NCBI GenBank assembly: GCA_964401845.1
Contig: CAYOAD010000003.1
Location: 1 to 55,525 of the forward strand
DNA: 55,525 bases
Origin: an uncultured Rhodospirillaceae bacterium
GTDB taxonomy: Bacteria > Pseudomonadota > Alphaproteobacteria > UBA2966
Direction: 5' to 3'
Shown: positions 1-55,525 of the stretch, one piece after another
Layout: each line of letters begins with the position of its first letter
How positions within the stretch are numbered: the first letter of the stretch is position 1
Notes under the pieces: generated by a model
What the model saw: the letters and a program-made list of their open reading frames with translations, nothing else
Databases searched by the model: none
Told to the model about the DNA's origin: nothing
Made by a program: the position numbers and the translations under genes

Positions 1-150
1 ATAGGCGCCGATGGCAAAAAACCCCGCGACCCCGACATTGAACAGGCCGGTGAATCCCCACTGCATATTAAGGCCTAGGCAGGTGAGCGAATAGAACGAG
101 GCAATGATCAGGAAAAAGACCAGAAACGAGAGCACGTTGAGGAATTCCAT
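1..150 (-). CDS. livM: Branched-chain amino acid ABC transporter permease, LivM type. N-terminal 50 codons only; the gene runs off the window.
   Basis: Manual translation from ATG (150..148) gives MEFLNVLSFLVFFLIIASFYSLTCLGLNMQWGFTGLFNVGVAGFFAIGAY. The LNxQWGxxGLxxxG motif is typical of LivM. The start overlaps the upstream livH stop as TAATG. Confidence 0.85.
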   Translation of the reverse strand, partial: MEFLNVLSFLVFFLIIASFYSLTCLGLNMQWGFTGLFNVGVAGFFAIGAY

Positions 151-1042
151 TATTCGCGCTCCCCGATCAAACCCTGGGGCCGGACCAGCAGGACGATGAT
201 CATGATCATGAAGCTGACGGCGGCGCGGTAGGCCGAAAGCCCCATCGCCACGGCAAAGGCCTCGACCAGACCGATCACCAAAGCGCCCAGCACGGTGCCG
301 TAAAGATTGCCGACGCCGCCCAGGATCAGCGCGGCAAACATGGGCAGAAGAAGATCGAAACCCATTTCCGCCTTGACCTGCAGGATGTGGCCCTGAAGCG
401 TGCCGGCGATAACGGCAAGACTGGTGCCGACGATCCAGGTCAATCGGATGACGGCCCGGATGTCGATGCCGCTGATCCGCGCCAGGGTTGGATTCTCCGA
501 CGTCGCCCGCATCATCCGGCCCATGTTGGTACGGGTCAGAAAGAGGTGCAGTCCGACGACTGTGGTGGCCGCCAGAATGACGATGGCGATGTCGTCGGGC
601 ACCATGCGCGCACCGGGCAGAATTTCCACGGCGCGCGGGATATAGAAACTGAAATACTGGGGATCCCCGCCGGCCACCAGGTGGATCATGTTGCGCCCCA
701 TCAACGATATGCCGAAGGCCGCCATGATCAGCGTTATCCGGGAGGCATGCTTGTCGCGCAAAGGCCGGAAGACCAGAAGGTCGACGACCAGCACCACCAT
801 GGCGGTGCAGAGGATCGAGATCGGGATGGCGACCAGCAGCGGCCAGCCGAATTTGATCGGACCCATGGAACCGACGCCGGCGCCGATAAGGCTCACGGCG
901 GCGAGCGAGAAATAGCTGCCGGTCGAGAGGATTTCGCCGTGCGCAAAATTTGCGAAACGCAGCACGTTGTAGGTCATGCTCAGACCCAGTGCGCCCAAGG
1001 CGATCAACGAGGCACTCAGGATGCCGTCGGCGACATACTGCA

Positions 1043-1046
<4 letters not shown>
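150..1046 (-). CDS. livH: Branched-chain amino acid ABC transporter permease, LivH type
   Basis: 298-aa multi-TM protein (MMQYVADGILSASLIALGALGLSMTYNVLRFANFAHGE...). It has 4-nt overlaps with both neighbouring genes. Confidence 0.9.
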
Positions 1047-1782
<736 letters not shown>

Positions 1783-1786
<4 letters not shown>

Positions 1787-2550
1787 GCCGCCGGTTCCGT
1801 CATACTGCCGAGGAAGGCCTCCAACACCCGGGGATCGTTTTGCACCTGCTCGGCGTTGCCCTCCATCAGCAGCTGGCCCTGAGCCATGACCAGCACCGGA
1901 TCACACAAGCTCATCACCAGGTCCATGTTGTGTTCGATGATCAGGAAGGTCATGCCGCGCTTGTTCAGTTCGGAAATGCGGTCGACGATTTCGCCCAGCA
2001 AGGTCGGATTGACGCCGGCGCCCGGCTCGTCCAGCAGCATCATCTTGGGCTTGGACATCAAGGCCCGGCCCAATTCCAGGAGCTTCATCTGGCCGCCCGA
2101 CAGGTTGCCGGCGTGTTCGTCGGACAAGTGCGAGAGATTGAGAAATTCCATCACCTCAGCGGCTTCGTCCCGCAAGCGCGCTTCCTGGCGGCGAACCTCG
2201 GCCCGGTTGACCCAGTTGTTCCAGAAGCGCTCCCCCGCCTGCTCCTTCGGCACCATCATCAAATTTTCGAGAACGGTCATGCCGCCGAAGGGGCGCGGAA
2301 TCTGAAAAGTCCGCACCAGTCCCCGGGCGAACGTGTCGTGCGGCGCCAGGCTGGTTATGTCCTCGCCGTCGAATTCGATGCGGCCGCTGGTTACCGTGTG
2401 CGAGCCGGCGATCATGCTGAAAGTCGTGGTTTTGCCCGCGCCGTTGGGTCCGATCAGACCGCTGATGGTACCGCTGCGGATTTCGAACGAAACGCCGTCG
2501 ACGGCATGGAGGCCGCCGAAATTCTTAACAAGTTGGTCGACTTTCAGCAT
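1783..2550 (-). CDS. livG: ABC transporter ATP-binding protein, LivG type
   Basis: Walker A GPNGAGKTT, LSGGQMK, MMLLDEPGAG. The listed ORF runs to 2655, but the homologous region starts at MLKVDQLVKNFGG (ATG at 2550..2548). Confidence 0.88.
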
Positions 2551-2690
2551 TCGGACGTAACACTCCAGCCGGACTCGCGCGTCCGAACCAACCATTTGAC
2601 GCGTGACGGACGCCCCAAAATTGCTATAGCGTTTAAGGAACCTTTGCAATCGCAAACGGCTAAAAAGGGTAGATCAGGGAGAGGACGACC

Positions 2691-3986
2691 ATGAAAACGG
2701 ATATCCGCACTATTTGCGCCGTCACCGCCGGCGGCGTGTTGATGGCCGCCACGATGATGGCTAGCAGTGCCGCCTATGCCGCCTGCACCCACAAGGTGGG
2801 TTCGGTACTCTCGCTTACCGGTTCCTATGGCGCGTTCGGCGTACCGATCTCCAAGGCCGCCCAGCTGGGCGTGGAGCAGGTCAACGAGGCGCGCAAGGCC
2901 GCGGGCGTCGGCTGTGACCTCGTGTACGATGTCAGGGATTCGCAAACCCAGGCCTCCGTGGCCGTCGACGCTGCGCGCAAGCTCATCGATCTGGAAGGCG
3001 TCACGGCCCTGGTCGGCCCGATTTCATCGGGCATCACCGCCCCGCTGCTGACGTCCGTCACCGTCGAAAAGGACGTCGTGCTGATCGCCACGGCGTCGAC
3101 CTCGTCGACGTTCACCAACATGGGCCGGGAAGGCAAAACCAAGGGTCTGTTCTTCCGCACCTTGCCGGCCGATTCGCTGCAGGCCGTCGCGACCGCCAAA
3201 TTGGCCTGGGACACGGGATTGCGCAAACCCGGGATCATCCACCTCAACAACGACTGGGGTAAGAACAATCAGGCGGAATTCGTCCGCGCCTTCAAAGCGC
3301 TGGGCGGCGACATCGGCAACGTCGTGCCGTTCAATCCGGATCAACCGTCGTACCGTTCGGAAATCAACAAGGCCATGGAAGGCGGCCCCGACAGCCTTTA
3401 CCTCCTGAGCCAGCCGCAGGACGGCATCAAGCAGATGCGCGAGTGGATCAAGTTTGAGGGTCCGATGAAGTTCGTCTTCCCGCAGGGCATGAACGACAGC
3501 AAGTTCGTCGACACCGTCGGTTCCGATCTCCTGAAGGATGGCTGGTTCATCAGCCCGGGTACGCCGGACACGCCTTCGATCCACACCATGGAAGCGGATT
3601 ACCAGAAACGTTTCGATCTCAGCCCCAAAGGCCCGGGCCGCAATTCGGGCTATGATTCAGGCGTGCTGATTTCGCTGGCCATGGTGGCGGCCGATATTCG
3701 TGGCACAGATATCAAAGGCAGTACGCTGGCCAAGATCATCCGCGAAATTACCGGCAGCACCGGTGAAGTGGTCTACGCCGGCGTCGACGGCTTCAAGCAA
3801 GCCATCGGCCATCTCAAGGCCGGCAAGAAGATCCAGTACGTCGGCGCCACCGGTCCGATCAATTTCGATCAGTATGGCGATGTCGCGCAGCCGTTCGTCG
3901 GCATGAAGTTCAAGGGCGGCGAGTTCGTCAACGAAAAGTCGATCACCCTTGAGGATGTCGCAAAAGTGAAGGCGATGATCAAGTAG
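2691..3986 (+). CDS. Periplasmic substrate-binding protein, LivK/Leu-Ile-Val-binding family, with signal peptide
   Basis: N-terminal signal sequence (LMAATMMASSAAYA). The type I periplasmic binding-protein pattern and size (431 aa) fit. It is divergent from livGFHM. GGGAGAGG Shine-Dalgarno lies upstream. Confidence 0.8.
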   Translation: MKTDIRTICAVTAGGVLMAATMMASSAAYAACTHKVGSVLSLTGSYGAFGVPISKAAQLGVEQVNEARKAAGVGCDLVYDVRDSQTQASVAVDAARKLIDLEGVTALVGPISSGITAPLLTSVTVEKDVVLIATASTSSTFTNMGREGKTKGLFFRTLPADSLQAVATAKLAWDTGLRKPGIIHLNNDWGKNNQAEFVRAFKALGGDIGNVVPFNPDQPSYRSEINKAMEGGPDSLYLLSQPQDGIKQMREWIKFEGPMKFVFPQGMNDSKFVDTVGSDLLKDGWFISPGTPDTPSIHTMEADYQKRFDLSPKGPGRNSGYDSGVLISLAMVAADIRGTDIKGSTLAKIIREITGSTGEVVYAGVDGFKQAIGHLKAGKKIQYVGATGPINFDQYGDVAQPFVGMKFKGGEFVNEKSITLEDVAKVKAMIK

Positions 3987-4007
3987 ATCTCGCTCTCGAC
4001 GAAATCG

Positions 4008-4039
4008 GGGCCGGCCGGATCAAGCGGCCGGCCCTTTTT
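4008..4039 (+). terminator. Rho-independent terminator after the binding-protein gene
   Basis: Perfect 10-bp GC stem GGGCCGGCCG / CGGCCGGCCC, 7-nt loop, followed by TTTTT. Confidence 0.8.
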
Positions 4040-4051
4040 CGTGGACCAACC

Positions 4052-5071
4052 ATGACCGCACGTGTCGACACCTTCGAACTGGCGCCGGGATACCGGATTT
4101 CGCGGCTTGTCCATGGCGGCTGGCAGACCCAAGGGCTGGACCGTGAGGCGGCCCTGCGGTCGTTGCACGATCACGCGGACGCCGGCATCACGGCGTTTGA
4201 AACATCGGACAGCTACCCGGGCGGCGAGAAATTGCTGGGCCGCTTCCGGCGCGAGCGCCCGGGCGAGGCCATCCGCATCCACACCCGCTATTCGCCTGGC
4301 GCCGACGACCCGCCGCCTGCCGGGGAAGATATTGCAGCCGCCGTCGACCGCTCTTTGGAAAAACTCGGCACGGCGCAAATTGATCTGCTGCAACTGCAAT
4401 GGTGGCGGTCCGGCCCGGCGGGATCAATCAAGGTGCTCGAAACGCTGCGGGATTTGCGGGCGGCGGGAAAAATCCGTCATCTCGGCGTGACGAACTTCAG
4501 CACCGCCATGCTTGCCGACGCATTGTCCGCTGACATGCCCATTGTCAGCAACCAGGTGCAATATTCGCTGATCGACCGCCGCGCGGAAAATTCATTGGTC
4601 GATCTCTGCCGAGCCCGGAAGATCGCTATTTTGGGCTACGGCCCACTTTGCGGCGGTTTCCTTGGACCGAAATGGTTGGAAAAATCCGATCCGCGATCAT
4701 TGGCCGGTACGGACCACAGCCGCGAGTACCGACTCATGATCGACCTGTTCGGCGGCTGGGAACTCTATCGGGAATTGCTCGGCGTCCTCGCCGCCATCGC
4801 CGAAAAACACCGCGTCGGCATTCCCGCCGTCGCGGCCCGCTGGGTGTTGGAGCGGCCAGGCGTCGGAGCGGCCCTGATGGGAGCGTCGAATGCCCGCAAT
4901 CTGGCGGCCAATCTTGAGCTCTTCTCGCTGCAGCTGGATGATGCCGAGCGCGCCGCAATTGACGAAATTCTCGGTCGTGGTGTAGAGCCGACGGGCGATC
5001 CCGGTGAATTGGAACGTGATCCGAAAGGCCCCATGCAGCGCCTGATCGGGACTTCCCGGCCGGAGAACTAG
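4052..5071 (+). CDS. Aldo/keto reductase family oxidoreductase
   Basis: AKR pattern with GVTNFS and QVQYSLIDRRAE motifs. It is a paralogue of the convergent gene 5068..6111. Confidence 0.85.
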   Translation: MTARVDTFELAPGYRISRLVHGGWQTQGLDREAALRSLHDHADAGITAFETSDSYPGGEKLLGRFRRERPGEAIRIHTRYSPGADDPPPAGEDIAAAVDRSLEKLGTAQIDLLQLQWWRSGPAGSIKVLETLRDLRAAGKIRHLGVTNFSTAMLADALSADMPIVSNQVQYSLIDRRAENSLVDLCRARKIAILGYGPLCGGFLGPKWLEKSDPRSLAGTDHSREYRLMIDLFGGWELYRELLGVLAAIAEKHRVGIPAVAARWVLERPGVGAALMGASNARNLAANLELFSLQLDDAERAAIDEILGRGVEPTGDPGELERDPKGPMQRLIGTSRPEN

Positions 5072-6111
5072 ACCCTGTCGTCGTTGAGATTGTACTTCAT
5101 GATGCGGCCGTGGCGGCCTGTCTTGTCGCGCTCCAGATCGAAGCAATCGCCCAACGGGCCCGTGCGCCGGTCGGTCACCAAGGCTATTTCCGCCTCATCC
5201 TCGGGCGTCAGAACGAAATCAAAAAGCCTTAGGTTCTCATCCAGGTGCCGGACCGAGGTCGCACCGACGATGGCGCCGGCGACCTGGGGCCGGTCCAGAA
5301 CCCAGCGCACCGCCACCTGGGCAATGCTTGAACCGTGGCGGTCGCCGACGTTCTTCAGGGCCTGAAGCAATTCCTGGAAAAGCGCCCAGCCGCCGAAATC
5401 CTCGATGATGAGTTTGTATTTGGTGAGGGAGCGGTTGCTGAACGCCTCCGTGGGCTCAGGCTTACCGAGCCAGCCGTCCGAGAGAAAGCCGCCGGCCAGG
5501 GAGCCGTAACACAACAGCTGGATACCGTTCTCCCGGCAGAAATTGACGGTGACGTTTTCTGCCCGCCGGTCCAGCACCGAATACTGCAGCTGATTGGTCA
5601 GCATGGGAAATCCAGCTTCCTTCAGTTCCGCCATGATTTCCGCATTGAAGTTGGTCACCGACAATTCGGCGATCTTGCCTTTGTCCTGGAGCGCCTTCAG
5701 CGTCATGGCGGTGTCGATGTAGCGCGGGACGTCGGTGTCCCACCAGCAGTACTGCACCATGTCGAGGCAATCCATTCCCAGCCGCTGCAGAGAGCGGTCG
5801 ATGATGCCCTCGGTGTAGGCGGCGTCCGCCGTCGCCATGATGTCGTAGTCGGGCACGTGTTTGGTGTGCACCCGGATACCCTTGGCCAACGAGGGATAGG
5901 CGCGGCGGAAGTCGCCGATCAGTTCTTCCACGCCGGTGTAGATGTCGGCGCAATCGAACGTCGTGATGCCCGCTTCGACAAACGCCGCCATGTCCTTGAC
6001 CGCTTGGCCCCGGTCGATGTCGCCGTGGTCGCCCGCCAGGTGCCAGCCGCCCTTGAGAATGCGCGAGATATCGTAGCCGGGCTTGAGTTCGGCGCGCTCG
6101 ACCGAGGCCAT
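5068..6111 (-). CDS. Aldo/keto reductase family oxidoreductase
   Basis: Homologous region begins at MASVERAELKPGYDISRILKGGW (ATG 6111..6109), which overlaps the upstream stop as ATGA. The listed ORF start at 6327 is an R/P-rich extension overlapping the upstream gene. Confidence 0.85.
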   Translation of the reverse strand: MASVERAELKPGYDISRILKGGWHLAGDHGDIDRGQAVKDMAAFVEAGITTFDCADIYTGVEELIGDFRRAYPSLAKGIRVHTKHVPDYDIMATADAAYTEGIIDRSLQRLGMDCLDMVQYCWWDTDVPRYIDTAMTLKALQDKGKIAELSVTNFNAEIMAELKEAGFPMLTNQLQYSVLDRRAENVTVNFCRENGIQLLCYGSLAGGFLSDGWLGKPEPTEAFSNRSLTKYKLIIEDFGGWALFQELLQALKNVGDRHGSSIAQVAVRWVLDRPQVAGAIVGATSVRHLDENLRLFDFVLTPEDEAEIALVTDRRTGPLGDCFDLERDKTGRHGRIMKYNLNDDRV

Positions 6112-6467
6112 CAATCCGCCTCTTCCGGGGTGGGGGGCAGCGGCACGGCTGTAGTCTCCGAATGCTTGAAGGTGCGGGTGCCGGTGCGGCTGATGCGGAA
6201 ACGCGAACCGCAGCTCGGGTCGGGACATGCGATTTCGGCGTCCGTCGTCATCCAGTCGTTCTGGTGGGTCTCGCGCTGCTTGGCCGGCAGCAGCGGCAAC
6301 AACGCCGCCAGGGTGTACATCGACCACTTGGTATCCGGCCCGAAATCGATGTGCTCGCCTTCAAGGGTGAAATGGTCCCCTTCCTTGGCGCCGCACCAGC
6401 AGGGTTTGTCGCCGGCCAGCCACTCGATCTTCAGATCATAAAGCGTGAAGCTTTCGTCCCGTGCCAT
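6111..6467 (-). CDS. Small Cys-rich protein resembling the TIGR04076 family, function unknown
   Basis: 118 aa. Motifs CWCGAKEGDHF, LLPLLPAKQR, DWMTTDAEIACPDPSCGSRF as I remember for TIGR04076-type proteins. Translationally coupled to the AKR. Confidence 0.7.
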   Translation of the reverse strand: MARDESFTLYDLKIEWLAGDKPCWCGAKEGDHFTLEGEHIDFGPDTKWSMYTLAALLPLLPAKQRETHQNDWMTTDAEIACPDPSCGSRFRISRTGTRTFKHSETTAVPLPPTPEEAD

Positions 6468-6556
6468 TCAAGTCGTCCCCTCGGCAATCTTTGCGCAAAC
6501 GCGCGATGCCTCTACACTATGGCAGTTTAATTCCATCCGCAAAGGACCTCCCCCAT

Positions 6557-6943
6557 ATGGCCCGTCAGCACATCTTCACCGGCTCCAAGTTCGAGGAACT
6601 CGCCGGCTACGCCCGCGCCGTCATCGACGGCGACTGGGTTTTCGTCTCCGGTTCCTCCGGCCACGATCCCAAAACCGGAGAGATCGCCGAAGATATCGAA
6701 GGCCAGACACGCCAGGTGCTGCAGAACATCGAGGACGCCCTGACCGAGGCCCAGTCAGGCTACGCCGACGTCGTCCGCGTCCGCGTCTTCGTTAGCGAGC
6801 GCGACTATGTCTGGCCGGTCTCGGCGCAGCTGAAGGAGATCTTCGACAAGATCCGCCCGGCCAACACGACGCTCGTCACCCAGTTCGCCGACCCGGCCAT
6901 GAAGGTTGAGATCGAGGTTACCGCCCTGCGCCAGCACGACTAG
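6557..6943 (+). CDS. RidA/YjgF/UK114 family reactive-intermediate deaminase
   Basis: MARQHIFTGSKFEELAGYARAVIDGDWVFVSGSSG...VRVRVFV...EIEVTA. The ATG at 6557 is preferred over the listed start at 6461. Confidence 0.8.
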   Translation: MARQHIFTGSKFEELAGYARAVIDGDWVFVSGSSGHDPKTGEIAEDIEGQTRQVLQNIEDALTEAQSGYADVVRVRVFVSERDYVWPVSAQLKEIFDKIRPANTTLVTQFADPAMKVEIEVTALRQHD

Positions 6944-6946
6944 AGC

Positions 6947-8251
6947 ATGTCCACCCTGCCCGTTCCGTCAGACGTACTGTGGCACGCCACCGCCGGTGAC
7001 ATGCCCAAACGCCCCACGTTGCATAGCGATCTGGACACGGATGTCGCCGTAATCGGCGGCGGTTTCCTGGGCTGTTCGACGGCGCTTCATCTGGCCGCGC
7101 GCGGCATCTCCGTCGTACTGCTGGAGCAGGGCGGCATCGCCTGGGGCGCGTCGGGCCGCAATGCCGGCGTCGTGGCGCCCATGCTGGCCCGCGGCGATCC
7201 GGACGACGTGGTCGCCAAGCTCGGCGAGGATGCCGGCGGCCGCCTCAACGCTATCGTTGCGGGCGCAGGCGATCTGGTGTTCGAACTGGCCCGCCGTCAC
7301 GCTATCGACTGCGACGCCGAACAGACCGGCTTTCTGCAACCGGCCCACGCCGCCGTCGCGCTGACGCCGCTGGAACGGCGCTTCGGGCAATGGCAAAAAC
7401 GCGGCAAAAAGGTCGAGCTGCTGGACCGCGCTCACACCGCCCAGGCCACGGGCAGCGACATCTTTGCCGGCGCCCTGCTTGATCATTCCGGCGGACAGAT
7501 CAATCCCGTCAAATTCACGCAGGGTCTGGCGGCGGCGGCGGAAAATGCCGGCGTCCGGATTTTCGAGGACGTCGCCGTCACCGGCCTCGATCAGACCGCC
7601 GATGGCTGGCTGCTGCGGACGCCGCGGGGAAACGTCAAGGCCGCCAAGGCCCTGATGGCGACGAATGCGTTGACGGGTTCCCTGTGGCCGCGGCTGCACC
7701 GCTCCCTCATGCCGCTCACCGTTCATCAGCTGGCCACCAAGCCGGTCGGCGAAGCCGTCACCAAACGGATCCTGCCGGGGCGCCAGGCCGCCACCGACAC
7801 CAGCGGCCATCCCTTTTCGTTCCGCTACGACGCCGTCAACCGCCTCATCAGCGCCGCCGTTTCGATGGTGCCGTATGGCGCGAAGGCACGCATGTCCCGC
7901 CTGATCCGGGAGAACCTGGCCCGGCGACTCCAACTGTCCGAAGTGCCGGAGGAGGACTACATCTGGTCCGGCACGGCGGCCCTAACGAATGATTTCCTGC
8001 CGCGCCTGCATGAACTTGGCCCCGGTCTGTTGGCCGCGATCGGCTGCAACGGCCGCGGCATCGCGCTCTGCACGGCCCTGGGGCCGGCGCTGGCGGGATT
8101 GCTGGCCGAGGACGGCGAGCCCTCGCCGCTGCCCTATTCGGCGGTCGAGCCGATCAGCGGTTACTTTCTGAAACGCCACGGGCCGCGTATATACATGCCT
8201 TGGGCAAACTGGAAAGATGCCCGCGACAAAGCGAGGAACGGACGCGCGTGA
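6947..8251 (+). CDS. FAD-dependent oxidoreductase, DAO / amine-oxidase-like family
   Basis: N-terminal dinucleotide fold VAVIGGGFLGCSTALHLAARG...E. 434 aa. It starts 3 nt after the RidA stop. Confidence 0.8.
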   Translation: MSTLPVPSDVLWHATAGDMPKRPTLHSDLDTDVAVIGGGFLGCSTALHLAARGISVVLLEQGGIAWGASGRNAGVVAPMLARGDPDDVVAKLGEDAGGRLNAIVAGAGDLVFELARRHAIDCDAEQTGFLQPAHAAVALTPLERRFGQWQKRGKKVELLDRAHTAQATGSDIFAGALLDHSGGQINPVKFTQGLAAAAENAGVRIFEDVAVTGLDQTADGWLLRTPRGNVKAAKALMATNALTGSLWPRLHRSLMPLTVHQLATKPVGEAVTKRILPGRQAATDTSGHPFSFRYDAVNRLISAAVSMVPYGAKARMSRLIRENLARRLQLSEVPEEDYIWSGTAALTNDFLPRLHELGPGLLAAIGCNGRGIALCTALGPALAGLLAEDGEPSPLPYSAVEPISGYFLKRHGPRIYMPWANWKDARDKARNGRA

Positions 8252-10353
8252 CCTACAGAGTTGGCATCGATATCGGCGGCACTTTCACGGATTTCGCCCT
8301 GCTGTCCGAGGACGACCACCGCCTCGTCATCCACAAACAGCTGACGACACCCGCCGATCCCTCGCAATCGGTGCTGACAGGTCTTGAAGCCTTGTTGGAA
8401 AAAGCCGGGGTGGCCTTGCCGTCGGTCCATGTCATCGCCCACGGCACGACCCTGGTCACCAATTCCCTGATCGAGCGGCGCGGCGCGGTGACGGGTGTGC
8501 TTTGCACGGCGGGCTTCGCCGACGTTTTCGACATCGCGCGCGAACGGCGTTACGACATGTACGATCTTACCATCGCCTACCCGCCGCCGCTGACGCCGCC
8601 GCATCTTAGGGCCGAAATCAATGAACGGATGGCCGCCGACGGCAGCGTTTCGGCACCACTGGACGGCGCCGAGGTGCGCCGCGAGGTCGCCGCGATGGTC
8701 GCCGATCATGGCCTCGAAGCCTTGGCCGTCTGCTTCCTCAACAGCCCGGCCAATCCCGACCACGAGCTGGCGGCGGCCGACATCATCGCAAGTGACTTCC
8801 CCGACCTCTACGTCTCCACCTCAGCGGACGTTTTTCCGTTTTTGCGCGAATACGAACGCTGGACGACGACCGCGATGAACGCCTTCACCGGGCCGATGTT
8901 CGACCGTTACCTCGACAAGCTGGAGCAGGGCCTGAAAGGGCGCGGTTTCGAGGGCGCCTTCTACATCATGTCGTCGTCGGGTGGCACCGTGACGTTGGAC
9001 ACGGCACGCAAATATCCGGTGCGCATGTTGGAATCCGGCCCCGCCGCCGGCGTGCTGCAGTCGGCCATGCTGGGCAAACAACTGGAGCGCCCCAACCTGC
9101 TCTCCTACGACATGGGCGGCACCACGGCCAAGGGCGCGCTGATCCGTGACGGCGAAGCGCTCAAACGCTACGAACTGGAAGTCGCCCGCGTCCACGAGTT
9201 CAAAATGGGCAGCGGCCTGCCCGCCAAGATCCCCGTCATCGACCTGATCGAGATCGGCTCCGGCGGCGGTTCCATCGCCGCCATCGACCAGCGCGGCACG
9301 GTGCGCGTCGGACCGCACAGCGCCGGCGCCGATCCGGGACCGGTGTGTTACGGCCAGGGCGGGGAGGAACCGACGCTGACCGACGCCAACCTGTGTCTCG
9401 GTTACCTTGATCCGGCATTCTTCCTGGGCGGCGAGATGACGCTGGACAAGGACGGCGCGGTCCGGGTGATCGGCCGCGTCGTCGCCGAGCCGCTCGACGT
9501 CTCCACCGAGCGCGCCGCCTGGGGCATCCATGAATCGGTCAACGAGGACATCAGCCGCGCCTTCCGCAACCACGCCTCGGAACGGGGGTTCGACTACCGC
9601 GCTTGCGCCATGACGGCATTCGGGGGGTCCGGGCCGGCCCATGCTTGCCGGGTGGCGCGCAAACTGCGGGTGCCCGTCGTGATCTTTCCCGTCGGCGCCG
9701 GCGTCATGTCGGCGGTTGGTTTGCTGGCCAGCCCCTTGTCTTTTGAAATCCTGCGCTCGGAACGCCTGGCCGCGGCCGATCTCGACGTCGCCGCGCTGGC
9801 CGCGCGTTTCGCGGCGCTGTCGGCGGAGGCGGCGGAACATCTGAAAGAGGCCGGGCTCGGGCTCGACGATCTCACCGTGGTGCGGCGGCTCGACATGCGC
9901 TACCAGGGCCAGGGCTCGGAAATCGAGGTCACCTTGCCGCCGGGCGACGACGACGACGCGGTCGCCGCCCTGCCTACGCTTTTCGCTGAGGCCTACGCCC
10001 GTATCTTCTCCAAAAGCTTCCCCTCGGAGCCCGTCGAGATCATCAACTGGAAGGCCGAGGTCATCGGCCCCGCCCCGCCGGGCGTCGGCGATTACGTGCT
10101 GGACGCGGGTTCGGCTTCCCAGGCTATCAAGGGCACACGCCGGGCTTACGTGCCCGACCGCAATGAGTTTGACGACTGCCCGGTCTATGACCGCTACGCC
10201 CTCAATCCCGGCGACCGCTTCACCGGCCCGGCGCTGGTGGAGGAACGCGAATCGACCTACGTCGTGGGCGACGGCGACGAGGTTGAGGTGGACGACCACG
10301 GCAACCTGATCGTCAGCATCGCCGGATCCACAACGGAGGGAGACCGGGCATGA
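8248..10353 (+). CDS. hyuA: Hydantoinase/oxoprolinase A-type subunit (HyuA family, ATP-dependent)
   Basis: YRVGIDIGGTFTDF N-terminus and DMGGTTAK motif. The GTG start at 8248 overlaps the upstream TGA as GTGA. The listed start at 8200 lies inside the previous gene. Confidence 0.85.
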   Translation: MTYRVGIDIGGTFTDFALLSEDDHRLVIHKQLTTPADPSQSVLTGLEALLEKAGVALPSVHVIAHGTTLVTNSLIERRGAVTGVLCTAGFADVFDIARERRYDMYDLTIAYPPPLTPPHLRAEINERMAADGSVSAPLDGAEVRREVAAMVADHGLEALAVCFLNSPANPDHELAAADIIASDFPDLYVSTSADVFPFLREYERWTTTAMNAFTGPMFDRYLDKLEQGLKGRGFEGAFYIMSSSGGTVTLDTARKYPVRMLESGPAAGVLQSAMLGKQLERPNLLSYDMGGTTAKGALIRDGEALKRYELEVARVHEFKMGSGLPAKIPVIDLIEIGSGGGSIAAIDQRGTVRVGPHSAGADPGPVCYGQGGEEPTLTDANLCLGYLDPAFFLGGEMTLDKDGAVRVIGRVVAEPLDVSTERAAWGIHESVNEDISRAFRNHASERGFDYRACAMTAFGGSGPAHACRVARKLRVPVVIFPVGAGVMSAVGLLASPLSFEILRSERLAAADLDVAALAARFAALSAEAAEHLKEAGLGLDDLTVVRRLDMRYQGQGSEIEVTLPPGDDDDAVAALPTLFAEAYARIFSKSFPSEPVEIINWKAEVIGPAPPGVGDYVLDAGSASQAIKGTRRAYVPDRNEFDDCPVYDRYALNPGDRFTGPALVEERESTYVVGDGDEVEVDDHGNLIVSIAGSTTEGDRA

Positions 10354-12011
10354 GGAAAATCGACGCCGTCGATCTCGGCATCATGTGGGACCGTCTGACG
10401 GCCATCACCGACGAAGTGCTGATCTCCATCGTCCGCACTGCCTTCTCGGTCGGCGTGCGCGAAGCCTGGGACGCGGCCTGCGTCGTGTTTGACGCCCAAG
10501 GCCGCTCCATCGGCCAGGCGACGCTGTCCATGCCGGCCTTCATCGGCACCGCACCCTTCACCATGAAACACATGCTGGCCCGCTTCCCCGTCGACGAATG
10601 GCGGCCCGGCGACGTCGTCGTCACCAACGACCCCTGGCTCGGCACCGGCCATACGCCGGATATCTGCGTCGCCCGCGCGGTTTTCAGCGGCGACACGCTG
10701 GTGGGCTTCGTCATGACGATTTCCCACCTGCCGGATGTCGGCGGCGTCGGTCTCTCGGCCCACAACACCGAGATCTACCAGGAAGGCCTGATCTTGCCGG
10801 TCTGTAAGCTCTACAACGCCGGCGAACCCGACCGCCAGCTGCACGATCTGATTGGCGCCAACGTGCGGGGCGCGGATCTCGTGTTCGGCGATCTGCTGGC
10901 CAACGTATCGGGCTGTACCGTGGGAGAACGCCTGCTGCTGGAACTGATGGCGGAATACGGCCTCGACGACCTTGGCGCGCTGGCCGACGGCGTCATCGAC
11001 AATTCGGAACAGGCCATCCGCGCCCGCATCGAGGATATTCCCGACGGCGTCTACCAGAACCGCATCGGCGTCGAGACGGTCGGGGACGCGACGGAGCTTG
11101 CCTGCACCGTCACGATCAAGGGCGGTTCCGTCGACGTCGATTTCGAGGGCACCGGACCGTCCTCGCCTTTCGCCGTCAACGTACCGATGTGTTATACGCG
11201 CGCCTTCACCGCCTACACCATCAAATGCCTGACCACGCCCGGCATTCCCAACAACGAAGGCGCCACCATCCCCATCGAGGTGAGCGCGCCCGAGGGCTGC
11301 ATCCTCGACGCCCGGCGGCCCTCCCCCACGGGCGGGCGGCATTCGGTCGGCTGGTATATCGTGCCGCTGATCATGGGCGCCCTGGCCGACGCCATCCCGG
11401 ACCGCGTCCAAGCCGACGCCGGCATGGCCTCGCTGTTCATCGTCCATGCCGAGGGCAAGGGCGGCGAGGCCGCTTCGGTGCAGTATTTCCTGGCCGGCGG
11501 TCTCGGCGCCATGGCCGGTCAGGACGGGCACAACACGACGCCATCACCGACCAACAACGCCGTGGTCGCCAGCGAGGTCTGGGAAAACGAGACCGGCATG
11601 ACCGTCGTGCGCCGCCAGCTGCTGCCCGATTCCGGCGGAGCGGGCGAATTCCGCGGCGGTCTCGGCCAAGTCGCCGAAATGACCAACACCAGCGGCCGGG
11701 CCAAGACCATCTTCATGTTCGGCATGCGCACCGAGTTTCCCGCCCGCGGTTTCCGGGGCGGCCGCCCCGGTGCGCCCCGGCGCTTCGAGATCGACGGCGA
11801 GGCGATTCCGCCCAAGGGCCGCATCGTCCTTGAGCCGGGTTCGACGCTGACGGTCTTTGAAGCCGGCGGCGGCGGCTACGGCGACCCCGCCGACCGAAAA
11901 CCGGCGGCCGTGCTGGCGGACGTTCAGCGCCGGGCCGTCAGCGTTCAAGGTGCGCTTGAGGACTACGGCGTGCGCGTCGATCTCGACGGGAATTCTGCGT
12001 CTCGCACCTGA
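10350..12011 (+). CDS. hyuB: Hydantoinase B/oxoprolinase B-type subunit (HyuB family)
   Basis: 553 aa with typical HyuB N-terminus (DAVDLGIMWDRLTAITDEV). ATGA overlap with hyuA. Confidence 0.85.
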   Translation: MRKIDAVDLGIMWDRLTAITDEVLISIVRTAFSVGVREAWDAACVVFDAQGRSIGQATLSMPAFIGTAPFTMKHMLARFPVDEWRPGDVVVTNDPWLGTGHTPDICVARAVFSGDTLVGFVMTISHLPDVGGVGLSAHNTEIYQEGLILPVCKLYNAGEPDRQLHDLIGANVRGADLVFGDLLANVSGCTVGERLLLELMAEYGLDDLGALADGVIDNSEQAIRARIEDIPDGVYQNRIGVETVGDATELACTVTIKGGSVDVDFEGTGPSSPFAVNVPMCYTRAFTAYTIKCLTTPGIPNNEGATIPIEVSAPEGCILDARRPSPTGGRHSVGWYIVPLIMGALADAIPDRVQADAGMASLFIVHAEGKGGEAASVQYFLAGGLGAMAGQDGHNTTPSPTNNAVVASEVWENETGMTVVRRQLLPDSGGAGEFRGGLGQVAEMTNTSGRAKTIFMFGMRTEFPARGFRGGRPGAPRRFEIDGEAIPPKGRIVLEPGSTLTVFEAGGGGYGDPADRKPAAVLADVQRRAVSVQGALEDYGVRVDLDGNSASRT

Positions 12012-12033
12012 TCCGCTTCGCTTTGCCTTGACA

Positions 12034-12053
12034 TCTACCGACCGGTCGGTAGA
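12034..12053. promoter_or_regulatory. Perfect 20-bp palindromic operator, candidate TetR site, embedded in a sigma70-like promoter
   Basis: TCTACCGACCGGTCGGTAGA is its own reverse complement. It is preceded directly by TTGACA (12028..12033). A TAGATT -10 candidate (12050..12055) lies 16 nt after the -35 element. Confidence 0.6.
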
Positions 12054-12104
12054 TTATTATACCCGAATTAACAGATAGTTGCGCTTTGATGGTGGGAGTT
12101 GATA

Positions 12105-13004
12105 ATGGATTACACGATGCTGAGCTACCGGACGGACGACGCCATCGCGACAATAACGTTCACGCGCCCGGAAAAGTTCAACACCATCAAGCCGCCGATG
12201 CCGGAAGAACTCCACCATGCCCTGGGCGCGGCCAACCTCAATCCCGATATCCGGGTCATCGTACTTGAGGGCGAGGGCGATTCGTTTTGCGCGGGCTTCG
12301 ATTTTTCCGGCGATCTCGAGCACTTCGAGGTCTGGGGCCTCAACATGAAACCGGAAAACTACGATCCCGGTCTCGACATGATGATGGCGACCAGCCCGTT
12401 CGTCGGCCCCGTGCCAAAGTTCATGTCGATCTGGCGCAGCCCCAAGCCGGTGATCGCCAAGGTCCAGGGCTATTGCGTCGGCGGCGGCTCGGAAATGGCG
12501 TTGTGCGCCGACTATGTCGTGGCTTCCGACGACGCCTGCCTGGGCACGCCGTATTCGCGGGTCTGGGGCTGCCACCTGACCGGCATGTGGATCTACCGGC
12601 TGGGACTTACCAAGGCCAAGCATTACGCCTTGATGGGGGACAGCATCTCGGGCGCCGAGGCGGCGGAAATCGGCCTGATCAACGATGCCGTACCGCTGGA
12701 GGAGCTCGACGACCGGGTCCGCTATTTCGCCGAACGCATGGCCCGTATTCCGGTCACCCAGCTGGCCGCCATGAAGCTCGTCGTCAACCAGGCTTTCGAC
12801 AACATGGGCCTGCAGTCGACCCAGACGCTGGGGCCCATCCTCGACGGCATCATGCGCAACACGCCGGAAGGCCGGGATTTCGTGCGCACGGCCATGGACG
12901 GCGGCGTGCAACAGGCCGTGGCGGAGCGGGACGGTCCGTTCGGCGATTACAGCCAGGCGCCGGCCGACAAAAACCCCCGGCGCCGGGCGGCAGCCGCAAC
13001 GTAA
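12105..13004 (+). CDS. Enoyl-CoA hydratase/isomerase (crotonase) family protein
   Basis: Motifs FCAGFDF and KVQGYCVGGGSEMALCADY. ATG at 12105 lies 6 nt after GGTGGGAG. The listed start at 12099 is TTG. Confidence 0.85.
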   Translation: MDYTMLSYRTDDAIATITFTRPEKFNTIKPPMPEELHHALGAANLNPDIRVIVLEGEGDSFCAGFDFSGDLEHFEVWGLNMKPENYDPGLDMMMATSPFVGPVPKFMSIWRSPKPVIAKVQGYCVGGGSEMALCADYVVASDDACLGTPYSRVWGCHLTGMWIYRLGLTKAKHYALMGDSISGAEAAEIGLINDAVPLEELDDRVRYFAERMARIPVTQLAAMKLVVNQAFDNMGLQSTQTLGPILDGIMRNTPEGRDFVRTAMDGGVQQAVAERDGPFGDYSQAPADKNPRRRAAAAT

Positions 13005-13035
13005 GCCGAACCGGATCGCGGGGAGGAAGGACACC

Positions 13036-13656
13036 ATGGCCAGGCCGGCGGCGGGACGGGACACCAAAGGGGAAATCCTTGATGTCGCCTGGCGCATGAT
13101 CGCCGACAGGGGGTTCGCGGCCACCTCGCTGGCCGATATCTGCCGCGTCGTCCGCCTTTCGAAGGCCTCCCTGTTGCACCACTACCCGTCCAAGGAAAAA
13201 CTGTACACCGCCGTGCTCGAAGAGGTCGCGGCGGAATTGCGCGAGGTGATCGCGGCAAGCGAAGGCGGATCGGCGAAGGCGGAGCTCCTTGGCATCGCCA
13301 TCAGAATAGAAGCCTGGGCCAAGCGCCGGCCGCCGTCGTTGCGCCTCGTGATGCGCGACATGATTGACCGGGTCGGAGAGGCCAACGCCGGCGATGCGCA
13401 CGTCTGGCCGCTCAGGTTTTTCGTCGCCCACCTCGAGGAACTCTTTCACGCGGCCCGGGACGAAAGCCCCGACGGCCGATTGTCGAGGCTTGAATTTTCC
13501 GACTTTCTCTCGCTCTTCCTCGGCCCCCTGATTTATCGCCAGCTGGCCGAACCGGTGATCGCCGGCATGCAACTCGCCGACGCCCCCGGCGCCGGGAGCA
13601 GCCTGCTGCTTTATGATCTGGCCGGGATGCTAAGCGTCGGCAGCGAACTCGGCTAG
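13036..13656 (+). CDS. TetR/AcrR family transcriptional regulator
   Basis: N-terminal HTH (RGFAATSLADICRVVRLSKASLLHHYPSKEKLY). 206 aa. Confidence 0.85.
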   Translation: MARPAAGRDTKGEILDVAWRMIADRGFAATSLADICRVVRLSKASLLHHYPSKEKLYTAVLEEVAAELREVIAASEGGSAKAELLGIAIRIEAWAKRRPPSLRLVMRDMIDRVGEANAGDAHVWPLRFFVAHLEELFHAARDESPDGRLSRLEFSDFLSLFLGPLIYRQLAEPVIAGMQLADAPGAGSSLLLYDLAGMLSVGSELG

Positions 13657-14913
13657 AACGGCGAGGAAGGTTTTGACCTCGGCGGGCGAATTGTAATGGC
13701 AGAGCGAAACCCGAAGGCAGTCCTCGATGCCCAGGGCTGCCAGGATGCGGCCCGAATAGGCGTCTGAAATCCGGGCGTGGACGCGGATGCCACGGGCGGC
13801 GAACTTGCGCACCAGTTCCTGGGCCGGCGTACCCGTCAGATTGAACGACACGATGCCTTCGCGGCCCTCCAACTGGGCGGGGCCGACCAAAGTGATGCCT
13901 TCGAACTGGGAAAGTCCCCTGGCTTCGTCGTCACCGAACAGCAGGAGGTCGATCAAGGCGGCCTCGTGCGCTGCCATGGCGGTCGATCCCGCATCCAGCA
14001 GGTCCTGCCGGCCCTCCGCCTCCGACGTCAATCCGCCGAGCCAGCAAAAATAATCGACGACTTTCGTCTGGGCGGCGTAGAAAGCCGGATCGCGCGATCC
14101 CAGTTCCCACTTGTCGGGATCGCCGCCCAGCATGTATTCGTGCGGCAGCTTGATGACCCGGTCGTTGATCCAGCCGAAACCCAGCGACAGGCGGGAATAG
14201 GCCTTGTAGGGCGAAAATACGTAGGCATCGACGCCGTATCGGTCGACGTGCATGGCGCCGTGGGGTGCGTGCTGGATGCCGTCCACGACGATGAAGCAGT
14301 CGGGCGCGACACTTCGGATGGCCTCGACGATGCCCGGCAGATCGACGACGAAGCCCGTCAGCATGCTGGTATGGATGACCGTCGCGAGGCGGGTATCGGG
14401 CGTGATCGAGGCGGCGTAGTGCTCGGGCCGGGCCGTGCCGGTTTCGGCGTCGAACGGCACCTCGATCCATTCACGATCGGTATTGGCGGCCCATTGCTTG
14501 GCGGCATCGAGACTGGCCGGATGCTCCAGCGTGCATGACAGCACCGGACCTGGCGGCGACGACAGGGCGATGGAGCGGATGACCCGGTAAAGCAGACGCG
14601 TGCCCGTCTCGCCCGATATCACCTGACCGCGGGCGGCGCCCAGATTGGCCGAACCGAACACCAGGTGGAGGTCTTCGCGGCCGTCATCCAGCAGCTTGGA
14701 GAGATAGCGCGAAGCGTCGTTGTCCCGGCCTTCCTGATCAGGCAAGGCCTCGACTTCGGCGCTGGCGGCAACCGCCGTCTTCAGCTTCAGCGAACCGCCG
14801 CCGCTTTCAAAAAAAATCCGGGCCGCATCGATGACAGGACAATGATCGACATGGTGAAATTTGTCCCGGACCCGCGCCATGACATCCGGACGGAAAAATT
14901 CGGGTGTTCGCAT
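13630..14913 (-). CDS. Class V aminotransferase-fold PLP enzyme (cysteine desulfurase / SufS-like family member)
   Basis: About 427 aa with fold-type I class V pattern and a candidate PLP lysine in FSPYKAY. ATG at 14913; the listed start at 14922 is TTG. The convergent 3' end overlaps the TetR gene by 27 nt. Confidence 0.7.
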   Translation of the reverse strand: MRTPEFFRPDVMARVRDKFHHVDHCPVIDAARIFFESGGGSLKLKTAVAASAEVEALPDQEGRDNDASRYLSKLLDDGREDLHLVFGSANLGAARGQVISGETGTRLLYRVIRSIALSSPPGPVLSCTLEHPASLDAAKQWAANTDREWIEVPFDAETGTARPEHYAASITPDTRLATVIHTSMLTGFVVDLPGIVEAIRSVAPDCFIVVDGIQHAPHGAMHVDRYGVDAYVFSPYKAYSRLSLGFGWINDRVIKLPHEYMLGGDPDKWELGSRDPAFYAAQTKVVDYFCWLGGLTSEAEGRQDLLDAGSTAMAAHEAALIDLLLFGDDEARGLSQFEGITLVGPAQLEGREGIVSFNLTGTPAQELVRKFAARGIRVHARISDAYSGRILAALGIEDCLRVSLCHYNSPAEVKTFLAVLAEFAADA

Positions 14914-15125
14914 AAGTCTCAACCTTCAAGGAATACCGGTCTGGCCGGCTGATTGCGCCGCAGGGAGAACATATAGGCTAAAGCCATTGAACGGTGAAAA
15001 TTTCGGGTTATCTGTTGGTTTGGCTGCCTTTTTCGGTGCCACTCCTTCAATGATTGATTGACTTGGCTTCGCCCAAACGCGACGATTGCCCCGCATCTGA
15101 ATTTGGTTTGGTAACGGGGGAGCTT

Positions 15126-16286
15126 ATGCGCGTCGCAATCCGGCTGGCCGTCGTGATTTCCATCATTTTTGGAATTGCGGCCTGCACCCGTGCGCCCGCA
15201 GACCCCGGACCTCAAATCAACGATATACCACCGCTTGCCGAGGGCGCCGGCCGTATCTTCTTCTATCGCGCCGGCATGTTCGGTTATTCGGTCGAACCCC
15301 ACGCCTACCTCGACAATAAGTTTTTGGGGAAATTCGTTAACGGCCAGTTCCTGGTGGTTGACGCCCCGCCCGGCCCCCATGACGTCGCAACGACCATGGA
15401 CGCCGAGAAGCGGTTGTCGTTCGACCTTGAGGAAGGTGAAACGCGCTACATCGAGATGTCCGTCGGGCTCGATGTGATGCTCGGCAATGTCGCCCTCGAT
15501 TTCCGTAATTTCGAATCGGCGCTGCCCGACCTCAACAGCCTGCGCATGCAGCGCTATCAGCATATGAGCGAAGACGGCAAGCTCACGCAAGTTCGGGTCC
15601 GGCGAACCATGGCGCGGAGCACCCAGCCGGTCAAGGAAACGAAACCGGCCGCCTCGGAACAGAAAATGGTCGAGAAGAAACCGGAACCGATGGCGGAAGA
15701 CAAGGCCGAGGAAGCCAAGCAAGAAGAACATAAGGAGGAGATGAAACCCGAAGAGCCGGAAATGCCGGCCAAGAGCGTGGACTCGGACCCCGGCACCGAA
15801 TCCCGCTTGCTCGCCGTCGAACTAGGTGTGGAGAGCCTGACGACGCGGGTTGACCGCTTGAACTCGGAAGTCCGTAAGCTGTCCGCACTGGGCGCATATC
15901 TGTCGGCCAAGTCGACCGGTATGCCGGCCCCTGAATCGGGTTCACCGCCGCCACCGCAGCCGGCGCCTGAAATGAAGCCGAAAAAGGAAGAGAAAAAGGC
16001 TGCGTCAACGAAGCCGGCGCCGAAACCGACGGGCGGCTTCGGTATTCACCTCAGTTCCTTCAGCAACGAGGCCGCCTTGAAGCGAGGAGCGGGCAAGCTG
16101 CGCAAGTCGCTTGAGCTCGAACTTGAAGATCTGGAGCACACCCAACAGCCGGTAGAGGTCAAGGACAAGGGAACGTTCTACCGCCTGATCTACGGCCCCG
16201 TCGGCCAACGGACCATCGCCGCCGGCATCTGCCAGGCGATCAAGGAAAAAGGCGTCAAATACTGCAAAGTCGTCAAGTGGCCCTAA
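15126..16286 (+). CDS. Lipoprotein with an N-terminal DUF2846-like domain, K/E/P-rich linker and C-terminal SPOR (peptidoglycan-binding) domain
   Basis: ATG at 15126 follows GGGGGAG. Lipobox IAAC. The C-terminal GFGIHLSSFSNEAALKRGAGKL...FYRLIYGPV segment is SPOR-like. Confidence 0.75.
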   Translation: MRVAIRLAVVISIIFGIAACTRAPADPGPQINDIPPLAEGAGRIFFYRAGMFGYSVEPHAYLDNKFLGKFVNGQFLVVDAPPGPHDVATTMDAEKRLSFDLEEGETRYIEMSVGLDVMLGNVALDFRNFESALPDLNSLRMQRYQHMSEDGKLTQVRVRRTMARSTQPVKETKPAASEQKMVEKKPEPMAEDKAEEAKQEEHKEEMKPEEPEMPAKSVDSDPGTESRLLAVELGVESLTTRVDRLNSEVRKLSALGAYLSAKSTGMPAPESGSPPPPQPAPEMKPKKEEKKAASTKPAPKPTGGFGIHLSSFSNEAALKRGAGKLRKSLELELEDLEHTQQPVEVKDKGTFYRLIYGPVGQRTIAAGICQAIKEKGVKYCKVVKWP

Positions 16287-16289
16287 AGC

Positions 16290-17969
16290 CTAGCCGATCC
16301 CCAACGACGGTAGTTTGAGGCCGTTTCCCCGGGCGCATTCGACGGCGCTTTCGTAGCCCGCATCGGCGTGGCGCATGACGCCTGATGCCGGATCGTTCCA
16401 CAAAACCCGCTCGATGCGGCGCGTCGCATCCGCCGTGCCGTCGCAGACGATGACCATGCCGGCATGCTGTGAATAGCCCATACCGACGCCGCCGCCGTGG
16501 TGAAGCGATACCCAGGTGGCGCCCGATGCGCAGTTGATCAGGGCGTTCAGCAGCGGCCAGTCCGAGACGGCGTCCGAGCCGTCCTTCATGGCCTCGGTTT
16601 CGCGGTTGGGACTGGCGACCGAACCGCTGTCGAGATGGTCGCGCCCGATCACGACGGGCGCCGACAATTCACCGTTGGCCACCATTTCGTTGAAAGCCAT
16701 CCCCAAGCGGTGACGCTGGCCCAGGCCGACCCAGCAGATGCGCGAGGGCAGGCCCTGAAAGTGAATACGCTCCCGCGCCATGTCGAGCCAGTTGTGCAAG
16801 TGCGGATCGTCGGGGATCAGCTCCTTGACCTTCTCGTCGGTGCGGTAGATGTCCTCCGGATCGCCCGATAGGGCGGCCCAGCGGAAGGGTCCGATGCCGC
16901 GGCAAAAGAGCGGCCGGATATAGGCCGGCACGAAACCGGGAAAATCGAAGGCGTCCAGGACGCCCATATCCTTCGCCACCTGACGGATATTGTTGCCGTA
17001 GTCCAGCGTCGGTACGCCGGCATGCCAGAAGTCCAGCATCGCCCGGACTTGGACCGCCATGCTCTCCTTGGCGGCCGCCTCGACGGCCTTGGGATCCCGT
17101 TCCTTCTGGCTTTCCCATTGATCGAGCGTCCAGCCGGCGGGCAGGTAACCGTTGAGCGGATCGTGCGCCGAGGTCTGGTCGGTAACAGCGTCGGGACGAA
17201 CGCCCCGGCGCACCATCTCGGGATAGAGTTCGGCGGCATTGCCCAGCAGGCCGACGGAGAGAGGTTTCTTCTCGGCGCAGGATTTTTCCATCATCGCCAG
17301 CGCCTCGTCGAGCGAATCCGTCTTTTCATCGAGGTAGCCGCTACGCAGGCGGAAGTCGATGCGGCTGGGCTGGCATTCCACCGCCAGCATCGAAGCCCCC
17401 GCCATGGTGGCGGCCAGAGGCTGCGCGCCACCCATGCCGCCGAGACCGCCGGTCAGGATCCAGCGCCCGGACAGATCGCCATCGTAGTGCTGGCGGCCGA
17501 CCTCGACGAAGGTTTCGTAGGTGCCCTGGACGATGCCCTGGCTGCCGATGTAGATCCACGAGCCCGCTGTCATCTGGCCGTACATCATCAGGCCGACTTT
17601 ATCGAGTTCGTTGAAGTGATCCCAGTTGGCCCACTCGGGCACCAAATTCGAATTGGCGATCAGGACGCGGGGCGCGTCCTTGTGCGTGCGGAAGACGCCG
17701 ACGGGCTTGCCGGACTGGACGATCAGGGTTTCGTCGTCTTCGAGGTCCTTGAGGCTGGCCGTGATCTGGTCGAAGGCCTCCCAGCTGCGCGCCGCCCGGC
17801 CGATGCCGCCGTAGACCACCAGCTCCTGCGGTTTTTCCGCGACCTCGGCGTCGAGGTTGTTCATCAGCATGCGCAGCGGCGCTTCCGTCAGCCAGCTTTT
17901 GGCGTTGAGCTCGCTGCCGCGCGGGGCGCGGATCTCGCGCGAGTTGTCGAGGCGTGAGGATTGCGTCAT
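16290..17969 (-). CDS. hutU: Urocanate hydratase
   Basis: 559 aa. Motifs [13 protein letters not shown] (NAD site), [34 protein letters not shown] overlap with hutG. Confidence 0.95.
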
Positions 17970-18778
17970 GTCTCTGCTCCCAATTTCCGTTGCGCCCAGC
18001 CGATCATGTCGCCGAGGGCGCCTTTCAAGATGTCTCCGATCTTCGCCGCCTCGGCCTCAAGATAGGTCCAGGGCGGCGTTTCCTCCATGTAGGCGCGTTG
18101 CGCCAATTCAAGCTGCAGGGCGTGAACGTTAGCGGCCGGGTCGCCGTAATGCCGCGTGATCCAGCCGCCCTTGAAGCGGCCGTTGACCACCGTGGTCAGG
18201 CCGGCCGCTGCGTGGCAGGCGTCGCTGAGAATGTCCGCCATCGCCGGGTGGCATGAAGCACCGTCGTTGCTGCCGATATTGAAGTCCGGCAGCCGGCCGT
18301 CGAACAGGCGCGGCACGGCCGAACGGATCGAATGGCAGTCGAACAACAAGGCATAGCCGTGGCGCTTGACGGTCTCCCCGATGAGCCCGGCCAGCGCCTC
18401 GTGATAAGGAGTGTAGTAGGCTTCGATACGGCGTTTGATTTCGGCCTCGGCGGGTTCCGCTCCGTCGCGGTAGATCTGCGTGCCGTCGAACGTCGTCGTC
18501 GGGCACAGGCCGGTGGTGGCCTGGCCGGGATAAAGCGAAGCGCCTGATGGGTCCCGGTTGAGGTCGATGACGTAGCGCGACAGCTTGGCCTGCACGACAT
18601 TGGCGTCGAAGTCACCGTGAAAGCCATAAAGCTTTTCGATCCACCAGTCGGTGTCGGCGATGCCGCGGCCTTCCGCGTTCAGCTGCTCTTCCACCTCAGG
18701 CGTCAGCGCCCGGCCGCAATGGGGCATGCTGAGGATCAGGGGCGCCGTACCCCGGTGGATTTCGACGACGTCGCTCAC
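17966..18778 (-). CDS. hutG: N-formylglutamate amidohydrolase
   Basis: Homologous part starts [25 protein letters not shown] (18778..18776) overlaps the hutI TGA as GTGA. The listed start at 18982 lies inside hutI. Confidence 0.85.
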
Positions 18779-19986
18779 GCGCCGTTCCTGATGCGTTGGT
18801 GCAGCGGGTTGAAGCCGATGGCGTAGCTCAATTCCGCCGGATGCTCGATATCCCAGATCGCCAGATCGCAGGCCTTGCCCGGCTCGATCGTACCGACCTC
18901 GTCCTGCAGGCCCAGCGCGCGGGCGCCATGGCGGGTAACCCCCGCCAGGGCCTCTTCCGGCGTCAGGCGGAACAGCGTGCACGCCATGTTGAGCACGAGC
19001 AGCAGCGATCCCATGGGCGAGGAGCCCGGGTTACTGTCGGTGGCCAGCGCCATCGGTACGCCGTGGCGGCGGAACAGGTCGACCGGAGGCACGGTCTCAT
19101 CGCGCAGGAAATAGAAAGCGCCCGGCAGCAACACCGCCACCGTGCCGGCCCCCGCCATCGCCACGACCCCTGCCTCGTCGACGTATTCCAGATGGTCGGC
19201 GGACAGCGCGCTGAACTCGGCCGCCAGAGCCGCACCACCCAGATTGCTGAGCTGTTCAGCGTGGAGCTTGACGGGCAGTCCCAACGCCTTCGCGGCCTCG
19301 AACACCCGGCGGGTCTGTTCGTTGGAAAATCCGATGCCCTCGCAGAAGGCGTCGACGGCGTCGGCCAGGCCTGCGCTATGCGCAGCGGGAAGCTGGCTGT
19401 CGCAGACATCCCCGATATAGGCGTCCGAATCGCCCTCCGCCTCCGGCGGCAGGGCATGGGCACCGAGAAATGTCGTTTTGATTAGAACGTCCCGTTCGGT
19501 GCCCAGCGCCCGCGCGGTGCGCAACATCTTGCATTCGGTTTCGGCATCGAGGCCGTAGCCCGATTTGATTTCGATCGTCGTCACACCATCGGCGATCAGA
19601 CTGTCGAGCCGGGGCAACGCGGCCTGAACAAGCGCCGTCTCGCCGGCTTCGCGTGTGGCTGCCACGGTCGAAACGATACCGCCGCCGGCTTTTGAAATTT
19701 CCTCGTAGGAAGCGCCCTTGAGGCGCTGCTCGAATTCGGTTGCGCGGTTACCGCCGTAAACCAGGTGGGTGTGGCAGTCGACAAGACCCGGTGTGATCCA
19801 GCGGCCCTCGACGTCAACCGTGGAGTGCGCGGACATCGCCGGCGCTTCGGCTTCGAGGCCTGCCCAGGCGATACGGCCGTCCTTGGCGGCGATCAGTCCG
19901 CCTTCGACGGCGCCGTAGCCTTCGCGCGCAGGATCCATCGTCGCGAGGCGGGCGTTTTTCCAGATTTTGTCGACGGCAACGGTCAT
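18775..19986 (-). CDS. hutI: Imidazolonepropionase
   Basis: Starts [17 protein letters not shown]; contains [13 protein letters not shown] and other amidohydrolase metal motifs. ATG at 19986. Confidence 0.93.
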
Positions 19987-20006
19987 CGGTCCATCCCCCA
20001 ATTCAT

Positions 20007-20018
20007 TTGTATATACAA
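20007..20018. promoter_or_regulatory. Candidate HutC operator 1, perfect palindrome
   Basis: TTGTATATACAA contains TGTA-N2-TACA, the HutC-type GntR motif as I recall it. It lies in the AT-rich hutI/hutF divergent spacer. Confidence 0.65.
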
Positions 20019-20044
20019 TTAGAATGGACAGGAGGCAAGCTTTT

Positions 20045-20056
20045 TTGTATAGACAA
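20045..20056. promoter_or_regulatory. Candidate HutC operator 2, one mismatch
   Basis: TTGTATAGACAA, 38 nt from operator 1 and immediately upstream of the hutF ATG (20060). Confidence 0.55.
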
Positions 20057-20059
20057 TAC

Positions 20060-21430
20060 ATGCCCGCCCAAACGCGCCTTCATTTCGACCACGCCCTGCT
20101 GCCCGGCGGCTGGGCTCGCGATGTGCTCATCGAAGCCGACGAGGATGGCTGGATCACAAGTGTCAACAGCGGCGCGGCGGCATCCGGGACGGACATGCGG
20201 GGCGGTATTGCCTTGCCCGGCATGCCCAACTGCCACAGCCATGCCTTCCAGCGCGCCATGGCCGGACTGGCCGAAAGCGGCAACCCGGGTGATGACGATT
20301 TCTGGAGCTGGCGCAACGTCATGTACGGCTTCGTTGGCTCGCTGACGCCGCCGGATCTCGCCGCCATCGCCGCCCAGGCCTATGCCGAAATGCTGGAAAG
20401 CGGTTTCACCGCCGTCGCCGAATTTCATTACCTCCACCACGCCCCCGACGGCGGCCGTTACGACGACCCCGGAGAAATGTCGGCGGCGATCGCGGAGGCC
20501 GGGGTGGGTACGGGCATCGGCCTGACCTTCCTGCCCGTCTTCTACGCCAACGGCGGATTCGGCGGGATCGAACCCGGTGACGCCCAACGCCGCTTCATCA
20601 ACTCGGCGGAGGACTTTGGTTTATTGCTCGAACGGGTGCGCGACATCGGCCGGGCGGTCGCTGACGCCGCCGTCGGCATCGCCCCCCACAGTCTGCGCGC
20701 CGTGACGCCTGAGAGCCTGGCTGAGGTGGTCGCACTTGAACCGTCCGGCCCCATCCACATCCACATCGCCGAACAAACCCGCGAGGTGGACGATTGCCTC
20801 GCCTGGTCGGGCGAACGCCCCGTCGAATGGCTGTTCAACCACGCAAACGTCGACCGGCGCTGGTGCCTGGTTCATGCCACGCACCTGACGCGTGGGGAAA
20901 GCGATGCCCTCGGAACAAGCGGCGCGGTGGCGGGGCTTTGCCCGATCACCGAGGCTAATCTGGGCGACGGTATTTTCGACTGCGTCGACTTCATGGCCGG
21001 CGGCGGCCGCCTGGCAATCGGCTCCGACAGCAACGTGCTGATCAGCGTGGCGGAGGAAATCCGCCTGCTGGAATATTCCCAGCGCCTGCGGGACCGGCAG
21101 CGCAACCGGTTGAACCCGCTGGGCGGCTCGACGGGCCGCGCTCTGTTTGGCGCCCTGCTGACCGGCGGGGCGCAAGCCAGCGGACGCCGGATCGGACGGT
21201 TGGAAAATGGCTACCGCGCCGACATCGTATCTCTGGACGCCGGACACCCCGCCCTGGTTGCGCGCGAAGGCGATGGCTGGCTGGACGGCTGGCTGTTTGC
21301 CGCAAATACCAACGTTGTCTCGGACGTCTGGTGCGGCGCCCGCCACGTCGTCAGCGGCGGCCGCCACCGTGATGCCGAAGCCATTGCCCGGCGTTACGCC
21401 GACACCCTGACGAAACTGCTCAAACCATGA
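20060..21430 (+). CDS. hutF: Formimidoylglutamate deiminase
   Basis: [18 protein letters not shown]... with [13 protein letters not shown] amidohydrolase motif. ATG at 20060; the listed ORF start at 19967 overlaps hutI. Confidence 0.9.
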
Positions 21431-22182
21431 CGGCAAAGCGCCAACCCCCAGACGCCTACGGGTTTCCATTGGACGGTCGAGGTCCGGTCTACCGCCAAAT
21501 CCGGCGCGCCATCGCCACGCCGATCCTGGCGGGCAGACTGGCGCCCGGCGCGCGGCTGCCGTCGGAGCATGATTTCATGGATCTATTCGGCGCCTCCCGC
21601 ATGACCGTCAACCGGGCGCTGCAGATGCTGGCGGACGAAGGTCTGGTGGTGCGCCGCCGCCGTCACGGCACCTTCGTCGCCCAACAGGTGTCCGAGCACG
21701 CCGTGATGGAATTGCGCGATATTGCCGACGAGATCGAAGCCACCGGCGCGGCCTACGGCTATGAACTGATCGAACGCAGGGTCGACAAACCGGATGCGGC
21801 GCTGGCCGGAATATTCGCCAACGGCGCGGTCAAATCCGTGTTGCGCCTCACCTGCCGGCACTCCAGCGACGGCGAGCCGGTGCTGATGGAGGAGCGCGCC
21901 ATCAACCTCACCACCGTGCCCGCGGCCCGGAAGGAATCGTTCGAGCAGGAGCCGCCAAACCGCTGGCTGTTGAAGAACGTGCCGTGGTCCCGCGTCGAGC
22001 ATGTGATCGCCGCGGTCAATGCGTCCGCGGGCATTGCCAAGCAACTGGGCATTTCAGCCGGTGATGCCTGCCTGCGGGTGGAGCGCACGACCTGGATGGG
22101 CGAGGGCGCCCTCACCCAGGTCCGGCTGACCTATCCCGGTGAGCGGCACCGCCTGGTGGGCCGGTTCAGCACCGGCCAGTAG
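21427..22182 (+). CDS. hutC: Histidine utilisation repressor, GntR/HutC family
   Basis: PVYRQIRRAI...LPSEHDFMDLFGASRMTVNRALQMLADEGLVVRRRRHGTFV plus a UTRA-like C-terminus. ATGA overlap with hutF. Confidence 0.9.
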   Translation: MTAKRQPPDAYGFPLDGRGPVYRQIRRAIATPILAGRLAPGARLPSEHDFMDLFGASRMTVNRALQMLADEGLVVRRRRHGTFVAQQVSEHAVMELRDIADEIEATGAAYGYELIERRVDKPDAALAGIFANGAVKSVLRLTCRHSSDGEPVLMEERAINLTTVPAARKESFEQEPPNRWLLKNVPWSRVEHVIAAVNASAGIAKQLGISAGDACLRVERTTWMGEGALTQVRLTYPGERHRLVGRFSTGQ

Positions 22183-22184
22183 GG

Positions 22185-23276
22185 TCAAAGCGCGGCCGTC
22201 AGAATCTCCAGGACGCGATCGACGTCGCGGGTCTCGCCAATGGTGATGCGCAGGCTGCCGTTGCCGCCGGGCCAGGGCATGGGTTGGACGAGGATGCCGC
22301 CCGACGCCAACGCATCGGCAAATTCCGCCGCGGGCTTGGGCGCCAGCGCCGTCAGGAAATTCGCCTGGCTGGGCAGGGGCTCGAACCCCAGATCCCGCAA
22401 TCCCTGAGCCAGACGCTGCCGCTGCGCCAACAAATCGCTCAGTGTTTCCTGCAGATAAGCTTCGTCCTTCATCGCCGCCACCGCGCCGGCCAGACCGATG
22501 CGGTTGATGTTGAAATTGCCCCGCAGCTTCCAAAAAGCGTCGCGCAATTCGGTGTCGCTGGTGAAAGCATAACCCACGCGCAACCCCGCCATGCAATAGG
22601 CCTTGGAGAACGTACGCGTGACCACCCACGGACCGGCGCGTTCCGCCAACAGGGAAAGAATGTTGGCATATCCTTCGGCGGCGGCGAATTCGTGATAGGC
22701 CTCGTCCACCACCAGCAGGCAGTCCGCCGGCACGCCTTCGACGGCGGCGATCAAATCGTCCTTGCCGATCGCCGCGCCGGTCGGGTTGTTGGGGGTGCAG
22801 ACGTAGAACAGCCGGGTCTTGTCCGTCACTGCCGCCAGCATGGCGGGGATGTCGTTGGCGCCGTCGGCGCGGACCGGCACCTCAACGATGCGGCCGCCCG
22901 CAACGGCCACTCCTTTGGCACAGGTTGGAAAGGTCGGCGCGGGAAAGACCGCTTCGTCACCCGGCTCCAGGGCGATGGCCGCCGCCATGGTCAACAATTC
23001 GCCGCTGCCGTTGCCGAAGCTGATGCGGTCCGCCGGCAGGCCCGAGCGCTCGGTCAGCAATGACGCCAGCGCCGAACAGCCGTGATCGGTGTAGGCCTGG
23101 GCCTGCTGCAAGGCGCTCGCCATGGCGGTCAGGGCTTCGGGCGACGGCGGCAGCAGCGATTCGTTGAGGTTGAGCCGGCGCACATTGGAAGCGGGCCGGC
23201 AATCCGGTTCAGCGATCTCCGGCGGCTTTGCGATACTGAGGTCTGCGATACGCCGGTTGTGAACCGAAGCGCTCAT
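22185..23276 (-). CDS. Histidinol-phosphate/aromatic aminotransferase family (class I/II PLP) protein
   Basis: Motifs LNLNESLLPPSP, NPNNPTG-like CTPNNPTG, and TFSKAY PLP lysine. ATGA overlap with the upstream gene. Confidence 0.8.
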   Translation of the reverse strand: MSASVHNRRIADLSIAKPPEIAEPDCRPASNVRRLNLNESLLPPSPEALTAMASALQQAQAYTDHGCSALASLLTERSGLPADRISFGNGSGELLTMAAAIALEPGDEAVFPAPTFPTCAKGVAVAGGRIVEVPVRADGANDIPAMLAAVTDKTRLFYVCTPNNPTGAAIGKDDLIAAVEGVPADCLLVVDEAYHEFAAAEGYANILSLLAERAGPWVVTRTFSKAYCMAGLRVGYAFTSDTELRDAFWKLRGNFNINRIGLAGAVAAMKDEAYLQETLSDLLAQRQRLAQGLRDLGFEPLPSQANFLTALAPKPAAEFADALASGGILVQPMPWPGGNGSLRITIGETRDVDRVLEILTAAL

Positions 23277-23881
23277 TGGTGCGACCAGTCGTCCGGGTCG
23301 TCGGAGTTGTTGGGCGAAAGGCCGATGATGTCACCCTCGGTCGAACAGCCGAGCCCCAGGACGGTGCGGTTGGCGTACCCGAAGTAGGCCGTCACCTGGT
23401 TGATCTCGAGGATCTCGCCGTCGTCGTACCCCGCCGCCCGCAGCTCATCGACCATGGCTTCGGTCACGGCGGAAGGCGTCAGGGTCAGGGTCTTGGCGTA
23501 GCGCAGCGCGATTATTTCCCTGTCCTCAAGCGGCGCCGCGTCCGGGTCGCCGGCGTCGAGGGCGGCGCGGATGGCGGACGACCGCCCCTCGTCGTCAAGC
23601 AGCCGAACCAGGCCCTGAAAATGATGATCGACGCAGTAGGCACAGCGGTTCAGCAGGCTGACCCAGACGCCGATGGTCTCAAGGAACCACTTCGGCACCT
23701 TGTTGGCGGAATGGTGCAGGACGTACTTGTAGATCGCCATGTGCCCTTCCATGGTGTGGGGGCGCAGGCTGTGCATCATCATGATGTTGTCGACGTTGTT
23801 GTCCGGCCCCTTAACCCGGTCGTAGAGCTTCTTGAGCCGGCCGTCGGCTTCGTCGTAGGGAACGGTTTCGATCCAGGGCAT
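23273..23881 (-). CDS. Carboxymuconolactone decarboxylase / AhpD-like 'peroxidase-related enzyme' family protein
   Basis: 202 aa. The CAYCVDHH CxxC motif is typical of the AhpD/CMD fold. Confidence 0.7.
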   Translation of the reverse strand: MPWIETVPYDEADGRLKKLYDRVKGPDNNVDNIMMMHSLRPHTMEGHMAIYKYVLHHSANKVPKWFLETIGVWVSLLNRCAYCVDHHFQGLVRLLDDEGRSSAIRAALDAGDPDAAPLEDREIIALRYAKTLTLTPSAVTEAMVDELRAAGYDDGEILEINQVTAYFGYANRTVLGLGCSTEGDIIGLSPNNSDDPDDWSHQ

Positions 23882-23896
23882 GGCTGATCCTTCTTT

Positions 23897-25438
23897 TTAC
23901 GCGGACTGATAACTGGGGCCGATGGCCTCGCTGACAAGGTCGCCGAGGACGCCTTGTTTGACAAGCTGCTTGGCGGTTTCGATCTCGGGTGCGAAGAAGC
24001 GGTCATGATCGAACGACGGAACGGCCTCGCGCAACGCGTCATGGGCCGCCCGTAGGGGCTTGGAAGTTTCCAGCGGCACGTGGAATTCAACGGCTTGCGA
24101 GGCAGCCAGCCATTCGATGGCGATCACGGTAAACGCGTTCTCCGCCATGTCGGTGAGGCGGCGGGCTGCATGCGTCGCCATGGAGACATGGTCCTCCTGG
24201 TTGGCAGAGGTCGGGATGCTGTCGACCGATGCGGGATGGGCCAGGCTCTTGTTTTCCGAGACCAGGGCGGCGGAGGTGACCTGCGGCATCATGAAGCCGG
24301 AATTGACGCCGCTCTCCTTGACCAGGAAGGCCGGCAGGCCCGACAGCGAGGCATCCACCAGCATGGCTTGGCGACGCTCCGACAGGGAGCCGATCTCGGC
24401 GATGGCGAGGGCGATGTTGTCAGACGCCAGCGCCACCGGCTCGGCGTGGAAGTTGCCCCCCGACAGCACCTCGCCTTCGTCGGGAAAAACCAGGGGGTTA
24501 TCCGTTACGGCGTTGGCTTCGCTCTCCAAGGTTTGTGCCGCGTAGCCCAACTGGTCGAGGCAGGCGCCCATCACCTGGGGTTGGCAACGCAGACAATAGG
24601 GGTCCTGCACCTTCTCGCAATCGACATGGGATTCGCGGATACGGCTGCCGGCCAGCAGGCGGCGGTAAACGGCCGCCACAGATTGCTGACCCGGATGGCG
24701 GCGCAGTTTGTGGATGCGTTGGGCGAACGGCGTATCGGAACCCTTGCTGGCATCGACGGTGGCGGCGCCCGTGACCAGGGCGGCGCGCAACAGGTCTTCG
24801 GCCGCAAACAGACCCTTGAGCGCCAGCGCCGTCGACACCTGCGTGCCGTTAATCAGGGCCACGCCTTCCTTGGGCCCGAGGCTCAGGGGTTCCAGTCCGG
24901 CGTCGGCCAGCGCCGTTGCGGCGGCGACCAGTTCGCCGTCACGGCGGACCTCGCCGACGCCCAGCATGGCCGACACCATGTGGGCCAACGGCGCAAGATC
25001 ACCCGACGCGCCGACCGAGCCCTTGGCCGGAATGGCGGGATAGAGACCCAAGTTCGCGAAATCGAGCAATTGCTGGATAACCGCCCAGCGCACGCCTGAA
25101 TGACCCTGGGCCAATGCCGTGGCCTTCATGACCATGATCAGACGGACGACGTCGTCGTCCAGCAGCGGGCCGGTGCCGACGCTGTGCGACATGATCAGAT
25201 TACGCTGCAGGTCGGCCACCTTGTCGTCGTCGATGCGGATCTGCGCGAGTTTGCCGAAACCGGTGTTGACGCCATAGATGGCGTCGCCGCCCGCCAGGAG
25301 ATCCGCCACCGCCTTGCGGCAGGCCGTGACGGCGGCGCGGCTCTGATCCGTCAGTTGGACTTGCGGAGCATCGCGCCAAATCAGGCGCCATGTCGCCAAT
25401 CTGACCTCTCCGGGTTCAAGTGTGATTTTTTCGACCAT
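23897..25438 (-). CDS. hutH: Histidine ammonia-lyase
   Basis: Contains [14 protein letters not shown], the Ala-Ser-Gly MIO precursor. ATG at 25438 is preceded by GGGGAGGG. The listed start at 25459 is possible but has no Shine-Dalgarno. Confidence 0.93.
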
Positions 25439-25540
25439 GAAGCCCTCCCCATTCACCAATCATAAGATACAGGCGGGGCAATTTCGCTAGATTGTTCACA
25501 CCTGAACGGCCCGCCCATCACCGACCCGAAGCTCAAAATC

Positions 25541-26881
25541 CTAGTCAATCATCGTGCTCGGTAACAGCAGCGCCAGTTGGGGAAAGGCAATCAGCAGCGC
25601 CAGACCGCCCACCATGGCGAGCCAGAACGGTAGGATACCAACATAGATTTCCTTCATGCTGACGCCGCGGGCGACCCCCTTCACAACGAACACGTTCATC
25701 CCCACGGGCGGACTGATCATGGCCATCTCGATGATGATCACCATGACCACGCCGAACCACACCTTGAGATCGCTGGAATTGCCGCCGACACCGAGCATGG
25801 CGGGTATTTTCGACTGGGCGATGATGGGCAGAACGATGGGCAGGACGAGCACCATCATGGCGAAGCCGTCCAGGAACGTGCCCATGAAAATGAATGTCCC
25901 GAGAATAATGGCAAGCAGGGGAAGCGCGCCGAAATCCAATGTCAGGAGCACATTGGCAAGGCTTTCCGGGATGCCCGTGAGCGCCAGGAAAGGCGAGAAA
26001 ATGTTGGCGCCGATAATGATGAGAAAGATCATCACCGTCGTGCTGACGGTTTGGAAGAGCGCGTTGCTCACCGGCTTCAAAGCCAGGCTTTTGCGGAAGA
26101 ACGCGAATATCATCGCCAGCATGGCGCCGACCGCCGCCGCCTCCACGGGCGTGAAGACGCCGCCGTAGATACCGCCGATCGTGACGACAATGATAAAGAC
26201 GATCGACGTTGCCCGTTTCAGCGCGGCCATTTTTTCCGCCCTGGGCAAGCTCTCCGCTCTCGGGCCGATTTCCGGTTTGATACGGGTGTGGATGAAGATG
26301 GTCAGCAGGAACAAAGTGGCCAGAAGCAATCCCGGAATAACGCCGGCCAGGAACAACCGTCCAATGGATTCCTCGGTAAGGATGGCATAGATGACGAAAC
26401 CCGTGGACGGAGGAATGAGAATACCGAGCGTGCCGCCGGCAGCCACCGCGCCGGCAGCCAGCTTTTTGTCGTAGCCGTAGCGGGCCATTTCCGGCATGGC
26501 GACCCGGCCGATGGTCAGCGCCGAGGCAACGGACGATCCGCTTAAGGCCGCAAAACCGGTGCAGCCGATAACCGTGGCGTGGGCGAGACCGCCCCTTACA
26601 CCGCCGACCCAGGCGTTCGCGGCGGCATACAAATCTCGGCTCATGCCGCAGATCCCGGCGATGTTGCCCATCAGCACGAACAGCGGAATGACGGTCAATT
26701 CAAAAAAAGTCGCGACCGTCCACGCTTCGGACACCAGGCTGGCGACCGCCGCGGGCCAGCTGTTCAGTATGGTCAGACCAATCATCCCCACGACCGTCAT
26801 GGCGATGGCGACGGGTACCCGGACCATCATAAGGACGATCAGCAGGATCAGGCCAAGAACGCCGATAAGAACGGGATCCAT
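25541..26881 (-). CDS. dctM: TRAP transporter large permease subunit (DctM family)
   Basis: 446-aa polytopic membrane protein downstream of the DctQ and DctP genes. Confidence 0.88.
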   Translation of the reverse strand: MDPVLIGVLGLILLIVLMMVRVPVAIAMTVVGMIGLTILNSWPAAVASLVSEAWTVATFFELTVIPLFVLMGNIAGICGMSRDLYAAANAWVGGVRGGLAHATVIGCTGFAALSGSSVASALTIGRVAMPEMARYGYDKKLAAGAVAAGGTLGILIPPSTGFVIYAILTEESIGRLFLAGVIPGLLLATLFLLTIFIHTRIKPEIGPRAESLPRAEKMAALKRATSIVFIIVVTIGGIYGGVFTPVEAAAVGAMLAMIFAFFRKSLALKPVSNALFQTVSTTVMIFLIIIGANIFSPFLALTGIPESLANVLLTLDFGALPLLAIILGTFIFMGTFLDGFAMMVLVLPIVLPIIAQSKIPAMLGVGGNSSDLKVWFGVVMVIIIEMAMISPPVGMNVFVVKGVARGVSMKEIYVGILPFWLAMVGGLALLIAFPQLALLLPSTMID

Positions 26882-26895
26882 ACAACTATTCCCGA

Positions 26896-27441
26896 CTAGT
26901 GATCGGCTGCCGGAGCGGACAATTCAATTGCTTCGTCATCATCGATTTGAAGATCTTCGACGTGTTCACCGGCGATCAGCATGATGATTTCGAGAACAAG
27001 AATGATCGAGTTGAATAGGCAACCGGCGACCAGCACATAGAAAAACGGCTGAAGTGGAATTTCGATCATGTTGGTCGCCTCGCCCATCATTGCGGCATCC
27101 TCCGCACGGATCGAACCTTCCCAGGCCAATATCCCGAATATCCCCAAGGTCAGAAGTTTGACGAAGGCGTGCCGGAGCAGGTTCAGATGGTCGGTGGCAA
27201 ATTCGGGCAACAGGTCGACCACAATGTGGCCGTTCAACCGGCTGGTCAGGGGCAGGGCGAAAAAGAACACCACCACCATGCCCATGGCGATCAAATCCTG
27301 AGCCCCGGTAATCGGACTGGAAAACACGTACCTCAACGTGACGTCGGCGAAGGTAAGCACAACGACGGCGCAGAGTATCACGCCCGAGACGAGGGCCAGG
27401 GCCAGGGATATGCGATCGAATATGTGAAGCAGTCTTCGCAT
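26896..27441 (-). CDS. dctQ: TRAP transporter small permease subunit (DctQ family)
   Basis: 181 aa, 4 TM helices, located between DctP and DctM. Confidence 0.85.
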   Translation of the reverse strand: MRRLLHIFDRISLALALVSGVILCAVVVLTFADVTLRYVFSSPITGAQDLIAMGMVVVFFFALPLTSRLNGHIVVDLLPEFATDHLNLLRHAFVKLLTLGIFGILAWEGSIRAEDAAMMGEATNMIEIPLQPFFYVLVAGCLFNSIILVLEIIMLIAGEHVEDLQIDDDEAIELSAPAADH

Positions 27442-27503
27442 GCTATCCGGCTATCCTCTGTCCTGGCCCTATCCCGTTTTTTTTGGCGAGCGGGATCGTC
27501 CAC

Positions 27504-28514
27504 CTAATCGTTCATCGCGTTGATGATCTCGCCGGCGGGAATGCCCTTGCCTTCGAACTCGGCAACCAGCCCGCTCACCGCTTTGGCGGCCAAGGCATCG
27601 AACTTCTTCCGGTTTTCCGGCGTCAGCGCGATGACCTGCTTGCCTTTGCCCTTGGCGAAAATACCAAGCGCTTTCTTGCCGAAGTTCTCCAAGCCCTTGG
27701 ACGCGCGCAGACTGAGATCAAGACCGGTGAGACTGTCGAGGGCCGCCTTCTCACTGGCTGAAAGTTCATCATAGGCGTCCTGGTTCATGGTCAGAAATAT
27801 CTCCGTGACCATTTCCGGCATTCCGGTGGTGACGAACATGGTCGGCTCGACCAACTTGAAGATCAACAGGGAATCGGCGCCCATGAGAGCGGCGTCCACG
27901 ACGCCCGTGCTCATGGAAGTATAGACCTTGGTGGCCGGCATCAGGACCGGTGTTGCGCCGTAAGCCTTGACGACCGCCGCGGCCGATTTGGACGGAACAC
28001 GCACTTTCATGCCCTTCAGATCGGCGGGCGAGTGAACCGGTTTCTTGGCGCTCATGATCACCGCGGGCGCCGTTGCGAAGGCCGCCAGGGGGCGGGTCCC
28101 GCGGTATTCGGCACGCAGGTACTTGTCCATCACCTTCCAGATTTTCCGGGTGGCATCTTCCGGATTGCTGGCGACACCCGGCAGTTCGACGATCAGGTTG
28201 CGGGGGAACAACGGCGAGGTATAGCCCTGCAGTCCGTAACTGATTTCGGCAATCCGTTTCCGGGCACGTTGGTACTGTTCGACCGGACCCTTTCCCAACT
28301 CACCGGACGCATACACCTTGATTTTCACCGAGCCGTTCGTGGCGGCCGAAAGATCATCGGCCAGCTTCAGAAAGATCGGCTTGTGGAGGACGTAGATCGG
28401 CGGCACGAAGCTCGCCAGCTTCAGGGTTTTCTCCGCCGCGGCCGGGGTTGCAGCGGCAGCAACGGCCAGGGCGACGACACCTGCCATCCAGACCAAGAAC
28501 TTTGGCGTTTTCAT
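27504..28514 (-). CDS. dctP: TRAP transporter substrate-binding protein (DctP family), signal peptide
   Basis: 336 aa, signal peptide ending AAATPAAA, DctP-like pattern. First gene of the minus-strand operon. Confidence 0.85.
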   Translation of the reverse strand: MKTPKFLVWMAGVVALAVAAAATPAAAEKTLKLASFVPPIYVLHKPIFLKLADDLSAATNGSVKIKVYASGELGKGPVEQYQRARKRIAEISYGLQGYTSPLFPRNLIVELPGVASNPEDATRKIWKVMDKYLRAEYRGTRPLAAFATAPAVIMSAKKPVHSPADLKGMKVRVPSKSAAAVVKAYGATPVLMPATKVYTSMSTGVVDAALMGADSLLIFKLVEPTMFVTTGMPEMVTEIFLTMNQDAYDELSASEKAALDSLTGLDLSLRASKGLENFGKKALGIFAKGKGKQVIALTPENRKKFDALAAKAVSGLVAEFEGKGIPAGEIINAMND

Positions 28515-28642
28515 GTCAATTTCCTCTCCATGTTTGAGAATTCCGCGGGGGTACCAACCAAATCAGACATTAACTATTGACCCGATCCCATCAATTGGTG
28601 TTTCATTATGTGAACAACTTGACCACATAGTGAGACAGAAAA

Positions 28643-29461
28643 TTGTCTGGAGTCAACACCCAAGTGCGCGCCGGCGTCGGACTTTTGTCCAAGGCCTTTC
28701 AGATTCTCGACCTCTTCCAGCCCGAATCACCGGCTTGGTCGCAGGCCGAACTGGTGCGGGCGACCGGTCTCAACCGCTCGACCATGAACCGGCTGGTGCG
28801 TTATCTGTCGGAGTGCGGCTACCTCGCCCTGATTGAGCAAACGGGCCGTTATTCATTGGGTCCCGCCGCCATCGACCTGGGCCGCCGCGCGGCAGCCAGC
28901 TTCGACCTGCGTGAAATCTGCCAACCCGTATTGGAGCGTCTGGCGGCGGAAACGGAGGAGACCATTATCCTCACGGCGCACAACGAAGCCGATGACACCG
29001 TCGTCTGCGTCGATCAGATCGAAAGCCGCCGGGGCGGCCTGCGGGTCTTCCAGCAGATCGGCACGACCCTGCCGCTGCACGCCGGCGCATCGCCGAAGGC
29101 GGTCCTGGCGGCACTGCCCGAGGAAGATCGCGACCGCTACGTCTCGAAATCGCTGGATGCCCTGACCGCACACACGATCGTCAACGAGATTGCCCTCAGA
29201 ACCGACATGGAACGCACCATCGACCGGGGATTCGCCATTTCGCGGGAGGAGACATATGAAGGTGTCGTCGGCATAGGCGCCGCTTTTACCGGACCGAACG
29301 GGCGGCCTTTGGGTAGTGTCGCCATCGCCGGTCCCATGCAGCGCATATCGCAGGAACAAATCGACCGCTACGGCGAGCTGCTGCTGGCGGCGGCGGCCGA
29401 AATTGAAGGCCGCGTTAGGGGGCGGTCCGCGCAACCGGATGACGAGGGGGTTGCGGCATGA
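28643..29461 (+). CDS. IclR family transcriptional regulator
   Basis: HTH plus IclR effector domain (LLSKAFQILDLF...WSQAELVRATGLNRSTMNRLVRYL). The TTG start at 28643 is uncertain; GTG at 28664 is also possible. Confidence 0.85.
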   Translation: MSGVNTQVRAGVGLLSKAFQILDLFQPESPAWSQAELVRATGLNRSTMNRLVRYLSECGYLALIEQTGRYSLGPAAIDLGRRAAASFDLREICQPVLERLAAETEETIILTAHNEADDTVVCVDQIESRRGGLRVFQQIGTTLPLHAGASPKAVLAALPEEDRDRYVSKSLDALTAHTIVNEIALRTDMERTIDRGFAISREETYEGVVGIGAAFTGPNGRPLGSVAIAGPMQRISQEQIDRYGELLLAAAAEIEGRVRGRSAQPDDEGVAA

Positions 29462-30444
29462 AGTGCTGGCAATCGGGTGACAAACCCGGCGTTGAAGCGC
29501 TTGCCCTGATCGAGGCGGAAGCGCCGGGTCCGACGAAGCGGGAAATGGTCGTCGAAGTCCACGCCGCGGCGCTTAATTTTTCCGATCTTCTGATGATCGA
29601 CGACAGCTATCAAATCAAGCCGCCGCGCCCATTCACGCCCGGCCAGGAGGTTGCCGGCGTGGTGGTTTCGGCGCCCGATGATTGCCCCTGGGCACCAGGC
29701 GACCGCATTGCCAGCAAAGTACTCTGGGGCGGCTTTGCCGAGTTCGCCCGCGTGCGCACCGACATGGCGATCGCCATCCCCGACGGGGTCGATTTCGCCA
29801 AGGCCGTGGCGCTACCCGTGGTCTACACGACATCGATGATCGCGCTCACCGAATGCGCCGACGTGCGGGAAGACGACTGGGTTCTGGTCCATGCCGCCGC
29901 CGGCGGCGTCGGATTGGCCGCGGTGGAAATCGCCCACGCAAAAGGGGCGAAAGTCATCGCCACGGCGGGCAGCGAGGAAAAACTGGCGCTCGCCCTGGCC
30001 CACGGTGCGGATGAAGGTATCGATTACAAGTCGGCCGATTGGGTTGCATCCGTCAAGGAAATCACCGAGGGCCGTGGCGCCGACCTCATCGTCGATCCCG
30101 TCGGCGGCGAGATCGCGGAAAAGAGCCTGCGCTGCATCGCCCGCGACGGCACCTTGCTGGTGGTCGGCTTCGCCTCCGGCGACATCCCGAAACTCGCGGG
30201 TCATCTATTGTTGCTGAAGCGAGCGTCGGCCAAGGGAGTCTACTGGGACCACGATCATGACGGCCCGATGATCGAACGCGCAACGGCTGAACTCACCGAC
30301 ATGCTGGTGGCCGGCGCCATAAATCCCGTGGTCATAGACCATTATGGATTGGAAGATCTGCCCCGGGCGCTGGCCGACCTCGGTACGCGTGGCTCGGTTG
30401 GGAAACTGGCCCTGCGTCTTGGCGGCCAAGGAGGAGAGGCATGA
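29458..30444 (+). CDS. NADPH:quinone oxidoreductase-like medium-chain dehydrogenase/reductase
   Basis: MDR pattern with VHAAAGGVGLAAVEIAK Rossmann motif. ATGA overlaps on both sides. Confidence 0.8.
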   Translation: MKCWQSGDKPGVEALALIEAEAPGPTKREMVVEVHAAALNFSDLLMIDDSYQIKPPRPFTPGQEVAGVVVSAPDDCPWAPGDRIASKVLWGGFAEFARVRTDMAIAIPDGVDFAKAVALPVVYTTSMIALTECADVREDDWVLVHAAAGGVGLAAVEIAHAKGAKVIATAGSEEKLALALAHGADEGIDYKSADWVASVKEITEGRGADLIVDPVGGEIAEKSLRCIARDGTLLVVGFASGDIPKLAGHLLLLKRASAKGVYWDHDHDGPMIERATAELTDMLVAGAINPVVIDHYGLEDLPRALADLGTRGSVGKLALRLGGQGGEA

Positions 30445-31643
30445 GCGGCAATAACATTCTTTCCGGTATCCGTATCCTCGATCTCAGTCGCGTCATGTCG
30501 GGACCGTTCTGCACCTCGATGCTGGCCGACCTCGGCGCCGAAGTGATCAAGATCGAGTTGCCGGTACATGGTGACGAGGCGCGCTCATTCGGCCCCTACC
30601 GCGACGGGGAGAGCACCTACTTCATGCTGCTCAACCGCGACAAAAAAAGCGTCACGGTCGATATGAAAAGCGATGAGGGCCGGGCCTTGATCAACACCCT
30701 CATTCCCAAATGCGACGTGCTGGTGGAAAATTTCCGTCCCGGAGTCACGAAACGTCTAGGCCTTGACTGGGAGGCCGTTCACGCCCTCAACCCGGCGATG
30801 ATCTACGCCAGCATTTCGGGCTTCGGGCAGGAAAGTCCGCTGGCCAACTGGCCCGCCTTCGACCTCGTGATCCAGGCCATGACCGGTCTGATGAGCCTGA
30901 CCGGCCCCAAGGGCGGACCGCAGACGGCGGTCGGTGAGTCGGTGGCCGACGTCTGTACCGGCATGTTCGCCGCTTTCGGCATCATGGCCGCTCTGTTCGA
31001 CCGGGAGCGCAACGGCAACGGGCGCCACCTCGACATCGCCATGCTCGATTCCATGATGGCCATGCAGCTCACCGGTCTCGCCCGCCAACTCTATTTCGAC
31101 GACACGCCGAAGCCCGTCGGCAACCGCCATCCCGTAACATATCCGGTTGACACCTTCCCGACGACCAGCGGCGACATCGTCATGGTGTGCTTTTCCGATG
31201 CCGCGTTCCGGGCATTGGGTGAGCTGATGGGCGACGACGGCCTTGCCGACAATCCCAAATTCAAAACCAACGCCGACCGCAATACGAACGAGGAAGAATT
31301 GCGGGCTTTGATCAGTGCCTGGTCCTCCCGGCTTACCCAGGACGAAGTCATCGAACGACTTCTCAAAGCCCGCATCCCCGCCGCGCCGGTGTGGAACCTC
31401 AAACAATTGGTCGAACACGAGCACACGACAGCGCGCGGTCTGGTCGTCGAGGGCGTTCACGAGACATTCGGCAGCGTCCCCCTGGTCCGCCAGCCGGTGA
31501 AATTTTCCGATGTCGGCGGCGAAGGACCGGCCGGCGCGCCCACGACGCCGCTCCTCGGTGAACACACGGACGCCGTCCTTGGCGATTTGGCCGGCCTGTC
31601 GGCCGATGAAATCGCCGCCTTGAGATCGAAAAACGCCATTTGA
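30441..31643 (+). CDS. Family III (CaiB/BaiF) CoA-transferase
   Basis: [32 protein letters not shown]-terminus is typical of the family. 400 aa. Confidence 0.88.
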
Positions 31644-31659
31644 TGGGAAAGCCCACGAT

Positions 31660-33330
31660 ATGACGACAGCCGCAAACCGCCGCGTGGTCCGGTCCCCCCG
31701 GGGTCCTGAACTGAACGCCAAGAGCTGGCAGACCGAAGCGCCGCTTCGCCTGATGATGAACAACCTCGATCCCGACGTGGCCGAACGTCCGGAAGAGCTG
31801 GTGGTGTACGGCGGCATCGGCCGTGCCGTGCGCAACTGGGAGAGCTTCGACCGCATGGTGGCGATGCTCAAGGAACTGGAGGACGACGAGACGCTGCTGG
31901 TGCAATCGGGCAAACCGGTCGGCGTCTTCAAAACCCATGACCGGGCGCCGCGCGTGCTGATCGCCAACGGCAACCTGGTACCCAACTGGGCCAACTGGGA
32001 AACCTTCAACGAACTCGACCGTCAGGGTCTGATGATGTACGGCCAGATGACGGCGGGTTCATGGATCTATATCGGCAGCCAAGGCATCGTCCAGGGCACC
32101 TACGAGACGTTTTCCGAAATCGGGCGACGGCATTTCAACGCGGACCCGACGGGCAAGCTCGTCGTCACCGCCGGTCTCGGCGGCATGGGCGGGGCGCAGC
32201 CGCTGGCCGCCACCATGGCGGGCTTCAACGCCATCGTCGTCGAGTGCCAGCGCCATAAAATCGATTTCCGCCTGCGCACCGGCTACCTCGATACCCATGC
32301 CGAAAATCTCGATGAGGCCTTGGGCCTAATCGAAGCGGCAAACGCCAAAGGCGAGGCGCTGTCTGTCGGCCTGTTGGGCAACGTCGTCGATGTGTTGGAA
32401 GACATGAAGACCCGCCAGATCGTGCCTGACGTATTGACCGACCAGACCTCGGCCCATGATCCCGCCTTCGGCTACCTGCCCGTCGGCTGGACCGTTGCCG
32501 AATGGGAGGAACGGCGCGAGCGCGATACGGCCGGCGTCAGCGCCGCGGCGAAGGAGAGCATGGCGCGGCATGTTGAGCTGATGCTGTCGTTCGAGCAGAT
32601 GGGCAGCATCGTACTGGAGTACGGCAACAACCTGCGCGCCATGGCGCGCGACGCCGGCGTCGAGGACGCCTTCCAGTTCCCCGGCTTCGTCGAAGCCTAC
32701 GTGCGGCCGCTGTTCTGCGAGGGCAAGGGGCCGTTCCGCTGGCTGGCGCTGTCAGGCGATCCTGAAGACATCTTCAAGACCGACCAAAAGGTGCGCGAAC
32801 TGCTGCCCGACGATACCTTCCTGCACAACTGGCTGGACAAGGCGCAGAAACACATCTCCTTCCAGGGCCTTCCCGCGAGGATCTGCTGGGTCGGTCTCGG
32901 TGACCGTCACCGCCTTGGCCTCGCCTTCAACGAGATGGTGCGGAACGGTGAATTGAGCGCGCCTATCGTGATCGGACGCGACCATATGGATTCAGGTTCC
33001 GTCGCCAGTCCGACGCGCGAGACCGAGGGCATGAAGGACGGCTCCGACGCCGTTTCCGACTGGCCCATCCTCAACGCATTGTTAAACGTCGCCAACGGTG
33101 CCACCTGGGTGTCCTTCCACCACGGCGGCGGCGTCGGTATGGGTTACTCGCAGCACGCCGGCATCGCCTTGCTGGCGGACGGCTCCGCCCTGGCCGACGA
33201 ATATCTGGCTAGAACGCTCTGGAACGATCCGGCGACGGGCGTCATGCGCCACGCCGACGCGGGCTACGATATCGCCATTGACTGCGCCCGGCGGCACGAT
33301 CTCAACCTGCCGTTTCTCGGGCCCCGCTAA
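31660..33330 (+). CDS. Urocanate hydratase paralogue (second copy)
   Basis: 556 aa, collinear with hutU at 16290..17969. Motifs [24 protein letters not shown] and [18 protein letters not shown] are all retained. Confidence 0.9.
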
Positions 33331-35807
33331 CCGGGCTGGGGATCGAGCACCTGGTCCGGATCCTTGACCCGCGCCAGCAGGCGGTTCAAGTGATCGAATT
33401 CGAGGGGCTTGTGGAGTACTGGAAAGCCTGAGCGGAACAACACCCGAAGGTCGTCGGGCCGGGTCGCGCCGGTGATGATGGCGGCGGGTATGTCGGTATG
33501 AAAATACTGCCGCACCTGGGCAATGAGTTCGAAACCGGTGGCGCCGCCGTCGAGCTGATAGTCACACAATATGAGGTCGGGTTTGCCCAACTCGTCAAGC
33601 TCCCGGATGGTCTCGAGCGCCGAGGCCGCGCCCATCGCCGCGTGTCCCCAGTCTCGCAGCAGGGCCACCATGGCGTCGAGCACGGCCGGTTCGTCGTCGA
33701 CGACGAGGATAACCAGTCTTTGCATCTCGGGCTCAGCCCGGACCGCCGCCGCTTCTTCCTCCGCGGTCTCCGCCGACGGGCCGCCGACCGCGGCCGGTGC
33801 CGTGACGGTAAACGCGGTGCCCCGGCCCGGTTGCGAATCAAGAGCGATTTGAAACGCCATCAACCGGCACAAATCAGCCACGATGGAAAGCCCGAGCCCC
33901 AGGCCCGACGGTGAGGCGGTGCCTTCCTGGCGCAGCTGAACGAATTGCTCGAAGATCCGCTCCTGTTCGCCTTCCGGGATGCCCCGGCCATTGTCGATGA
34001 CGCAGAGCCGCACTTGGTCCCCCCGCCGCCGCGCGCCGACCACGATCTTACCGTCAGGCGCGGCGTTGACGGCATTGACGAGGAGGTTCACCAAAATCCG
34101 CCGCAGCAGACGCCGGTCGGCCCGCACGGCCAGGCTGGTATCGACAAATGTCAAAGCCACCCCGCGTCTCAGTGCCTGGGCCTCGACGGCGTATTGCACC
34201 TCGCGGAAAAGATCGCTTAACGAGACCGCCGCCAAACTGGGCTCGACCGTCCCCGCCTCGAGGCGGGAAATATCCAGCATGGTTTCCAGCATGCCCGACA
34301 GGGATCGCACCAGCTGCGCCTGCTTGTCGGCGATGTCCTTCAGCCCCGCCTCGTGTTCGACCTGGTAAAGCAGTGACTGGTTGAACACCGACAGCGCGTG
34401 AATGGGCTGGCGCAGGTCATGGCTGGCCGTGGCGAGGAAATTTGATTTCTCCCGCGCCGTCTTTTCCGCCTCAGCGCGGGCGTGTTCCAGGTCCGATGTG
34501 CGGTCTGCGACCTGTTGCTCCAGCGAACCGGTCAACGTTTCCAGTTCGGAGGAAAGTTTGCGCGCCTGGTCGTAAACGGCGCGGGTCCGCGATCCCAGCG
34601 CGATGGCGAAACCGGCCGATAGAATGGCGATGCCGAACGGCGTGAGGTCCGGCAACGCCCAGGGCTTGAGGTCGAAGGTGTGAAGGTAGGCGGCCGAATC
34701 ATTCAGCAGGGTGAAGAAAAAGAGGACGGTGCATATCACCACCGCCGCCGCACCGTGCTGTTTACGGATCCAGGCCAGGATGAGCGCGCCTTGGGCGTAG
34801 ACGATGACAACCAGCATGACGAAGATCCAGAAATCCTGGAAGCTCGTATAGACGTGAACCGGCGCCACCGTCGCCAGGGCCGTCATGGCCAGGGAGAGGC
34901 CGTAGACCGGCCAACGCACGAGCTTGGGAAATTCACGCGGGAACATCGCCGCCATGAAGGCGACGTAGGTCAGCGGGGCGAGATAGAGGGTCTGGTACTC
35001 GATCAGCTTCGTACTGGTCTGAGGCAGATCGGGATCGAGAAAATAGGGAATGGCCTGCACCGTAAAAAGCCGGACAAGCAGCACCACCGACAACGCGCAG
35101 TACCAGAAGTGTGCCCATTCCGGCGGCCCGCCGAGGCTACGGATGAAGTAGGCGAGTTGGAAGACCAGCAGGGCCAGCAAGGCGCCGAAGACGAAGACGT
35201 AGAAAAAATAGAAGGTCCGAACCCGCGATTGCATGGCCGCTTCGTCGCCGATCAGCAGGGGGCGCAATACGCCGCCCGCGAAATGCTCGAAATTGGCGAC
35301 GATCAGGACAAGTTCCACCTCGTCCGTCTCCGGCAGCGCAAAGATACGCTGGAGGTAAAACGCCTCAAATCCCTCCGGCGTTTCCGTGATCTTGCCGTTC
35401 GAGCCAGCCAATTCGCCGTTGATCCAGAATTCATGCGCCGAGTAGGGGTGCTGCAGGTTGACCGCCAGCGAGCGGGCATGCTCGGGCAGTTTCATTCTCA
35501 GCCGATAACTGGCCACGCCGAAGCCAAGCGGTGCGGAGGAAGATTGATCGGTCTCGTCGCGGCGGTGCCAGGCATCGGGCAGCGTCGTCACGTCGCCGGT
35601 GTACAGGCGCGAATAGTCGCCGGGCCGGGCGATCTTGCCGCGAATGACCTGCCAGGGACCAGTCAGCGGCAGCGGCGCCGATTGGCTCGGCGCGGCCGGC
35701 GAGTTGTCAGCAGCGGTATTTTCCGCCCATGCGGCCGGCCCGGAGGAAATGACCGCGGCCAGGGCGAACGCTGGGAATATAATCCGGATCAACTTGACAA
35801 AAATCAA
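33327..35807 (-). CDS. Hybrid sensor histidine kinase: 7TMR-DISMED2 periplasmic domain, 7TMR-DISM 7-TM block, HisKA, HATPase_c, receiver
   Basis: H-box [17 protein letters not shown]-boxes DNGRGIP and [10 protein letters not shown]-terminal receiver (ILVVDDEP...[10 protein letters not shown]). TTG start at 35807 lies after GAGGTG. Confidence 0.85.
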
Positions 35808-35907
35808 AGCCCGTCACCTCAAAAGACACCCTAATTGTAACCCATCCTGCGGGTGGCGTAGCGGCTCTCCGCCAATTAGAACCTGAGTTTACGCCGCGCC
35901 TGAGTAA

Positions 35908-35925
35908 ATACGCAGGAATGCGTAT
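35908..35925. promoter_or_regulatory. 7-4-7 inverted repeat in the kinase/regulator divergent spacer, candidate LuxR/NarL-type response-regulator site
   Basis: ATACGCA-GGAA-TGCGTAT has perfect 7-bp arms. The half-site TACGCAT resembles the NarL heptamer TACYYMT. Confidence 0.4.
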
Positions 35926-36034
35926 GTCCCGGCCCTGGCCGTTTGGACATAGTTGACCTGGCTCGTGATTGCCCCCAGTTAAGCTCTTATCCCCCCACAC
36001 GCTTTCGTCTTTACCGAACGAACAAACGAGATCG

Positions 36035-36688
36035 ATGAACCAACCGTCCAAAGCTCCCAATGCTGTCCTCGTTGCGGACGACCACACGCTGATTCGTGAG
36101 GGTATTGCGTCGCTGCTGGAGCGCATCGACGGCATTTCAGAGGTCGTCCAGACCGGCAACGGCCGCTCGGCGCTCGATTTGATTTTGAAGCGGACGTTTG
36201 AGCTCGTGGTGTTGGACATCAGGCTGCCCGGCCTGACCGGTCTCGATATCGCCCGCGAAATCCGGCGGCGCGAAATGCCCACGCGGGTCGTGATAATGAC
36301 GGGTTTGAGCGCCGAAAACCTGGCCCTGGAGGCCCTGAACCGCGTCCATGTCGACGCTTTTTTCTTCAAGACCGCCGAACTCAAGCAGGTCAACGAGGCT
36401 GTAACGGCGGCACTCAACGGCGACCAGTACTTCCCCAGCGATCTGGAATTTTCCGACGAAACCAACGGCCTGTCCTCGGGCGCCGCGGACGTGGCCGAGC
36501 TCTTGAGCAACCGCGAAATGCAGGTCATCAAGCTGGTGGCCGAAGGTCATACCTCCAACAGCGCCGGCGAACTTCTCGGCATCAGCACCCATACGGTGCG
36601 CAAACACCGCGAAAACATCAAGCGCAAGCTCGGCCTCGGCACGGTCGCGGAATTGTCGGCCTTCGCGGTTCGCAACAACATGATCTGA
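36035..36688 (+). CDS. LuxR/NarL/FixJ family response regulator
   Basis: Receiver (VLVADDHTLIREG...VVLDIRLPG) plus LuxR HTH (LSNREMQVIKLVAEGHTSNSAGELLGISTHTVRKHRENI). ATG at 36035. Confidence 0.88.
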   Translation: MNQPSKAPNAVLVADDHTLIREGIASLLERIDGISEVVQTGNGRSALDLILKRTFELVVLDIRLPGLTGLDIAREIRRREMPTRVVIMTGLSAENLALEALNRVHVDAFFFKTAELKQVNEAVTAALNGDQYFPSDLEFSDETNGLSSGAADVAELLSNREMQVIKLVAEGHTSNSAGELLGISTHTVRKHRENIKRKLGLGTVAELSAFAVRNNMI

Positions 36689-36698
36689 ATCGAAACGA

Positions 36699-36719
36699 GG
36701 CCCGGTCTGAAACCGGGCC
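36699..36719. terminator. Stem-loop between convergent genes, possibly a bidirectional terminator
   Basis: GGCCCGGT-CTGAA-ACCGGGCC, 8-bp perfect stem. A T-rich tract follows only on the minus-strand side. Confidence 0.5.
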
Positions 36720-36764
36720 CCGCAACGGACCTCCAGCAATGAGAGAGTGTTGCTCCGAGGTGGT

Positions 36765-37853
36765 TTAGAAGGCGATCGAGAGGCTGCCCGAGAACGTCGT
36801 GCCGTCGAAGTTGCTGCGGCTGAGCGTTTTGCTGACGTCCAGACCGCCCGACATGGCGCCTGAGCCGAAAATGCTCAGGCCACCGCCCAAGACGACCTCG
36901 TCCGCGTCGTTCGACGGCTGGGCCTGGCCTGCCGCGACGACGATGCGGTCTTTGCCCAGTTCCCGGTTGTAGGTGAGTTTGGCGTAAGGCATCACGGTTC
37001 CGGCGTAATAGCTCACCTGCCCGCCCAGCGAAATCTGCTTGAAGGTGGATGAGCTCGAGGCGATGGCCGTACCGTTGCTTTCGGTGAAGGCGTCATTGTC
37101 GGTATTGGAATAGGTATATCCGGCGCTGCCGCTCAATCCCACATTACCCTTCCAGGTAGAGACGTTGAGGTTGAGCGCGGCAAAGCGGCTGCTTGAATCC
37201 TGGGTACCGGTTATGGTCGCGCCGGCGGCGACGCGGGTGTTGTCGCTTTCCGAGCGGGACAGACCGACGCTGGCGTCGATACTGACCATGTCGTTGATGA
37301 CGAAGGCGGCATAGGGGCTGAGGCTCCAGCCCGTGGTGTCGGTACTGCCGCCGTTGAAGGTCGAAGTCGTATCCGTGCTGGAATAGCCGGCGCTCAGACC
37401 CAGCGTCATGCTGTCGCCGATTGATTTGTCGACGCCGAGGGAAAGGCTGTTGGTGTCGGAATCATACGCCGTCGAAGCGAAATCGTCTTCGGCCGAGGAA
37501 CGGGAAAGCGCCAAGAAGCCGGACATGCCGCCCGAGCCGTCACCCGCGGCAATGCCGCTGCCGAACTCGCCCGGCAGGCTGGCCATCTTGGCCAGCGGGT
37601 TGGCCTGGCGCCGCAGCGCGATCGAACGCGTGTGGGCGAAAATGTTGTTGATCGTCTGCACGGTCGTCACCCGCTGTTGCTCCGAGATCAGGACATCGGA
37701 AGCCGGGCGGGTCGTGGTGTCGTTGTCGCTGCTTTCGGAATCCTGTGCCCAGGCGGAACCCGCGCCGGCGGCCAACGATCCGGCGATGATAACTGATGCC
37801 GCCAAGAACTTGGCGAGGGGGGGCCGTACCATCGAACTGAGCATGAAAATCAT
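36765..37853 (-). CDS. Autotransporter-type outer-membrane beta-barrel protein with a very short passenger
   Basis: Signal peptide ending AGSAWAQ. Alternating beta-strand pattern rich in S/T/G/Y, with C-terminal ...SGSLSIAF. The start is ambiguous (37853, 37844 or 37832; listed start 37907). Confidence 0.7.
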   Translation of the reverse strand: MIFMLSSMVRPPLAKFLAASVIIAGSLAAGAGSAWAQDSESSDNDTTTRPASDVLISEQQRVTTVQTINNIFAHTRSIALRRQANPLAKMASLPGEFGSGIAAGDGSGGMSGFLALSRSSAEDDFASTAYDSDTNSLSLGVDKSIGDSMTLGLSAGYSSTDTTSTFNGGSTDTTGWSLSPYAAFVINDMVSIDASVGLSRSESDNTRVAAGATITGTQDSSSRFAALNLNVSTWKGNVGLSGSAGYTYSNTDNDAFTESNGTAIASSSSTFKQISLGGQVSYYAGTVMPYAKLTYNRELGKDRIVVAAGQAQPSNDADEVVLGGGLSIFGSGAMSGGLDVSKTLSRSNFDGTTFSGSLSIAF

Positions 37854-37989
37854 CCCTTGGGTCTGAAAAATGTAAATCGTAAACGTTCCGCCCATCGCAT
37901 AAGGCACGGAAAACCAAGGGAAAATACCAGTGCCGCCGCGCTTGCGAAATTAGCAGAGTTGCGTATTCAGTGAATTGTTTCGGGCGTTT

Positions 37990-39597
37990 CTAAAACCGTC
38001 CGTCGTAGGCCTTGCGTCCGATCACGGCGGCGATAAGGGTGAAGGTATCGCGCGCCAGGGCGGCCTCCAAGGCAGCGGCCAAACCGGCACGGTCCTCCAC
38101 CCGGCAACCCGTTCCGCCCAGGGCCTCGGCCACGGCGGGAAAATCGGTGCCGCCGAAATCGACGGCCAAGTTGGGCAGCTGGGAGCCGCGCTGCTTCAGT
38201 TCGATCAGGCCAAGGCTCTCGTCGACGAAGACGACGATGGGCAGTCCGAGCCGCAGATCACGCAGGGTGGCCAATTCGCCCAGGAACATCTCCAGCCCGG
38301 CGTCGCCGACGAACACCGCCACGGGCCGCGAGGGTTCCGTCAGCTTGCGCCCGATGGCCAGCGGCAGCGCGCAGCCCATGGTGCAAAGCGCCGAGGACTG
38401 CAACAGACCGCGCGGCTCAAAGCAGTCCCAGATCTGGCTCAACAGGATGCGGTGGGCGCCGGTGTCCACCGTCGCCACCGTCTCACGTGGCAACACGCGG
38501 CGGCTTTCATCAACCACGGCGGCCGGTCCCCAGTCCTCGTCGCGGTCGAAATCGCCGCGTAGGGCTTGGCGCACACCGGCGGCTTCACCGTTGGGCCAGT
38601 GAGGGCGGGCTGCTGTGTCCCGGCGCAGCGCCGCCAGACCGGCACCGACGTCGCCCACGAAATTGAGCGCCGCCTGGTGCACGTAATGGGTATTGGCGGC
38701 GGCGGAGAATTCGATGACGCGGGCGTCCTTGCTCCAGGCGTCGCGCCAGCCCTGGCGCATTTCGATGGGGTCGTAGCCGGCCAGCACGAGGCAATCGCTC
38801 AGCCCAACCAGCGGCAGCAAATGGCGGTCGGCCTTGGGCGACAACCCCGCCGCCCCCAACGCCAGCACATCGTCTTCCGGCAGAACGCCCTTGGCCTTGT
38901 AGGTGGTGATCAGCGGCACGTCCAAATCCCGGCAGAAATCGGCGACCTGGGTCGCGCAGCCCTGATTGAGCACGTCAACGCCGGCGACCATCAACGGCCG
39001 TTCGGCCTCGGCCAGCCAGCGCCGCGCCGTTTCCAGGTCATCGCCTTCCGCCGGCGCCATCGGGGCGAGCGGCGCGCGGTTGGGCTGGGCGCCATCGGGC
39101 TGTTCGGCGTCCTGGGCGTCCATCGCCACGTCGAGCAGTACCGGGCCGGGCCGGTCCTGGGTGGCGATAGCAACGGCCTTGTCGGCCAGCACCGACGCCG
39201 TGCCCTGGACGACGCGGAAGGCCGCTTTGGTCACCGGTTCGAGGAACTTCACCTGGTCGAATATCTGGTGCGTGTAGGTATGGCCTTCGACATCGGGCAC
39301 CGAGCCCGTAAGCACGATCATCGGCACCCGGTCCTGCAGGGCGTTGGCCACGACGTTGGCGGCGTTGGCGATACCGGGACCGATGGTCGCCACCAGGATA
39401 CCCGGCGCGCCGTCGTGGTGGTGAACGCCCTCCGCCATGAAGCCCGCGCTGTTCTCGTGCTTGGCCAGCACCACGCGCATGCCGACACGCTCAAGTGCGG
39501 CCATCAGCGCCAGGACCTCGCCGCCCGGTATGCCGAAGGCGTGACGGCAGCCGGCGTCGTAGAGGCGCTGAGCGATGACCTCGGCGCTGGTCGCCAT
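37990..39597 (-). CDS. Thiamine-diphosphate enzyme, acetolactate synthase large-subunit-like family
   Basis: N-terminal Pyr domain (AFGIPGGEVLALMAAL...HENSAGFMAEG) and C-terminal ThDP motif (GDAGLEMFLGELATL). The ATG overlaps the upstream stop as ATGA at 39597. Confidence 0.85.
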   Translation of the reverse strand: MATSAEVIAQRLYDAGCRHAFGIPGGEVLALMAALERVGMRVVLAKHENSAGFMAEGVHHHDGAPGILVATIGPGIANAANVVANALQDRVPMIVLTGSVPDVEGHTYTHQIFDQVKFLEPVTKAAFRVVQGTASVLADKAVAIATQDRPGPVLLDVAMDAQDAEQPDGAQPNRAPLAPMAPAEGDDLETARRWLAEAERPLMVAGVDVLNQGCATQVADFCRDLDVPLITTYKAKGVLPEDDVLALGAAGLSPKADRHLLPLVGLSDCLVLAGYDPIEMRQGWRDAWSKDARVIEFSAAANTHYVHQAALNFVGDVGAGLAALRRDTAARPHWPNGEAAGVRQALRGDFDRDEDWGPAAVVDESRRVLPRETVATVDTGAHRILLSQIWDCFEPRGLLQSSALCTMGCALPLAIGRKLTEPSRPVAVFVGDAGLEMFLGELATLRDLRLGLPIVVFVDESLGLIELKQRGSQLPNLAVDFGGTDFPAVAEALGGTGCRVEDRAGLAAALEAALARDTFTLIAAVIGRKAYDGRF

Positions 39598-40802
39598 CAG
39601 CGGGCCGGTGAATTGAGCCGCGCATACCCATCGCGGGTCTGCGGCAGTTTGCGGTCCAGAAGGCGGGAGGCCACGACGGTGCGCAGGATCTGCGCCGTGC
39701 CGCCACCGATGGTGAACATGCGCGCATCTCGCACCATTCTCTCAAGCGGCAGATTGCGTGAGTAGCCCGCCGCGCCGAACACCTGCAGCGCGTCGTTGGT
39801 TACCTTGATGGCGGTCTCGGAGGCCAGGATCTTGGCCTGGGCGGCCTCCAGCGGATCGGGAAAACCGTCTCCCGCGGCGGCCTTGTAGATCAATGCCTGG
39901 GCCGCCGCCAGGGAAATGCTCATGTCCGAGAGCATCCACTGCAGGCCCTGGAATTCACAGATCGGACGGCCGAACTGTTCGCGGGTCTGGGCGTAATCGA
40001 GCGCCAGTTCATAGGCCCCCTCGGCGATCCCGAGCGCTACCGTCGCCGCGCCGACGCGCTGGGCATTGTAGGCGTTCATCAACCCGGCGAAGCCCCGGCG
40101 CAATCCTTCGGGCGGCAGCACGATCATGTCTTCCGGAACCTCAAGGTCCTCGAACAGGACCTCGGTCTCGGGAATGCCCTTGAGACCCATGGCGGGTTCG
40201 CGCCGGCCGATGCGCAAGCCCTTGGGCGTCCCGGCCTCGGCGTCACGCAGACAGAGAAAACCGCCGATGCCCTGTTCCTCGCCGTTCTCGAAGACGCGGG
40301 CGAAGATCAGGTGAACCCTGGAAACGCCACCGCCCGTGATCCAGTGCTTGCCGCCGTTCAGAACGTAACGGTCGCCCTGTTTGTCGGCGCGCGTCGTCAT
40401 TTCCGTGGCGGCGCTGCCCGCGCCGGGTTCGGTGATGCAGATGGCCGGTTTGTCGCCGGCCAGTACGGCGTCGGCGGCCAGGCGCTTTTGCGCTTCCGAG
40501 CCGAATTGCATGACAGCGCCGATGGCGCCCATGTTGGCTTCCACCACGATGCGTCCCGTGACGCCGCAAACCTTGGCCATTTCCTCGATGACCAGCACGG
40601 CTTCGGCATAGCCCAAACCCTGTCCGCCGTAGGCTTCGGGGATGGTCATGCCCATGAAGCCGGCGCCGGTCAGTGCCGCGACGTTGTCCCAGGGGTATTC
40701 CTCCGTGCGGTCGACTTCCGCAGCGCGCGCGGCGATGACATCCGTCGCCAAGGCCCGCGCGGCGTCGCGGATTTGAATTTGCGTTTCGCTCAGTCGAAGC
40801 AT
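39597..40802 (-). CDS. Acyl-CoA dehydrogenase-fold protein lacking both catalytic-base glutamates, predicted 3-sulfinopropionyl-CoA-type desulfinase
   Basis: ACAD motifs are present (GDKPAICITEPGAGSA, WITGGG). However it has Arg84 (VTGRIVVE), Gln248 (NAYNAQRVG) and Gly366-368 (FTIGGGTAQI in place of YEGT). Codons were checked in the DNA. Confidence 0.65.
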   Translation of the reverse strand: MLRLSETQIQIRDAARALATDVIAARAAEVDRTEEYPWDNVAALTGAGFMGMTIPEAYGGQGLGYAEAVLVIEEMAKVCGVTGRIVVEANMGAIGAVMQFGSEAQKRLAADAVLAGDKPAICITEPGAGSAATEMTTRADKQGDRYVLNGGKHWITGGGVSRVHLIFARVFENGEEQGIGGFLCLRDAEAGTPKGLRIGRREPAMGLKGIPETEVLFEDLEVPEDMIVLPPEGLRRGFAGLMNAYNAQRVGAATVALGIAEGAYELALDYAQTREQFGRPICEFQGLQWMLSDMSISLAAAQALIYKAAAGDGFPDPLEAAQAKILASETAIKVTNDALQVFGAAGYSRNLPLERMVRDARMFTIGGGTAQILRTVVASRLLDRKLPQTRDGYARLNSPAR

Positions 40803-40818
40803 GTTCCTACCCCTTGCC

Positions 40819-42057
40819 TCAAATCACCTTGCCGCGCCGCAATTCGGCCAGCGCCCCGTCATCCAAATCCAGCAGTTCCGTCAGCACCTCGTCGGTATGT
40901 TGGCCCAGTGTCGGCGGCGGACGGCGGTAGCTGACGGGCGTTGCGCCCATTTTCAGCGGATTGCCGATCAGATCGACGGCGCCGGAACCGGCGCTGGGAT
41001 GGGGCATCGATATCTTCATGTCGCGGACCGCCACCTGTTCGCTGGCGAAGACCTCCGGCACGGTATCGACCGGACCCACCGGGACGCCGCGCTGCTTCAA
41101 CCCTTCCAGAACGTCGGCCTTGCTGAACTTCCTAACTTCGACCTCCAGCAGCGCCACCAATTCGTCGCGGTGCGCCAGCCTGTCGGCATTCCTGACGAAG
41201 CGCGGGTCCGCCGCCAGGTCCGGCACCGCCAGCATGTCGCAGAAGCGTTCGAACTGCCGGTCATTGCCGACGGCGACGATGACGTGGCCGTCGGAGGTTT
41301 CAAAGACCTGATAAGGCACGATGTTGGGGTGCTGGTTGCCGCGTCGCGTGGGCGGCTGACCGGACGTCAGGTAGTTCGTGCCCTCGTTGATCAACCAGGC
41401 GATCTGGCTATCCAGCAGCGATATGTCGATGTACTGGCCCTGGCCGGTGAGGTCGCGGTGGCGCAGCGCCCCGAGAATGGCGACGCCGGCGTACATACCG
41501 CACATCACGTCGGCAATGCCGACGCCGACCTTCATGGGCTCACCCTCGGGATCGCCCGTGATGCTCATCATGCCACCCTGGCCTTGGGCCAGGATGTCGT
41601 AGCCGGCCTGTTCGGCGTGCGGGCCGTATTGGCCGAAACCGGTGATGGAGCAGTAAACCAGATGGGGATGGCTTTCCTTGAGGTCGTCATAGCCGAGGCC
41701 GTAGGCCGCCAGGCCGCCCACCTTGAAGTTCTCGATCAGAATGTCGCACTGCGCCGCCAGCCGGCGCACCAGGTCCGCCCCTTCGGCCTTGGATATATCC
41801 ACGGCGACCGAGCGCTTGTTGCGGTTGGCGCAGAGATAATAGGCGCTTTCCGAGGTATCCGTCCCATCGGCGTCCTTGACGTAAGGCGGGCCCCAGGTGC
41901 GGGTATCGTCGCCTACGCCGGCCCGTTCGACCTTGATGACATCGGCGCCCAGATCGCCCATGAGCTGCGTGCAGGTCGGGCCAGCCAGGATGCGCGTCAA
42001 ATCGAGAACGCGGGCGCCGGAGAGCGCACCAGCGGATAGGTTGGCGGGAGACGTCAT
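40819..42057 (-). CDS. Family III (CaiB/BaiF) CoA-transferase
   Basis: Homologous part starts MTSPANLSAGALSGARVLDLTRILAGPTCTQLMGDLGADVIKVE (ATG 42057..42055). The listed ORF start at 42267 is an R/P-rich extension overlapping the VOC gene. Confidence 0.88.
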   Translation of the reverse strand: MTSPANLSAGALSGARVLDLTRILAGPTCTQLMGDLGADVIKVERAGVGDDTRTWGPPYVKDADGTDTSESAYYLCANRNKRSVAVDISKAEGADLVRRLAAQCDILIENFKVGGLAAYGLGYDDLKESHPHLVYCSITGFGQYGPHAEQAGYDILAQGQGGMMSITGDPEGEPMKVGVGIADVMCGMYAGVAILGALRHRDLTGQGQYIDISLLDSQIAWLINEGTNYLTSGQPPTRRGNQHPNIVPYQVFETSDGHVIVAVGNDRQFERFCDMLAVPDLAADPRFVRNADRLAHRDELVALLEVEVRKFSKADVLEGLKQRGVPVGPVDTVPEVFASEQVAVRDMKISMPHPSAGSGAVDLIGNPLKMGATPVSYRRPPPTLGQHTDEVLTELLDLDDGALAELRRGKVI

Positions 42058-42079
42058 GGGCCTGGACTCTTCTCGCAAG

Positions 42080-42110
42080 AAAAAAGGGACATGTAACGAG
42101 TACATGCCCC
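42080..42110 (-). terminator. Intercistronic hairpin plus T-run (terminator or attenuator) between the VOC gene and the CoA-transferase gene
   Basis: On the minus strand: GGGGCATGTA-CTCGT-TACATGTCCC (10-bp stem, one mismatch) followed by TTTTTT. Only 22 nt remain before the CoA-transferase ATG. Confidence 0.55.
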
Positions 42111-42139
42111 TTAGAACGGTTTCAATGCGTAATGGCCGT

Positions 42140-42676
42140 CTATTCGGCGAATTCCTTCTCGTGGATCCAGGCGCCGACCTTGGGGGCCTGGCCGGTTTCG
42201 TTCCATTCCTTGAGCATATCCTCGGCAATGCTGGTCGTGCGGTCCCAAAGTTCCTTGTCCCCGACATTGCAGGAAAGCTCCAGGCGGTGTCCGTTGGGGT
42301 CGAAGCAATAAATCGACTTGAACAGGGTATGATCGGTTACACCGACGACATCCAGGCCGTGGGATTCCCAGCGTTCCTTGGCCGCCAGCAGGTCATCCAT
42401 GCTTTCGACCTCGAAAGCGATGTGCTGGACCCAGTCGGGGGTGTTTTCATCGCGGCCCATTTTGGGCGAATTGGGCAATTCGAAGAACGCCATGTAGCTG
42501 CCCGGCCCGGCCTCGAAAAAGATGTGCATGTAGGGGTCGGGCTCATGGGTCGACGGCACCTTGTCCTCCGACATCGCCATGGCGAACTTCATCCCCATGA
42601 CCTTGGTGTAGAAATCCACCGTTTCCTGTGAATTGTTGCAACGGTAGGCAACGTGGTGCACCCCTTTGATGGCCAT
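42140..42676 (-). CDS. VOC (glyoxalase / bleomycin resistance / extradiol dioxygenase) superfamily protein
   Basis: MAIKGVHHVAYRCNNSQETVDFY...HIAFEVES...DPNGHRLEL, typical paired beta-alpha-beta-beta-beta metal motifs. 178 aa. Confidence 0.8.
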   Translation of the reverse strand: MAIKGVHHVAYRCNNSQETVDFYTKVMGMKFAMAMSEDKVPSTHEPDPYMHIFFEAGPGSYMAFFELPNSPKMGRDENTPDWVQHIAFEVESMDDLLAAKERWESHGLDVVGVTDHTLFKSIYCFDPNGHRLELSCNVGDKELWDRTTSIAEDMLKEWNETGQAPKVGAWIHEKEFAE

Positions 42677-42804
42677 GATCTGTCGTCCTTCCAGTCAATT
42701 TGATGAACCCGCGGTCCAATGGATCGGGCCCGTGTGCTTCCCGAATTATCGTGCCGCGCACCCTACCCGCGACCGCCTATTGGTTTCAAGTGTACCTTTT
42801 TGAA

Positions 42805-42818
42805 TTGATATAAATCAA
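42805..42818. promoter_or_regulatory. Consensus FNR/CRP-family (FNR/Dnr/FixK-type) box
   Basis: TTGAT-ATAA-ATCAA matches TTGAT-N4-ATCAA perfectly. It sits in an AT-rich island between divergent genes. Confidence 0.75.
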
Positions 42819-42840
42819 AGGCTATTCAGGACTTGAAACC

Positions 42841-42846
42841 TACAAT
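42841..42846 (+). promoter_or_regulatory. -10 hexamer of the predicted class II FNR-dependent promoter
   Basis: TACAAT. With a transcription start near 42853, the FNR box centre (42811.5) falls at -41.5. Confidence 0.6.
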
Positions 42847-42890
42847 ATTCTGGCTTTTGCGGCTTTGGTCAAAGCGCCGCCCGGAACCAC

Positions 42891-44054
42891 GTGGTCGGTA
42901 TGCAGCACATTCTCAAGACATTAAGTAATTCACTTGGCGCCGTTACCAAGTGGGAAGTTTTGAGCGTTTTCGCGCTGCTGCTGTCCGCGCGGGAACACCC
43001 GGCCGACGTATCACGCCTGCGGGCCGAGATGATACTGGCCCGGGTCCACCTGATCGCCGGCGCGTTTTCGGCACTCACGCTGTTGTGGATTGCCGTCGAC
43101 GCCTTCGCCTTCCCGACGGAGGTTTGGCAAACCCTGGCTGTCGGCCGGGCCATGACGGCGGGTGCCCTACTGTTCCTGGCCTATATCTCGAACAAACCGG
43201 GCGAGATGACGGACGCGCGCCTGTGCGCCGCCTTCATGTTCGCCATCCCAACCCTCTTTTACGCCGCCTGCTATCCCTACCTTTCGGATTTCGAAACAAT
43301 GGGCTGGGCCAAGACCGTCTTCACGGGCTATGCCCTGCTGCCCTTCATCGTCATCGCCGGCTTGAGTATTCTGCCGATCTCACTGGCCGAGGCCCTGGCG
43401 TTCGCCGCTCCCCTGCTGCTGGCCAACAGCGCCATCCATATCTTTCTCGTCGACGTCGAGAATATCTACACGTTGACGGGCATTCTGTGGCTGCTGGTTC
43501 TGGCCGCAGCGGTATCGGCCATCGCGGGCGTGAGCCAGCTGCAGCTCATCATCGAGATCGCCCGCCAGGCCGCCGTCGACCCGCTGACGCATGCCATGGT
43601 GCGCCGCATCGGCCAACAGGTGCTGGAGAACCAGTTCAACGTGGCCGACCGGCAAAAGTCCGCGCTGGCCGTCGCGTTCGCCGACATCGATGATTTCAAA
43701 TCGGTCAACGACCGCTTCGGACACGACGAAGGCGACCGCATCCTGCGCCAGGCGGCCGATCATCTGTCGCAGCATCTGAGACGGGCCGACGTGCTGGTGC
43801 GCTGGGGCGGCGAAGAGTTTGTGATCCTATTGCCCGGCACGGACACGGATGGCGCGCGCCAAGTCGCCGCCCGCATCTTCGAGGAGGGCTTGGGCGAGCG
43901 GCCGGAGGGCCGAGCGCTCACCATCAGCATGGGCATCGCCGAAATCCAGGCGGACGAGCCGGAAAGCTGGTCCGATCTCGTGGCCCTGGCGGATGAGCGC
44001 ATGTACCAGGCAAAAAAGAACGGCAAGAACCGTTTCGTCCTCCCCAACGGATAA
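42891..44054 (+). CDS. Membrane-anchored diguanylate cyclase (GGDEF domain, intact I-site)
   Basis: N-terminal multi-TM region. Active site GGEEF, with RRAD (RxxD) 5 residues upstream. Start is GTG at 42891 or ATG at 42900. Confidence 0.85.
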   Translation: MVGMQHILKTLSNSLGAVTKWEVLSVFALLLSAREHPADVSRLRAEMILARVHLIAGAFSALTLLWIAVDAFAFPTEVWQTLAVGRAMTAGALLFLAYISNKPGEMTDARLCAAFMFAIPTLFYAACYPYLSDFETMGWAKTVFTGYALLPFIVIAGLSILPISLAEALAFAAPLLLANSAIHIFLVDVENIYTLTGILWLLVLAAAVSAIAGVSQLQLIIEIARQAAVDPLTHAMVRRIGQQVLENQFNVADRQKSALAVAFADIDDFKSVNDRFGHDEGDRILRQAADHLSQHLRRADVLVRWGGEEFVILLPGTDTDGARQVAARIFEEGLGERPEGRALTISMGIAEIQADEPESWSDLVALADERMYQAKKNGKNRFVLPNG

Positions 44055-44144
44055 CATCCGCGTCATCGCCGGTACGGACATGTCGCTTTCTCATATTGTT
44101 TGTTAGAATGATTCCGGAATTTGTGGCGGGCAATGGGGGTCACA

Positions 44145-45746
44145 ATGTCGGACACGGATCAAGCCGGCGCCGGTGAGGGCGCCTTGCCGGAGTACGGTAT
44201 TTCAGCAGAGATTTCGGACTACAACGTCCGCATCGAATACAACGGCGTCACCGTCGTCGACAGCGACAAGGCCGTGCTTTACCGGGAATCGCGCCTGCCC
44301 GCAGTCTACTACTTCCCCCGCGAGGACGTGCGCATGGACCTCATGCAGCGCACCCGTCACCGCACCCACTGCCCCTTCAAGGGCAACGCCTCCTACTGGT
44401 CACTTGAGGTCGGCGACAACAAGATCGAAGACGCCGTCTGGTCGTACGAAAACCCCCTGCCGGAGGCCAACGCCATCAAGGGGCACCTGGCCTTCTATCT
44501 CTCCAAGATGGGTGTTTCATACAACGAGGACAGCGACTACGAGACCGTCCAGACCGAAATGGACAGCCACGGCAGCGTCTTCGTCGACTGGTTGATGCGG
44601 GAAGGCTGGGACACCCAGTCGCCGTCGGAACTGACCCAGCAATTGGGCGGCGTGCTGGTCGAAAGCGGCATGTCGGTGAGCCGCATGTCGGTTTTCATCC
44701 GCACGCTGCATCCGCTGCTGATCGGCTCGGCCTACGTCTGGCGGCCCGACAAGGAGGACGTGCATTCCTTCGTCCTGACCCACGATACGCTCTCAAGCCC
44801 GCTGTTCCTCGACAGTCCCCTGATCCCGATCTTCAACGGCGCGGGCGGTATTCGCCGCCGGCTGGAAGGCGACAACCCGCTGCTGGATTACGGCATCATC
44901 AAGCAATTGCACGAAGAAGGCATGACCGATTACGCCGCCATGCCGATGACCTTCTCCGACGGCCAGATCAACGCCTTGACGATGTCGACCGACCGCGACG
45001 GCGGCTTCACCACCGCCGAATTGGGCCGGGTGCACGAGATCCTGCCCGTCCTCAGCCGTTTTTACGAAGTCCACGCCGCCCGCAGCATGAGCAACTCGCT
45101 GCTGCAGACCTACCTGGGCCGGCACACCGGTGAAAAGGTGCTCAAGGGATTGATCAAGCGCGGCGATTCCGAGGAACTGAACGCCGTGATCTGGTTTTGC
45201 GACCTGCGCGGGTCGACGCCGCTGGCCGAAAGCATGTCGCGCGAGGAGTTCCTCGCCGTCCTCAATCATTTCTTCGAGTGCATGGTCAAGCCGGTTGTCG
45301 AGTACGGCGGCGAAGTGCTGCGTTTCATCGGCGACGCCGTGCTTGCCGTCTTTCCGCTGCTGGACGGGGACGCGGTTCAGCAACGCGCCTGCGACGACGC
45401 CCTGACGGCGGCCTCCGACGCCGAGGACCGCATGAAGAAGTTCAACGAGGAACGGGCGGCCGAGGGCCTCGATCCCCTGGACTTCGGCATCGGCCTGCAT
45501 GTCGGCCGCCTGACCTACGGCAACATCGGCATCCCCGAGCGCCTGGAATTTACCGTCATCGGCGCCGCCGCCAACGAGGCCGCGCGCATCGAGAGCCTGA
45601 CCAAAGAGGTCGATCCCCGCGTCGTCGTCTCCTCGGCCTTCGCCGAGCGCTGTTCCTCGCCGCTTGTGCCCATCGGCGAGTTTGAGCTGCGCGGCGTCAG
45701 CGAAAAACAGACGATCTACGTGCCCGAGGAGATGCCGGGGTTTTAG
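44145..45746 (+). CDS. DUF427 domain, middle regulatory domain and class III adenylate/guanylate cyclase fusion protein
   Basis: N-terminal DUF427-like region (VVDSDKAVLYRESRLPAVYYFPREDV...HCPFKGNASYWS...AVWSYENP...HLAFY). C-terminal cyclase homology domain (AVIWFCDLRGSTPLAE...LRFIGDAVLAVFP...GIGLHVGRLTYGNIG...TVIGAAANEAARIES). ATG at 44145 follows GGGGG; 44133 or 44121 are possible. Confidence 0.8.
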   Translation: MSDTDQAGAGEGALPEYGISAEISDYNVRIEYNGVTVVDSDKAVLYRESRLPAVYYFPREDVRMDLMQRTRHRTHCPFKGNASYWSLEVGDNKIEDAVWSYENPLPEANAIKGHLAFYLSKMGVSYNEDSDYETVQTEMDSHGSVFVDWLMREGWDTQSPSELTQQLGGVLVESGMSVSRMSVFIRTLHPLLIGSAYVWRPDKEDVHSFVLTHDTLSSPLFLDSPLIPIFNGAGGIRRRLEGDNPLLDYGIIKQLHEEGMTDYAAMPMTFSDGQINALTMSTDRDGGFTTAELGRVHEILPVLSRFYEVHAARSMSNSLLQTYLGRHTGEKVLKGLIKRGDSEELNAVIWFCDLRGSTPLAESMSREEFLAVLNHFFECMVKPVVEYGGEVLRFIGDAVLAVFPLLDGDAVQQRACDDALTAASDAEDRMKKFNEERAAEGLDPLDFGIGLHVGRLTYGNIGIPERLEFTVIGAAANEAARIESLTKEVDPRVVVSSAFAERCSSPLVPIGEFELRGVSEKQTIYVPEEMPGF

Positions 45747-45781
45747 TTGCTTCCGTAGCCTCGGACGAATGCAGCAAAATT

Positions 45782-46873
45782 TCAGCTTTGCTGAATCGCC
45801 TGGCAGATGGCGTCGGTGAAACTGTCCGTCGAGCCGTTACCGCCGAGGTCCGGTGTGGTGCTGCTCCCCGATTTGAGCACTTCGCCCACCACATTCCGGA
45901 TGGTCCCGGCGGCGGCGGCGAGCGGCCGGTCCTGGTGCCGCCGGCCCAGCCAGTCGAGCATCTCGGCGGCGGACAGGATCGTCGCCACCGGATTGGCGAT
46001 GCCACGCCCGGCGATATCGGGCGCGGTGCCGTGGGAGCCCTGGAAGTAGCCGTAGTCGCCGCCAAGTTCGGCCGAGGGCGCGAGGCCCATGCCGCCCACG
46101 GTGGCGGCGCCGAGATCTGAAATGATGTCGCCGATGAAATTTTCGCAGACCAGCACGTCGAGGGTATCGGGCCGCTCCACCATGCGGATGGTAACCGCAT
46201 CCGATAAGGCGTAATCGACCTCGAGCTCGGGAAAGTCCTCCAGAACCTCCTCGGCGACGCGACGGAAGAAGGCGAAGGATCTCAGCACGTTCGATTTGTC
46301 GACGATGGTGACGCGGCGCTTGCTGTCGGCCGGCGCGCCGCCGCGCTGCATGGCCAGTTCCGCCGCCTGACGCACAACCCGCGCCGTGCCCCTGCGGGTG
46401 ATCACCATGGTGTCGCTGGCGATCTCGTCCCTCAAAAGATTGCCGCCCGACCGCGCGGCATAAAGGCCTTCGGTATTCTCCCGCACGATGACGTAGTCGA
46501 TGTCGCCGGGCTTGCGTCCCGCCAGGGGCGAGGCAATGCCCTCGAACAGTTTGATCGGCCGCACGTTGGCATAAAGATCGAGGGCGGCGCGGATCTTCAT
46601 GGAAAAATCCTGGCCGGCCTCGGTGCCGTCCGGATAAAGCACGCCCGGCAAACCCGCCGCGCCATGCAGCACGGCATCGGCGCTGCGACAGGCCGCCATG
46701 GTGGCTTGCGGAAACGCATCGCCGGTCGCCGTGTAGCAGTCCGCCCCGGCGGCATGTTCGCTAAATTCGAGGCGGTCGGCGACGGCGCTGGCCTGCAACA
46801 CCGACACGGCGGCCCGGCAAACCTCGGGCCCGATGCCGTCGCCCGGCACCACGGCTATTTGGTATTTGGCCAT
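45782..46873 (-). CDS. Isocitrate/isopropylmalate dehydrogenase family protein (tartrate / 3-isopropylmalate dehydrogenase-like)
   Basis: IAVVPGDGIGPEV N-terminus, VRENTEGLY, NFIGDIISDLGAATVGGMGLAPSA motifs. Confidence 0.85.
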   Translation of the reverse strand: MAKYQIAVVPGDGIGPEVCRAAVSVLQASAVADRLEFSEHAAGADCYTATGDAFPQATMAACRSADAVLHGAAGLPGVLYPDGTEAGQDFSMKIRAALDLYANVRPIKLFEGIASPLAGRKPGDIDYVIVRENTEGLYAARSGGNLLRDEIASDTMVITRRGTARVVRQAAELAMQRGGAPADSKRRVTIVDKSNVLRSFAFFRRVAEEVLEDFPELEVDYALSDAVTIRMVERPDTLDVLVCENFIGDIISDLGAATVGGMGLAPSAELGGDYGYFQGSHGTAPDIAGRGIANPVATILSAAEMLDWLGRRHQDRPLAAAAGTIRNVVGEVLKSGSSTTPDLGGNGSTDSFTDAICQAIQQS

Positions 46874-46877
46874 TTGG

Positions 46878-47894
46878 CTAATCCGTGTAGGTCACCCGGC
46901 CCTCGATGGGATAGGCCGGATCGTTGTAGCCGGGCGTCGAGGGATGGCCGACGGTGACCAGGCTGTTCAGCAGGTCCTCGTCCTCGGCCGTAAACTCGTA
47001 ATCCAGCGCGGCCACGTAGTCGTCCCACTGCTCTTCCGTGCGCGGGCCGCCAATGACGGCGGTCACCAGGGCGTTGTTCAGAACCCAGTTGACGGCGTAG
47101 TGCGTCAATTTCACCCCCTTGTCGCCGCAATAAGACTTGAGGTCCTGGGTGATAATCAGCGATTCCTCGCGCCATTCGGTCTGCATCAGACGCATGTCGT
47201 TGCGCCCGGCCCGGGTGCCCTCGGTCGGCTTGCTGAGTTCCTCCGGCTTGTACTTGCCGGTCAGCACGCCGCGCGCCAGGGGGCTGTAGGGCACCACGCC
47301 CATGCCGTAGTGATCGCAGGCCGGCAGGTGTTCGACCTCGGGCATGCGGTTCATGGCGTTGTAATAGGGCTGGCTGACGACGGGTTTGTCGACACCGAGG
47401 TCGGCGCAGACGTTGACGATCTCGGCCACCCGCCAGGCGCGGAAATTGGAGACGCCGAAATGGCGTACCTTGCCCGCCCGGATCAGGTCGCCCAGGGCGG
47501 AGACGGTCTCCTCCAAGGGCGTCTCCAGATCCTCCTTATGGAGGTAATAGACGTCGATGTAATCGGTACCGAGGCGCGCCAAACTTTCGTCGCAGGCCTG
47601 CATCACCCACTTGCGGCCCGCTCCTCCCCGGTTGGCGCCCTCGCCGATCTGGTTGCCGCACTTGGTCGCCAATACCCAGTCGTGGCGGTTTGCGGCAATG
47701 GCGCGGCCGGTGATTTCCTCGGAGGCGCCACCGGTGTAAACATCGGCGGTGTCGATGAAATTGACGCCCTGGTCATACGCCGACCCGACAATGCGCGCCG
47801 CCGTAGCCTCGTCGGTCGGGCCGCCGAACATCATGGTGCCGAGGCACAGGGGTGAGACGCGAAGGCCGCTCTGGCCGAGGGTGCGGTATTCCAT
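46878..47894 (-). CDS. Aldo/keto reductase family oxidoreductase
   Basis: MEYRTLGQSGLRVSPLCLGTMMFGG is a typical AKR11/12-like N-terminus. ATG at 47894; the listed start is 47948. Confidence 0.88.
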   Translation of the reverse strand: MEYRTLGQSGLRVSPLCLGTMMFGGPTDEATAARIVGSAYDQGVNFIDTADVYTGGASEEITGRAIAANRHDWVLATKCGNQIGEGANRGGAGRKWVMQACDESLARLGTDYIDVYYLHKEDLETPLEETVSALGDLIRAGKVRHFGVSNFRAWRVAEIVNVCADLGVDKPVVSQPYYNAMNRMPEVEHLPACDHYGMGVVPYSPLARGVLTGKYKPEELSKPTEGTRAGRNDMRLMQTEWREESLIITQDLKSYCGDKGVKLTHYAVNWVLNNALVTAVIGGPRTEEQWDDYVAALDYEFTAEDEDLLNSLVTVGHPSTPGYNDPAYPIEGRVTYTD

Positions 47895-47993
47895 GAAAGC
47901 CTCTTTCCACTCGATTGAGACCAAAAGCCTAGAGACTTTTCCGCGCATTGAAAACCTGAGGCCAACGACCGTTAATCTTTATTAAGTGCCTGA

Positions 47994-48017
47994 CACCAAT
48001 TAATTCACCAATTAATT
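47994..48017. repeat. Tandem direct repeat, 2 x 12 bp (CACCAATTAATT), within an AT-rich island
   Basis: CACCAATTAATTCACCAATTAATT read directly. The second copy forms the 10-bp palindrome CAATTAATTG with the next base. Confidence 0.8.
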
Positions 48018-48018
48018 G

Positions 48019-49572
48019 TTAATGGCTGGTGCCGGCGGCGTAGCGGGTCTTGTTCCAGACGTTGTACTTGCCGCTCGGTTTTTTCATGGGCAGGCGCTTG
48101 ACCTCCTCAAGGGTCTTGGCGTCGTAAATCACGATTGCGCCGTCGTTCTCCCAGATGCTGATGAGGGCGTGGCTGCCGTCGCGGTCGAACTCGACGTGGG
48201 CGTTGGTCAGGCCGGGCGCGGGGTTGACCGTCTTGACAATCTTCAGCGTGCGTTTGTCGATGACGTGCAGCACATCGCGGTTGTCGCCGAAGAAGACGTC
48301 GACCCAGGCGTAGGGCGAACTTTCGTGGCTGCGCATGAAGAACCCGGGCCCCAGGGTCTCGATGATTTTGATGGTCTGCCACGATTGCATGTCGATGACG
48401 CTGACCAGCCCACCCCTGAGATGCGGCGTCGCCATGACGTCGCGGCCCTCATATTGCCAGGTGATGCCGGAGCCCAGATGCGGCATGCCGGCCAGCTCGA
48501 TGTCGGCAATCTTGCGGCCGACGTTGAGGTTGACGACCTGGCCGTTCTTGGCGTTGCGGGCGGCGCCGATCAGGTTGCGGTAATCCAGGTCGAAAAAGAA
48601 ATCGTCGAGGTAATCGTCGAGCATGATGCGCCGCACCGGAAACGGTCCGGGCATGGGGATGGCCTCCTCCATGCCCTCCTCGTGGTTGTGCACCAGGCCG
48701 GGGTAAACCTTGATGGCGGGATCGTAGGGGATTTCCCAGATCTCCGGGATGTCTTTCAGCGCCGCCACGAAGCTGTTGCGCGGCGGCGCGGTATAAACGG
48801 CGCTGACCCGCGAGGACCTGCCCTTGGTGTCCTTGACGTCGATCACTTTGATCGGCGAGAGATCCTTGGCCGACAGGGCGACCAGGGTATGCGGCAGGTT
48901 GTTAGCCACCATCAGGAACTTGCCGTCCGACGAGACCGCGACGTTGCGCGTGTTGATGCCGGCGCGGATTTCGGCCACCGGCTGCAGGCCCCAAAGATCG
49001 TACATCGAGACCCAACCGTCGCGGGAAGCGAGGTAGACGAAGCGGCCGTCCGGGGAATACTTGGCGCCGCCATGGACCGCGAAGCGCGTCTTCATGCGGG
49101 CCAGCGGCTCGAAGCGGTCCCCGTCGAGGATGGTGATGTAGTGATCGAAGGTTTCCACCACCGTGAAAAGGTTGAGGGGATCGGCTTGGTGTTGAGGCGC
49201 CGCCGGCAGGTCCGCCAGTCGCGTCATGAATTTGCGTGATTTTGAAATCTCCGCCATGCCCCAGTCGGGAATGTGCGCAAGCGGCGTATAGATCAACGTC
49301 ACCAGAGCGTCGATATCGGCTTTCAAGAGCTGTTGCCCGAAGGCCGGCATCTGGCTGGCTGGACGGCCGCGGGCGATGACGCCGGCCGCCTTGGACTTGC
49401 GCAGGCGTCTCAGGTTTTCCGGCAACAGCGCCGGGCCCTGGCCGCCGAGCCGGTCGGCGCCGTGGCACCAGGCGCAAAAGTTGTCGTAGTTCTGTTCGGG
49501 CGTCTGGCCCAGCGCCGACGTGGCCGCCAGCGCCCAAACCAATGCGCTCGCCACCAAACCGAATAAGCGCAT
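48019..49572 (-). CDS. nirN: NirN, cytochrome cd1-like protein (dihydro-heme d1 dehydrogenase)
   Basis: Signal peptide, heme c motif CAWCH, and a cd1 beta-propeller-like C-terminal part. Last gene of the nir cluster. ATG at 49572. Confidence 0.85.
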   Translation of the reverse strand: MRLFGLVASALVWALAATSALGQTPEQNYDNFCAWCHGADRLGGQGPALLPENLRRLRKSKAAGVIARGRPASQMPAFGQQLLKADIDALVTLIYTPLAHIPDWGMAEISKSRKFMTRLADLPAAPQHQADPLNLFTVVETFDHYITILDGDRFEPLARMKTRFAVHGGAKYSPDGRFVYLASRDGWVSMYDLWGLQPVAEIRAGINTRNVAVSSDGKFLMVANNLPHTLVALSAKDLSPIKVIDVKDTKGRSSRVSAVYTAPPRNSFVAALKDIPEIWEIPYDPAIKVYPGLVHNHEEGMEEAIPMPGPFPVRRIMLDDYLDDFFFDLDYRNLIGAARNAKNGQVVNLNVGRKIADIELAGMPHLGSGITWQYEGRDVMATPHLRGGLVSVIDMQSWQTIKIIETLGPGFFMRSHESSPYAWVDVFFGDNRDVLHVIDKRTLKIVKTVNPAPGLTNAHVEFDRDGSHALISIWENDGAIVIYDAKTLEEVKRLPMKKPSGKYNVWNKTRYAAGTSH

Positions 49573-49573
49573 G

Positions 49574-50791
49574 TCAGGCGGTCCTTCGTTGTCCTCGCGT
49601 CGCGGAGAAGGGTACGACTTTGAGGCGGTCGCCGCCACCCGAGACGCCGATCTCCTCATCGGTGAGATAGCAGCCGGGATCCTCGGCCCAGGCGTCGCCG
49701 GTCAGCTGGTAGGCCCGCACGCGGGTATTGCCGCCACAGATGCTGAAATGGGCGCAGCCGGCGCAATGGCCCTTGACCTTGCGGGGTGATTGTTTGAGCC
49801 CCGCCATCAGCGGATCGGAGATGTCCGGCCAGATCTCGGAGAACGCCCGTTCGCGCACGTTGCCCAGGGTGTGATGCCACCACATTGTGTCGGGATGGAC
49901 GTTGCCCAGATTGTCAATGTTGGCGATGTTGACGCCCGAGGAATTACCGCCCCAGCGCTCCAGCATCGGGCGAATATCATCAAGGCGCTCGGGCATGTTG
50001 CGCTCCACCCACATCAGGAAGTAGATCGCGTCGGCGTCATTGTTGCCGGTGACGTAGTCGCGCTCACCCCCGGCCTCGGCATCTTTCCAGGCCCGATCGA
50101 ACAGCATGTCGAGCGCCTCGCGCGTGGCCTGAAAGACGGCGTCGGAGCCCCGGTTGTGATTGCCGCGGCCGGCGTAGTTGAGGTGGGACAGATAGAAACG
50201 GTCGATGCCATCGGCCTCCATCTTGTCCATCATTTCGGGCAGTTCGTGGGCGTTGTCCTGCGTCATGGTAAAGCGCAGGCCGACGCGGAGGTCGCGTTCC
50301 TGACACAGCGCGATGCCGCGCATGGACTGGTCGTAGGCGCCGGCCTTGCGCCGGAAGGTGTCGTGGGTGGCCTGCAGGCCGTCGATGGAGACACCGACGT
50401 AGTCGTAGCCGATCTCGGCGATGGCGTCGATGTTATCGCTATCGATCAGGGTGCCGTTGGTCGACAACCCGACGTAGAAGCCCTTGGCCTTGGCCCGGTG
50501 GGAAATGTCGAAGATATCGGGGCGCAACAAGGGCTCGCCGCCCGAGAGGATCAGCACGGGCACGCGGAAATCACGCAGATCGTCCATCACCCCGAAGATC
50601 TCTTCGGTCGACAATTCGCCCGTGAAGTCCTTGTCGGCGGAAATCGAATAGCAGTGCTTGCAGGTCAGGTTGCAGCGCCGGATCAGGTTCCAGATGACGA
50701 CGGGGCCGGGGGGCGATCCGCCGCCGCTGCCGCGCCGCGTTTCGGGCGCGTGGCCGGCCAGGGTTCGCATGTATTGGGAAACGCGGAACAT
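49574..50791 (-). CDS. nirJ: NirJ, radical SAM heme d1 biosynthesis protein
   Basis: CNLTCKHC (CxxxCxxC) radical SAM cluster motif and a C-terminal Cys-rich SPASM-like region. Position between nirH and nirN. Confidence 0.88.
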   Translation of the reverse strand: MFRVSQYMRTLAGHAPETRRGSGGGSPPGPVVIWNLIRRCNLTCKHCYSISADKDFTGELSTEEIFGVMDDLRDFRVPVLILSGGEPLLRPDIFDISHRAKAKGFYVGLSTNGTLIDSDNIDAIAEIGYDYVGVSIDGLQATHDTFRRKAGAYDQSMRGIALCQERDLRVGLRFTMTQDNAHELPEMMDKMEADGIDRFYLSHLNYAGRGNHNRGSDAVFQATREALDMLFDRAWKDAEAGGERDYVTGNNDADAIYFLMWVERNMPERLDDIRPMLERWGGNSSGVNIANIDNLGNVHPDTMWWHHTLGNVRERAFSEIWPDISDPLMAGLKQSPRKVKGHCAGCAHFSICGGNTRVRAYQLTGDAWAEDPGCYLTDEEIGVSGGGDRLKVVPFSATRGQRRTA

Positions 50792-50794
50792 GGG

Positions 50795-51325
50795 CTACCT
50801 CCGATCACCGGATTTGGGCGCGCCCAGGCGAAAGCCGGTCTTCTTCAAAATTGCCGTGCTGAACAGCACCTTGTGGCCCCGGTCGCGCGCACCCAGCAGG
50901 TCCGCGATCCGGGCAACCTGATCATGGACCGCCGCGCGATCGCGGCCATGCACCATGGCGAACAGGTTGTAGGGCCAGTCCGGCAAATGGCGCGGCCGGC
51001 GGTAACAGTGGCTGACGAAATCGAGGGCGCCGATTTCCCGTCCCGCCGCATCGGCCTCGTCGTCCGAGACGTTCCAGACGCTCATGCCGTTACCGCGGTA
51101 ACCTAGCTTGTAGTGATTGGGCACGGTGGCGATGCGGCGGATGATGCCGGCGTCAAGCATCGCCTGCAGGCGCGCCATGACTTCCGGCCCCGTCAGTCCC
51201 AGTTGGTCGGCGATGTCGTGGTAGGGCCGGGGCGTCAGCGGCAGGCCCTGCTGCGTCGCCGCGACGATCAGGCGGTCGACGGCGTCCAGGCCCGTTTCGG
51301 TGTCGAATTCGCCGGCGCTGCTCAT
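50795..51325 (-). CDS. nirH: NirH, Lrp/AsnC-like siroheme decarboxylase subunit
   Basis: 176 aa. Has the conserved PRPY/PNHYKLGY/WPYNLFAMVHG pattern shared with the two upstream genes, and the expected position. Confidence 0.8.
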   Translation of the reverse strand: MSSAGEFDTETGLDAVDRLIVAATQQGLPLTPRPYHDIADQLGLTGPEVMARLQAMLDAGIIRRIATVPNHYKLGYRGNGMSVWNVSDDEADAAGREIGALDFVSHCYRRPRHLPDWPYNLFAMVHGRDRAAVHDQVARIADLLGARDRGHKVLFSTAILKKTGFRLGAPKSGDRR

Positions 51326-51328
51326 GGC

Positions 51329-51808
51329 CTAAACCTCGAAGTGCAGGCCGACGAAGTATTCGTCGGTCCTCGGCATGTCGTGGACGGCGAGGCCGGTTTC
51401 GGTTTCGATTTCGCCGATCGCCTCGGCGATGCGGCCGGGTGTGTCGGTGGCGACGACGAACCACATGTTGAATTCGTCATCACGGGCGTAGTTGTGGGCG
51501 ATCTCGTCGTGGGCGTTGACCTGTTCGGCGACCGCGTCGAAGCGTTCTTGCGGCACCTTCATGGCGGCCAGCGTGAGTTCACCGCCCAGGCGCTCGGCGT
51601 GGTACATCGGACCGAAGCGGCTCAAAATCCCGTCATCGAGCAGCCTTTGCAAACGTTCGATCAACTCACCTTCGGTTAGGCCGAATTGTGCGGCGGCCTC
51701 GGCGTAGGGGTTCTCCGCGACGGGGAACCCGCGTTGCAGTGTGTTGATGATCGCCCGGTCGGTGTCGTCCAGGCTGGCCAGAAGCGGTGCGTCGTCGGGC
51801 TTGGTCAT
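51329..51808 (-). CDS. nirG: NirG, Lrp/AsnC-like siroheme decarboxylase subunit
   Basis: 159 aa of the same family (INTLQRGFPVAENPY...). ATGA overlap with nirDL. Confidence 0.8.
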   Translation of the reverse strand: MTKPDDAPLLASLDDTDRAIINTLQRGFPVAENPYAEAAAQFGLTEGELIERLQRLLDDGILSRFGPMYHAERLGGELTLAAMKVPQERFDAVAEQVNAHDEIAHNYARDDEFNMWFVVATDTPGRIAEAIGEIETETGLAVHDMPRTDEYFVGLHFEV

Positions 51809-52797
51809 TCCGCGGCCTCCCCCCGGCCTGTCCGGCCGAGGTAGTGCGCGCCGCGCTGCTTGAAACGCCGCGTGCTGAACAAGACATCCTGCGGCACGTC
51901 CTCAAGGCCGCAGTGCTTGGCGGCTTCGGCCACCTGGGCTTTGACAATGTCCCGGTCGCGACCATGAACCATGGCGTAAAGATTGTAGGGCCAGTTGGGG
52001 TCGGGCCGGCGTTGATAGCAGAGACGAACGTATGCCAGTTCGCCCAGGCGCATCCCGACGTCGTCCACCCGGTCCTCCGCGACCTGCCAGACCGTCATGG
52101 CATTGGCCTGAAAACCCAGCTCGTGGTGGCGCACGATGACGCCGAAGCGCCGGATGGTGCAGGCCTGTTGCAGGGCACGCAGGCGGAAAATGACCGCCTC
52201 GCCCGTAAGACCGCAGGCTGCGCCGATTTCGTCATAGGGGTGCGTCACCAGGGGTAGGCCGCCTTCGAGCACGCCCAGAAGATCCTTGTCCCGCGCATCC
52301 GGCAGCGGCGGCTGGGCCGCCGGCATGCAGGGTGAGATGTCTTCGTCCCGGCCGTCGATGTCGAAGCCGAGATCGATGAAATAGTCCCGCACCATGGGCA
52401 GGTCGAGTACCGCCAATCCGGTTCGCCCCTCGATATCGGCGAGCACGCGGGCGACACCGGCCTTGCTGGCGGCGGTCACAACGAACCAGAGATTATAATC
52501 GTGCTCCCGTTCGTAGTTGTGATTGACCTCGTCGTAGGCGCTGACCAGAGCCGCCACGGCTTCGAGCTGATCCGCCGGCACGCGCAACGCAGCGAGCGTC
52601 GCGGCGCCGATGGCGCCGGGCCGCAGGGTGGCGCCGATGCGGCTGACGGATCCCGCTTCCTTGAGCTCCCTGAAGCCCGACATGACCTCGGCCTCGGTCA
52701 CGTCAAGCTCGTGGGCGATGACGGCGTAGGGTTGCGCCACCAGCGGGAAATCCCGTTGGTAGTCGTTCAAGAGCTGGTGAGCGATGTCCCGTGCCAT
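51805..52797 (-). CDS. nirDL: NirD-NirL fusion, siroheme decarboxylase
   Basis: 330 aa with two tandem Lrp/AsnC-like modules, as in the Paracoccus-type fused NirDL. Confidence 0.8.
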   Translation of the reverse strand: MARDIAHQLLNDYQRDFPLVAQPYAVIAHELDVTEAEVMSGFRELKEAGSVSRIGATLRPGAIGAATLAALRVPADQLEAVAALVSAYDEVNHNYEREHDYNLWFVVTAASKAGVARVLADIEGRTGLAVLDLPMVRDYFIDLGFDIDGRDEDISPCMPAAQPPLPDARDKDLLGVLEGGLPLVTHPYDEIGAACGLTGEAVIFRLRALQQACTIRRFGVIVRHHELGFQANAMTVWQVAEDRVDDVGMRLGELAYVRLCYQRRPDPNWPYNLYAMVHGRDRDIVKAQVAEAAKHCGLEDVPQDVLFSTRRFKQRGAHYLGRTGRGEAAE

Positions 52798-52807
52798 GCC
52801 GCGTCCC

Positions 52808-53977
52808 CTACAGGCCGATCCGGTGGGCGCGGCTGGTGAAGAAGATACCGCTGGGCTTGGCCGCCTTGAGGCTGGCGCGCTGCTCGAAGGTCTTGGTGTC
52901 GTAGACGACGACCTCGCCGGCGTCGCGCACCGAGAGCCAGACCTCCTCGCCGCGCGGCGTGAATTCCATGTGCAGGACGGCGGGGCCGGGCTTGAGCGTC
53001 TTGACGATGCGGCGGCTGGCCACGTCGATGACCTGAATGGTGTCGTTGTCGGGGAAGGCGAAGTTGACCCAGATCTGCCGCCCGTCCGGCCGGGCCATGA
53101 CGAACACGGGCTGGCCGTGGACGGCGATGCGGCCGACCTCGTTCCACGAACCGGCTTCGGCGATCAGCACCTCGTGGAGGCCGATGGCGGGGAAGAAGGC
53201 GTGGCCGTCGGCCATCGCCCAACCTTCGAGATGCGGCATCTTGTAGACCGGCATCTTCTTGCCGCCCCGGCCGTAGCCCGAGAGGATGCGCTTGGCACCG
53301 GCTTCGACGTTCCAGAGATCGACCATCGCCAGGCCGTCCTCGCCGAACAGACCGGCGACGTACCAGCGCCCGTCCGGCGTGATCAGGCCGTCGTACGGGA
53401 GCTTGCCGATGTCGGTCATCTTGGTGATCGCCGGTTTGGCCGGATCGGTCATGTCGACCACCCAGATCTCGCCGGCATCGTAAAGTCCGAAGACGAAGCG
53501 CTGGCCCGGTGCGTCGACCAGGCCGACGGTCTTCGATTGTTCGCCGTCGGCGCCGATGGCCGGGATGTCTGCCACCATCTCGAGCGTTTCGGTGTCGAAG
53601 ATGCGCACACCGCCGGGCTTGTAGTTTGAGACCGCCACCAGCTTGCCGTCCTGGGAGATGGCGCCGCCGATGGAGTTGCCGGCCTGGATGGTGCGGCCCG
53701 TGATGCGGCGCTCCAACAGGTCCACCTTGGTCAAGCCGCCGTCGCGCCCGAAGATGAAGGCGTAGCGGGCGTCGCGCGAATAGACCGCCGAGGCATGGGA
53801 AAGATCGCCGAGGCCCGAGACGGTGGCGAGGCTGGTGCGCGCCGAATTGTCGACGATCTGGACGTTGCCGTCGGCGCGTTCGATGACGATGCCGAGGTCG
53901 CCGGTGCCGCGCACTTCCGTGCAGGCGGCGGCCAACAGGGCGCAAAGCGACACGAGGATGAGGCGCGGACCCGTCAC
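52808..53977 (-). CDS. nirF: NirF, cd1-like beta-propeller heme d1 biosynthesis protein, predicted lipoprotein
   Basis: GTG (53977..53975) overlaps the nirC TGA as GTGA. N-terminus VTGPRLILVSLCALLAAAC has a lipobox. There is no heme c motif. The listed start at 54181 lies inside nirC. Confidence 0.8.
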   Translation of the reverse strand: MTGPRLILVSLCALLAAACTEVRGTGDLGIVIERADGNVQIVDNSARTSLATVSGLGDLSHASAVYSRDARYAFIFGRDGGLTKVDLLERRITGRTIQAGNSIGGAISQDGKLVAVSNYKPGGVRIFDTETLEMVADIPAIGADGEQSKTVGLVDAPGQRFVFGLYDAGEIWVVDMTDPAKPAITKMTDIGKLPYDGLITPDGRWYVAGLFGEDGLAMVDLWNVEAGAKRILSGYGRGGKKMPVYKMPHLEGWAMADGHAFFPAIGLHEVLIAEAGSWNEVGRIAVHGQPVFVMARPDGRQIWVNFAFPDNDTIQVIDVASRRIVKTLKPGPAVLHMEFTPRGEEVWLSVRDAGEVVVYDTKTFEQRASLKAAKPSGIFFTSRAHRIGL

Positions 53978-54306
53978 TGTTTCAGTCCTTTGCGTAATCT
54001 GGCGACCAGCCAGGCCGCCTCCTCGTGCGTGAGGAACGGCCGCCACGGCGGCATCGGCGTGCCGGGCACGCCGTCCAGAATGATCTCGATCAAGGCGTCG
54101 TCCGTAAAATGTTCGAGGGCTTCGGGCATCAGCGGCGAACCCAGTCCGCCGCGGCGCGTCAGACCATGGCACGAGCCGCAATCCTGTTCCAGCAGGACGC
54201 CGAGCTCCGCCCGGCGCGGCGGAGTCATTTCGGCTGCCGCCGCTTGAGATACCCCCCCGAGTATCAGCAATGCGAGGAGGGCGCTATTGAGCCGCGACCA
54301 AGACAT
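53974..54306 (-). CDS. nirC: NirC, small periplasmic c-type cytochrome (c55X type)
   Basis: Signal peptide MSWSRLNSALLALLILGGVSQAAAA and heme motif CGSCH. ATG at 54306; 23-nt overlap with the nirE 3' end. Confidence 0.8.
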   Translation of the reverse strand: MSWSRLNSALLALLILGGVSQAAAAEMTPPRRAELGVLLEQDCGSCHGLTRRGGLGSPLMPEALEHFTDDALIEIILDGVPGTPMPPWRPFLTHEEAAWLVARLRKGLKQ

Positions 54307-55105
54307 TGTCCAGTTCCGCCGCGCCTGTCCCGGCGTCGGCGAACCAATCGAGGGCGCCCGCAAGCTCGACCACCCGGCCGATGACCAGCAGGCAGGGCGC
54401 GCGGAATTCCTGCGCCGTCACGTCTGCCGGAAGCTCGGCCAAGGTCGAGACCAGCCGGCGCTGATCGCTCTTCGTGCCGTTTTCGATGGCCGCAGCCGGG
54501 GTCGAGCCGGCCAGGCCGTGTTCGATGAGCTGGCGTAAGATTTCCTTGAGGTTGGCCAGGCCCATATAGACGACCAGCGTGGTGTCGGCATCGGCCAGGC
54601 TTTGCCAGTTGAGATCGAGCGGCTTGTCTTCGCGGCAATGACCGGTGACGAAGCGGACACTGCGGGCCAGGCCGCGATGGGTGAGCGGGATGCCGGCATA
54701 GGCACTGGCGCCGGTGGCGGCGCTGATGCCGGGAACGACTTCAAAAGGGATGCCGGCGGCGACGAGTTCGAGGGCCTCCTCGGAACCGCGCCCGAAGACG
54801 AAGGGATCACCGCCCTTGAGACGGATGGTGCGGCGGCCGCTGCGGCCAAGGCGCACCAGGGTCTGGTTGATCTCTTCCTGCGGCAGATGATGCGCGCCGG
54901 CGGCCTTGCCTGCATTGATGCGGCTGGCGCCGACCGGAATGAGATCGAGAATTTCGGGACCGACGAGACGGTCGTAGACCACGACCTCCGCCGATTGTAT
55001 GAGCCTGAGGGCCTTGACCGTCAGAAGCTCGGGATCGCCCGGACCGGCGCCCACGAGAAAGACGTTCGCCGCGTCTGAAGACCTGCCGGGTGCTGTTTTT
55101 TTCAT
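54284..55105 (-). CDS. nirE: NirE, uroporphyrinogen-III C-methyltransferase (SUMT)
   Basis: VFLVGAGPGDPELLTVKALRLIQSAEVVVYDRLV is a typical SUMT N-terminus. ATG at 55105 follows GGGGGGA. Confidence 0.88.
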   Translation of the reverse strand: MKKTAPGRSSDAANVFLVGAGPGDPELLTVKALRLIQSAEVVVYDRLVGPEILDLIPVGASRINAGKAAGAHHLPQEEINQTLVRLGRSGRRTIRLKGGDPFVFGRGSEEALELVAAGIPFEVVPGISAATGASAYAGIPLTHRGLARSVRFVTGHCREDKPLDLNWQSLADADTTLVVYMGLANLKEILRQLIEHGLAGSTPAAAIENGTKSDQRRLVSTLAELPADVTAQEFRAPCLLVIGRVVELAGALDWFADAGTGAAELDNVLVAAQ

Positions 55106-55152
55106 GTCATCCCCCCACGGGATAAAACATTTCACATTGACCAAAGGCCCAA

Positions 55153-55178
55153 CCGGGCGGGGCCGAAACCCCGCCCGG
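55153..55178 (-). other. GC-rich stem-loop between nirS and nirE (partial terminator or mRNA-stabilising hairpin)
   Basis: CCGGGCGGGG-CCGAAA-CCCCGCCCGG, a perfect 10-bp stem. No clean U-run on the transcribed strand. Confidence 0.6.
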
Positions 55179-55188
55179 CGGAACCCTA

Positions 55189-55525
<337 letters not shown>

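Follow-up and report, generated by a model that had tools for sequence, protein, structure and literature searches.

The window, by which we mean the whole 55,525-nucleotide stretch of DNA analyzed here, contains two urocanases, one in a hut operon (HutU1) and the other (HutU2) behind genes for a regulator, a reductase-like enzyme and a CoA-transferase. This arrangement raises the question of what such partners could contribute to the breakdown of histidine or urocanate. Our literature search found no paper describing a cassette of MDR, CaiB and HutU2 genes. Taken together, the HutU2 clade, the CoA-transferase and the zinc-less reductase suggest that histidine/urocanate breakdown has a CoA-dependent side branch that has not been described so far.

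Gene organization of the locus

The four genes lie head to tail on the plus strand. An IclR-family regulator (28643..29461; TTG start, alternative GTG at 28666), which matches PF09339 and PF01614 and reaches no NCBIfam equivalog cut-off, is followed by a zinc-less MDR of the quinone-oxidoreductase/enoyl-reductase type (29458..30444; ADH_N and ADH_zinc_N matches), a family III (CaiB/BaiF) CoA-transferase (30441..31643; full-length PF02515 match, 406 bits) and HutU2 (31660..33330). The initial annotation had described all junctions as ATGA overlaps, which holds for IclR/MDR and MDR/CaiB; between the CaiB stop (31641-31643) and the HutU2 ATG at 31660 there is instead a 16-nt spacer. No internal promoter or terminator matches were found in the set, and from this and the overlaps the four genes are probably co-transcribed. 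The start given for the set, 28515, is simply the first nucleotide beyond the dctP start codon.

Coordinates and strands bear out that the set is divergent from a TRAP/hutH operon on the minus strand. The first gene of that operon encodes a DctP-type TRAP solute-binding protein (27504..28514; PF03480 match), followed by the membrane subunits DctQ (26896..27441) and DctM (25541..26881), for which the pair (25541..27441) matches PF04290/PF06808, and by hutH (23897..25459; TIGR01225, 688 bits against a cut-off of 539), the sole histidine ammonia-lyase match in the assembly. On the same strand lie genes, coupled by ATGA, for an AhpD/CMD-fold "peroxidase-related" protein with a CAYC motif (23273..23881; TIGR01926, 92 bits against 81.8) and a HisC-like class I/II aminotransferase (22185..23276; PF00155 match; 250 bits for hisC against a cut-off of 276.6).

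The first urocanase copy does sit in a HutC-type hut operon, as had been proposed. HutU1 (16290..17969) is the last gene of hutI-hutG-hutU on the minus strand, with hutG at 17966..18982 and hutI at 18775..20061 as an ORF, opposite hutF (19967..21430 as an ORF) and hutC (21427..22182) on the plus strand; apart from HutU1, this canonical locus spans 17966..22182. TGTA-N2-TACA boxes of the HutC type occur near the hut genes only at 20008-20017 and 20046-20055.

Two urocanases of different clades

Both copies are full length, each having all three Pfam urocanase domains, and they share 70% identity over 549 residues with no gaps. Against the TIGR01228 cut-off of 375 bits, HutU1 scores 966 and HutU2 909, and these two are the only hutU matches in the 3.88-Mb assembly. 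The NAD-binding and active-site motifs are kept in both, including GGMGGAQ and residues Y52, Q131, T133, R362, D443 and R455 (P. putida numbering).

The phylogeny suggested by the initial annotation separates them. HutU1 groups with canonical alphaproteobacterial HutU, and HutU2 falls into a monophyletic clade (SH-aLRT 100, stem length 0.19) nested in alphaproteobacterial HutU and far from the thiourocanate-type hydratases. Terriglobia HutU2 copies nest within this clade, whereas the canonical HutU of L080, the one Terriglobia genome included for that protein, branches basally. HutU2 proteins from different phyla share 73-83% identity, and their identity to canonical HutU is about 70%. Residues invariant in 35 canonical sequences are replaced in the clade, with P347E in 142/143 and L445M in 143/143 members and further changes S106G/A, M33L and V505A; position 454, an invariant Asn in canonical HutU, is N, T or Y. 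To judge from these substitutions, HutU2 may be a urocanase with an altered pocket.

All six carrier genomes tested have exactly two hutU genes, a canonical one (937-969 bits) and HutU2 (882-914 bits). A single hutI was found in 5/5 carriers; in all three where its position was checked, it adjoins the canonical hutU. Canonical hut genes would take imidazolone propionate made by either urocanase. Each tested carrier has, beside its canonical hutU, a single hutI that can take the HutU2 product onward, and this ties the set to the hut pathway.

Conservation of the cassette

The gene-neighborhood survey that had been called for showed that the order MDR-CaiB-HutU2 (the triad) recurs in every orthologous locus examined, which is more than chance would give. 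CaiB orthologues are 59-74% identical, followed by a sharp drop to 44% or less. Among the 22 loci with a CaiB at least 59% identical, the MDR gene is directly upstream in all 22 and HutU2 directly downstream in 21, and an IclR orthologue precedes the MDR gene in 16; loci reached via HutU2 have MDR-CaiB upstream in 7/7 cases. They are spread over Rhodospirillales, Hyphomicrobiales, Rhodobacterales and Terriglobia, and the carriers include Acidobacteria beside Alphaproteobacteria; most are aerobic marine Alphaproteobacteria and soil Terriglobia. The Terriglobia cassettes are flanked by transposases, and the HutU2 cassette may well be horizontally mobile.

Metagenomic contig L138 has the order hutC, a TGTATATACA box, then hutI-MDR-CaiB-HutU2-aminotransferase, which ties the triad to urocanate-induced hut expression. 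This contig and the invariance of the triad across phyla uphold the earlier proposal of an operon that works as a unit with the hut pathway. We read the MDR-CaiB-HutU2 module as accessory to histidine/urocanate catabolism and not as a spare hutU. Simple redundancy, i.e., an ordinary second urocanase beside two functionally unrelated genes, would suit the high hutU score and the retained catalytic residues, yet it already conflicts with a triad that stays the same in different orders and phyla whereas the genes around it vary, with substitutions fixed at otherwise invariant sites and with a HutU2 that is always extra to the canonical copy, and is highly improbable.

The uptake system beside the constant triad varies between TRAP, TrpX-like ABC and NCS1 types. 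DctP orthologues (56-64% identity) adjoin it in L006, L015, L016, L023, L024, L089 and L136, and one further locus found through HutU2 has a DctPQM set beside it. The best PDB relatives of DctP, in a search that gives no percent identity, are 7nr2/7nra and 5im2/5i5p (E 1e-29 to 1e-31); we take the former pair to be TRAP binding proteins for aromatic carboxylates.

Frequent cassette partners are the HisC-like aminotransferase, the AhpD-like CxxC protein, a GlcD-like FAD oxidase and DUF1330. CMD-fold orthologues (68-78% identity) occur in all ABC-type cassettes whose contig reaches far enough. Eleven other cassettes have an aminotransferase orthologue, in most cases 51-69% identical, with the L088 gene at only 39%; in L138 the orthologue (69%) is directly downstream of HutU2. 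The window's hutH is 66-71% identical to cassette HALs (L087, L089) versus 51-60% to those of canonical hutIHGU operons and is thus of the cassette-associated type.

A candidate operator in the divergent spacer

Two 13-nt half sites, GTYTCAYTATGTG, form an inverted repeat in the dctP/iclR spacer (28600..28636), the first at 28600-28612 on the plus strand and the second at 28624-28636 on the minus strand, 11 nt apart. The repeat is a candidate IclR operator, to which the regulator would be expected to bind. The 18 orthologous spacers that we examined have a related element 42-90 nt ahead of the start of the IclR match; L005, L009, L022 and L087 show it most clearly, whereas L015, L016, L024 and L088 have only a weak form. 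As the paired repeat has its sole occurrence in the whole assembly here, no unlinked gene appears to share the operator-like site.

Chemistry suggested by the MDR and CaiB

The MDR has GQE instead of GHE and an AAGGVG nucleotide motif, its best PDB match is 4EYE, and it scores 215 bits for the PIG3 subfamily against a cut-off of 296.8. Its closest paralogues (42-45% identity) have genes for acyl-CoA ligases, dehydrogenases and crotonases as neighbors. In the profile search, CaiB reached no equivalog cut-off. Its nearest paralogue outside the orthologue group (49.5% identity) shares an operon with a HAL-family lyase, a betaine-type ABC transporter, a 3-hydroxyacyl-CoA dehydrogenase and an enoyl-CoA hydratase, accompanied by UTRA regulators; the acrylate that the lyase produces must be what the transferase there takes. 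Both paralogue contexts make the proposed CoA-ester chemistry on an imidazole-acrylate-type acid plausible.

Our preferred reading, held with neither more nor less than half confidence, is that IclR-MDR-CaiB-HutU2 forms an accessory module, conserved and horizontally mobile, for the CoA-thioester salvage of a urocanate isomer or analogue, serving a specialized urocanase. The flanking binding-protein system (TRAP here) would import an imidazole C3-acid that is no substrate for ordinary urocanase, with cis-urocanate as first choice or else another side-chain variant of urocanate. CaiB would make its CoA thioester, the enoyl-thioester-reductase-type MDR would act on the C-alpha=C-beta bond, and CaiB would then free trans-urocanate by moving the CoA onto the molecule that arrives next. 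HutU2 would hydrate this irreversibly to imidazolone propionate, the single HutI, HutF and HutG of the genome would finish the route to glutamate, and IclR would repress both divergent operons through the inverted repeat. What the substrate is, how the steps are ordered and what the MDR does are inferred; we judge it an even call whether CaiB and MDR work ahead of HutU2, on a thioester related to urocanate, and cis-urocanate as the compound is a tentative and rather unlikely choice. We know of no precedent for an MDR as a redox-neutral cis/trans isomerase, and of no gene assigned to a "cis-urocanic acid isomerase". Bacterial activity of that name is cited as Hug et al. 1999 among the references of PMC5988872. 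Four frequent partners, namely the HisC-like aminotransferase, the CxxC protein of AhpD type, the GlcD-like FAD oxidase and DUF1330, are left unexplained by cis-urocanate.

Alternative readings

Alternatively, CaiB could turn trans-urocanate into urocanoyl-CoA, from which the MDR would form imidazole-propionyl-CoA at the expense of NAD(P)H, and CaiB could recycle the CoA, giving a soluble cai-like urocanate reductase as electron sink or overflow, with HutU2 as the co-expressed oxidative branch. All steps are standard for an ER-type MDR and a family III transferase, CoA recycling being known from the CaiB and FldA systems, and the MDR paralogues stand in acyl-CoA contexts. This scheme is nevertheless improbable in our view: aerobic Alphaproteobacteria of the sea and Terriglobia of the soil make up most of the carriers, the transport systems next to the triad work in the import direction, a reductase and a urocanase for one substrate in one operon need special pleading, and the fixed HutU2 substitutions are left without a reason.

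We regard as similarly doubtful that HutU2 acts first, on a ring-substituted urocanate (N-methyl or C2), and that CaiB and MDR then process an imidazolone propionate that HutI cannot open. The initial annotation had offered a substituted urocanate as its alternative, and the states G106, E322, L327 and E347, common with NCBIfam-verified S-methyl-thiourocanate and thiourocanate hydratases, lend this some support and could mean such a substrate. The variation at position 454 and the cassette-type HALs forming their own subgroup also speak for it. HutU2 nevertheless stays far under the two thiourocanate-type cut-offs while its hutU score is high, and the identities across phyla and to canonical HutU, the triad standing with hutI behind a HutC box in L138 and the lack of any chemistry that seems sensible to us for a CoA-transferase and an ene-reductase on imidazolone propionate count against it.

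Imidazole propionate (dihydrourocanate), the example given earlier, fared worse and is very improbable as the substrate. Its thioester would be made by CaiB and oxidized by the MDR to urocanoyl-CoA, with release of urocanate for HutU2, so that all three core enzymes are used in line. Competitive inhibition of urocanase by imidazole propionate is classical, which would explain a dedicated enzyme, and the nearest solved relatives of DctP (7nr2/7nra) presumably bind aromatic carboxylates. However, the NAD(P)-type MDR is the sole redox enzyme of the minimal cassette (all MDRs known to us use NAD(P)), and the route is thermodynamically implausible because its oxidation of acyl-CoA to enoyl-CoA (E0' near -10 to -100 mV, versus -320 mV for NAD(P)+) would run uphill against some 40-60 kJ/mol. 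None of the loci examined has an acyl-CoA dehydrogenase linked to the triad, and no such gene shares the operator.

Comparison with known systems

In the canonical Hut pathway (HutH, HutU, HutI, HutF and HutG under HutC; Pseudomonas, Brucella), the urocanase belongs to the same family as HutU2, whose product would be the substrate of HutI, and the L138 cassette even sits in a HutC-box operon right after hutI. HutU2 differs in forming a clade of its own, in which P347, L445 and S106 have fixed replacements; it is always an additional copy, is usually controlled by IclR and not by HutC, and has an obligatory linkage to a CoA-transferase and an MDR. To our knowledge, neither of these has a role in any described hut pathway.

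The thiourocanate and S-methyl thiourocanate hydratases of ergothioneine catabolism (NF058530, NF058531) are likewise urocanase paralogues in dedicated operons, specialized for modified urocanate, and share the HutU2 states at 106, 322, 327 and 347. HutU2 scores only 670 and 696 bits against their cut-offs of 930 and 880, keeps Q131, S136, H501 and R455, all four of which are changed in those enzymes, and branches far away, inside canonical HutU.

A family III transferase is also paired with an enoyl-CoA double-bond enzyme in the CoA-recycling enoate systems CaiB/CaiA (carnitine), FldA (aryl-lactate/cinnamate) and AcuN or PrpE with AcuI (acrylate), the reductase being MDR-type in the acrylate system and ACAD-type in the cai system. 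The cassette proteins reach no equivalog cut-off for CaiB, AcuI or YhdH, and we know of no urocanase in these systems and none that feeds the hut pathway. The uncharacterized Rhizobium pRspBT04f operon contains the nearest CoA-transferase paralogue, likewise with a HAL-family lyase and HutC-like (UTRA) regulators; it has a beta-oxidation pair in place of MDR and urocanase, and no urocanase.

For uptake, the window's DctP is of the same family as TarPQM, and its best PDB matches (only at E about 1e-31) are presumably aromatic-acid TRAP binding proteins. TarPQM is a TRAP system for aryl-acrylates (hydroxycinnamates) in Rhodopseudomonas palustris (PMC3610893). Other cassettes replace TRAP with a TrpX-like ABC system or an NCS1 permease.

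Organization of the urocanase loci

The genes listed in the initial annotation were borne out by an ORF listing combined with profile searches. The gene of the canonical urocanase HutU1 (16290..17969) lies on the reverse strand with hutG and hutI, and hutF-hutC is divergent from these on the forward strand. Also on the reverse strand are genes for a HisC-like aminotransferase (22185..23276) and an AhpD/CMD-fold protein with a CAYC motif (23273..23881), followed by the histidine ammonia-lyase (HAL) gene hutH (23897..25459) and the TRAP transporter genes dctM-dctQ-dctP (25541..28514). The forward strand then encodes an IclR regulator (28643..29461), a zinc-less protein of the quinone-oxidoreductase/enoyl-reductase type (MDR; 29458..30444), a family III CoA-transferase (CaiB; 30441..31643) and the second urocanase, HutU2 (31660..33330). 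All junctions of this last set had been described as ATGA overlaps, which is the case for IclR/MDR and MDR/CaiB, but CaiB and HutU2 are separated by a 16-nt spacer. HutU1 and HutU2 align without gaps at 70% identity and are the only hutU matches in the 3.88-Mb, 88%-complete assembly.

Conservation and composition of the cassette

CaiB was chosen as the probe for a survey of one genome per species, because its many paralogues allow its orthologues to be delimited. The scan returned 22 loci at 59-74% identity, followed by a sharp fall to 44% or less. Searches by tblastn with the window's proteins placed MDR directly upstream of CaiB in all 22 loci and HutU2 (73-83% identity) directly downstream in 20 of them; contig L007 stops within the start of HutU2, and the exception, L025, is the locus with the lowest CaiB identity, where an FMO-like gene is present and a urocanase is absent. 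Longest-ORF clustering, which is crude and confounded by antisense ORFs in high-GC DNA, was used only together with tblastn. To avoid circularity, a second survey was seeded from HutU2, whose best 120 database relatives are all at least 74% identical to it; MDR-CaiB was directly upstream in each of the seven relatives for which the contig was fetched. The MDR-CaiB-HutU2 triad is thus the constant core, and the minimal cassette consists of the core and a transporter, usually with IclR. Carriers belong to the Rhodospirillales, Hyphomicrobiales, Rhodobacterales and Terriglobia (Acidobacteriota), with one bin labelled Blastopirellula.

The divergent operon beside the cassette encodes either DctPQM or an ABC system with a TrpX-like binding protein. 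The best solved relatives of the window's TRAP binding protein (including PDB 7nr2/7nra) are presumably aromatic-acid binders. In ABC-type cassettes an AhpD-like gene comes next in every locus extending that far, an aminotransferase gene is present in all of these AhpD-reaching loci except L137, and most ABC-type cassettes have a GlcD-like FAD oxidase gene. HAL genes are found inside the cassettes of the window and of loci L087, L089 and L014, DUF1330 is recurrent in several cassettes, and Terriglobia cassettes, which adjoin transposases, have either an NCS1 permease together with an S9 peptidase or else a divergent HAL-like gene. At 66-71% identity, the window's HAL is closer to other cassette HALs than to canonical ones (51-60%). 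Most simply, the aminotransferase, the GlcD-like oxidase and the cassette-type HAL would form a side module leading from imidazole lactate/pyruvate via histidine to urocanate, a reading that does not account for the AhpD-like protein and DUF1330.

Individual loci showed further features. In a Terriglobia MAG (L050:5994-8782), MDR is followed by a 648-aa ORF fusing the first ~169 residues of CaiB to the last ~420 of HutU2, with an integrase gene upstream; the fusion is probably a cassette-destroying deletion, or an assembly error. The 11-kb contig from the bin labelled Blastopirellula (L006, NVWB01000318.1) carries a complete TRAP-IclR-MDR-CaiB-HutU2 set of alphaproteobacterial type, its HutU2 being 81% identical to that of the window, and represents either a transfer into a planctomycete or a mis-binned contig. 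L136:1-12600 has two TRAP systems, one on each side of the cassette, and, ahead of IclR-MDR-CaiB-HutU2, a gene for a metallo-beta-lactamase-fold protein and a further IclR gene.

Copy number, phylogeny and transfer

Each of five further carrier genomes contained exactly two hutU matches, one canonical (937-969 bits) and one of the HutU2 type (882-914 bits); hutI is single in all five and adjoins the canonical hutU in the three that were checked. Across the class, hutU was present in 40 of 151 genomes representing families, and the HutU2 type only in the window's genome.

The two copies, for which the initial annotation had proposed a phylogenetic comparison, were placed in a maximum-likelihood tree of 86 urocanase sequences rooted with verified thiourocanate-type paralogues. 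HutU2 falls in a distinct clade that unites all cassette-linked sequences and the top database matches (SH-aLRT 100, stem length 0.19) and is nested inside alphaproteobacterial HutU. The second high-scoring hutU copy of genome G108 falls outside this clade, and tblastn with the window's proteins found neither MDR nor CaiB within ~2 kb of it. This alphaproteobacterial genome holds seven urocanase-family genes (loci L107, L119-L124), including a thiourocanate hydratase, S-methyl-thiourocanate hydratases and a tandem pair just below the cut-off (L124); its odd HutU (L119) has A106, G347, M445 and Q444 in the numbering of the alignment to P. putida urocanase, with MDR/CaiB absent nearby.

Terriglobia HutU2 sequences lie inside the HutU2 clade, adjoining an Azospirillaceae sequence, whereas the canonical HutU of the L080 genome, the only such Terriglobia canonical copy in the tree, branches basally. 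This topology implies that the cassette has moved between phyla. IS110-type and DDE transposase genes directly adjoin cassettes at L014:10413-13979, L017:10089-11543 and L015:763-2082, which is consistent with the phylogenetic transfer signal. In PLSDB the best matches were 49.5% for CaiB, 44.8% for MDR and 71% for HutU2 (the level of canonical copies), none of them an orthologue, which gives no support to carriage on known plasmids.

CoA-transferase and MDR

CaiB matches PF02515 (CoA_transf_3) over its full length (406 bits, residues 7-376 of 400) and is akin to dicarboxylate and oxalate-type enzymes at the subfamily level only. Assignment to the YfdE, Frc, succinate-glutarate, mesaconate or CaiB equivalogs was rejected, the best scores being 299, 296, 296, 289 and 113 bits against cut-offs of 522, 442, 750, 700 and 413 bits. 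MDR has ADH_N and ADH_zinc_N domains, with GQE replacing GHE and the catalytic zinc ligands absent, and its AAGGVG is the AxxGxxG nucleotide motif, as in enoyl and quinone reductases. PIG3, AcuI/YhdH acrylyl-CoA reductase and Ccr were also rejected as identities for MDR (215, 100, 67 and 61 bits; cut-offs 297, 297, 440 and 379 bits), and an ESM Atlas look-up returned generic 'NADPH:quinone oxidoreductase' clusters only. Both proteins belong to their superfamilies and to no characterised equivalog.

The nearest MDR paralogues (42-45% identity) sit among acyl-CoA ligase, dehydrogenase and crotonase genes. The nearest CaiB paralogue outside the orthologue group (49.5% identity) is encoded on plasmid pRspBT04f of Rhizobium sp. 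BT04 (L133:1-11000; NZ_CP125651.1, ~444400-455000). Its operon, which has a UTRA (HutC-like) regulator on each side, also encodes an OsmF-like ABC transporter of the betaine type, a HAL-like lyase (at 523 bits slightly short of the HAL cut-off), a 3-hydroxyacyl-CoA dehydrogenase and an enoyl-CoA hydratase. This transferase can hardly do other than activate an aryl-acrylate freed by the HAL-like lyase, and the operon has the look of a beta-oxidation route, not described before, that would degrade the acrylate released from an aromatic or imidazole betaine.

Regulation

Two inverted 13-nt half sites (GTYTCAYTATGTG) occupy 28600-28612 and 28624-28636 of the dctP/iclR spacer. All 18 orthologous spacers examined contain a related element, 42-90 nt upstream of the IclR gene and weak in four of them, and this operator-like element is kept whether the divergent operon is of the TRAP or the ABC type. 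The IclR protein has HTH_IclR and IclR_C domains, and the palindromic putative site is in its own upstream region. No second half-site pair was found in the whole assembly, which fits a predicted IclR repressor controlling this locus alone, and the same scan recruited no unlinked acyl-CoA dehydrogenase or dehydratase through a shared operator. Upstream of hutH, GTGTGAACAAT (25484-25500, reverse strand) shares the TGTGAACAA core with the left operator half (28609-28617) but is followed by no partner half site. It could be a chance match or a weak site for IclR. A promoter/terminator scan of 28400-33600 gave no internal match above shuffles.

The window's HutC-type boxes (TGTA-N2-TACA), at 20008 and 20046, are confined to the hutI/hutF spacer. 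None was found in 28515-28642, before the IclR operon, which in the window thus does not appear as a member of a HutC regulon, and none in front of hutH. Within 16290-25459, the canonical hutIGU/hutFC locus is without its own hutH; the assembly has one HAL gene, the hutH at 23897..25459, which is of the cassette type and lies behind the TRAP genes. With no hutH in the canonical locus and no HutC box before the HAL gene, histidine use in this organism seems to hang on either the operon on the IclR side or an unseen promoter within the 81 nt between dctM and hutH.

In contig L138 (ENA k141_293635), the order is hutF, hutG, hutU, hutC, a TGTATATACA box and hutI-MDR-CaiB-HutU2-aminotransferase, so that a HutC box stands in front of the triad's operon. 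Its HutU2 keeps E347 and M445 and has the canonical Ser at position 106. The triad is here part of a HutC-type hut operon, with predicted co-expression with the canonical hutU, and the gene order and box speak for a function linked to urocanate catabolism rather than plain redundancy. The same contig (L138:1-17689) has three urocanase genes within 17 kb; the third (546 aa, 47% identity to HutU1) is behind its own IclR and adjoins genes for a HutI-like amidohydrolase, a molybdopterin oxidoreductase and an arginase-family protein.

Proposed chemistry

Taken together, the paralogue contexts of CaiB and MDR, the MDR motifs, and the TRAP and TrpX-like binding proteins make an imidazole-acrylate-type acid handled as its CoA thioester the most economical reading. 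We give an even chance to CaiB and MDR acting upstream of HutU2 on a urocanate-related thioester. A linear, self-contained route through all three enzymes to trans-urocanate requires a change at the double bond that is redox-neutral. This leads to cis-urocanate, which we name as a possible though rather unlikely substrate.

cis-Urocanate is a photoproduct of urocanate and not a substrate of ordinary urocanase, and we know of no gene assigned to cis-urocanate isomerase activity. Such an activity is reported for bacteria (Hug et al. 1999, as cited in PMC5988872). CaiB would thioesterify cis-urocanate, and MDR would isomerise the enoyl thioester to trans with no net redox, by transient hydride addition or, alternatively, by reduction and then re-oxidation. 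The dedicated urocanase would draw the equilibrium forward and might itself be insensitive to cis-urocanate. There is a modest chance that the cassette supplies the missing genes for bacterial cis-urocanate utilisation.

The minimal cassette has one redox enzyme, the NAD(P)-dependent MDR. Its use in the reductive direction, on a urocanate-derived thioester, would be chemically easy, but is judged unlikely, as it would put a urocanate-consuming reductase in one operon with a urocanase in mostly aerobic bacteria. A low probability is also given to HutU2 acting first, on a ring-substituted urocanate, which fits the residue states that HutU2 has in common with thiourocanate-type hydratases but leaves CaiB and MDR without sensible chemistry. 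The initial annotation had offered imidazole propionate as an example, which would call for oxidation of imidazole-propionyl-CoA to urocanoyl-CoA. From standard potentials this step is uphill by ~40-60 kJ/mol with NAD(P)+, and an acyl-CoA dehydrogenase for it is neither linked nor shares the operator; the example is therefore very improbable. An imidazole-lactate route of the Fld type was dropped because the required 2-hydroxyacyl-CoA dehydratase is absent, and carnosine/beta-alanine via acrylyl-CoA, glutaconate or mesaconate reduction and reductive carboxylation because no enzyme for them is linked.

Significance

Histidine and urocanate catabolism is treated as a closed textbook pathway without CoA chemistry, and our literature search found no description of the cassette, of urocanoyl-CoA or of a urocanate CoA-transferase. 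We regard the cassette as a mobile accessory to the hut pathway that forms a CoA-dependent branch of it; its existence and conservation are well supported. Members of the HutU2 clade are annotated in databases only as 'urocanate hydratase', yet are obligatorily linked to a CoA-transferase and an MDR of the ene-reductase type. This coupling and the spread between phyla argue for an undescribed branch using an imidazole acid closed to the standard pathway, and are a warning that functional divergence lies concealed under 'second hutU' annotations. There is now a concrete, testable context for three uncharacterised enzyme subfamilies, two types of binding protein and one candidate IclR operator, and the cultured carriers include Parasedimentitalea maritima, Nitratireductor pacificus, Hoeflea sp. 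and Flavimaribacter sediminis. Candidate substrates such as cis-urocanate and imidazole propionate have biological activity as metabolites in animals, and enzymes removing them would be of wider interest. If the cis-urocanate route holds, metabolism derived from histidine would gain its first CoA-dependent step, and the MDR superfamily a type of reaction new to it.

Comparison of HutU2 with canonical and thiourocanate-type hydratases

HutU2 matches the three urocanase Pfam domains (PF17391, PF01175 and PF17392) end to end, scores 909 bits against TIGR01228 (cut-off 375) and aligns without gaps to P. putida urocanase (PDB 1UWL/1UWK) at an offset of +2. In a comparison of 143 HutU2-clade with 35 canonical HutU sequences, the GGMGGAQ NAD motif and the equivalents of Y52, E44, Q131, T133, R362, D443, H444 and R455 are invariant in both groups; among these, Y52, Q131, T133, R362, D443 and R455 of P. 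putida are taken as the substrate-binding or catalytic residues. The HutU2 clade breaks other canonical invariants, with P347E in 142 of 143 sequences and L445M, two residues past D443, in all 143. Further replacements at canonical-invariant sites are S106G/A, M33L, V505A, D322E, I327L, Q329A and W169L; those at 33, 347, 445 and 505 occur in at least 97% of the clade, and G or A at position 106 in 95%. HutU2 thus departs from the canonical residues S106, P347, L445, V505 and M33, which is evidence for a putatively altered pocket or altered inhibitor sensitivity.

The G106, E322, L327 and E347 states are common to HutU2 and the thiourocanate/S-methyl-thiourocanate hydratase paralogues that pass the NCBIfam cut-offs. 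True members of NF058530 and NF058531 from genomes G108 and G047 score 891-1038 bits; HutU2 reaches 670 and 696 bits, far under the respective curated cut-offs of 930 and 880, and its identification as a thiourocanate-type hydratase is ruled out.

Follow-up and report, generated by a model that had tools for sequence, protein, structure and literature searches.

A widely conserved ThDP enzyme encoded beside a 3-sulfinopropionyl-CoA desulfinase: a candidate feeder branch for C4 sulfinate catabolism

Why should the gene of a known type of desulfinase run, stop codon into start codon, into that of a ThDP enzyme for which the described route has no place? The preliminary description of the window (the whole stretch of 55,525 nucleotides analysed) had placed four genes at this locus, and all four open reading frames were found on the minus strand at the positions it gave (Table 1). 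Its view of the locus as an undescribed cluster has to be divided: the desulfinase is already named by a curated equivalog model, whereas the ThDP gene is a conserved, unexplained addition, and it is the latter, not the former, that is the new part of the locus.

Table 1. Features of the locus in the window, and gene orders of fuller operons in other genomes
Feature	Coordinates	Strand	Basis or gene order
VOC-superfamily protein, 178 aa	42140..42676	-	PF00903 (Glyoxalase, Pfam)
Terminator-like hairpin, VOC stop to CoA-transferase start	42084..42112	-	consensus scan and sequence
Family III CoA-transferase, 412 aa	40819..42057	-	PF02515, 426 bits
Predicted 3-sulfinopropionyl-CoA desulfinase, ACAD fold, 401 aa	39597..40802	-	NF042439, 5af7/5ahs, R84/Q248/G367
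TGATG stop/start overlap, desulfinase/ThDP genes	39595..39599	-	read from sequence
ThDP enzyme, 535 aa, acetolactate-synthase-like fold	37990..39597	-	three TPP_enzyme domains (Pfam)
Acidovorax			LysR< >aminotransferase>CoA-transferase>ACAD>ThDP>TctC>TctC>M20>ALDH>YeiH
C. necator N-1 pBB1			CoA-transferase>ACAD>TctC ... aminotransferase>ThDP>ALDH>M20
Streptomyces			aminotransferase>CoA-transferase>ACAD>ThDP
Ruegeria			ACAD>ThDP>TPR-like>aminotransferase>CoA-transferase

The ACAD-like protein, three-domain by Pfam, shares 62% identity with the crystallised Advenella desulfinase AcdDPN7 and passes the curated NCBIfam model for 3-sulfinopropanoyl-CoA desulfinase (663 bits; the model's cut-off is 600). 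Its PDB matches 5af7 (AcdDPN7) and 5ahs come at E 1.6e-160, the former with 537 bits where the best true ACAD reaches 248 bits, a match far beyond chance. The desulfinase-type scaffold, the replacement of both base positions that ACADs use and the codons of the signature residues had all been described correctly, as became clear when the window protein was aligned with AcdDPN7 (5af7), human IVD (1ivh) and pig MCAD (3mdd), two of the reference sequences being confirmed against the PDB. Q248 (CAG, 40061-40059) falls opposite the IVD base E254 and MCAD T255; G367, within G366-368 (GGT GGC GGC, 39707-39699), falls opposite the Glu of the MCAD Y-E-G-T motif; and R84 (CGC, 40553-40551) aligns with R84 of AcdDPN7, at a position where the ordinary ACAD 3pfd has Leu. 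All three residues are invariant among relatives. Judged by its sequence, the ACAD-like gene clearly belongs to the 3-sulfinopropionyl-CoA desulfinase family, whose enzyme is already known and not new, and its predicted activity, the release of sulfite from 3-sulfinopropionyl-CoA to leave propionyl-CoA, is well supported. Could the ACADs encoded beside a ThDP gene nevertheless form a sub-family with another substrate? Identity to AcdDPN7 is 75-77% for those of Cupriavidus necator N-1, Acidovorax and Streptomyces, and a neighbour-joining tree places AcdDPN7 in their midst; they are therefore the same enzyme and no separate sub-family.

That the family III CoA-transferase forms the desulfinase substrate, the CoA ester, from 3-sulfinopropionate (3SP) is likewise well supported. 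Its gene ends 16 nt before the ACAD start, in the arrangement that the preliminary description had pointed out and that Advenella MIM_c31380/31390 displays, with a family III CoA-transferase directly upstream of Acd (PMC5373536). Among NCBIfam models the protein scores best on succinate--glutarate CoA-transferase (495 bits, under the 750 cut-off), 28 of 84 genome loci have an orthologue at 58-71% identity beside the desulfinase gene, and the window protein is presumed to be a 3-sulfinopropionate:acyl-CoA CoA-transferase.

The VOC gene, once taken as the head of the cluster, is probably a neighbour outside the sulfinate module, because only the closest relative shares it and a terminator-like hairpin stands between: it adjoins a desulfinase gene in a single one of the 83 other genome loci (L007, that relative) and in none of the 80 metagenome loci. 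Its orthologues are found in unrelated gene contexts, its product matches PDB 9u42_A 'Glyoxalase' (E 1e-62), its GC content is 57% as against 65-69% in the other three genes, and 82 nt separate it from the CoA-transferase start codon downstream. The hairpin has a 12-bp stem and a 5-nt loop followed by a T-run, and may merely attenuate read-through, because the space left before the ATG at 42057 is too short for a promoter. These facts make it highly improbable that all four genes, co-directional and close together as they are, belong to a variant route for sulfinates or sulfonates whose ThDP enzyme itself frees sulfite, like sulfoacetaldehyde acetyltransferase (Xsc). Xsc does belong to the same ThDP superfamily, but the 25 best NCBIfam matches of the window protein include no Xsc model, and on chemical grounds the Xsc elimination needs a leaving group adjoining the ThDP-bound carbon, which a 4-sulfino group is not.

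The co-occurrence that failed for the VOC gene held for the ThDP gene. Its junction with the desulfinase gene reads GCCCGC-TGATG-GCG, a 1-nt overlap in which TGA and ATG share A39597 (rather than the ATGA first described), and this overlap has the form of translational coupling; ACAD and ThDP genes likewise abut or overlap in L003, L005, L006, L095 and L096. A ThDP orthologue follows the desulfinase directly in 35 of 80 species genomes, the gene being absent from about half of the desulfinase loci in that survey. Of the 60 informative metagenome loci in the reverse survey, which starts from the ThDP gene, 51 (85%) have a desulfinase gene directly upstream; five of the remaining nine have an aminotransferase, CoA-transferase, ALDH or M20 gene beside it. 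The pairing spans Alpha-, Beta- and Gammaproteobacteria, SAR324 and Actinobacteria, and in the ThDP protein both the catalytic Glu48 and the GD...D segment are invariant. Such contexts mark the ThDP gene as a real, widely conserved and uncharacterised desulfinase partner, outside the described DTDP/TDP route as had been proposed; we found no paper describing this branch in the literature.

Might it instead be a functionally unrelated acetolactate-synthase (ALS) paralogue that travels with the desulfinase? Annotation pipelines do label it acetolactate synthase large subunit, and in the cluster of Variovorax paradoxus TBEA6 an 'IlvX' is induced on TDP and 3SP, its deletion leaves growth on TDP unaffected, and the authors ascribed its abundance to genetic vicinity (PMC6370202). 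Yet such a bystander is scarcely to be expected, given that the ThDP protein fails all ALS equivalog cut-offs, that the adjacency in the reverse survey recurs across phyla with start/stop overlap, and that no gene for the small regulatory subunit lies beside it in the contexts examined. TBEA6 'IlvX' is possibly an orthologue of the window ThDP protein, in which case the null deletion fits a feeder branch, although it is not positive evidence for one.

The reaction of the ThDP protein is less readily read from its family. It lies under every NCBIfam cut-off (best, PRK08322, 323 bits against 509), and its best database matches are acetolactate synthases, which are carboligases, not decarboxylases; the AruI-type model PRK07524 is among the matches at 216-258 bits, far under its cut-off of 500, and homology to HACL and Oxc structures can be detected at 119-127 bits. 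That homology, together with the classical pairing of a ThDP enzyme with a family III CoA-transferase in oxalyl-CoA decarboxylase/formyl-CoA transferase (Oxc/Frc) and the coupling to an acyl-CoA enzyme gene, would suit an enzyme that works on a CoA thioester, like oxalyl-CoA decarboxylase or 2-hydroxyacyl-CoA lyase, or one downstream of the desulfinase that acts as a carboligase on a propionyl-CoA-derived product. We consider either very unlikely: ALS-type matches score far above Oxc/HACL, no ThDP reaction is known to use propionyl-CoA or 3SP-CoA, and a ThDP gene flanked directly by an aminotransferase gene (upstream) and an SSADH-type aldehyde dehydrogenase (ALDH) gene (downstream) suits a free 2-oxo acid as substrate.

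Those partners belong to the fuller operons (Table 1). An aspartate-aminotransferase-like gene is added in Acidovorax, C. necator N-1 and Streptomyces, and the aminotransferase partners, that of Ruegeria included, score 452-540 bits on PRK06107; Acidovorax and C. necator N-1 also have an SSADH-type gene, in or beside the operon like their aminotransferase gene (659 bits on the SSADH-family model, above its 646 cut-off, and 606 bits, respectively), and an N-acetyl-amino-acid deacetylase-type gene, whose M20 product passes acetylornithine-deacetylase models. The last gene of the Acidovorax operon encodes a YeiH-type putative sulfate exporter. As family assignments go, the partner genes are all of types handling acidic substrates, and the company of aspartate-aminotransferase-like and, in two operons, SSADH-type genes points to a 2-oxo-acid decarboxylase upstream of 3SP, and away from the sulfoacetaldehyde acetyltransferase analogy drawn at first. 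The full aminotransferase-ThDP-ALDH route is visible in few genomes; the window and most marine loci lack the aminotransferase and the aldehyde dehydrogenase, which in the window's genome would be supplied from elsewhere.

We propose, with about as much confidence as doubt, that the genes from 42057 to 37990 (minus strand) make up a module for the catabolism or clearance of a C4 sulfinate, and that their ThDP enzyme would be a 2-oxo-acid decarboxylase feeding 3SP. Through it, the known 3SP route probably receives an oxidised sulfur amino acid, for which homocysteine sulfinate is the likeliest candidate. L-Homocysteine sulfinate, an analogue of glutamate, would be transaminated to 2-oxo-4-sulfinobutanoate, the analogue of 2-oxoglutarate; the ThDP enzyme would decarboxylate this non-oxidatively to 3-sulfinopropanal, the succinate-semialdehyde analogue; and an SSADH-type aldehyde dehydrogenase would convert the latter to 3SP, to be turned into its CoA ester by the CoA-transferase and then into propionyl-CoA and sulfite. 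Sulfite would thus be released solely by the ACAD-like enzyme, the carbon skeleton would come from an amino acid and not from 3-mercaptopropionate, and the ThDP gene would fill the 3SP-making role held in Advenella by the thiol dioxygenase Mdo. GABase (GABA transaminase plus SSADH) turns homohypotaurine into 3-sulfinopropionic acid, its SSADH oxidising the sulfinate aldehyde, sulfinate being a carboxylate bioisostere (PMC11396700); homocysteine sulfinate as a bacterial growth substrate was not found documented in the literature.

The same aminotransferase-ThDP-ALDH logic would also fit a thiol precursor, with the ThDP enzyme decarboxylating 4-mercapto-2-oxobutanoate (from homocysteine) or 4-methylthio-2-oxobutanoate (from methionine) to 3-mercaptopropanal or methional and thence to 3-mercaptopropionate, an established 3SP precursor that an Mdo encoded elsewhere would oxidise to 3SP for the CoA-transferase and desulfinase. 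The Variovorax cluster holds both mdo and ilvX. This origin is nonetheless unlikely, as the window ORFs scanned include no cupin thiol dioxygenase, none of any kind was seen in the fuller operons of C. necator N-1 and Acidovorax or among those recurrent neighbour clusters whose sequences were read by eye, and the aspartate-aminotransferase, SSADH and TctC partner types favour an anionic omega-group. Alternatively, the common trunk of ThDP enzyme, CoA-transferase and desulfinase may serve another oxidised sulfur amino acid, such as a methionine sulfone or sulfoxide derivative, with a TauD-family dioxygenase yielding the sulfinate and MsrB dealing with reducible sulfoxide. Just downstream of the ACAD-ThDP pair, 17 of 84 genome loci and about 14 of 80 metagenome loci carry an MsrB gene; genes of the TauD family recur as well; and, by chemical reasoning only, a methyl sulfone hydroxylated on its methyl group would free the sulfinate. 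Neither gene, however, occurs in the window or in the fuller operons of beta-proteobacteria and actinobacteria, and we rate such a substrate as distinctly unlikely.

How does the proposed homocysteine sulfinate route compare with known systems? Nearest is the 3SP module of DTDP/TDP catabolism, represented by Acd, a family III CoA-transferase and Mdo in Advenella mimigardefordensis DPN7 and by AcdA/Act/Mdo in Variovorax paradoxus TBEA6. The desulfinase is orthologous, the Advenella order (LysR, CoA-transferase, Acd) has its CoA-transferase where the window does, and the end products are the same; in the window, however, the desulfinase is followed not by Mdo but by the stop-overlapping ThDP gene, and the organism is a marine-type alphaproteobacterium, in contrast to the beta-proteobacteria grown on synthetic thioethers. 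Xsc shares the superfamily and a role in organosulfur catabolism, but operon context and leaving-group geometry argue that the window enzyme decarboxylates and frees no sulfite. Oxc/Frc resembles the window in its gene partnership, yet here an ACAD-fold desulfinase gene lies between the two genes, Oxc/HACL are remoter than ALS-type enzymes, and the aminotransferase and ALDH partners indicate free-acid substrates. The arginine transaminase pathway of Pseudomonas aeruginosa, AruH-AruI-KauB, consists of an aminotransferase, an ALS-like ThDP 2-oxo-acid decarboxylase and an aldehyde dehydrogenase, and has its three-step logic and ThDP fold in common with the fuller operons; the side chain is guanidino there and would be sulfinate here, and the proposed product would go on to CoA activation and desulfination. 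Some 2-oxoglutarate decarboxylases, too, are ALS-like. Relative to the 2-oxoglutarate decarboxylase/SSADH bypass and the GABA shunt, the proposed intermediates would be sulfinate isosteres, and the operon ALDH is of the SSADH family, while the proposed route would lack the omega-carboxylate and end in C-S cleavage.

Four open reading frames run in the same direction on the minus strand of the window, spanning 42676-37990, and the 401-aa protein among them has the full acyl-CoA dehydrogenase (ACAD) fold, with its N-terminal, middle, and C-terminal domains all recognized above cut-off. Against NF042439, the NCBIfam equivalog model for “3-sulfinopropanoyl-CoA desulfinase”, it scores 663.2 bits (cut-off 600; runner-up family, 310 bits), and its best structural match is AcdDPN7, the 3-sulfinopropionyl-CoA (3SP-CoA) desulfinase of Advenella mimigardefordensis (5af7/5ahs; E 1.6e-160, 537 bits), the best ordinary ACAD reaching 248 bits. 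When aligned with AcdDPN7 and with partial human IVD (1ivh) and pig MCAD (3mdd) sequences, both checked against the PDB, Q248 (Q246 in AcdDPN7) falls on the IVD base E254, G367 on the Y-E-G-T Glu of MCAD, and R84 on R84 of AcdDPN7, a position held by Leu in an ordinary ACAD. The catalytic Glu is absent at both the MCAD-type and the IVD-type base positions, as a preliminary description of this DNA had proposed, and the codons which that description named are correct (CGC for R84, CAG for Q248, GGT GGC GGC for G366-368). The three signature residues are unchanged in all relatives aligned, R84 in 8 of them. The same description called Arg84 essential, and together with its conservation this suggests that the residue may have a catalytic role. 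Enzymes of the desulfinase family lack the catalytic Glu and carry out no dehydrogenation (PMC9293079).

The model score, the structural match, and the signature residues together place this protein, as an additional member, in a family that has already been described; the sequence comparisons strongly support its prediction as a 3SP-CoA desulfinase. In a neighbor-joining tree of ACADs, loci with and without a linked thiamine diphosphate (ThDP) enzyme are intermixed and AcdDPN7 nests among ThDP-linked enzymes, to which it is 75-77% identical. The ThDP-linked ACADs are thus the same enzyme served by a different feeder, and do not form a sub-family for another substrate. The family III CoA-transferase ends 16 nt upstream of the desulfinase start, in the gene order of Advenella MIM_c31380/31390, and from this position and precedent its putative role would be the activation of 3-sulfinopropionate (3SP). 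Desulfinase and CoA-transferase are both ordinary members of the known system. A second family III CoA-transferase in the window, 35% identical to the cluster copy, lies in a row with an IclR regulator, a zinc-type alcohol dehydrogenase, and a urocanate-hydratase-like gene.

The desulfinase and ThDP genes meet at GCCCGC TGATG GCG, where stop and start share one base; the ATGA overlap described earlier was a misreading. The gap of 82 nt between the VOC (glyoxalase-fold) stop and the CoA-transferase ATG holds a strong, terminator-like hairpin with a 12-bp stem followed by a T-run, which lies only ~27 nt upstream of that ATG and itself includes an alternative in-frame ATG. As no promoter space is left before the CoA-transferase ATG, transcription possibly reads through the hairpin, which may act in read-through attenuation or RNA stabilization rather than as a simple terminator. 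The genes on either side are unrelated to the cluster: an outer-membrane beta-barrel-like protein, a LuxR-type response regulator, and a hybrid histidine kinase on one flank; a GGDEF protein, an adenylate-cyclase fusion, an isocitrate/tartrate-dehydrogenase-like gene, and an aldo-keto reductase on the other. The GGDEF gene and the adjoining fusion gene also border the cluster as a pair in Logan contigs.

Coordinates of the cluster, of other features of the window, and of selected features in the loci of relatives
Feature	Location	Coordinates	Strand	Basis or remark
VOC/glyoxalase-fold protein, 178 aa	window	42140-42676	-	ORF and Pfam
Family III CoA-transferase, 412 aa	window	40819-42057	-	PF02515
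Three-domain ACAD-fold protein, 401 aa	window	39597-40802	-	PF02771, PF02770, PF00441, above cut-offs
Three-domain ThDP enzyme, 535 aa	window	37990-39597	-	PF02776, PF00205, PF02775
Hairpin	window	42112-42084	-	
Alternative in-frame ATG	window	42093		
GGDEF protein	window	42891-44054		
Cyclase fusion, 541 aa	window	44121-45746	+	DUF427/NTP_transf_9 domain and adenylate/guanylate cyclase domain
Row with IclR regulator	window	28643-33330	+	
Second family III CoA-transferase	window	30441-31643	+	
Cytochrome cd1/haem d1 genes	window	48019-55144	-	
MsrB	locus L117	8687-9067		SelR domain
MsrB	locus L132	2927-3310		SelR domain
MsrB	locus L160	8091-8465		SelR domain
TauD/TfdA-family dioxygenase	locus L107	4117-4944		
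TauD/TfdA-family dioxygenase	locus L117	2-832		
TauD/TfdA-family dioxygenase	locus L138	3779-4639		
TauD/TfdA-family dioxygenase	locus L159	12710-13531		
TPR-like protein	locus L005	11604-13022		
TPR-like protein	locus L003	4628-5977		
TPR-like protein	locus L092	11861-13261		Bosea sp. F3-2 pB32-1
Frameshifted desulfinase	locus L091	7800-8959		Parasedimentitalea marina plasmid pW43B
VOC orthologue	locus L089	6001-6561		Microbulbifer thermotolerans

What, then, is the ThDP enzyme? The 535-aa protein stays under every curated NCBIfam cut-off: its best match, PRK08322 “acetolactate synthase”, reaches 322.6 bits (cut-off 509), all other acetolactate synthase (ALS) models fall further under theirs, and PRK07524 “5-guanidino-2-oxopentanoate decarboxylase” gives 216 bits. 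Its closest PDB relatives are acetolactate synthases at ~190 bits. The fold is of the pyruvate-oxidase/acetolactate-synthase type, with a predicted cofactor-activating Glu and a GD...(N/D) Mg-ThDP segment; the corresponding E48 (HENSAGFMAEG), G431-D432, and D459, motifs assigned by reading the sequence rather than from a structural alignment, are unchanged in 8 orthologues. Database matches number in the thousands, the best 120 being 63-100% identical and bearing generic names only. The preliminary description took all four genes to form a sulfinate or sulfonate pathway with a sulfite-releasing enzyme like sulfoacetaldehyde acetyltransferase (Xsc), a model that we consider very improbable considering that Xsc is absent from the best 25 of 52 NCBIfam matches. 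A role on a CoA thioester or further downstream, in the manner of Oxc or HACL, is improbable as well, as these enzymes are more distant from the protein than those of the ALS type, and the aminotransferase and aldehyde dehydrogenase (ALDH) genes that flank it in fuller operons favor free acids. Distant paralogues (41-52% identity) on Rhizobium and Sinorhizobium plasmids (H4-H17) and on Bosea sp. F3-2 pB32-1, encoded with OpgC-domain and TPR-like proteins and no desulfinase, were treated as a different context and left out of the evidence; the Bosea paralogue has the TPR-like gene beside it and a CoA-transferase and a molybdopterin S/N-oxide reductase near.

The ThDP gene is conserved with the desulfinase well outside this lineage. 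Three orthologues picked at random (from Limibacillus, Ruegeria, and a Rhodovibrionaceae strain) all lie directly after a desulfinase-type ACAD that also passes NF042439, with start and stop overlapping or abutting and a family III CoA-transferase near. Desulfinase relatives are encoded in at least 593 species-representative genomes, and in 35 of the best 80 loci a ThDP orthologue follows immediately downstream on the same strand. Pooling these 80 with the window and three further relatives' loci (L003, L005, L006) and clustering all ORFs, we found a CoA-transferase in 28 of the 84 loci and a LysR regulator in 18. The reverse survey, which started from the ThDP protein and comprised 80 metagenome loci, 60 of them informative (at least 700 nt upstream), placed a desulfinase-type ACAD directly upstream in 51 of the 60 (85%); among the other nine, five carry a gene for an aminotransferase, CoA-transferase, ALDH, or M20 protein next to that for the ThDP enzyme. 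The linkage extends to Streptomyces, Acidovorax, and Cupriavidus necator N-1. That the gene is an ALS paralogue merely hitch-hiking with the desulfinase is highly improbable, being contradicted by this 85% reciprocal adjacency across phyla. As far as we have found, the ThDP gene is a widespread, conserved, and apparently uncharacterized extension of the known desulfinase system. On the P. marina plasmid the desulfinase, unannotated and in several frameshifted pieces, appears from its sequence to be a pseudogene, and the downstream ThDP gene is intact.

The VOC gene fares differently, and the four-gene interpretation stands only in part, for the desulfinase, its CoA-transferase, and the conserved ThDP partner. 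Besides the window, it was found in a single locus among the pooled 84, that of the nearest metagenome-assembled genome (MAG; L007), and in none of the 80 metagenome loci. The VOC protein comes from a very large family that has no name (PDB 9u42 “Glyoxalase”, E 1e-62), its NCBIfam matches include no methylmalonyl-CoA epimerase model, and its orthologues occur among housekeeping genes or, in Microbulbifer and Ramlibacter, in aromatic-catabolic settings. Given this non-conservation, the unrelated contexts, and a GC content of 57% versus 65-69% in the other three genes, we reject it as a pathway member and regard it as probably a mere neighbor. In Microbulbifer thermotolerans the orthologue sits between a 4-hydroxyphenylpyruvate-dioxygenase-like gene and a FAH-type hydrolase, the usual place of homogentisate dioxygenase or maleylacetoacetate isomerase, and in Ramlibacter (locus L090) beside FAD monooxygenase, DUF2783, and LigAB genes; these contexts give a hint that the family cleaves aromatic rings or acts as an isomerase.

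Fuller operons, found beyond the marine Alphaproteobacteria, surround the module with additional enzymes. In Acidovorax sp. NCPPB 4044, a divergent LysR gene precedes aminotransferase, CoA-transferase, ACAD, ThDP, two TctC, M20 hydrolase, aldehyde dehydrogenase, and YeiH-type transporter genes, in that order. Plasmid pBB1 of C. necator N-1 carries LysR, CoA-transferase, ACAD, and TctC and, 4 kb on, aminotransferase, ThDP, aldehyde dehydrogenase, and M20; a Streptomyces genome has a divergent LysR and then aminotransferase, CoA-transferase, ACAD, and ThDP; and Ruegeria has LysR, ACAD, ThDP, TPR-like, aminotransferase, and CoA-transferase. The aminotransferases, that of Ruegeria included, are aspartate-transaminase-like (PRK06107, 452-540 bits), the aldehyde dehydrogenases belong to the succinate-semialdehyde dehydrogenase (SSADH) family (Acidovorax, 659 bits, above cut-off; C. 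necator, 606 bits), the M20 protein passes acetylornithine-deacetylase models, and the YeiH family is that of a putative sulfate exporter. From these types, all of the operon partners would be handlers of glutamate, 2-oxoglutarate, and succinate-semialdehyde-like acids. In the arginine transaminase pathway (AruH/AruI/KauB), an aminotransferase, an ALS-like ThDP decarboxylase, and an aldehyde dehydrogenase act in this order, and the fuller operons show the same order, in support of the chemistry proposed below.

Other genes recur near the module. MsrB (methionine-R-sulfoxide reductase) lies immediately downstream of the desulfinase–ThDP pair, or of the desulfinase alone, in 17 of the 84 genome loci, which suggests a link with oxidized sulfur amino acids. 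TauD/TfdA-family Fe(II)/2-oxoglutarate dioxygenase genes recur in loci L107, L117, L138, and L159 and in nine genome loci, often divergent from the LysR regulator. It is conceivable that the substrate is another oxidized sulfur amino acid, such as a methionine-sulfone-derived sulfinate made by the TauD-family dioxygenase; although this reading draws on the recurrence of both the dioxygenase and MsrB, we consider it quite unlikely. A TPR-like protein of 450-470 aa adjoins the desulfinase in 12 genome loci, mostly ones without a ThDP gene, and its gene follows the ThDP gene in Ruegeria, in loci L102 and L156, and on the Bosea plasmid; Pfam and PDB searches gave weak, uninformative TPR matches only, and from its position the protein may be another pathway component. 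Two marine loci, L117 and L138, carry further genes that are uninformative: an ABC/GGDEF fusion, a trypsin-like protease, and an AMP-ligase.

How, then, would 3SP arise? Advenella has mdo next after acd, and the thiol dioxygenase that it encodes makes 3SP (PMC5373536), whereas in the window the ThDP gene holds that place, an arrangement that fits an alternative 3SP-forming branch. No 3-mercaptopropionate dioxygenase of the cysteine-dioxygenase-type cupin class flanks the cluster or occurs among the other window ORFs scanned with Pfam. A thiol route, in which 2-oxo acids of homocysteine or methionine lead to 3-mercaptopropionate for oxidation by an Mdo encoded elsewhere, seems unlikely, as the operons examined contain no Mdo and their partner enzymes belong to types that act on acidic substrates.

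We instead propose, tentatively and short of an even chance, that the trio of CoA-transferase, desulfinase, and ThDP enzyme serves a widespread, undescribed pathway for the degradation or clearance of L-homocysteine sulfinate, or of an over-oxidized methionine/homocysteine-derived sulfinate, and that the ThDP protein is the founder of a new family of 2-oxo-acid decarboxylases. Transamination of L-homocysteine sulfinate (2-amino-4-sulfinobutanoate), which an N-acyl form might supply, would give 2-oxo-4-sulfinobutanoate, and the ThDP enzyme would decarboxylate this product to 3-sulfinopropanal. Oxidation would yield 3SP, which the CoA-transferase would convert to its CoA ester and the desulfinase to propionyl-CoA and sulfite. 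It is from operon logic that we infer both the decarboxylation by the ThDP enzyme and the amino acid that enters the route. Aminotransferase and ALDH genes are missing from the window, as they are from most marine loci, and homologues of the fuller-operon aminotransferase, ALDH, and M20 proteins are absent from the window at E < 1e-20; housekeeping enzymes would therefore have to supply the first two activities. The chemistry has a precedent: 3SP-CoA is a sulfinate isostere of succinyl-CoA, and a commercial GABA-transaminase/SSADH mixture turns homohypotaurine quantitatively into 3-sulfinopropionic acid, with the sulfinate acting as a carboxylate bioisostere (PMC11396700). Full texts available without subscription describe no such pathway under desulfinase with thiamine, homocysteine sulfinate catabolism, or 2-oxo-4-sulfinobutanoate/3-sulfinopropanal.

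The thiodipropionate (TDP)/3SP cluster of Variovorax paradoxus TBEA6, which includes acdA, act, and mdo, offers a point of comparison. Two of its proteins, IlvX among them, reach higher abundance on both TDP and 3SP, and deletion of ilvX leaves growth on TDP unchanged, the authors crediting the abundance to genetic vicinity (PMC6370202). Such a result would be expected if the branch fed in some other precursor, with IlvX (VPARA_05550) as a candidate counterpart of the ThDP enzyme. No Variovorax protein is among the 120 matches listed for either ThDP query.

As to the source, L007, from an uncultured Rhodospirillaceae bacterium, is the closest genome locus (ACAD 94%, CoA-transferase 91%, VOC 89%, and ThDP 86% identical), followed by Kiloniellaceae and Pelagibius. 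The window further encodes two Cytochrom_D1 proteins (cytochrome cd1 nitrite reductase-type), a NirJ-like radical-SAM protein, NirD/L/G/H-like siroheme decarboxylases, and a tetrapyrrole methylase, a denitrification/haem d1 cluster, and the source is a denitrifying alphaproteobacterium of marine type.

The 3SP-CoA desulfinase has previously been tied to growth on synthetic dithiodipropionate and thiodipropionate in two beta-proteobacteria. Roughly half of the loci examined couple it at operon level to a ThDP enzyme, and the fuller operons add aminotransferase and SSADH-type partners. This yields the testable hypothesis that a sulfinate amino acid is its natural substrate, and would give a function to a large family of “thiamine pyrophosphate-binding proteins” now mis-annotated as acetolactate synthase. 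If confirmed, the pathway would add a route from organic sulfur to sulfite in marine bacteria and account for the induction of “IlvX” without a phenotype in Variovorax; the MsrB linkage and the abundance in marine Alphaproteobacteria and SAR324 would then point to an unrecognized oceanic pool of sulfinate amino acids, or to the clearance of damaged, oxidized sulfur amino acids. As far as we have found, what is already known is the system of desulfinase and CoA-transferase, and what is new is its ThDP extension, with a specific proposed mechanism.
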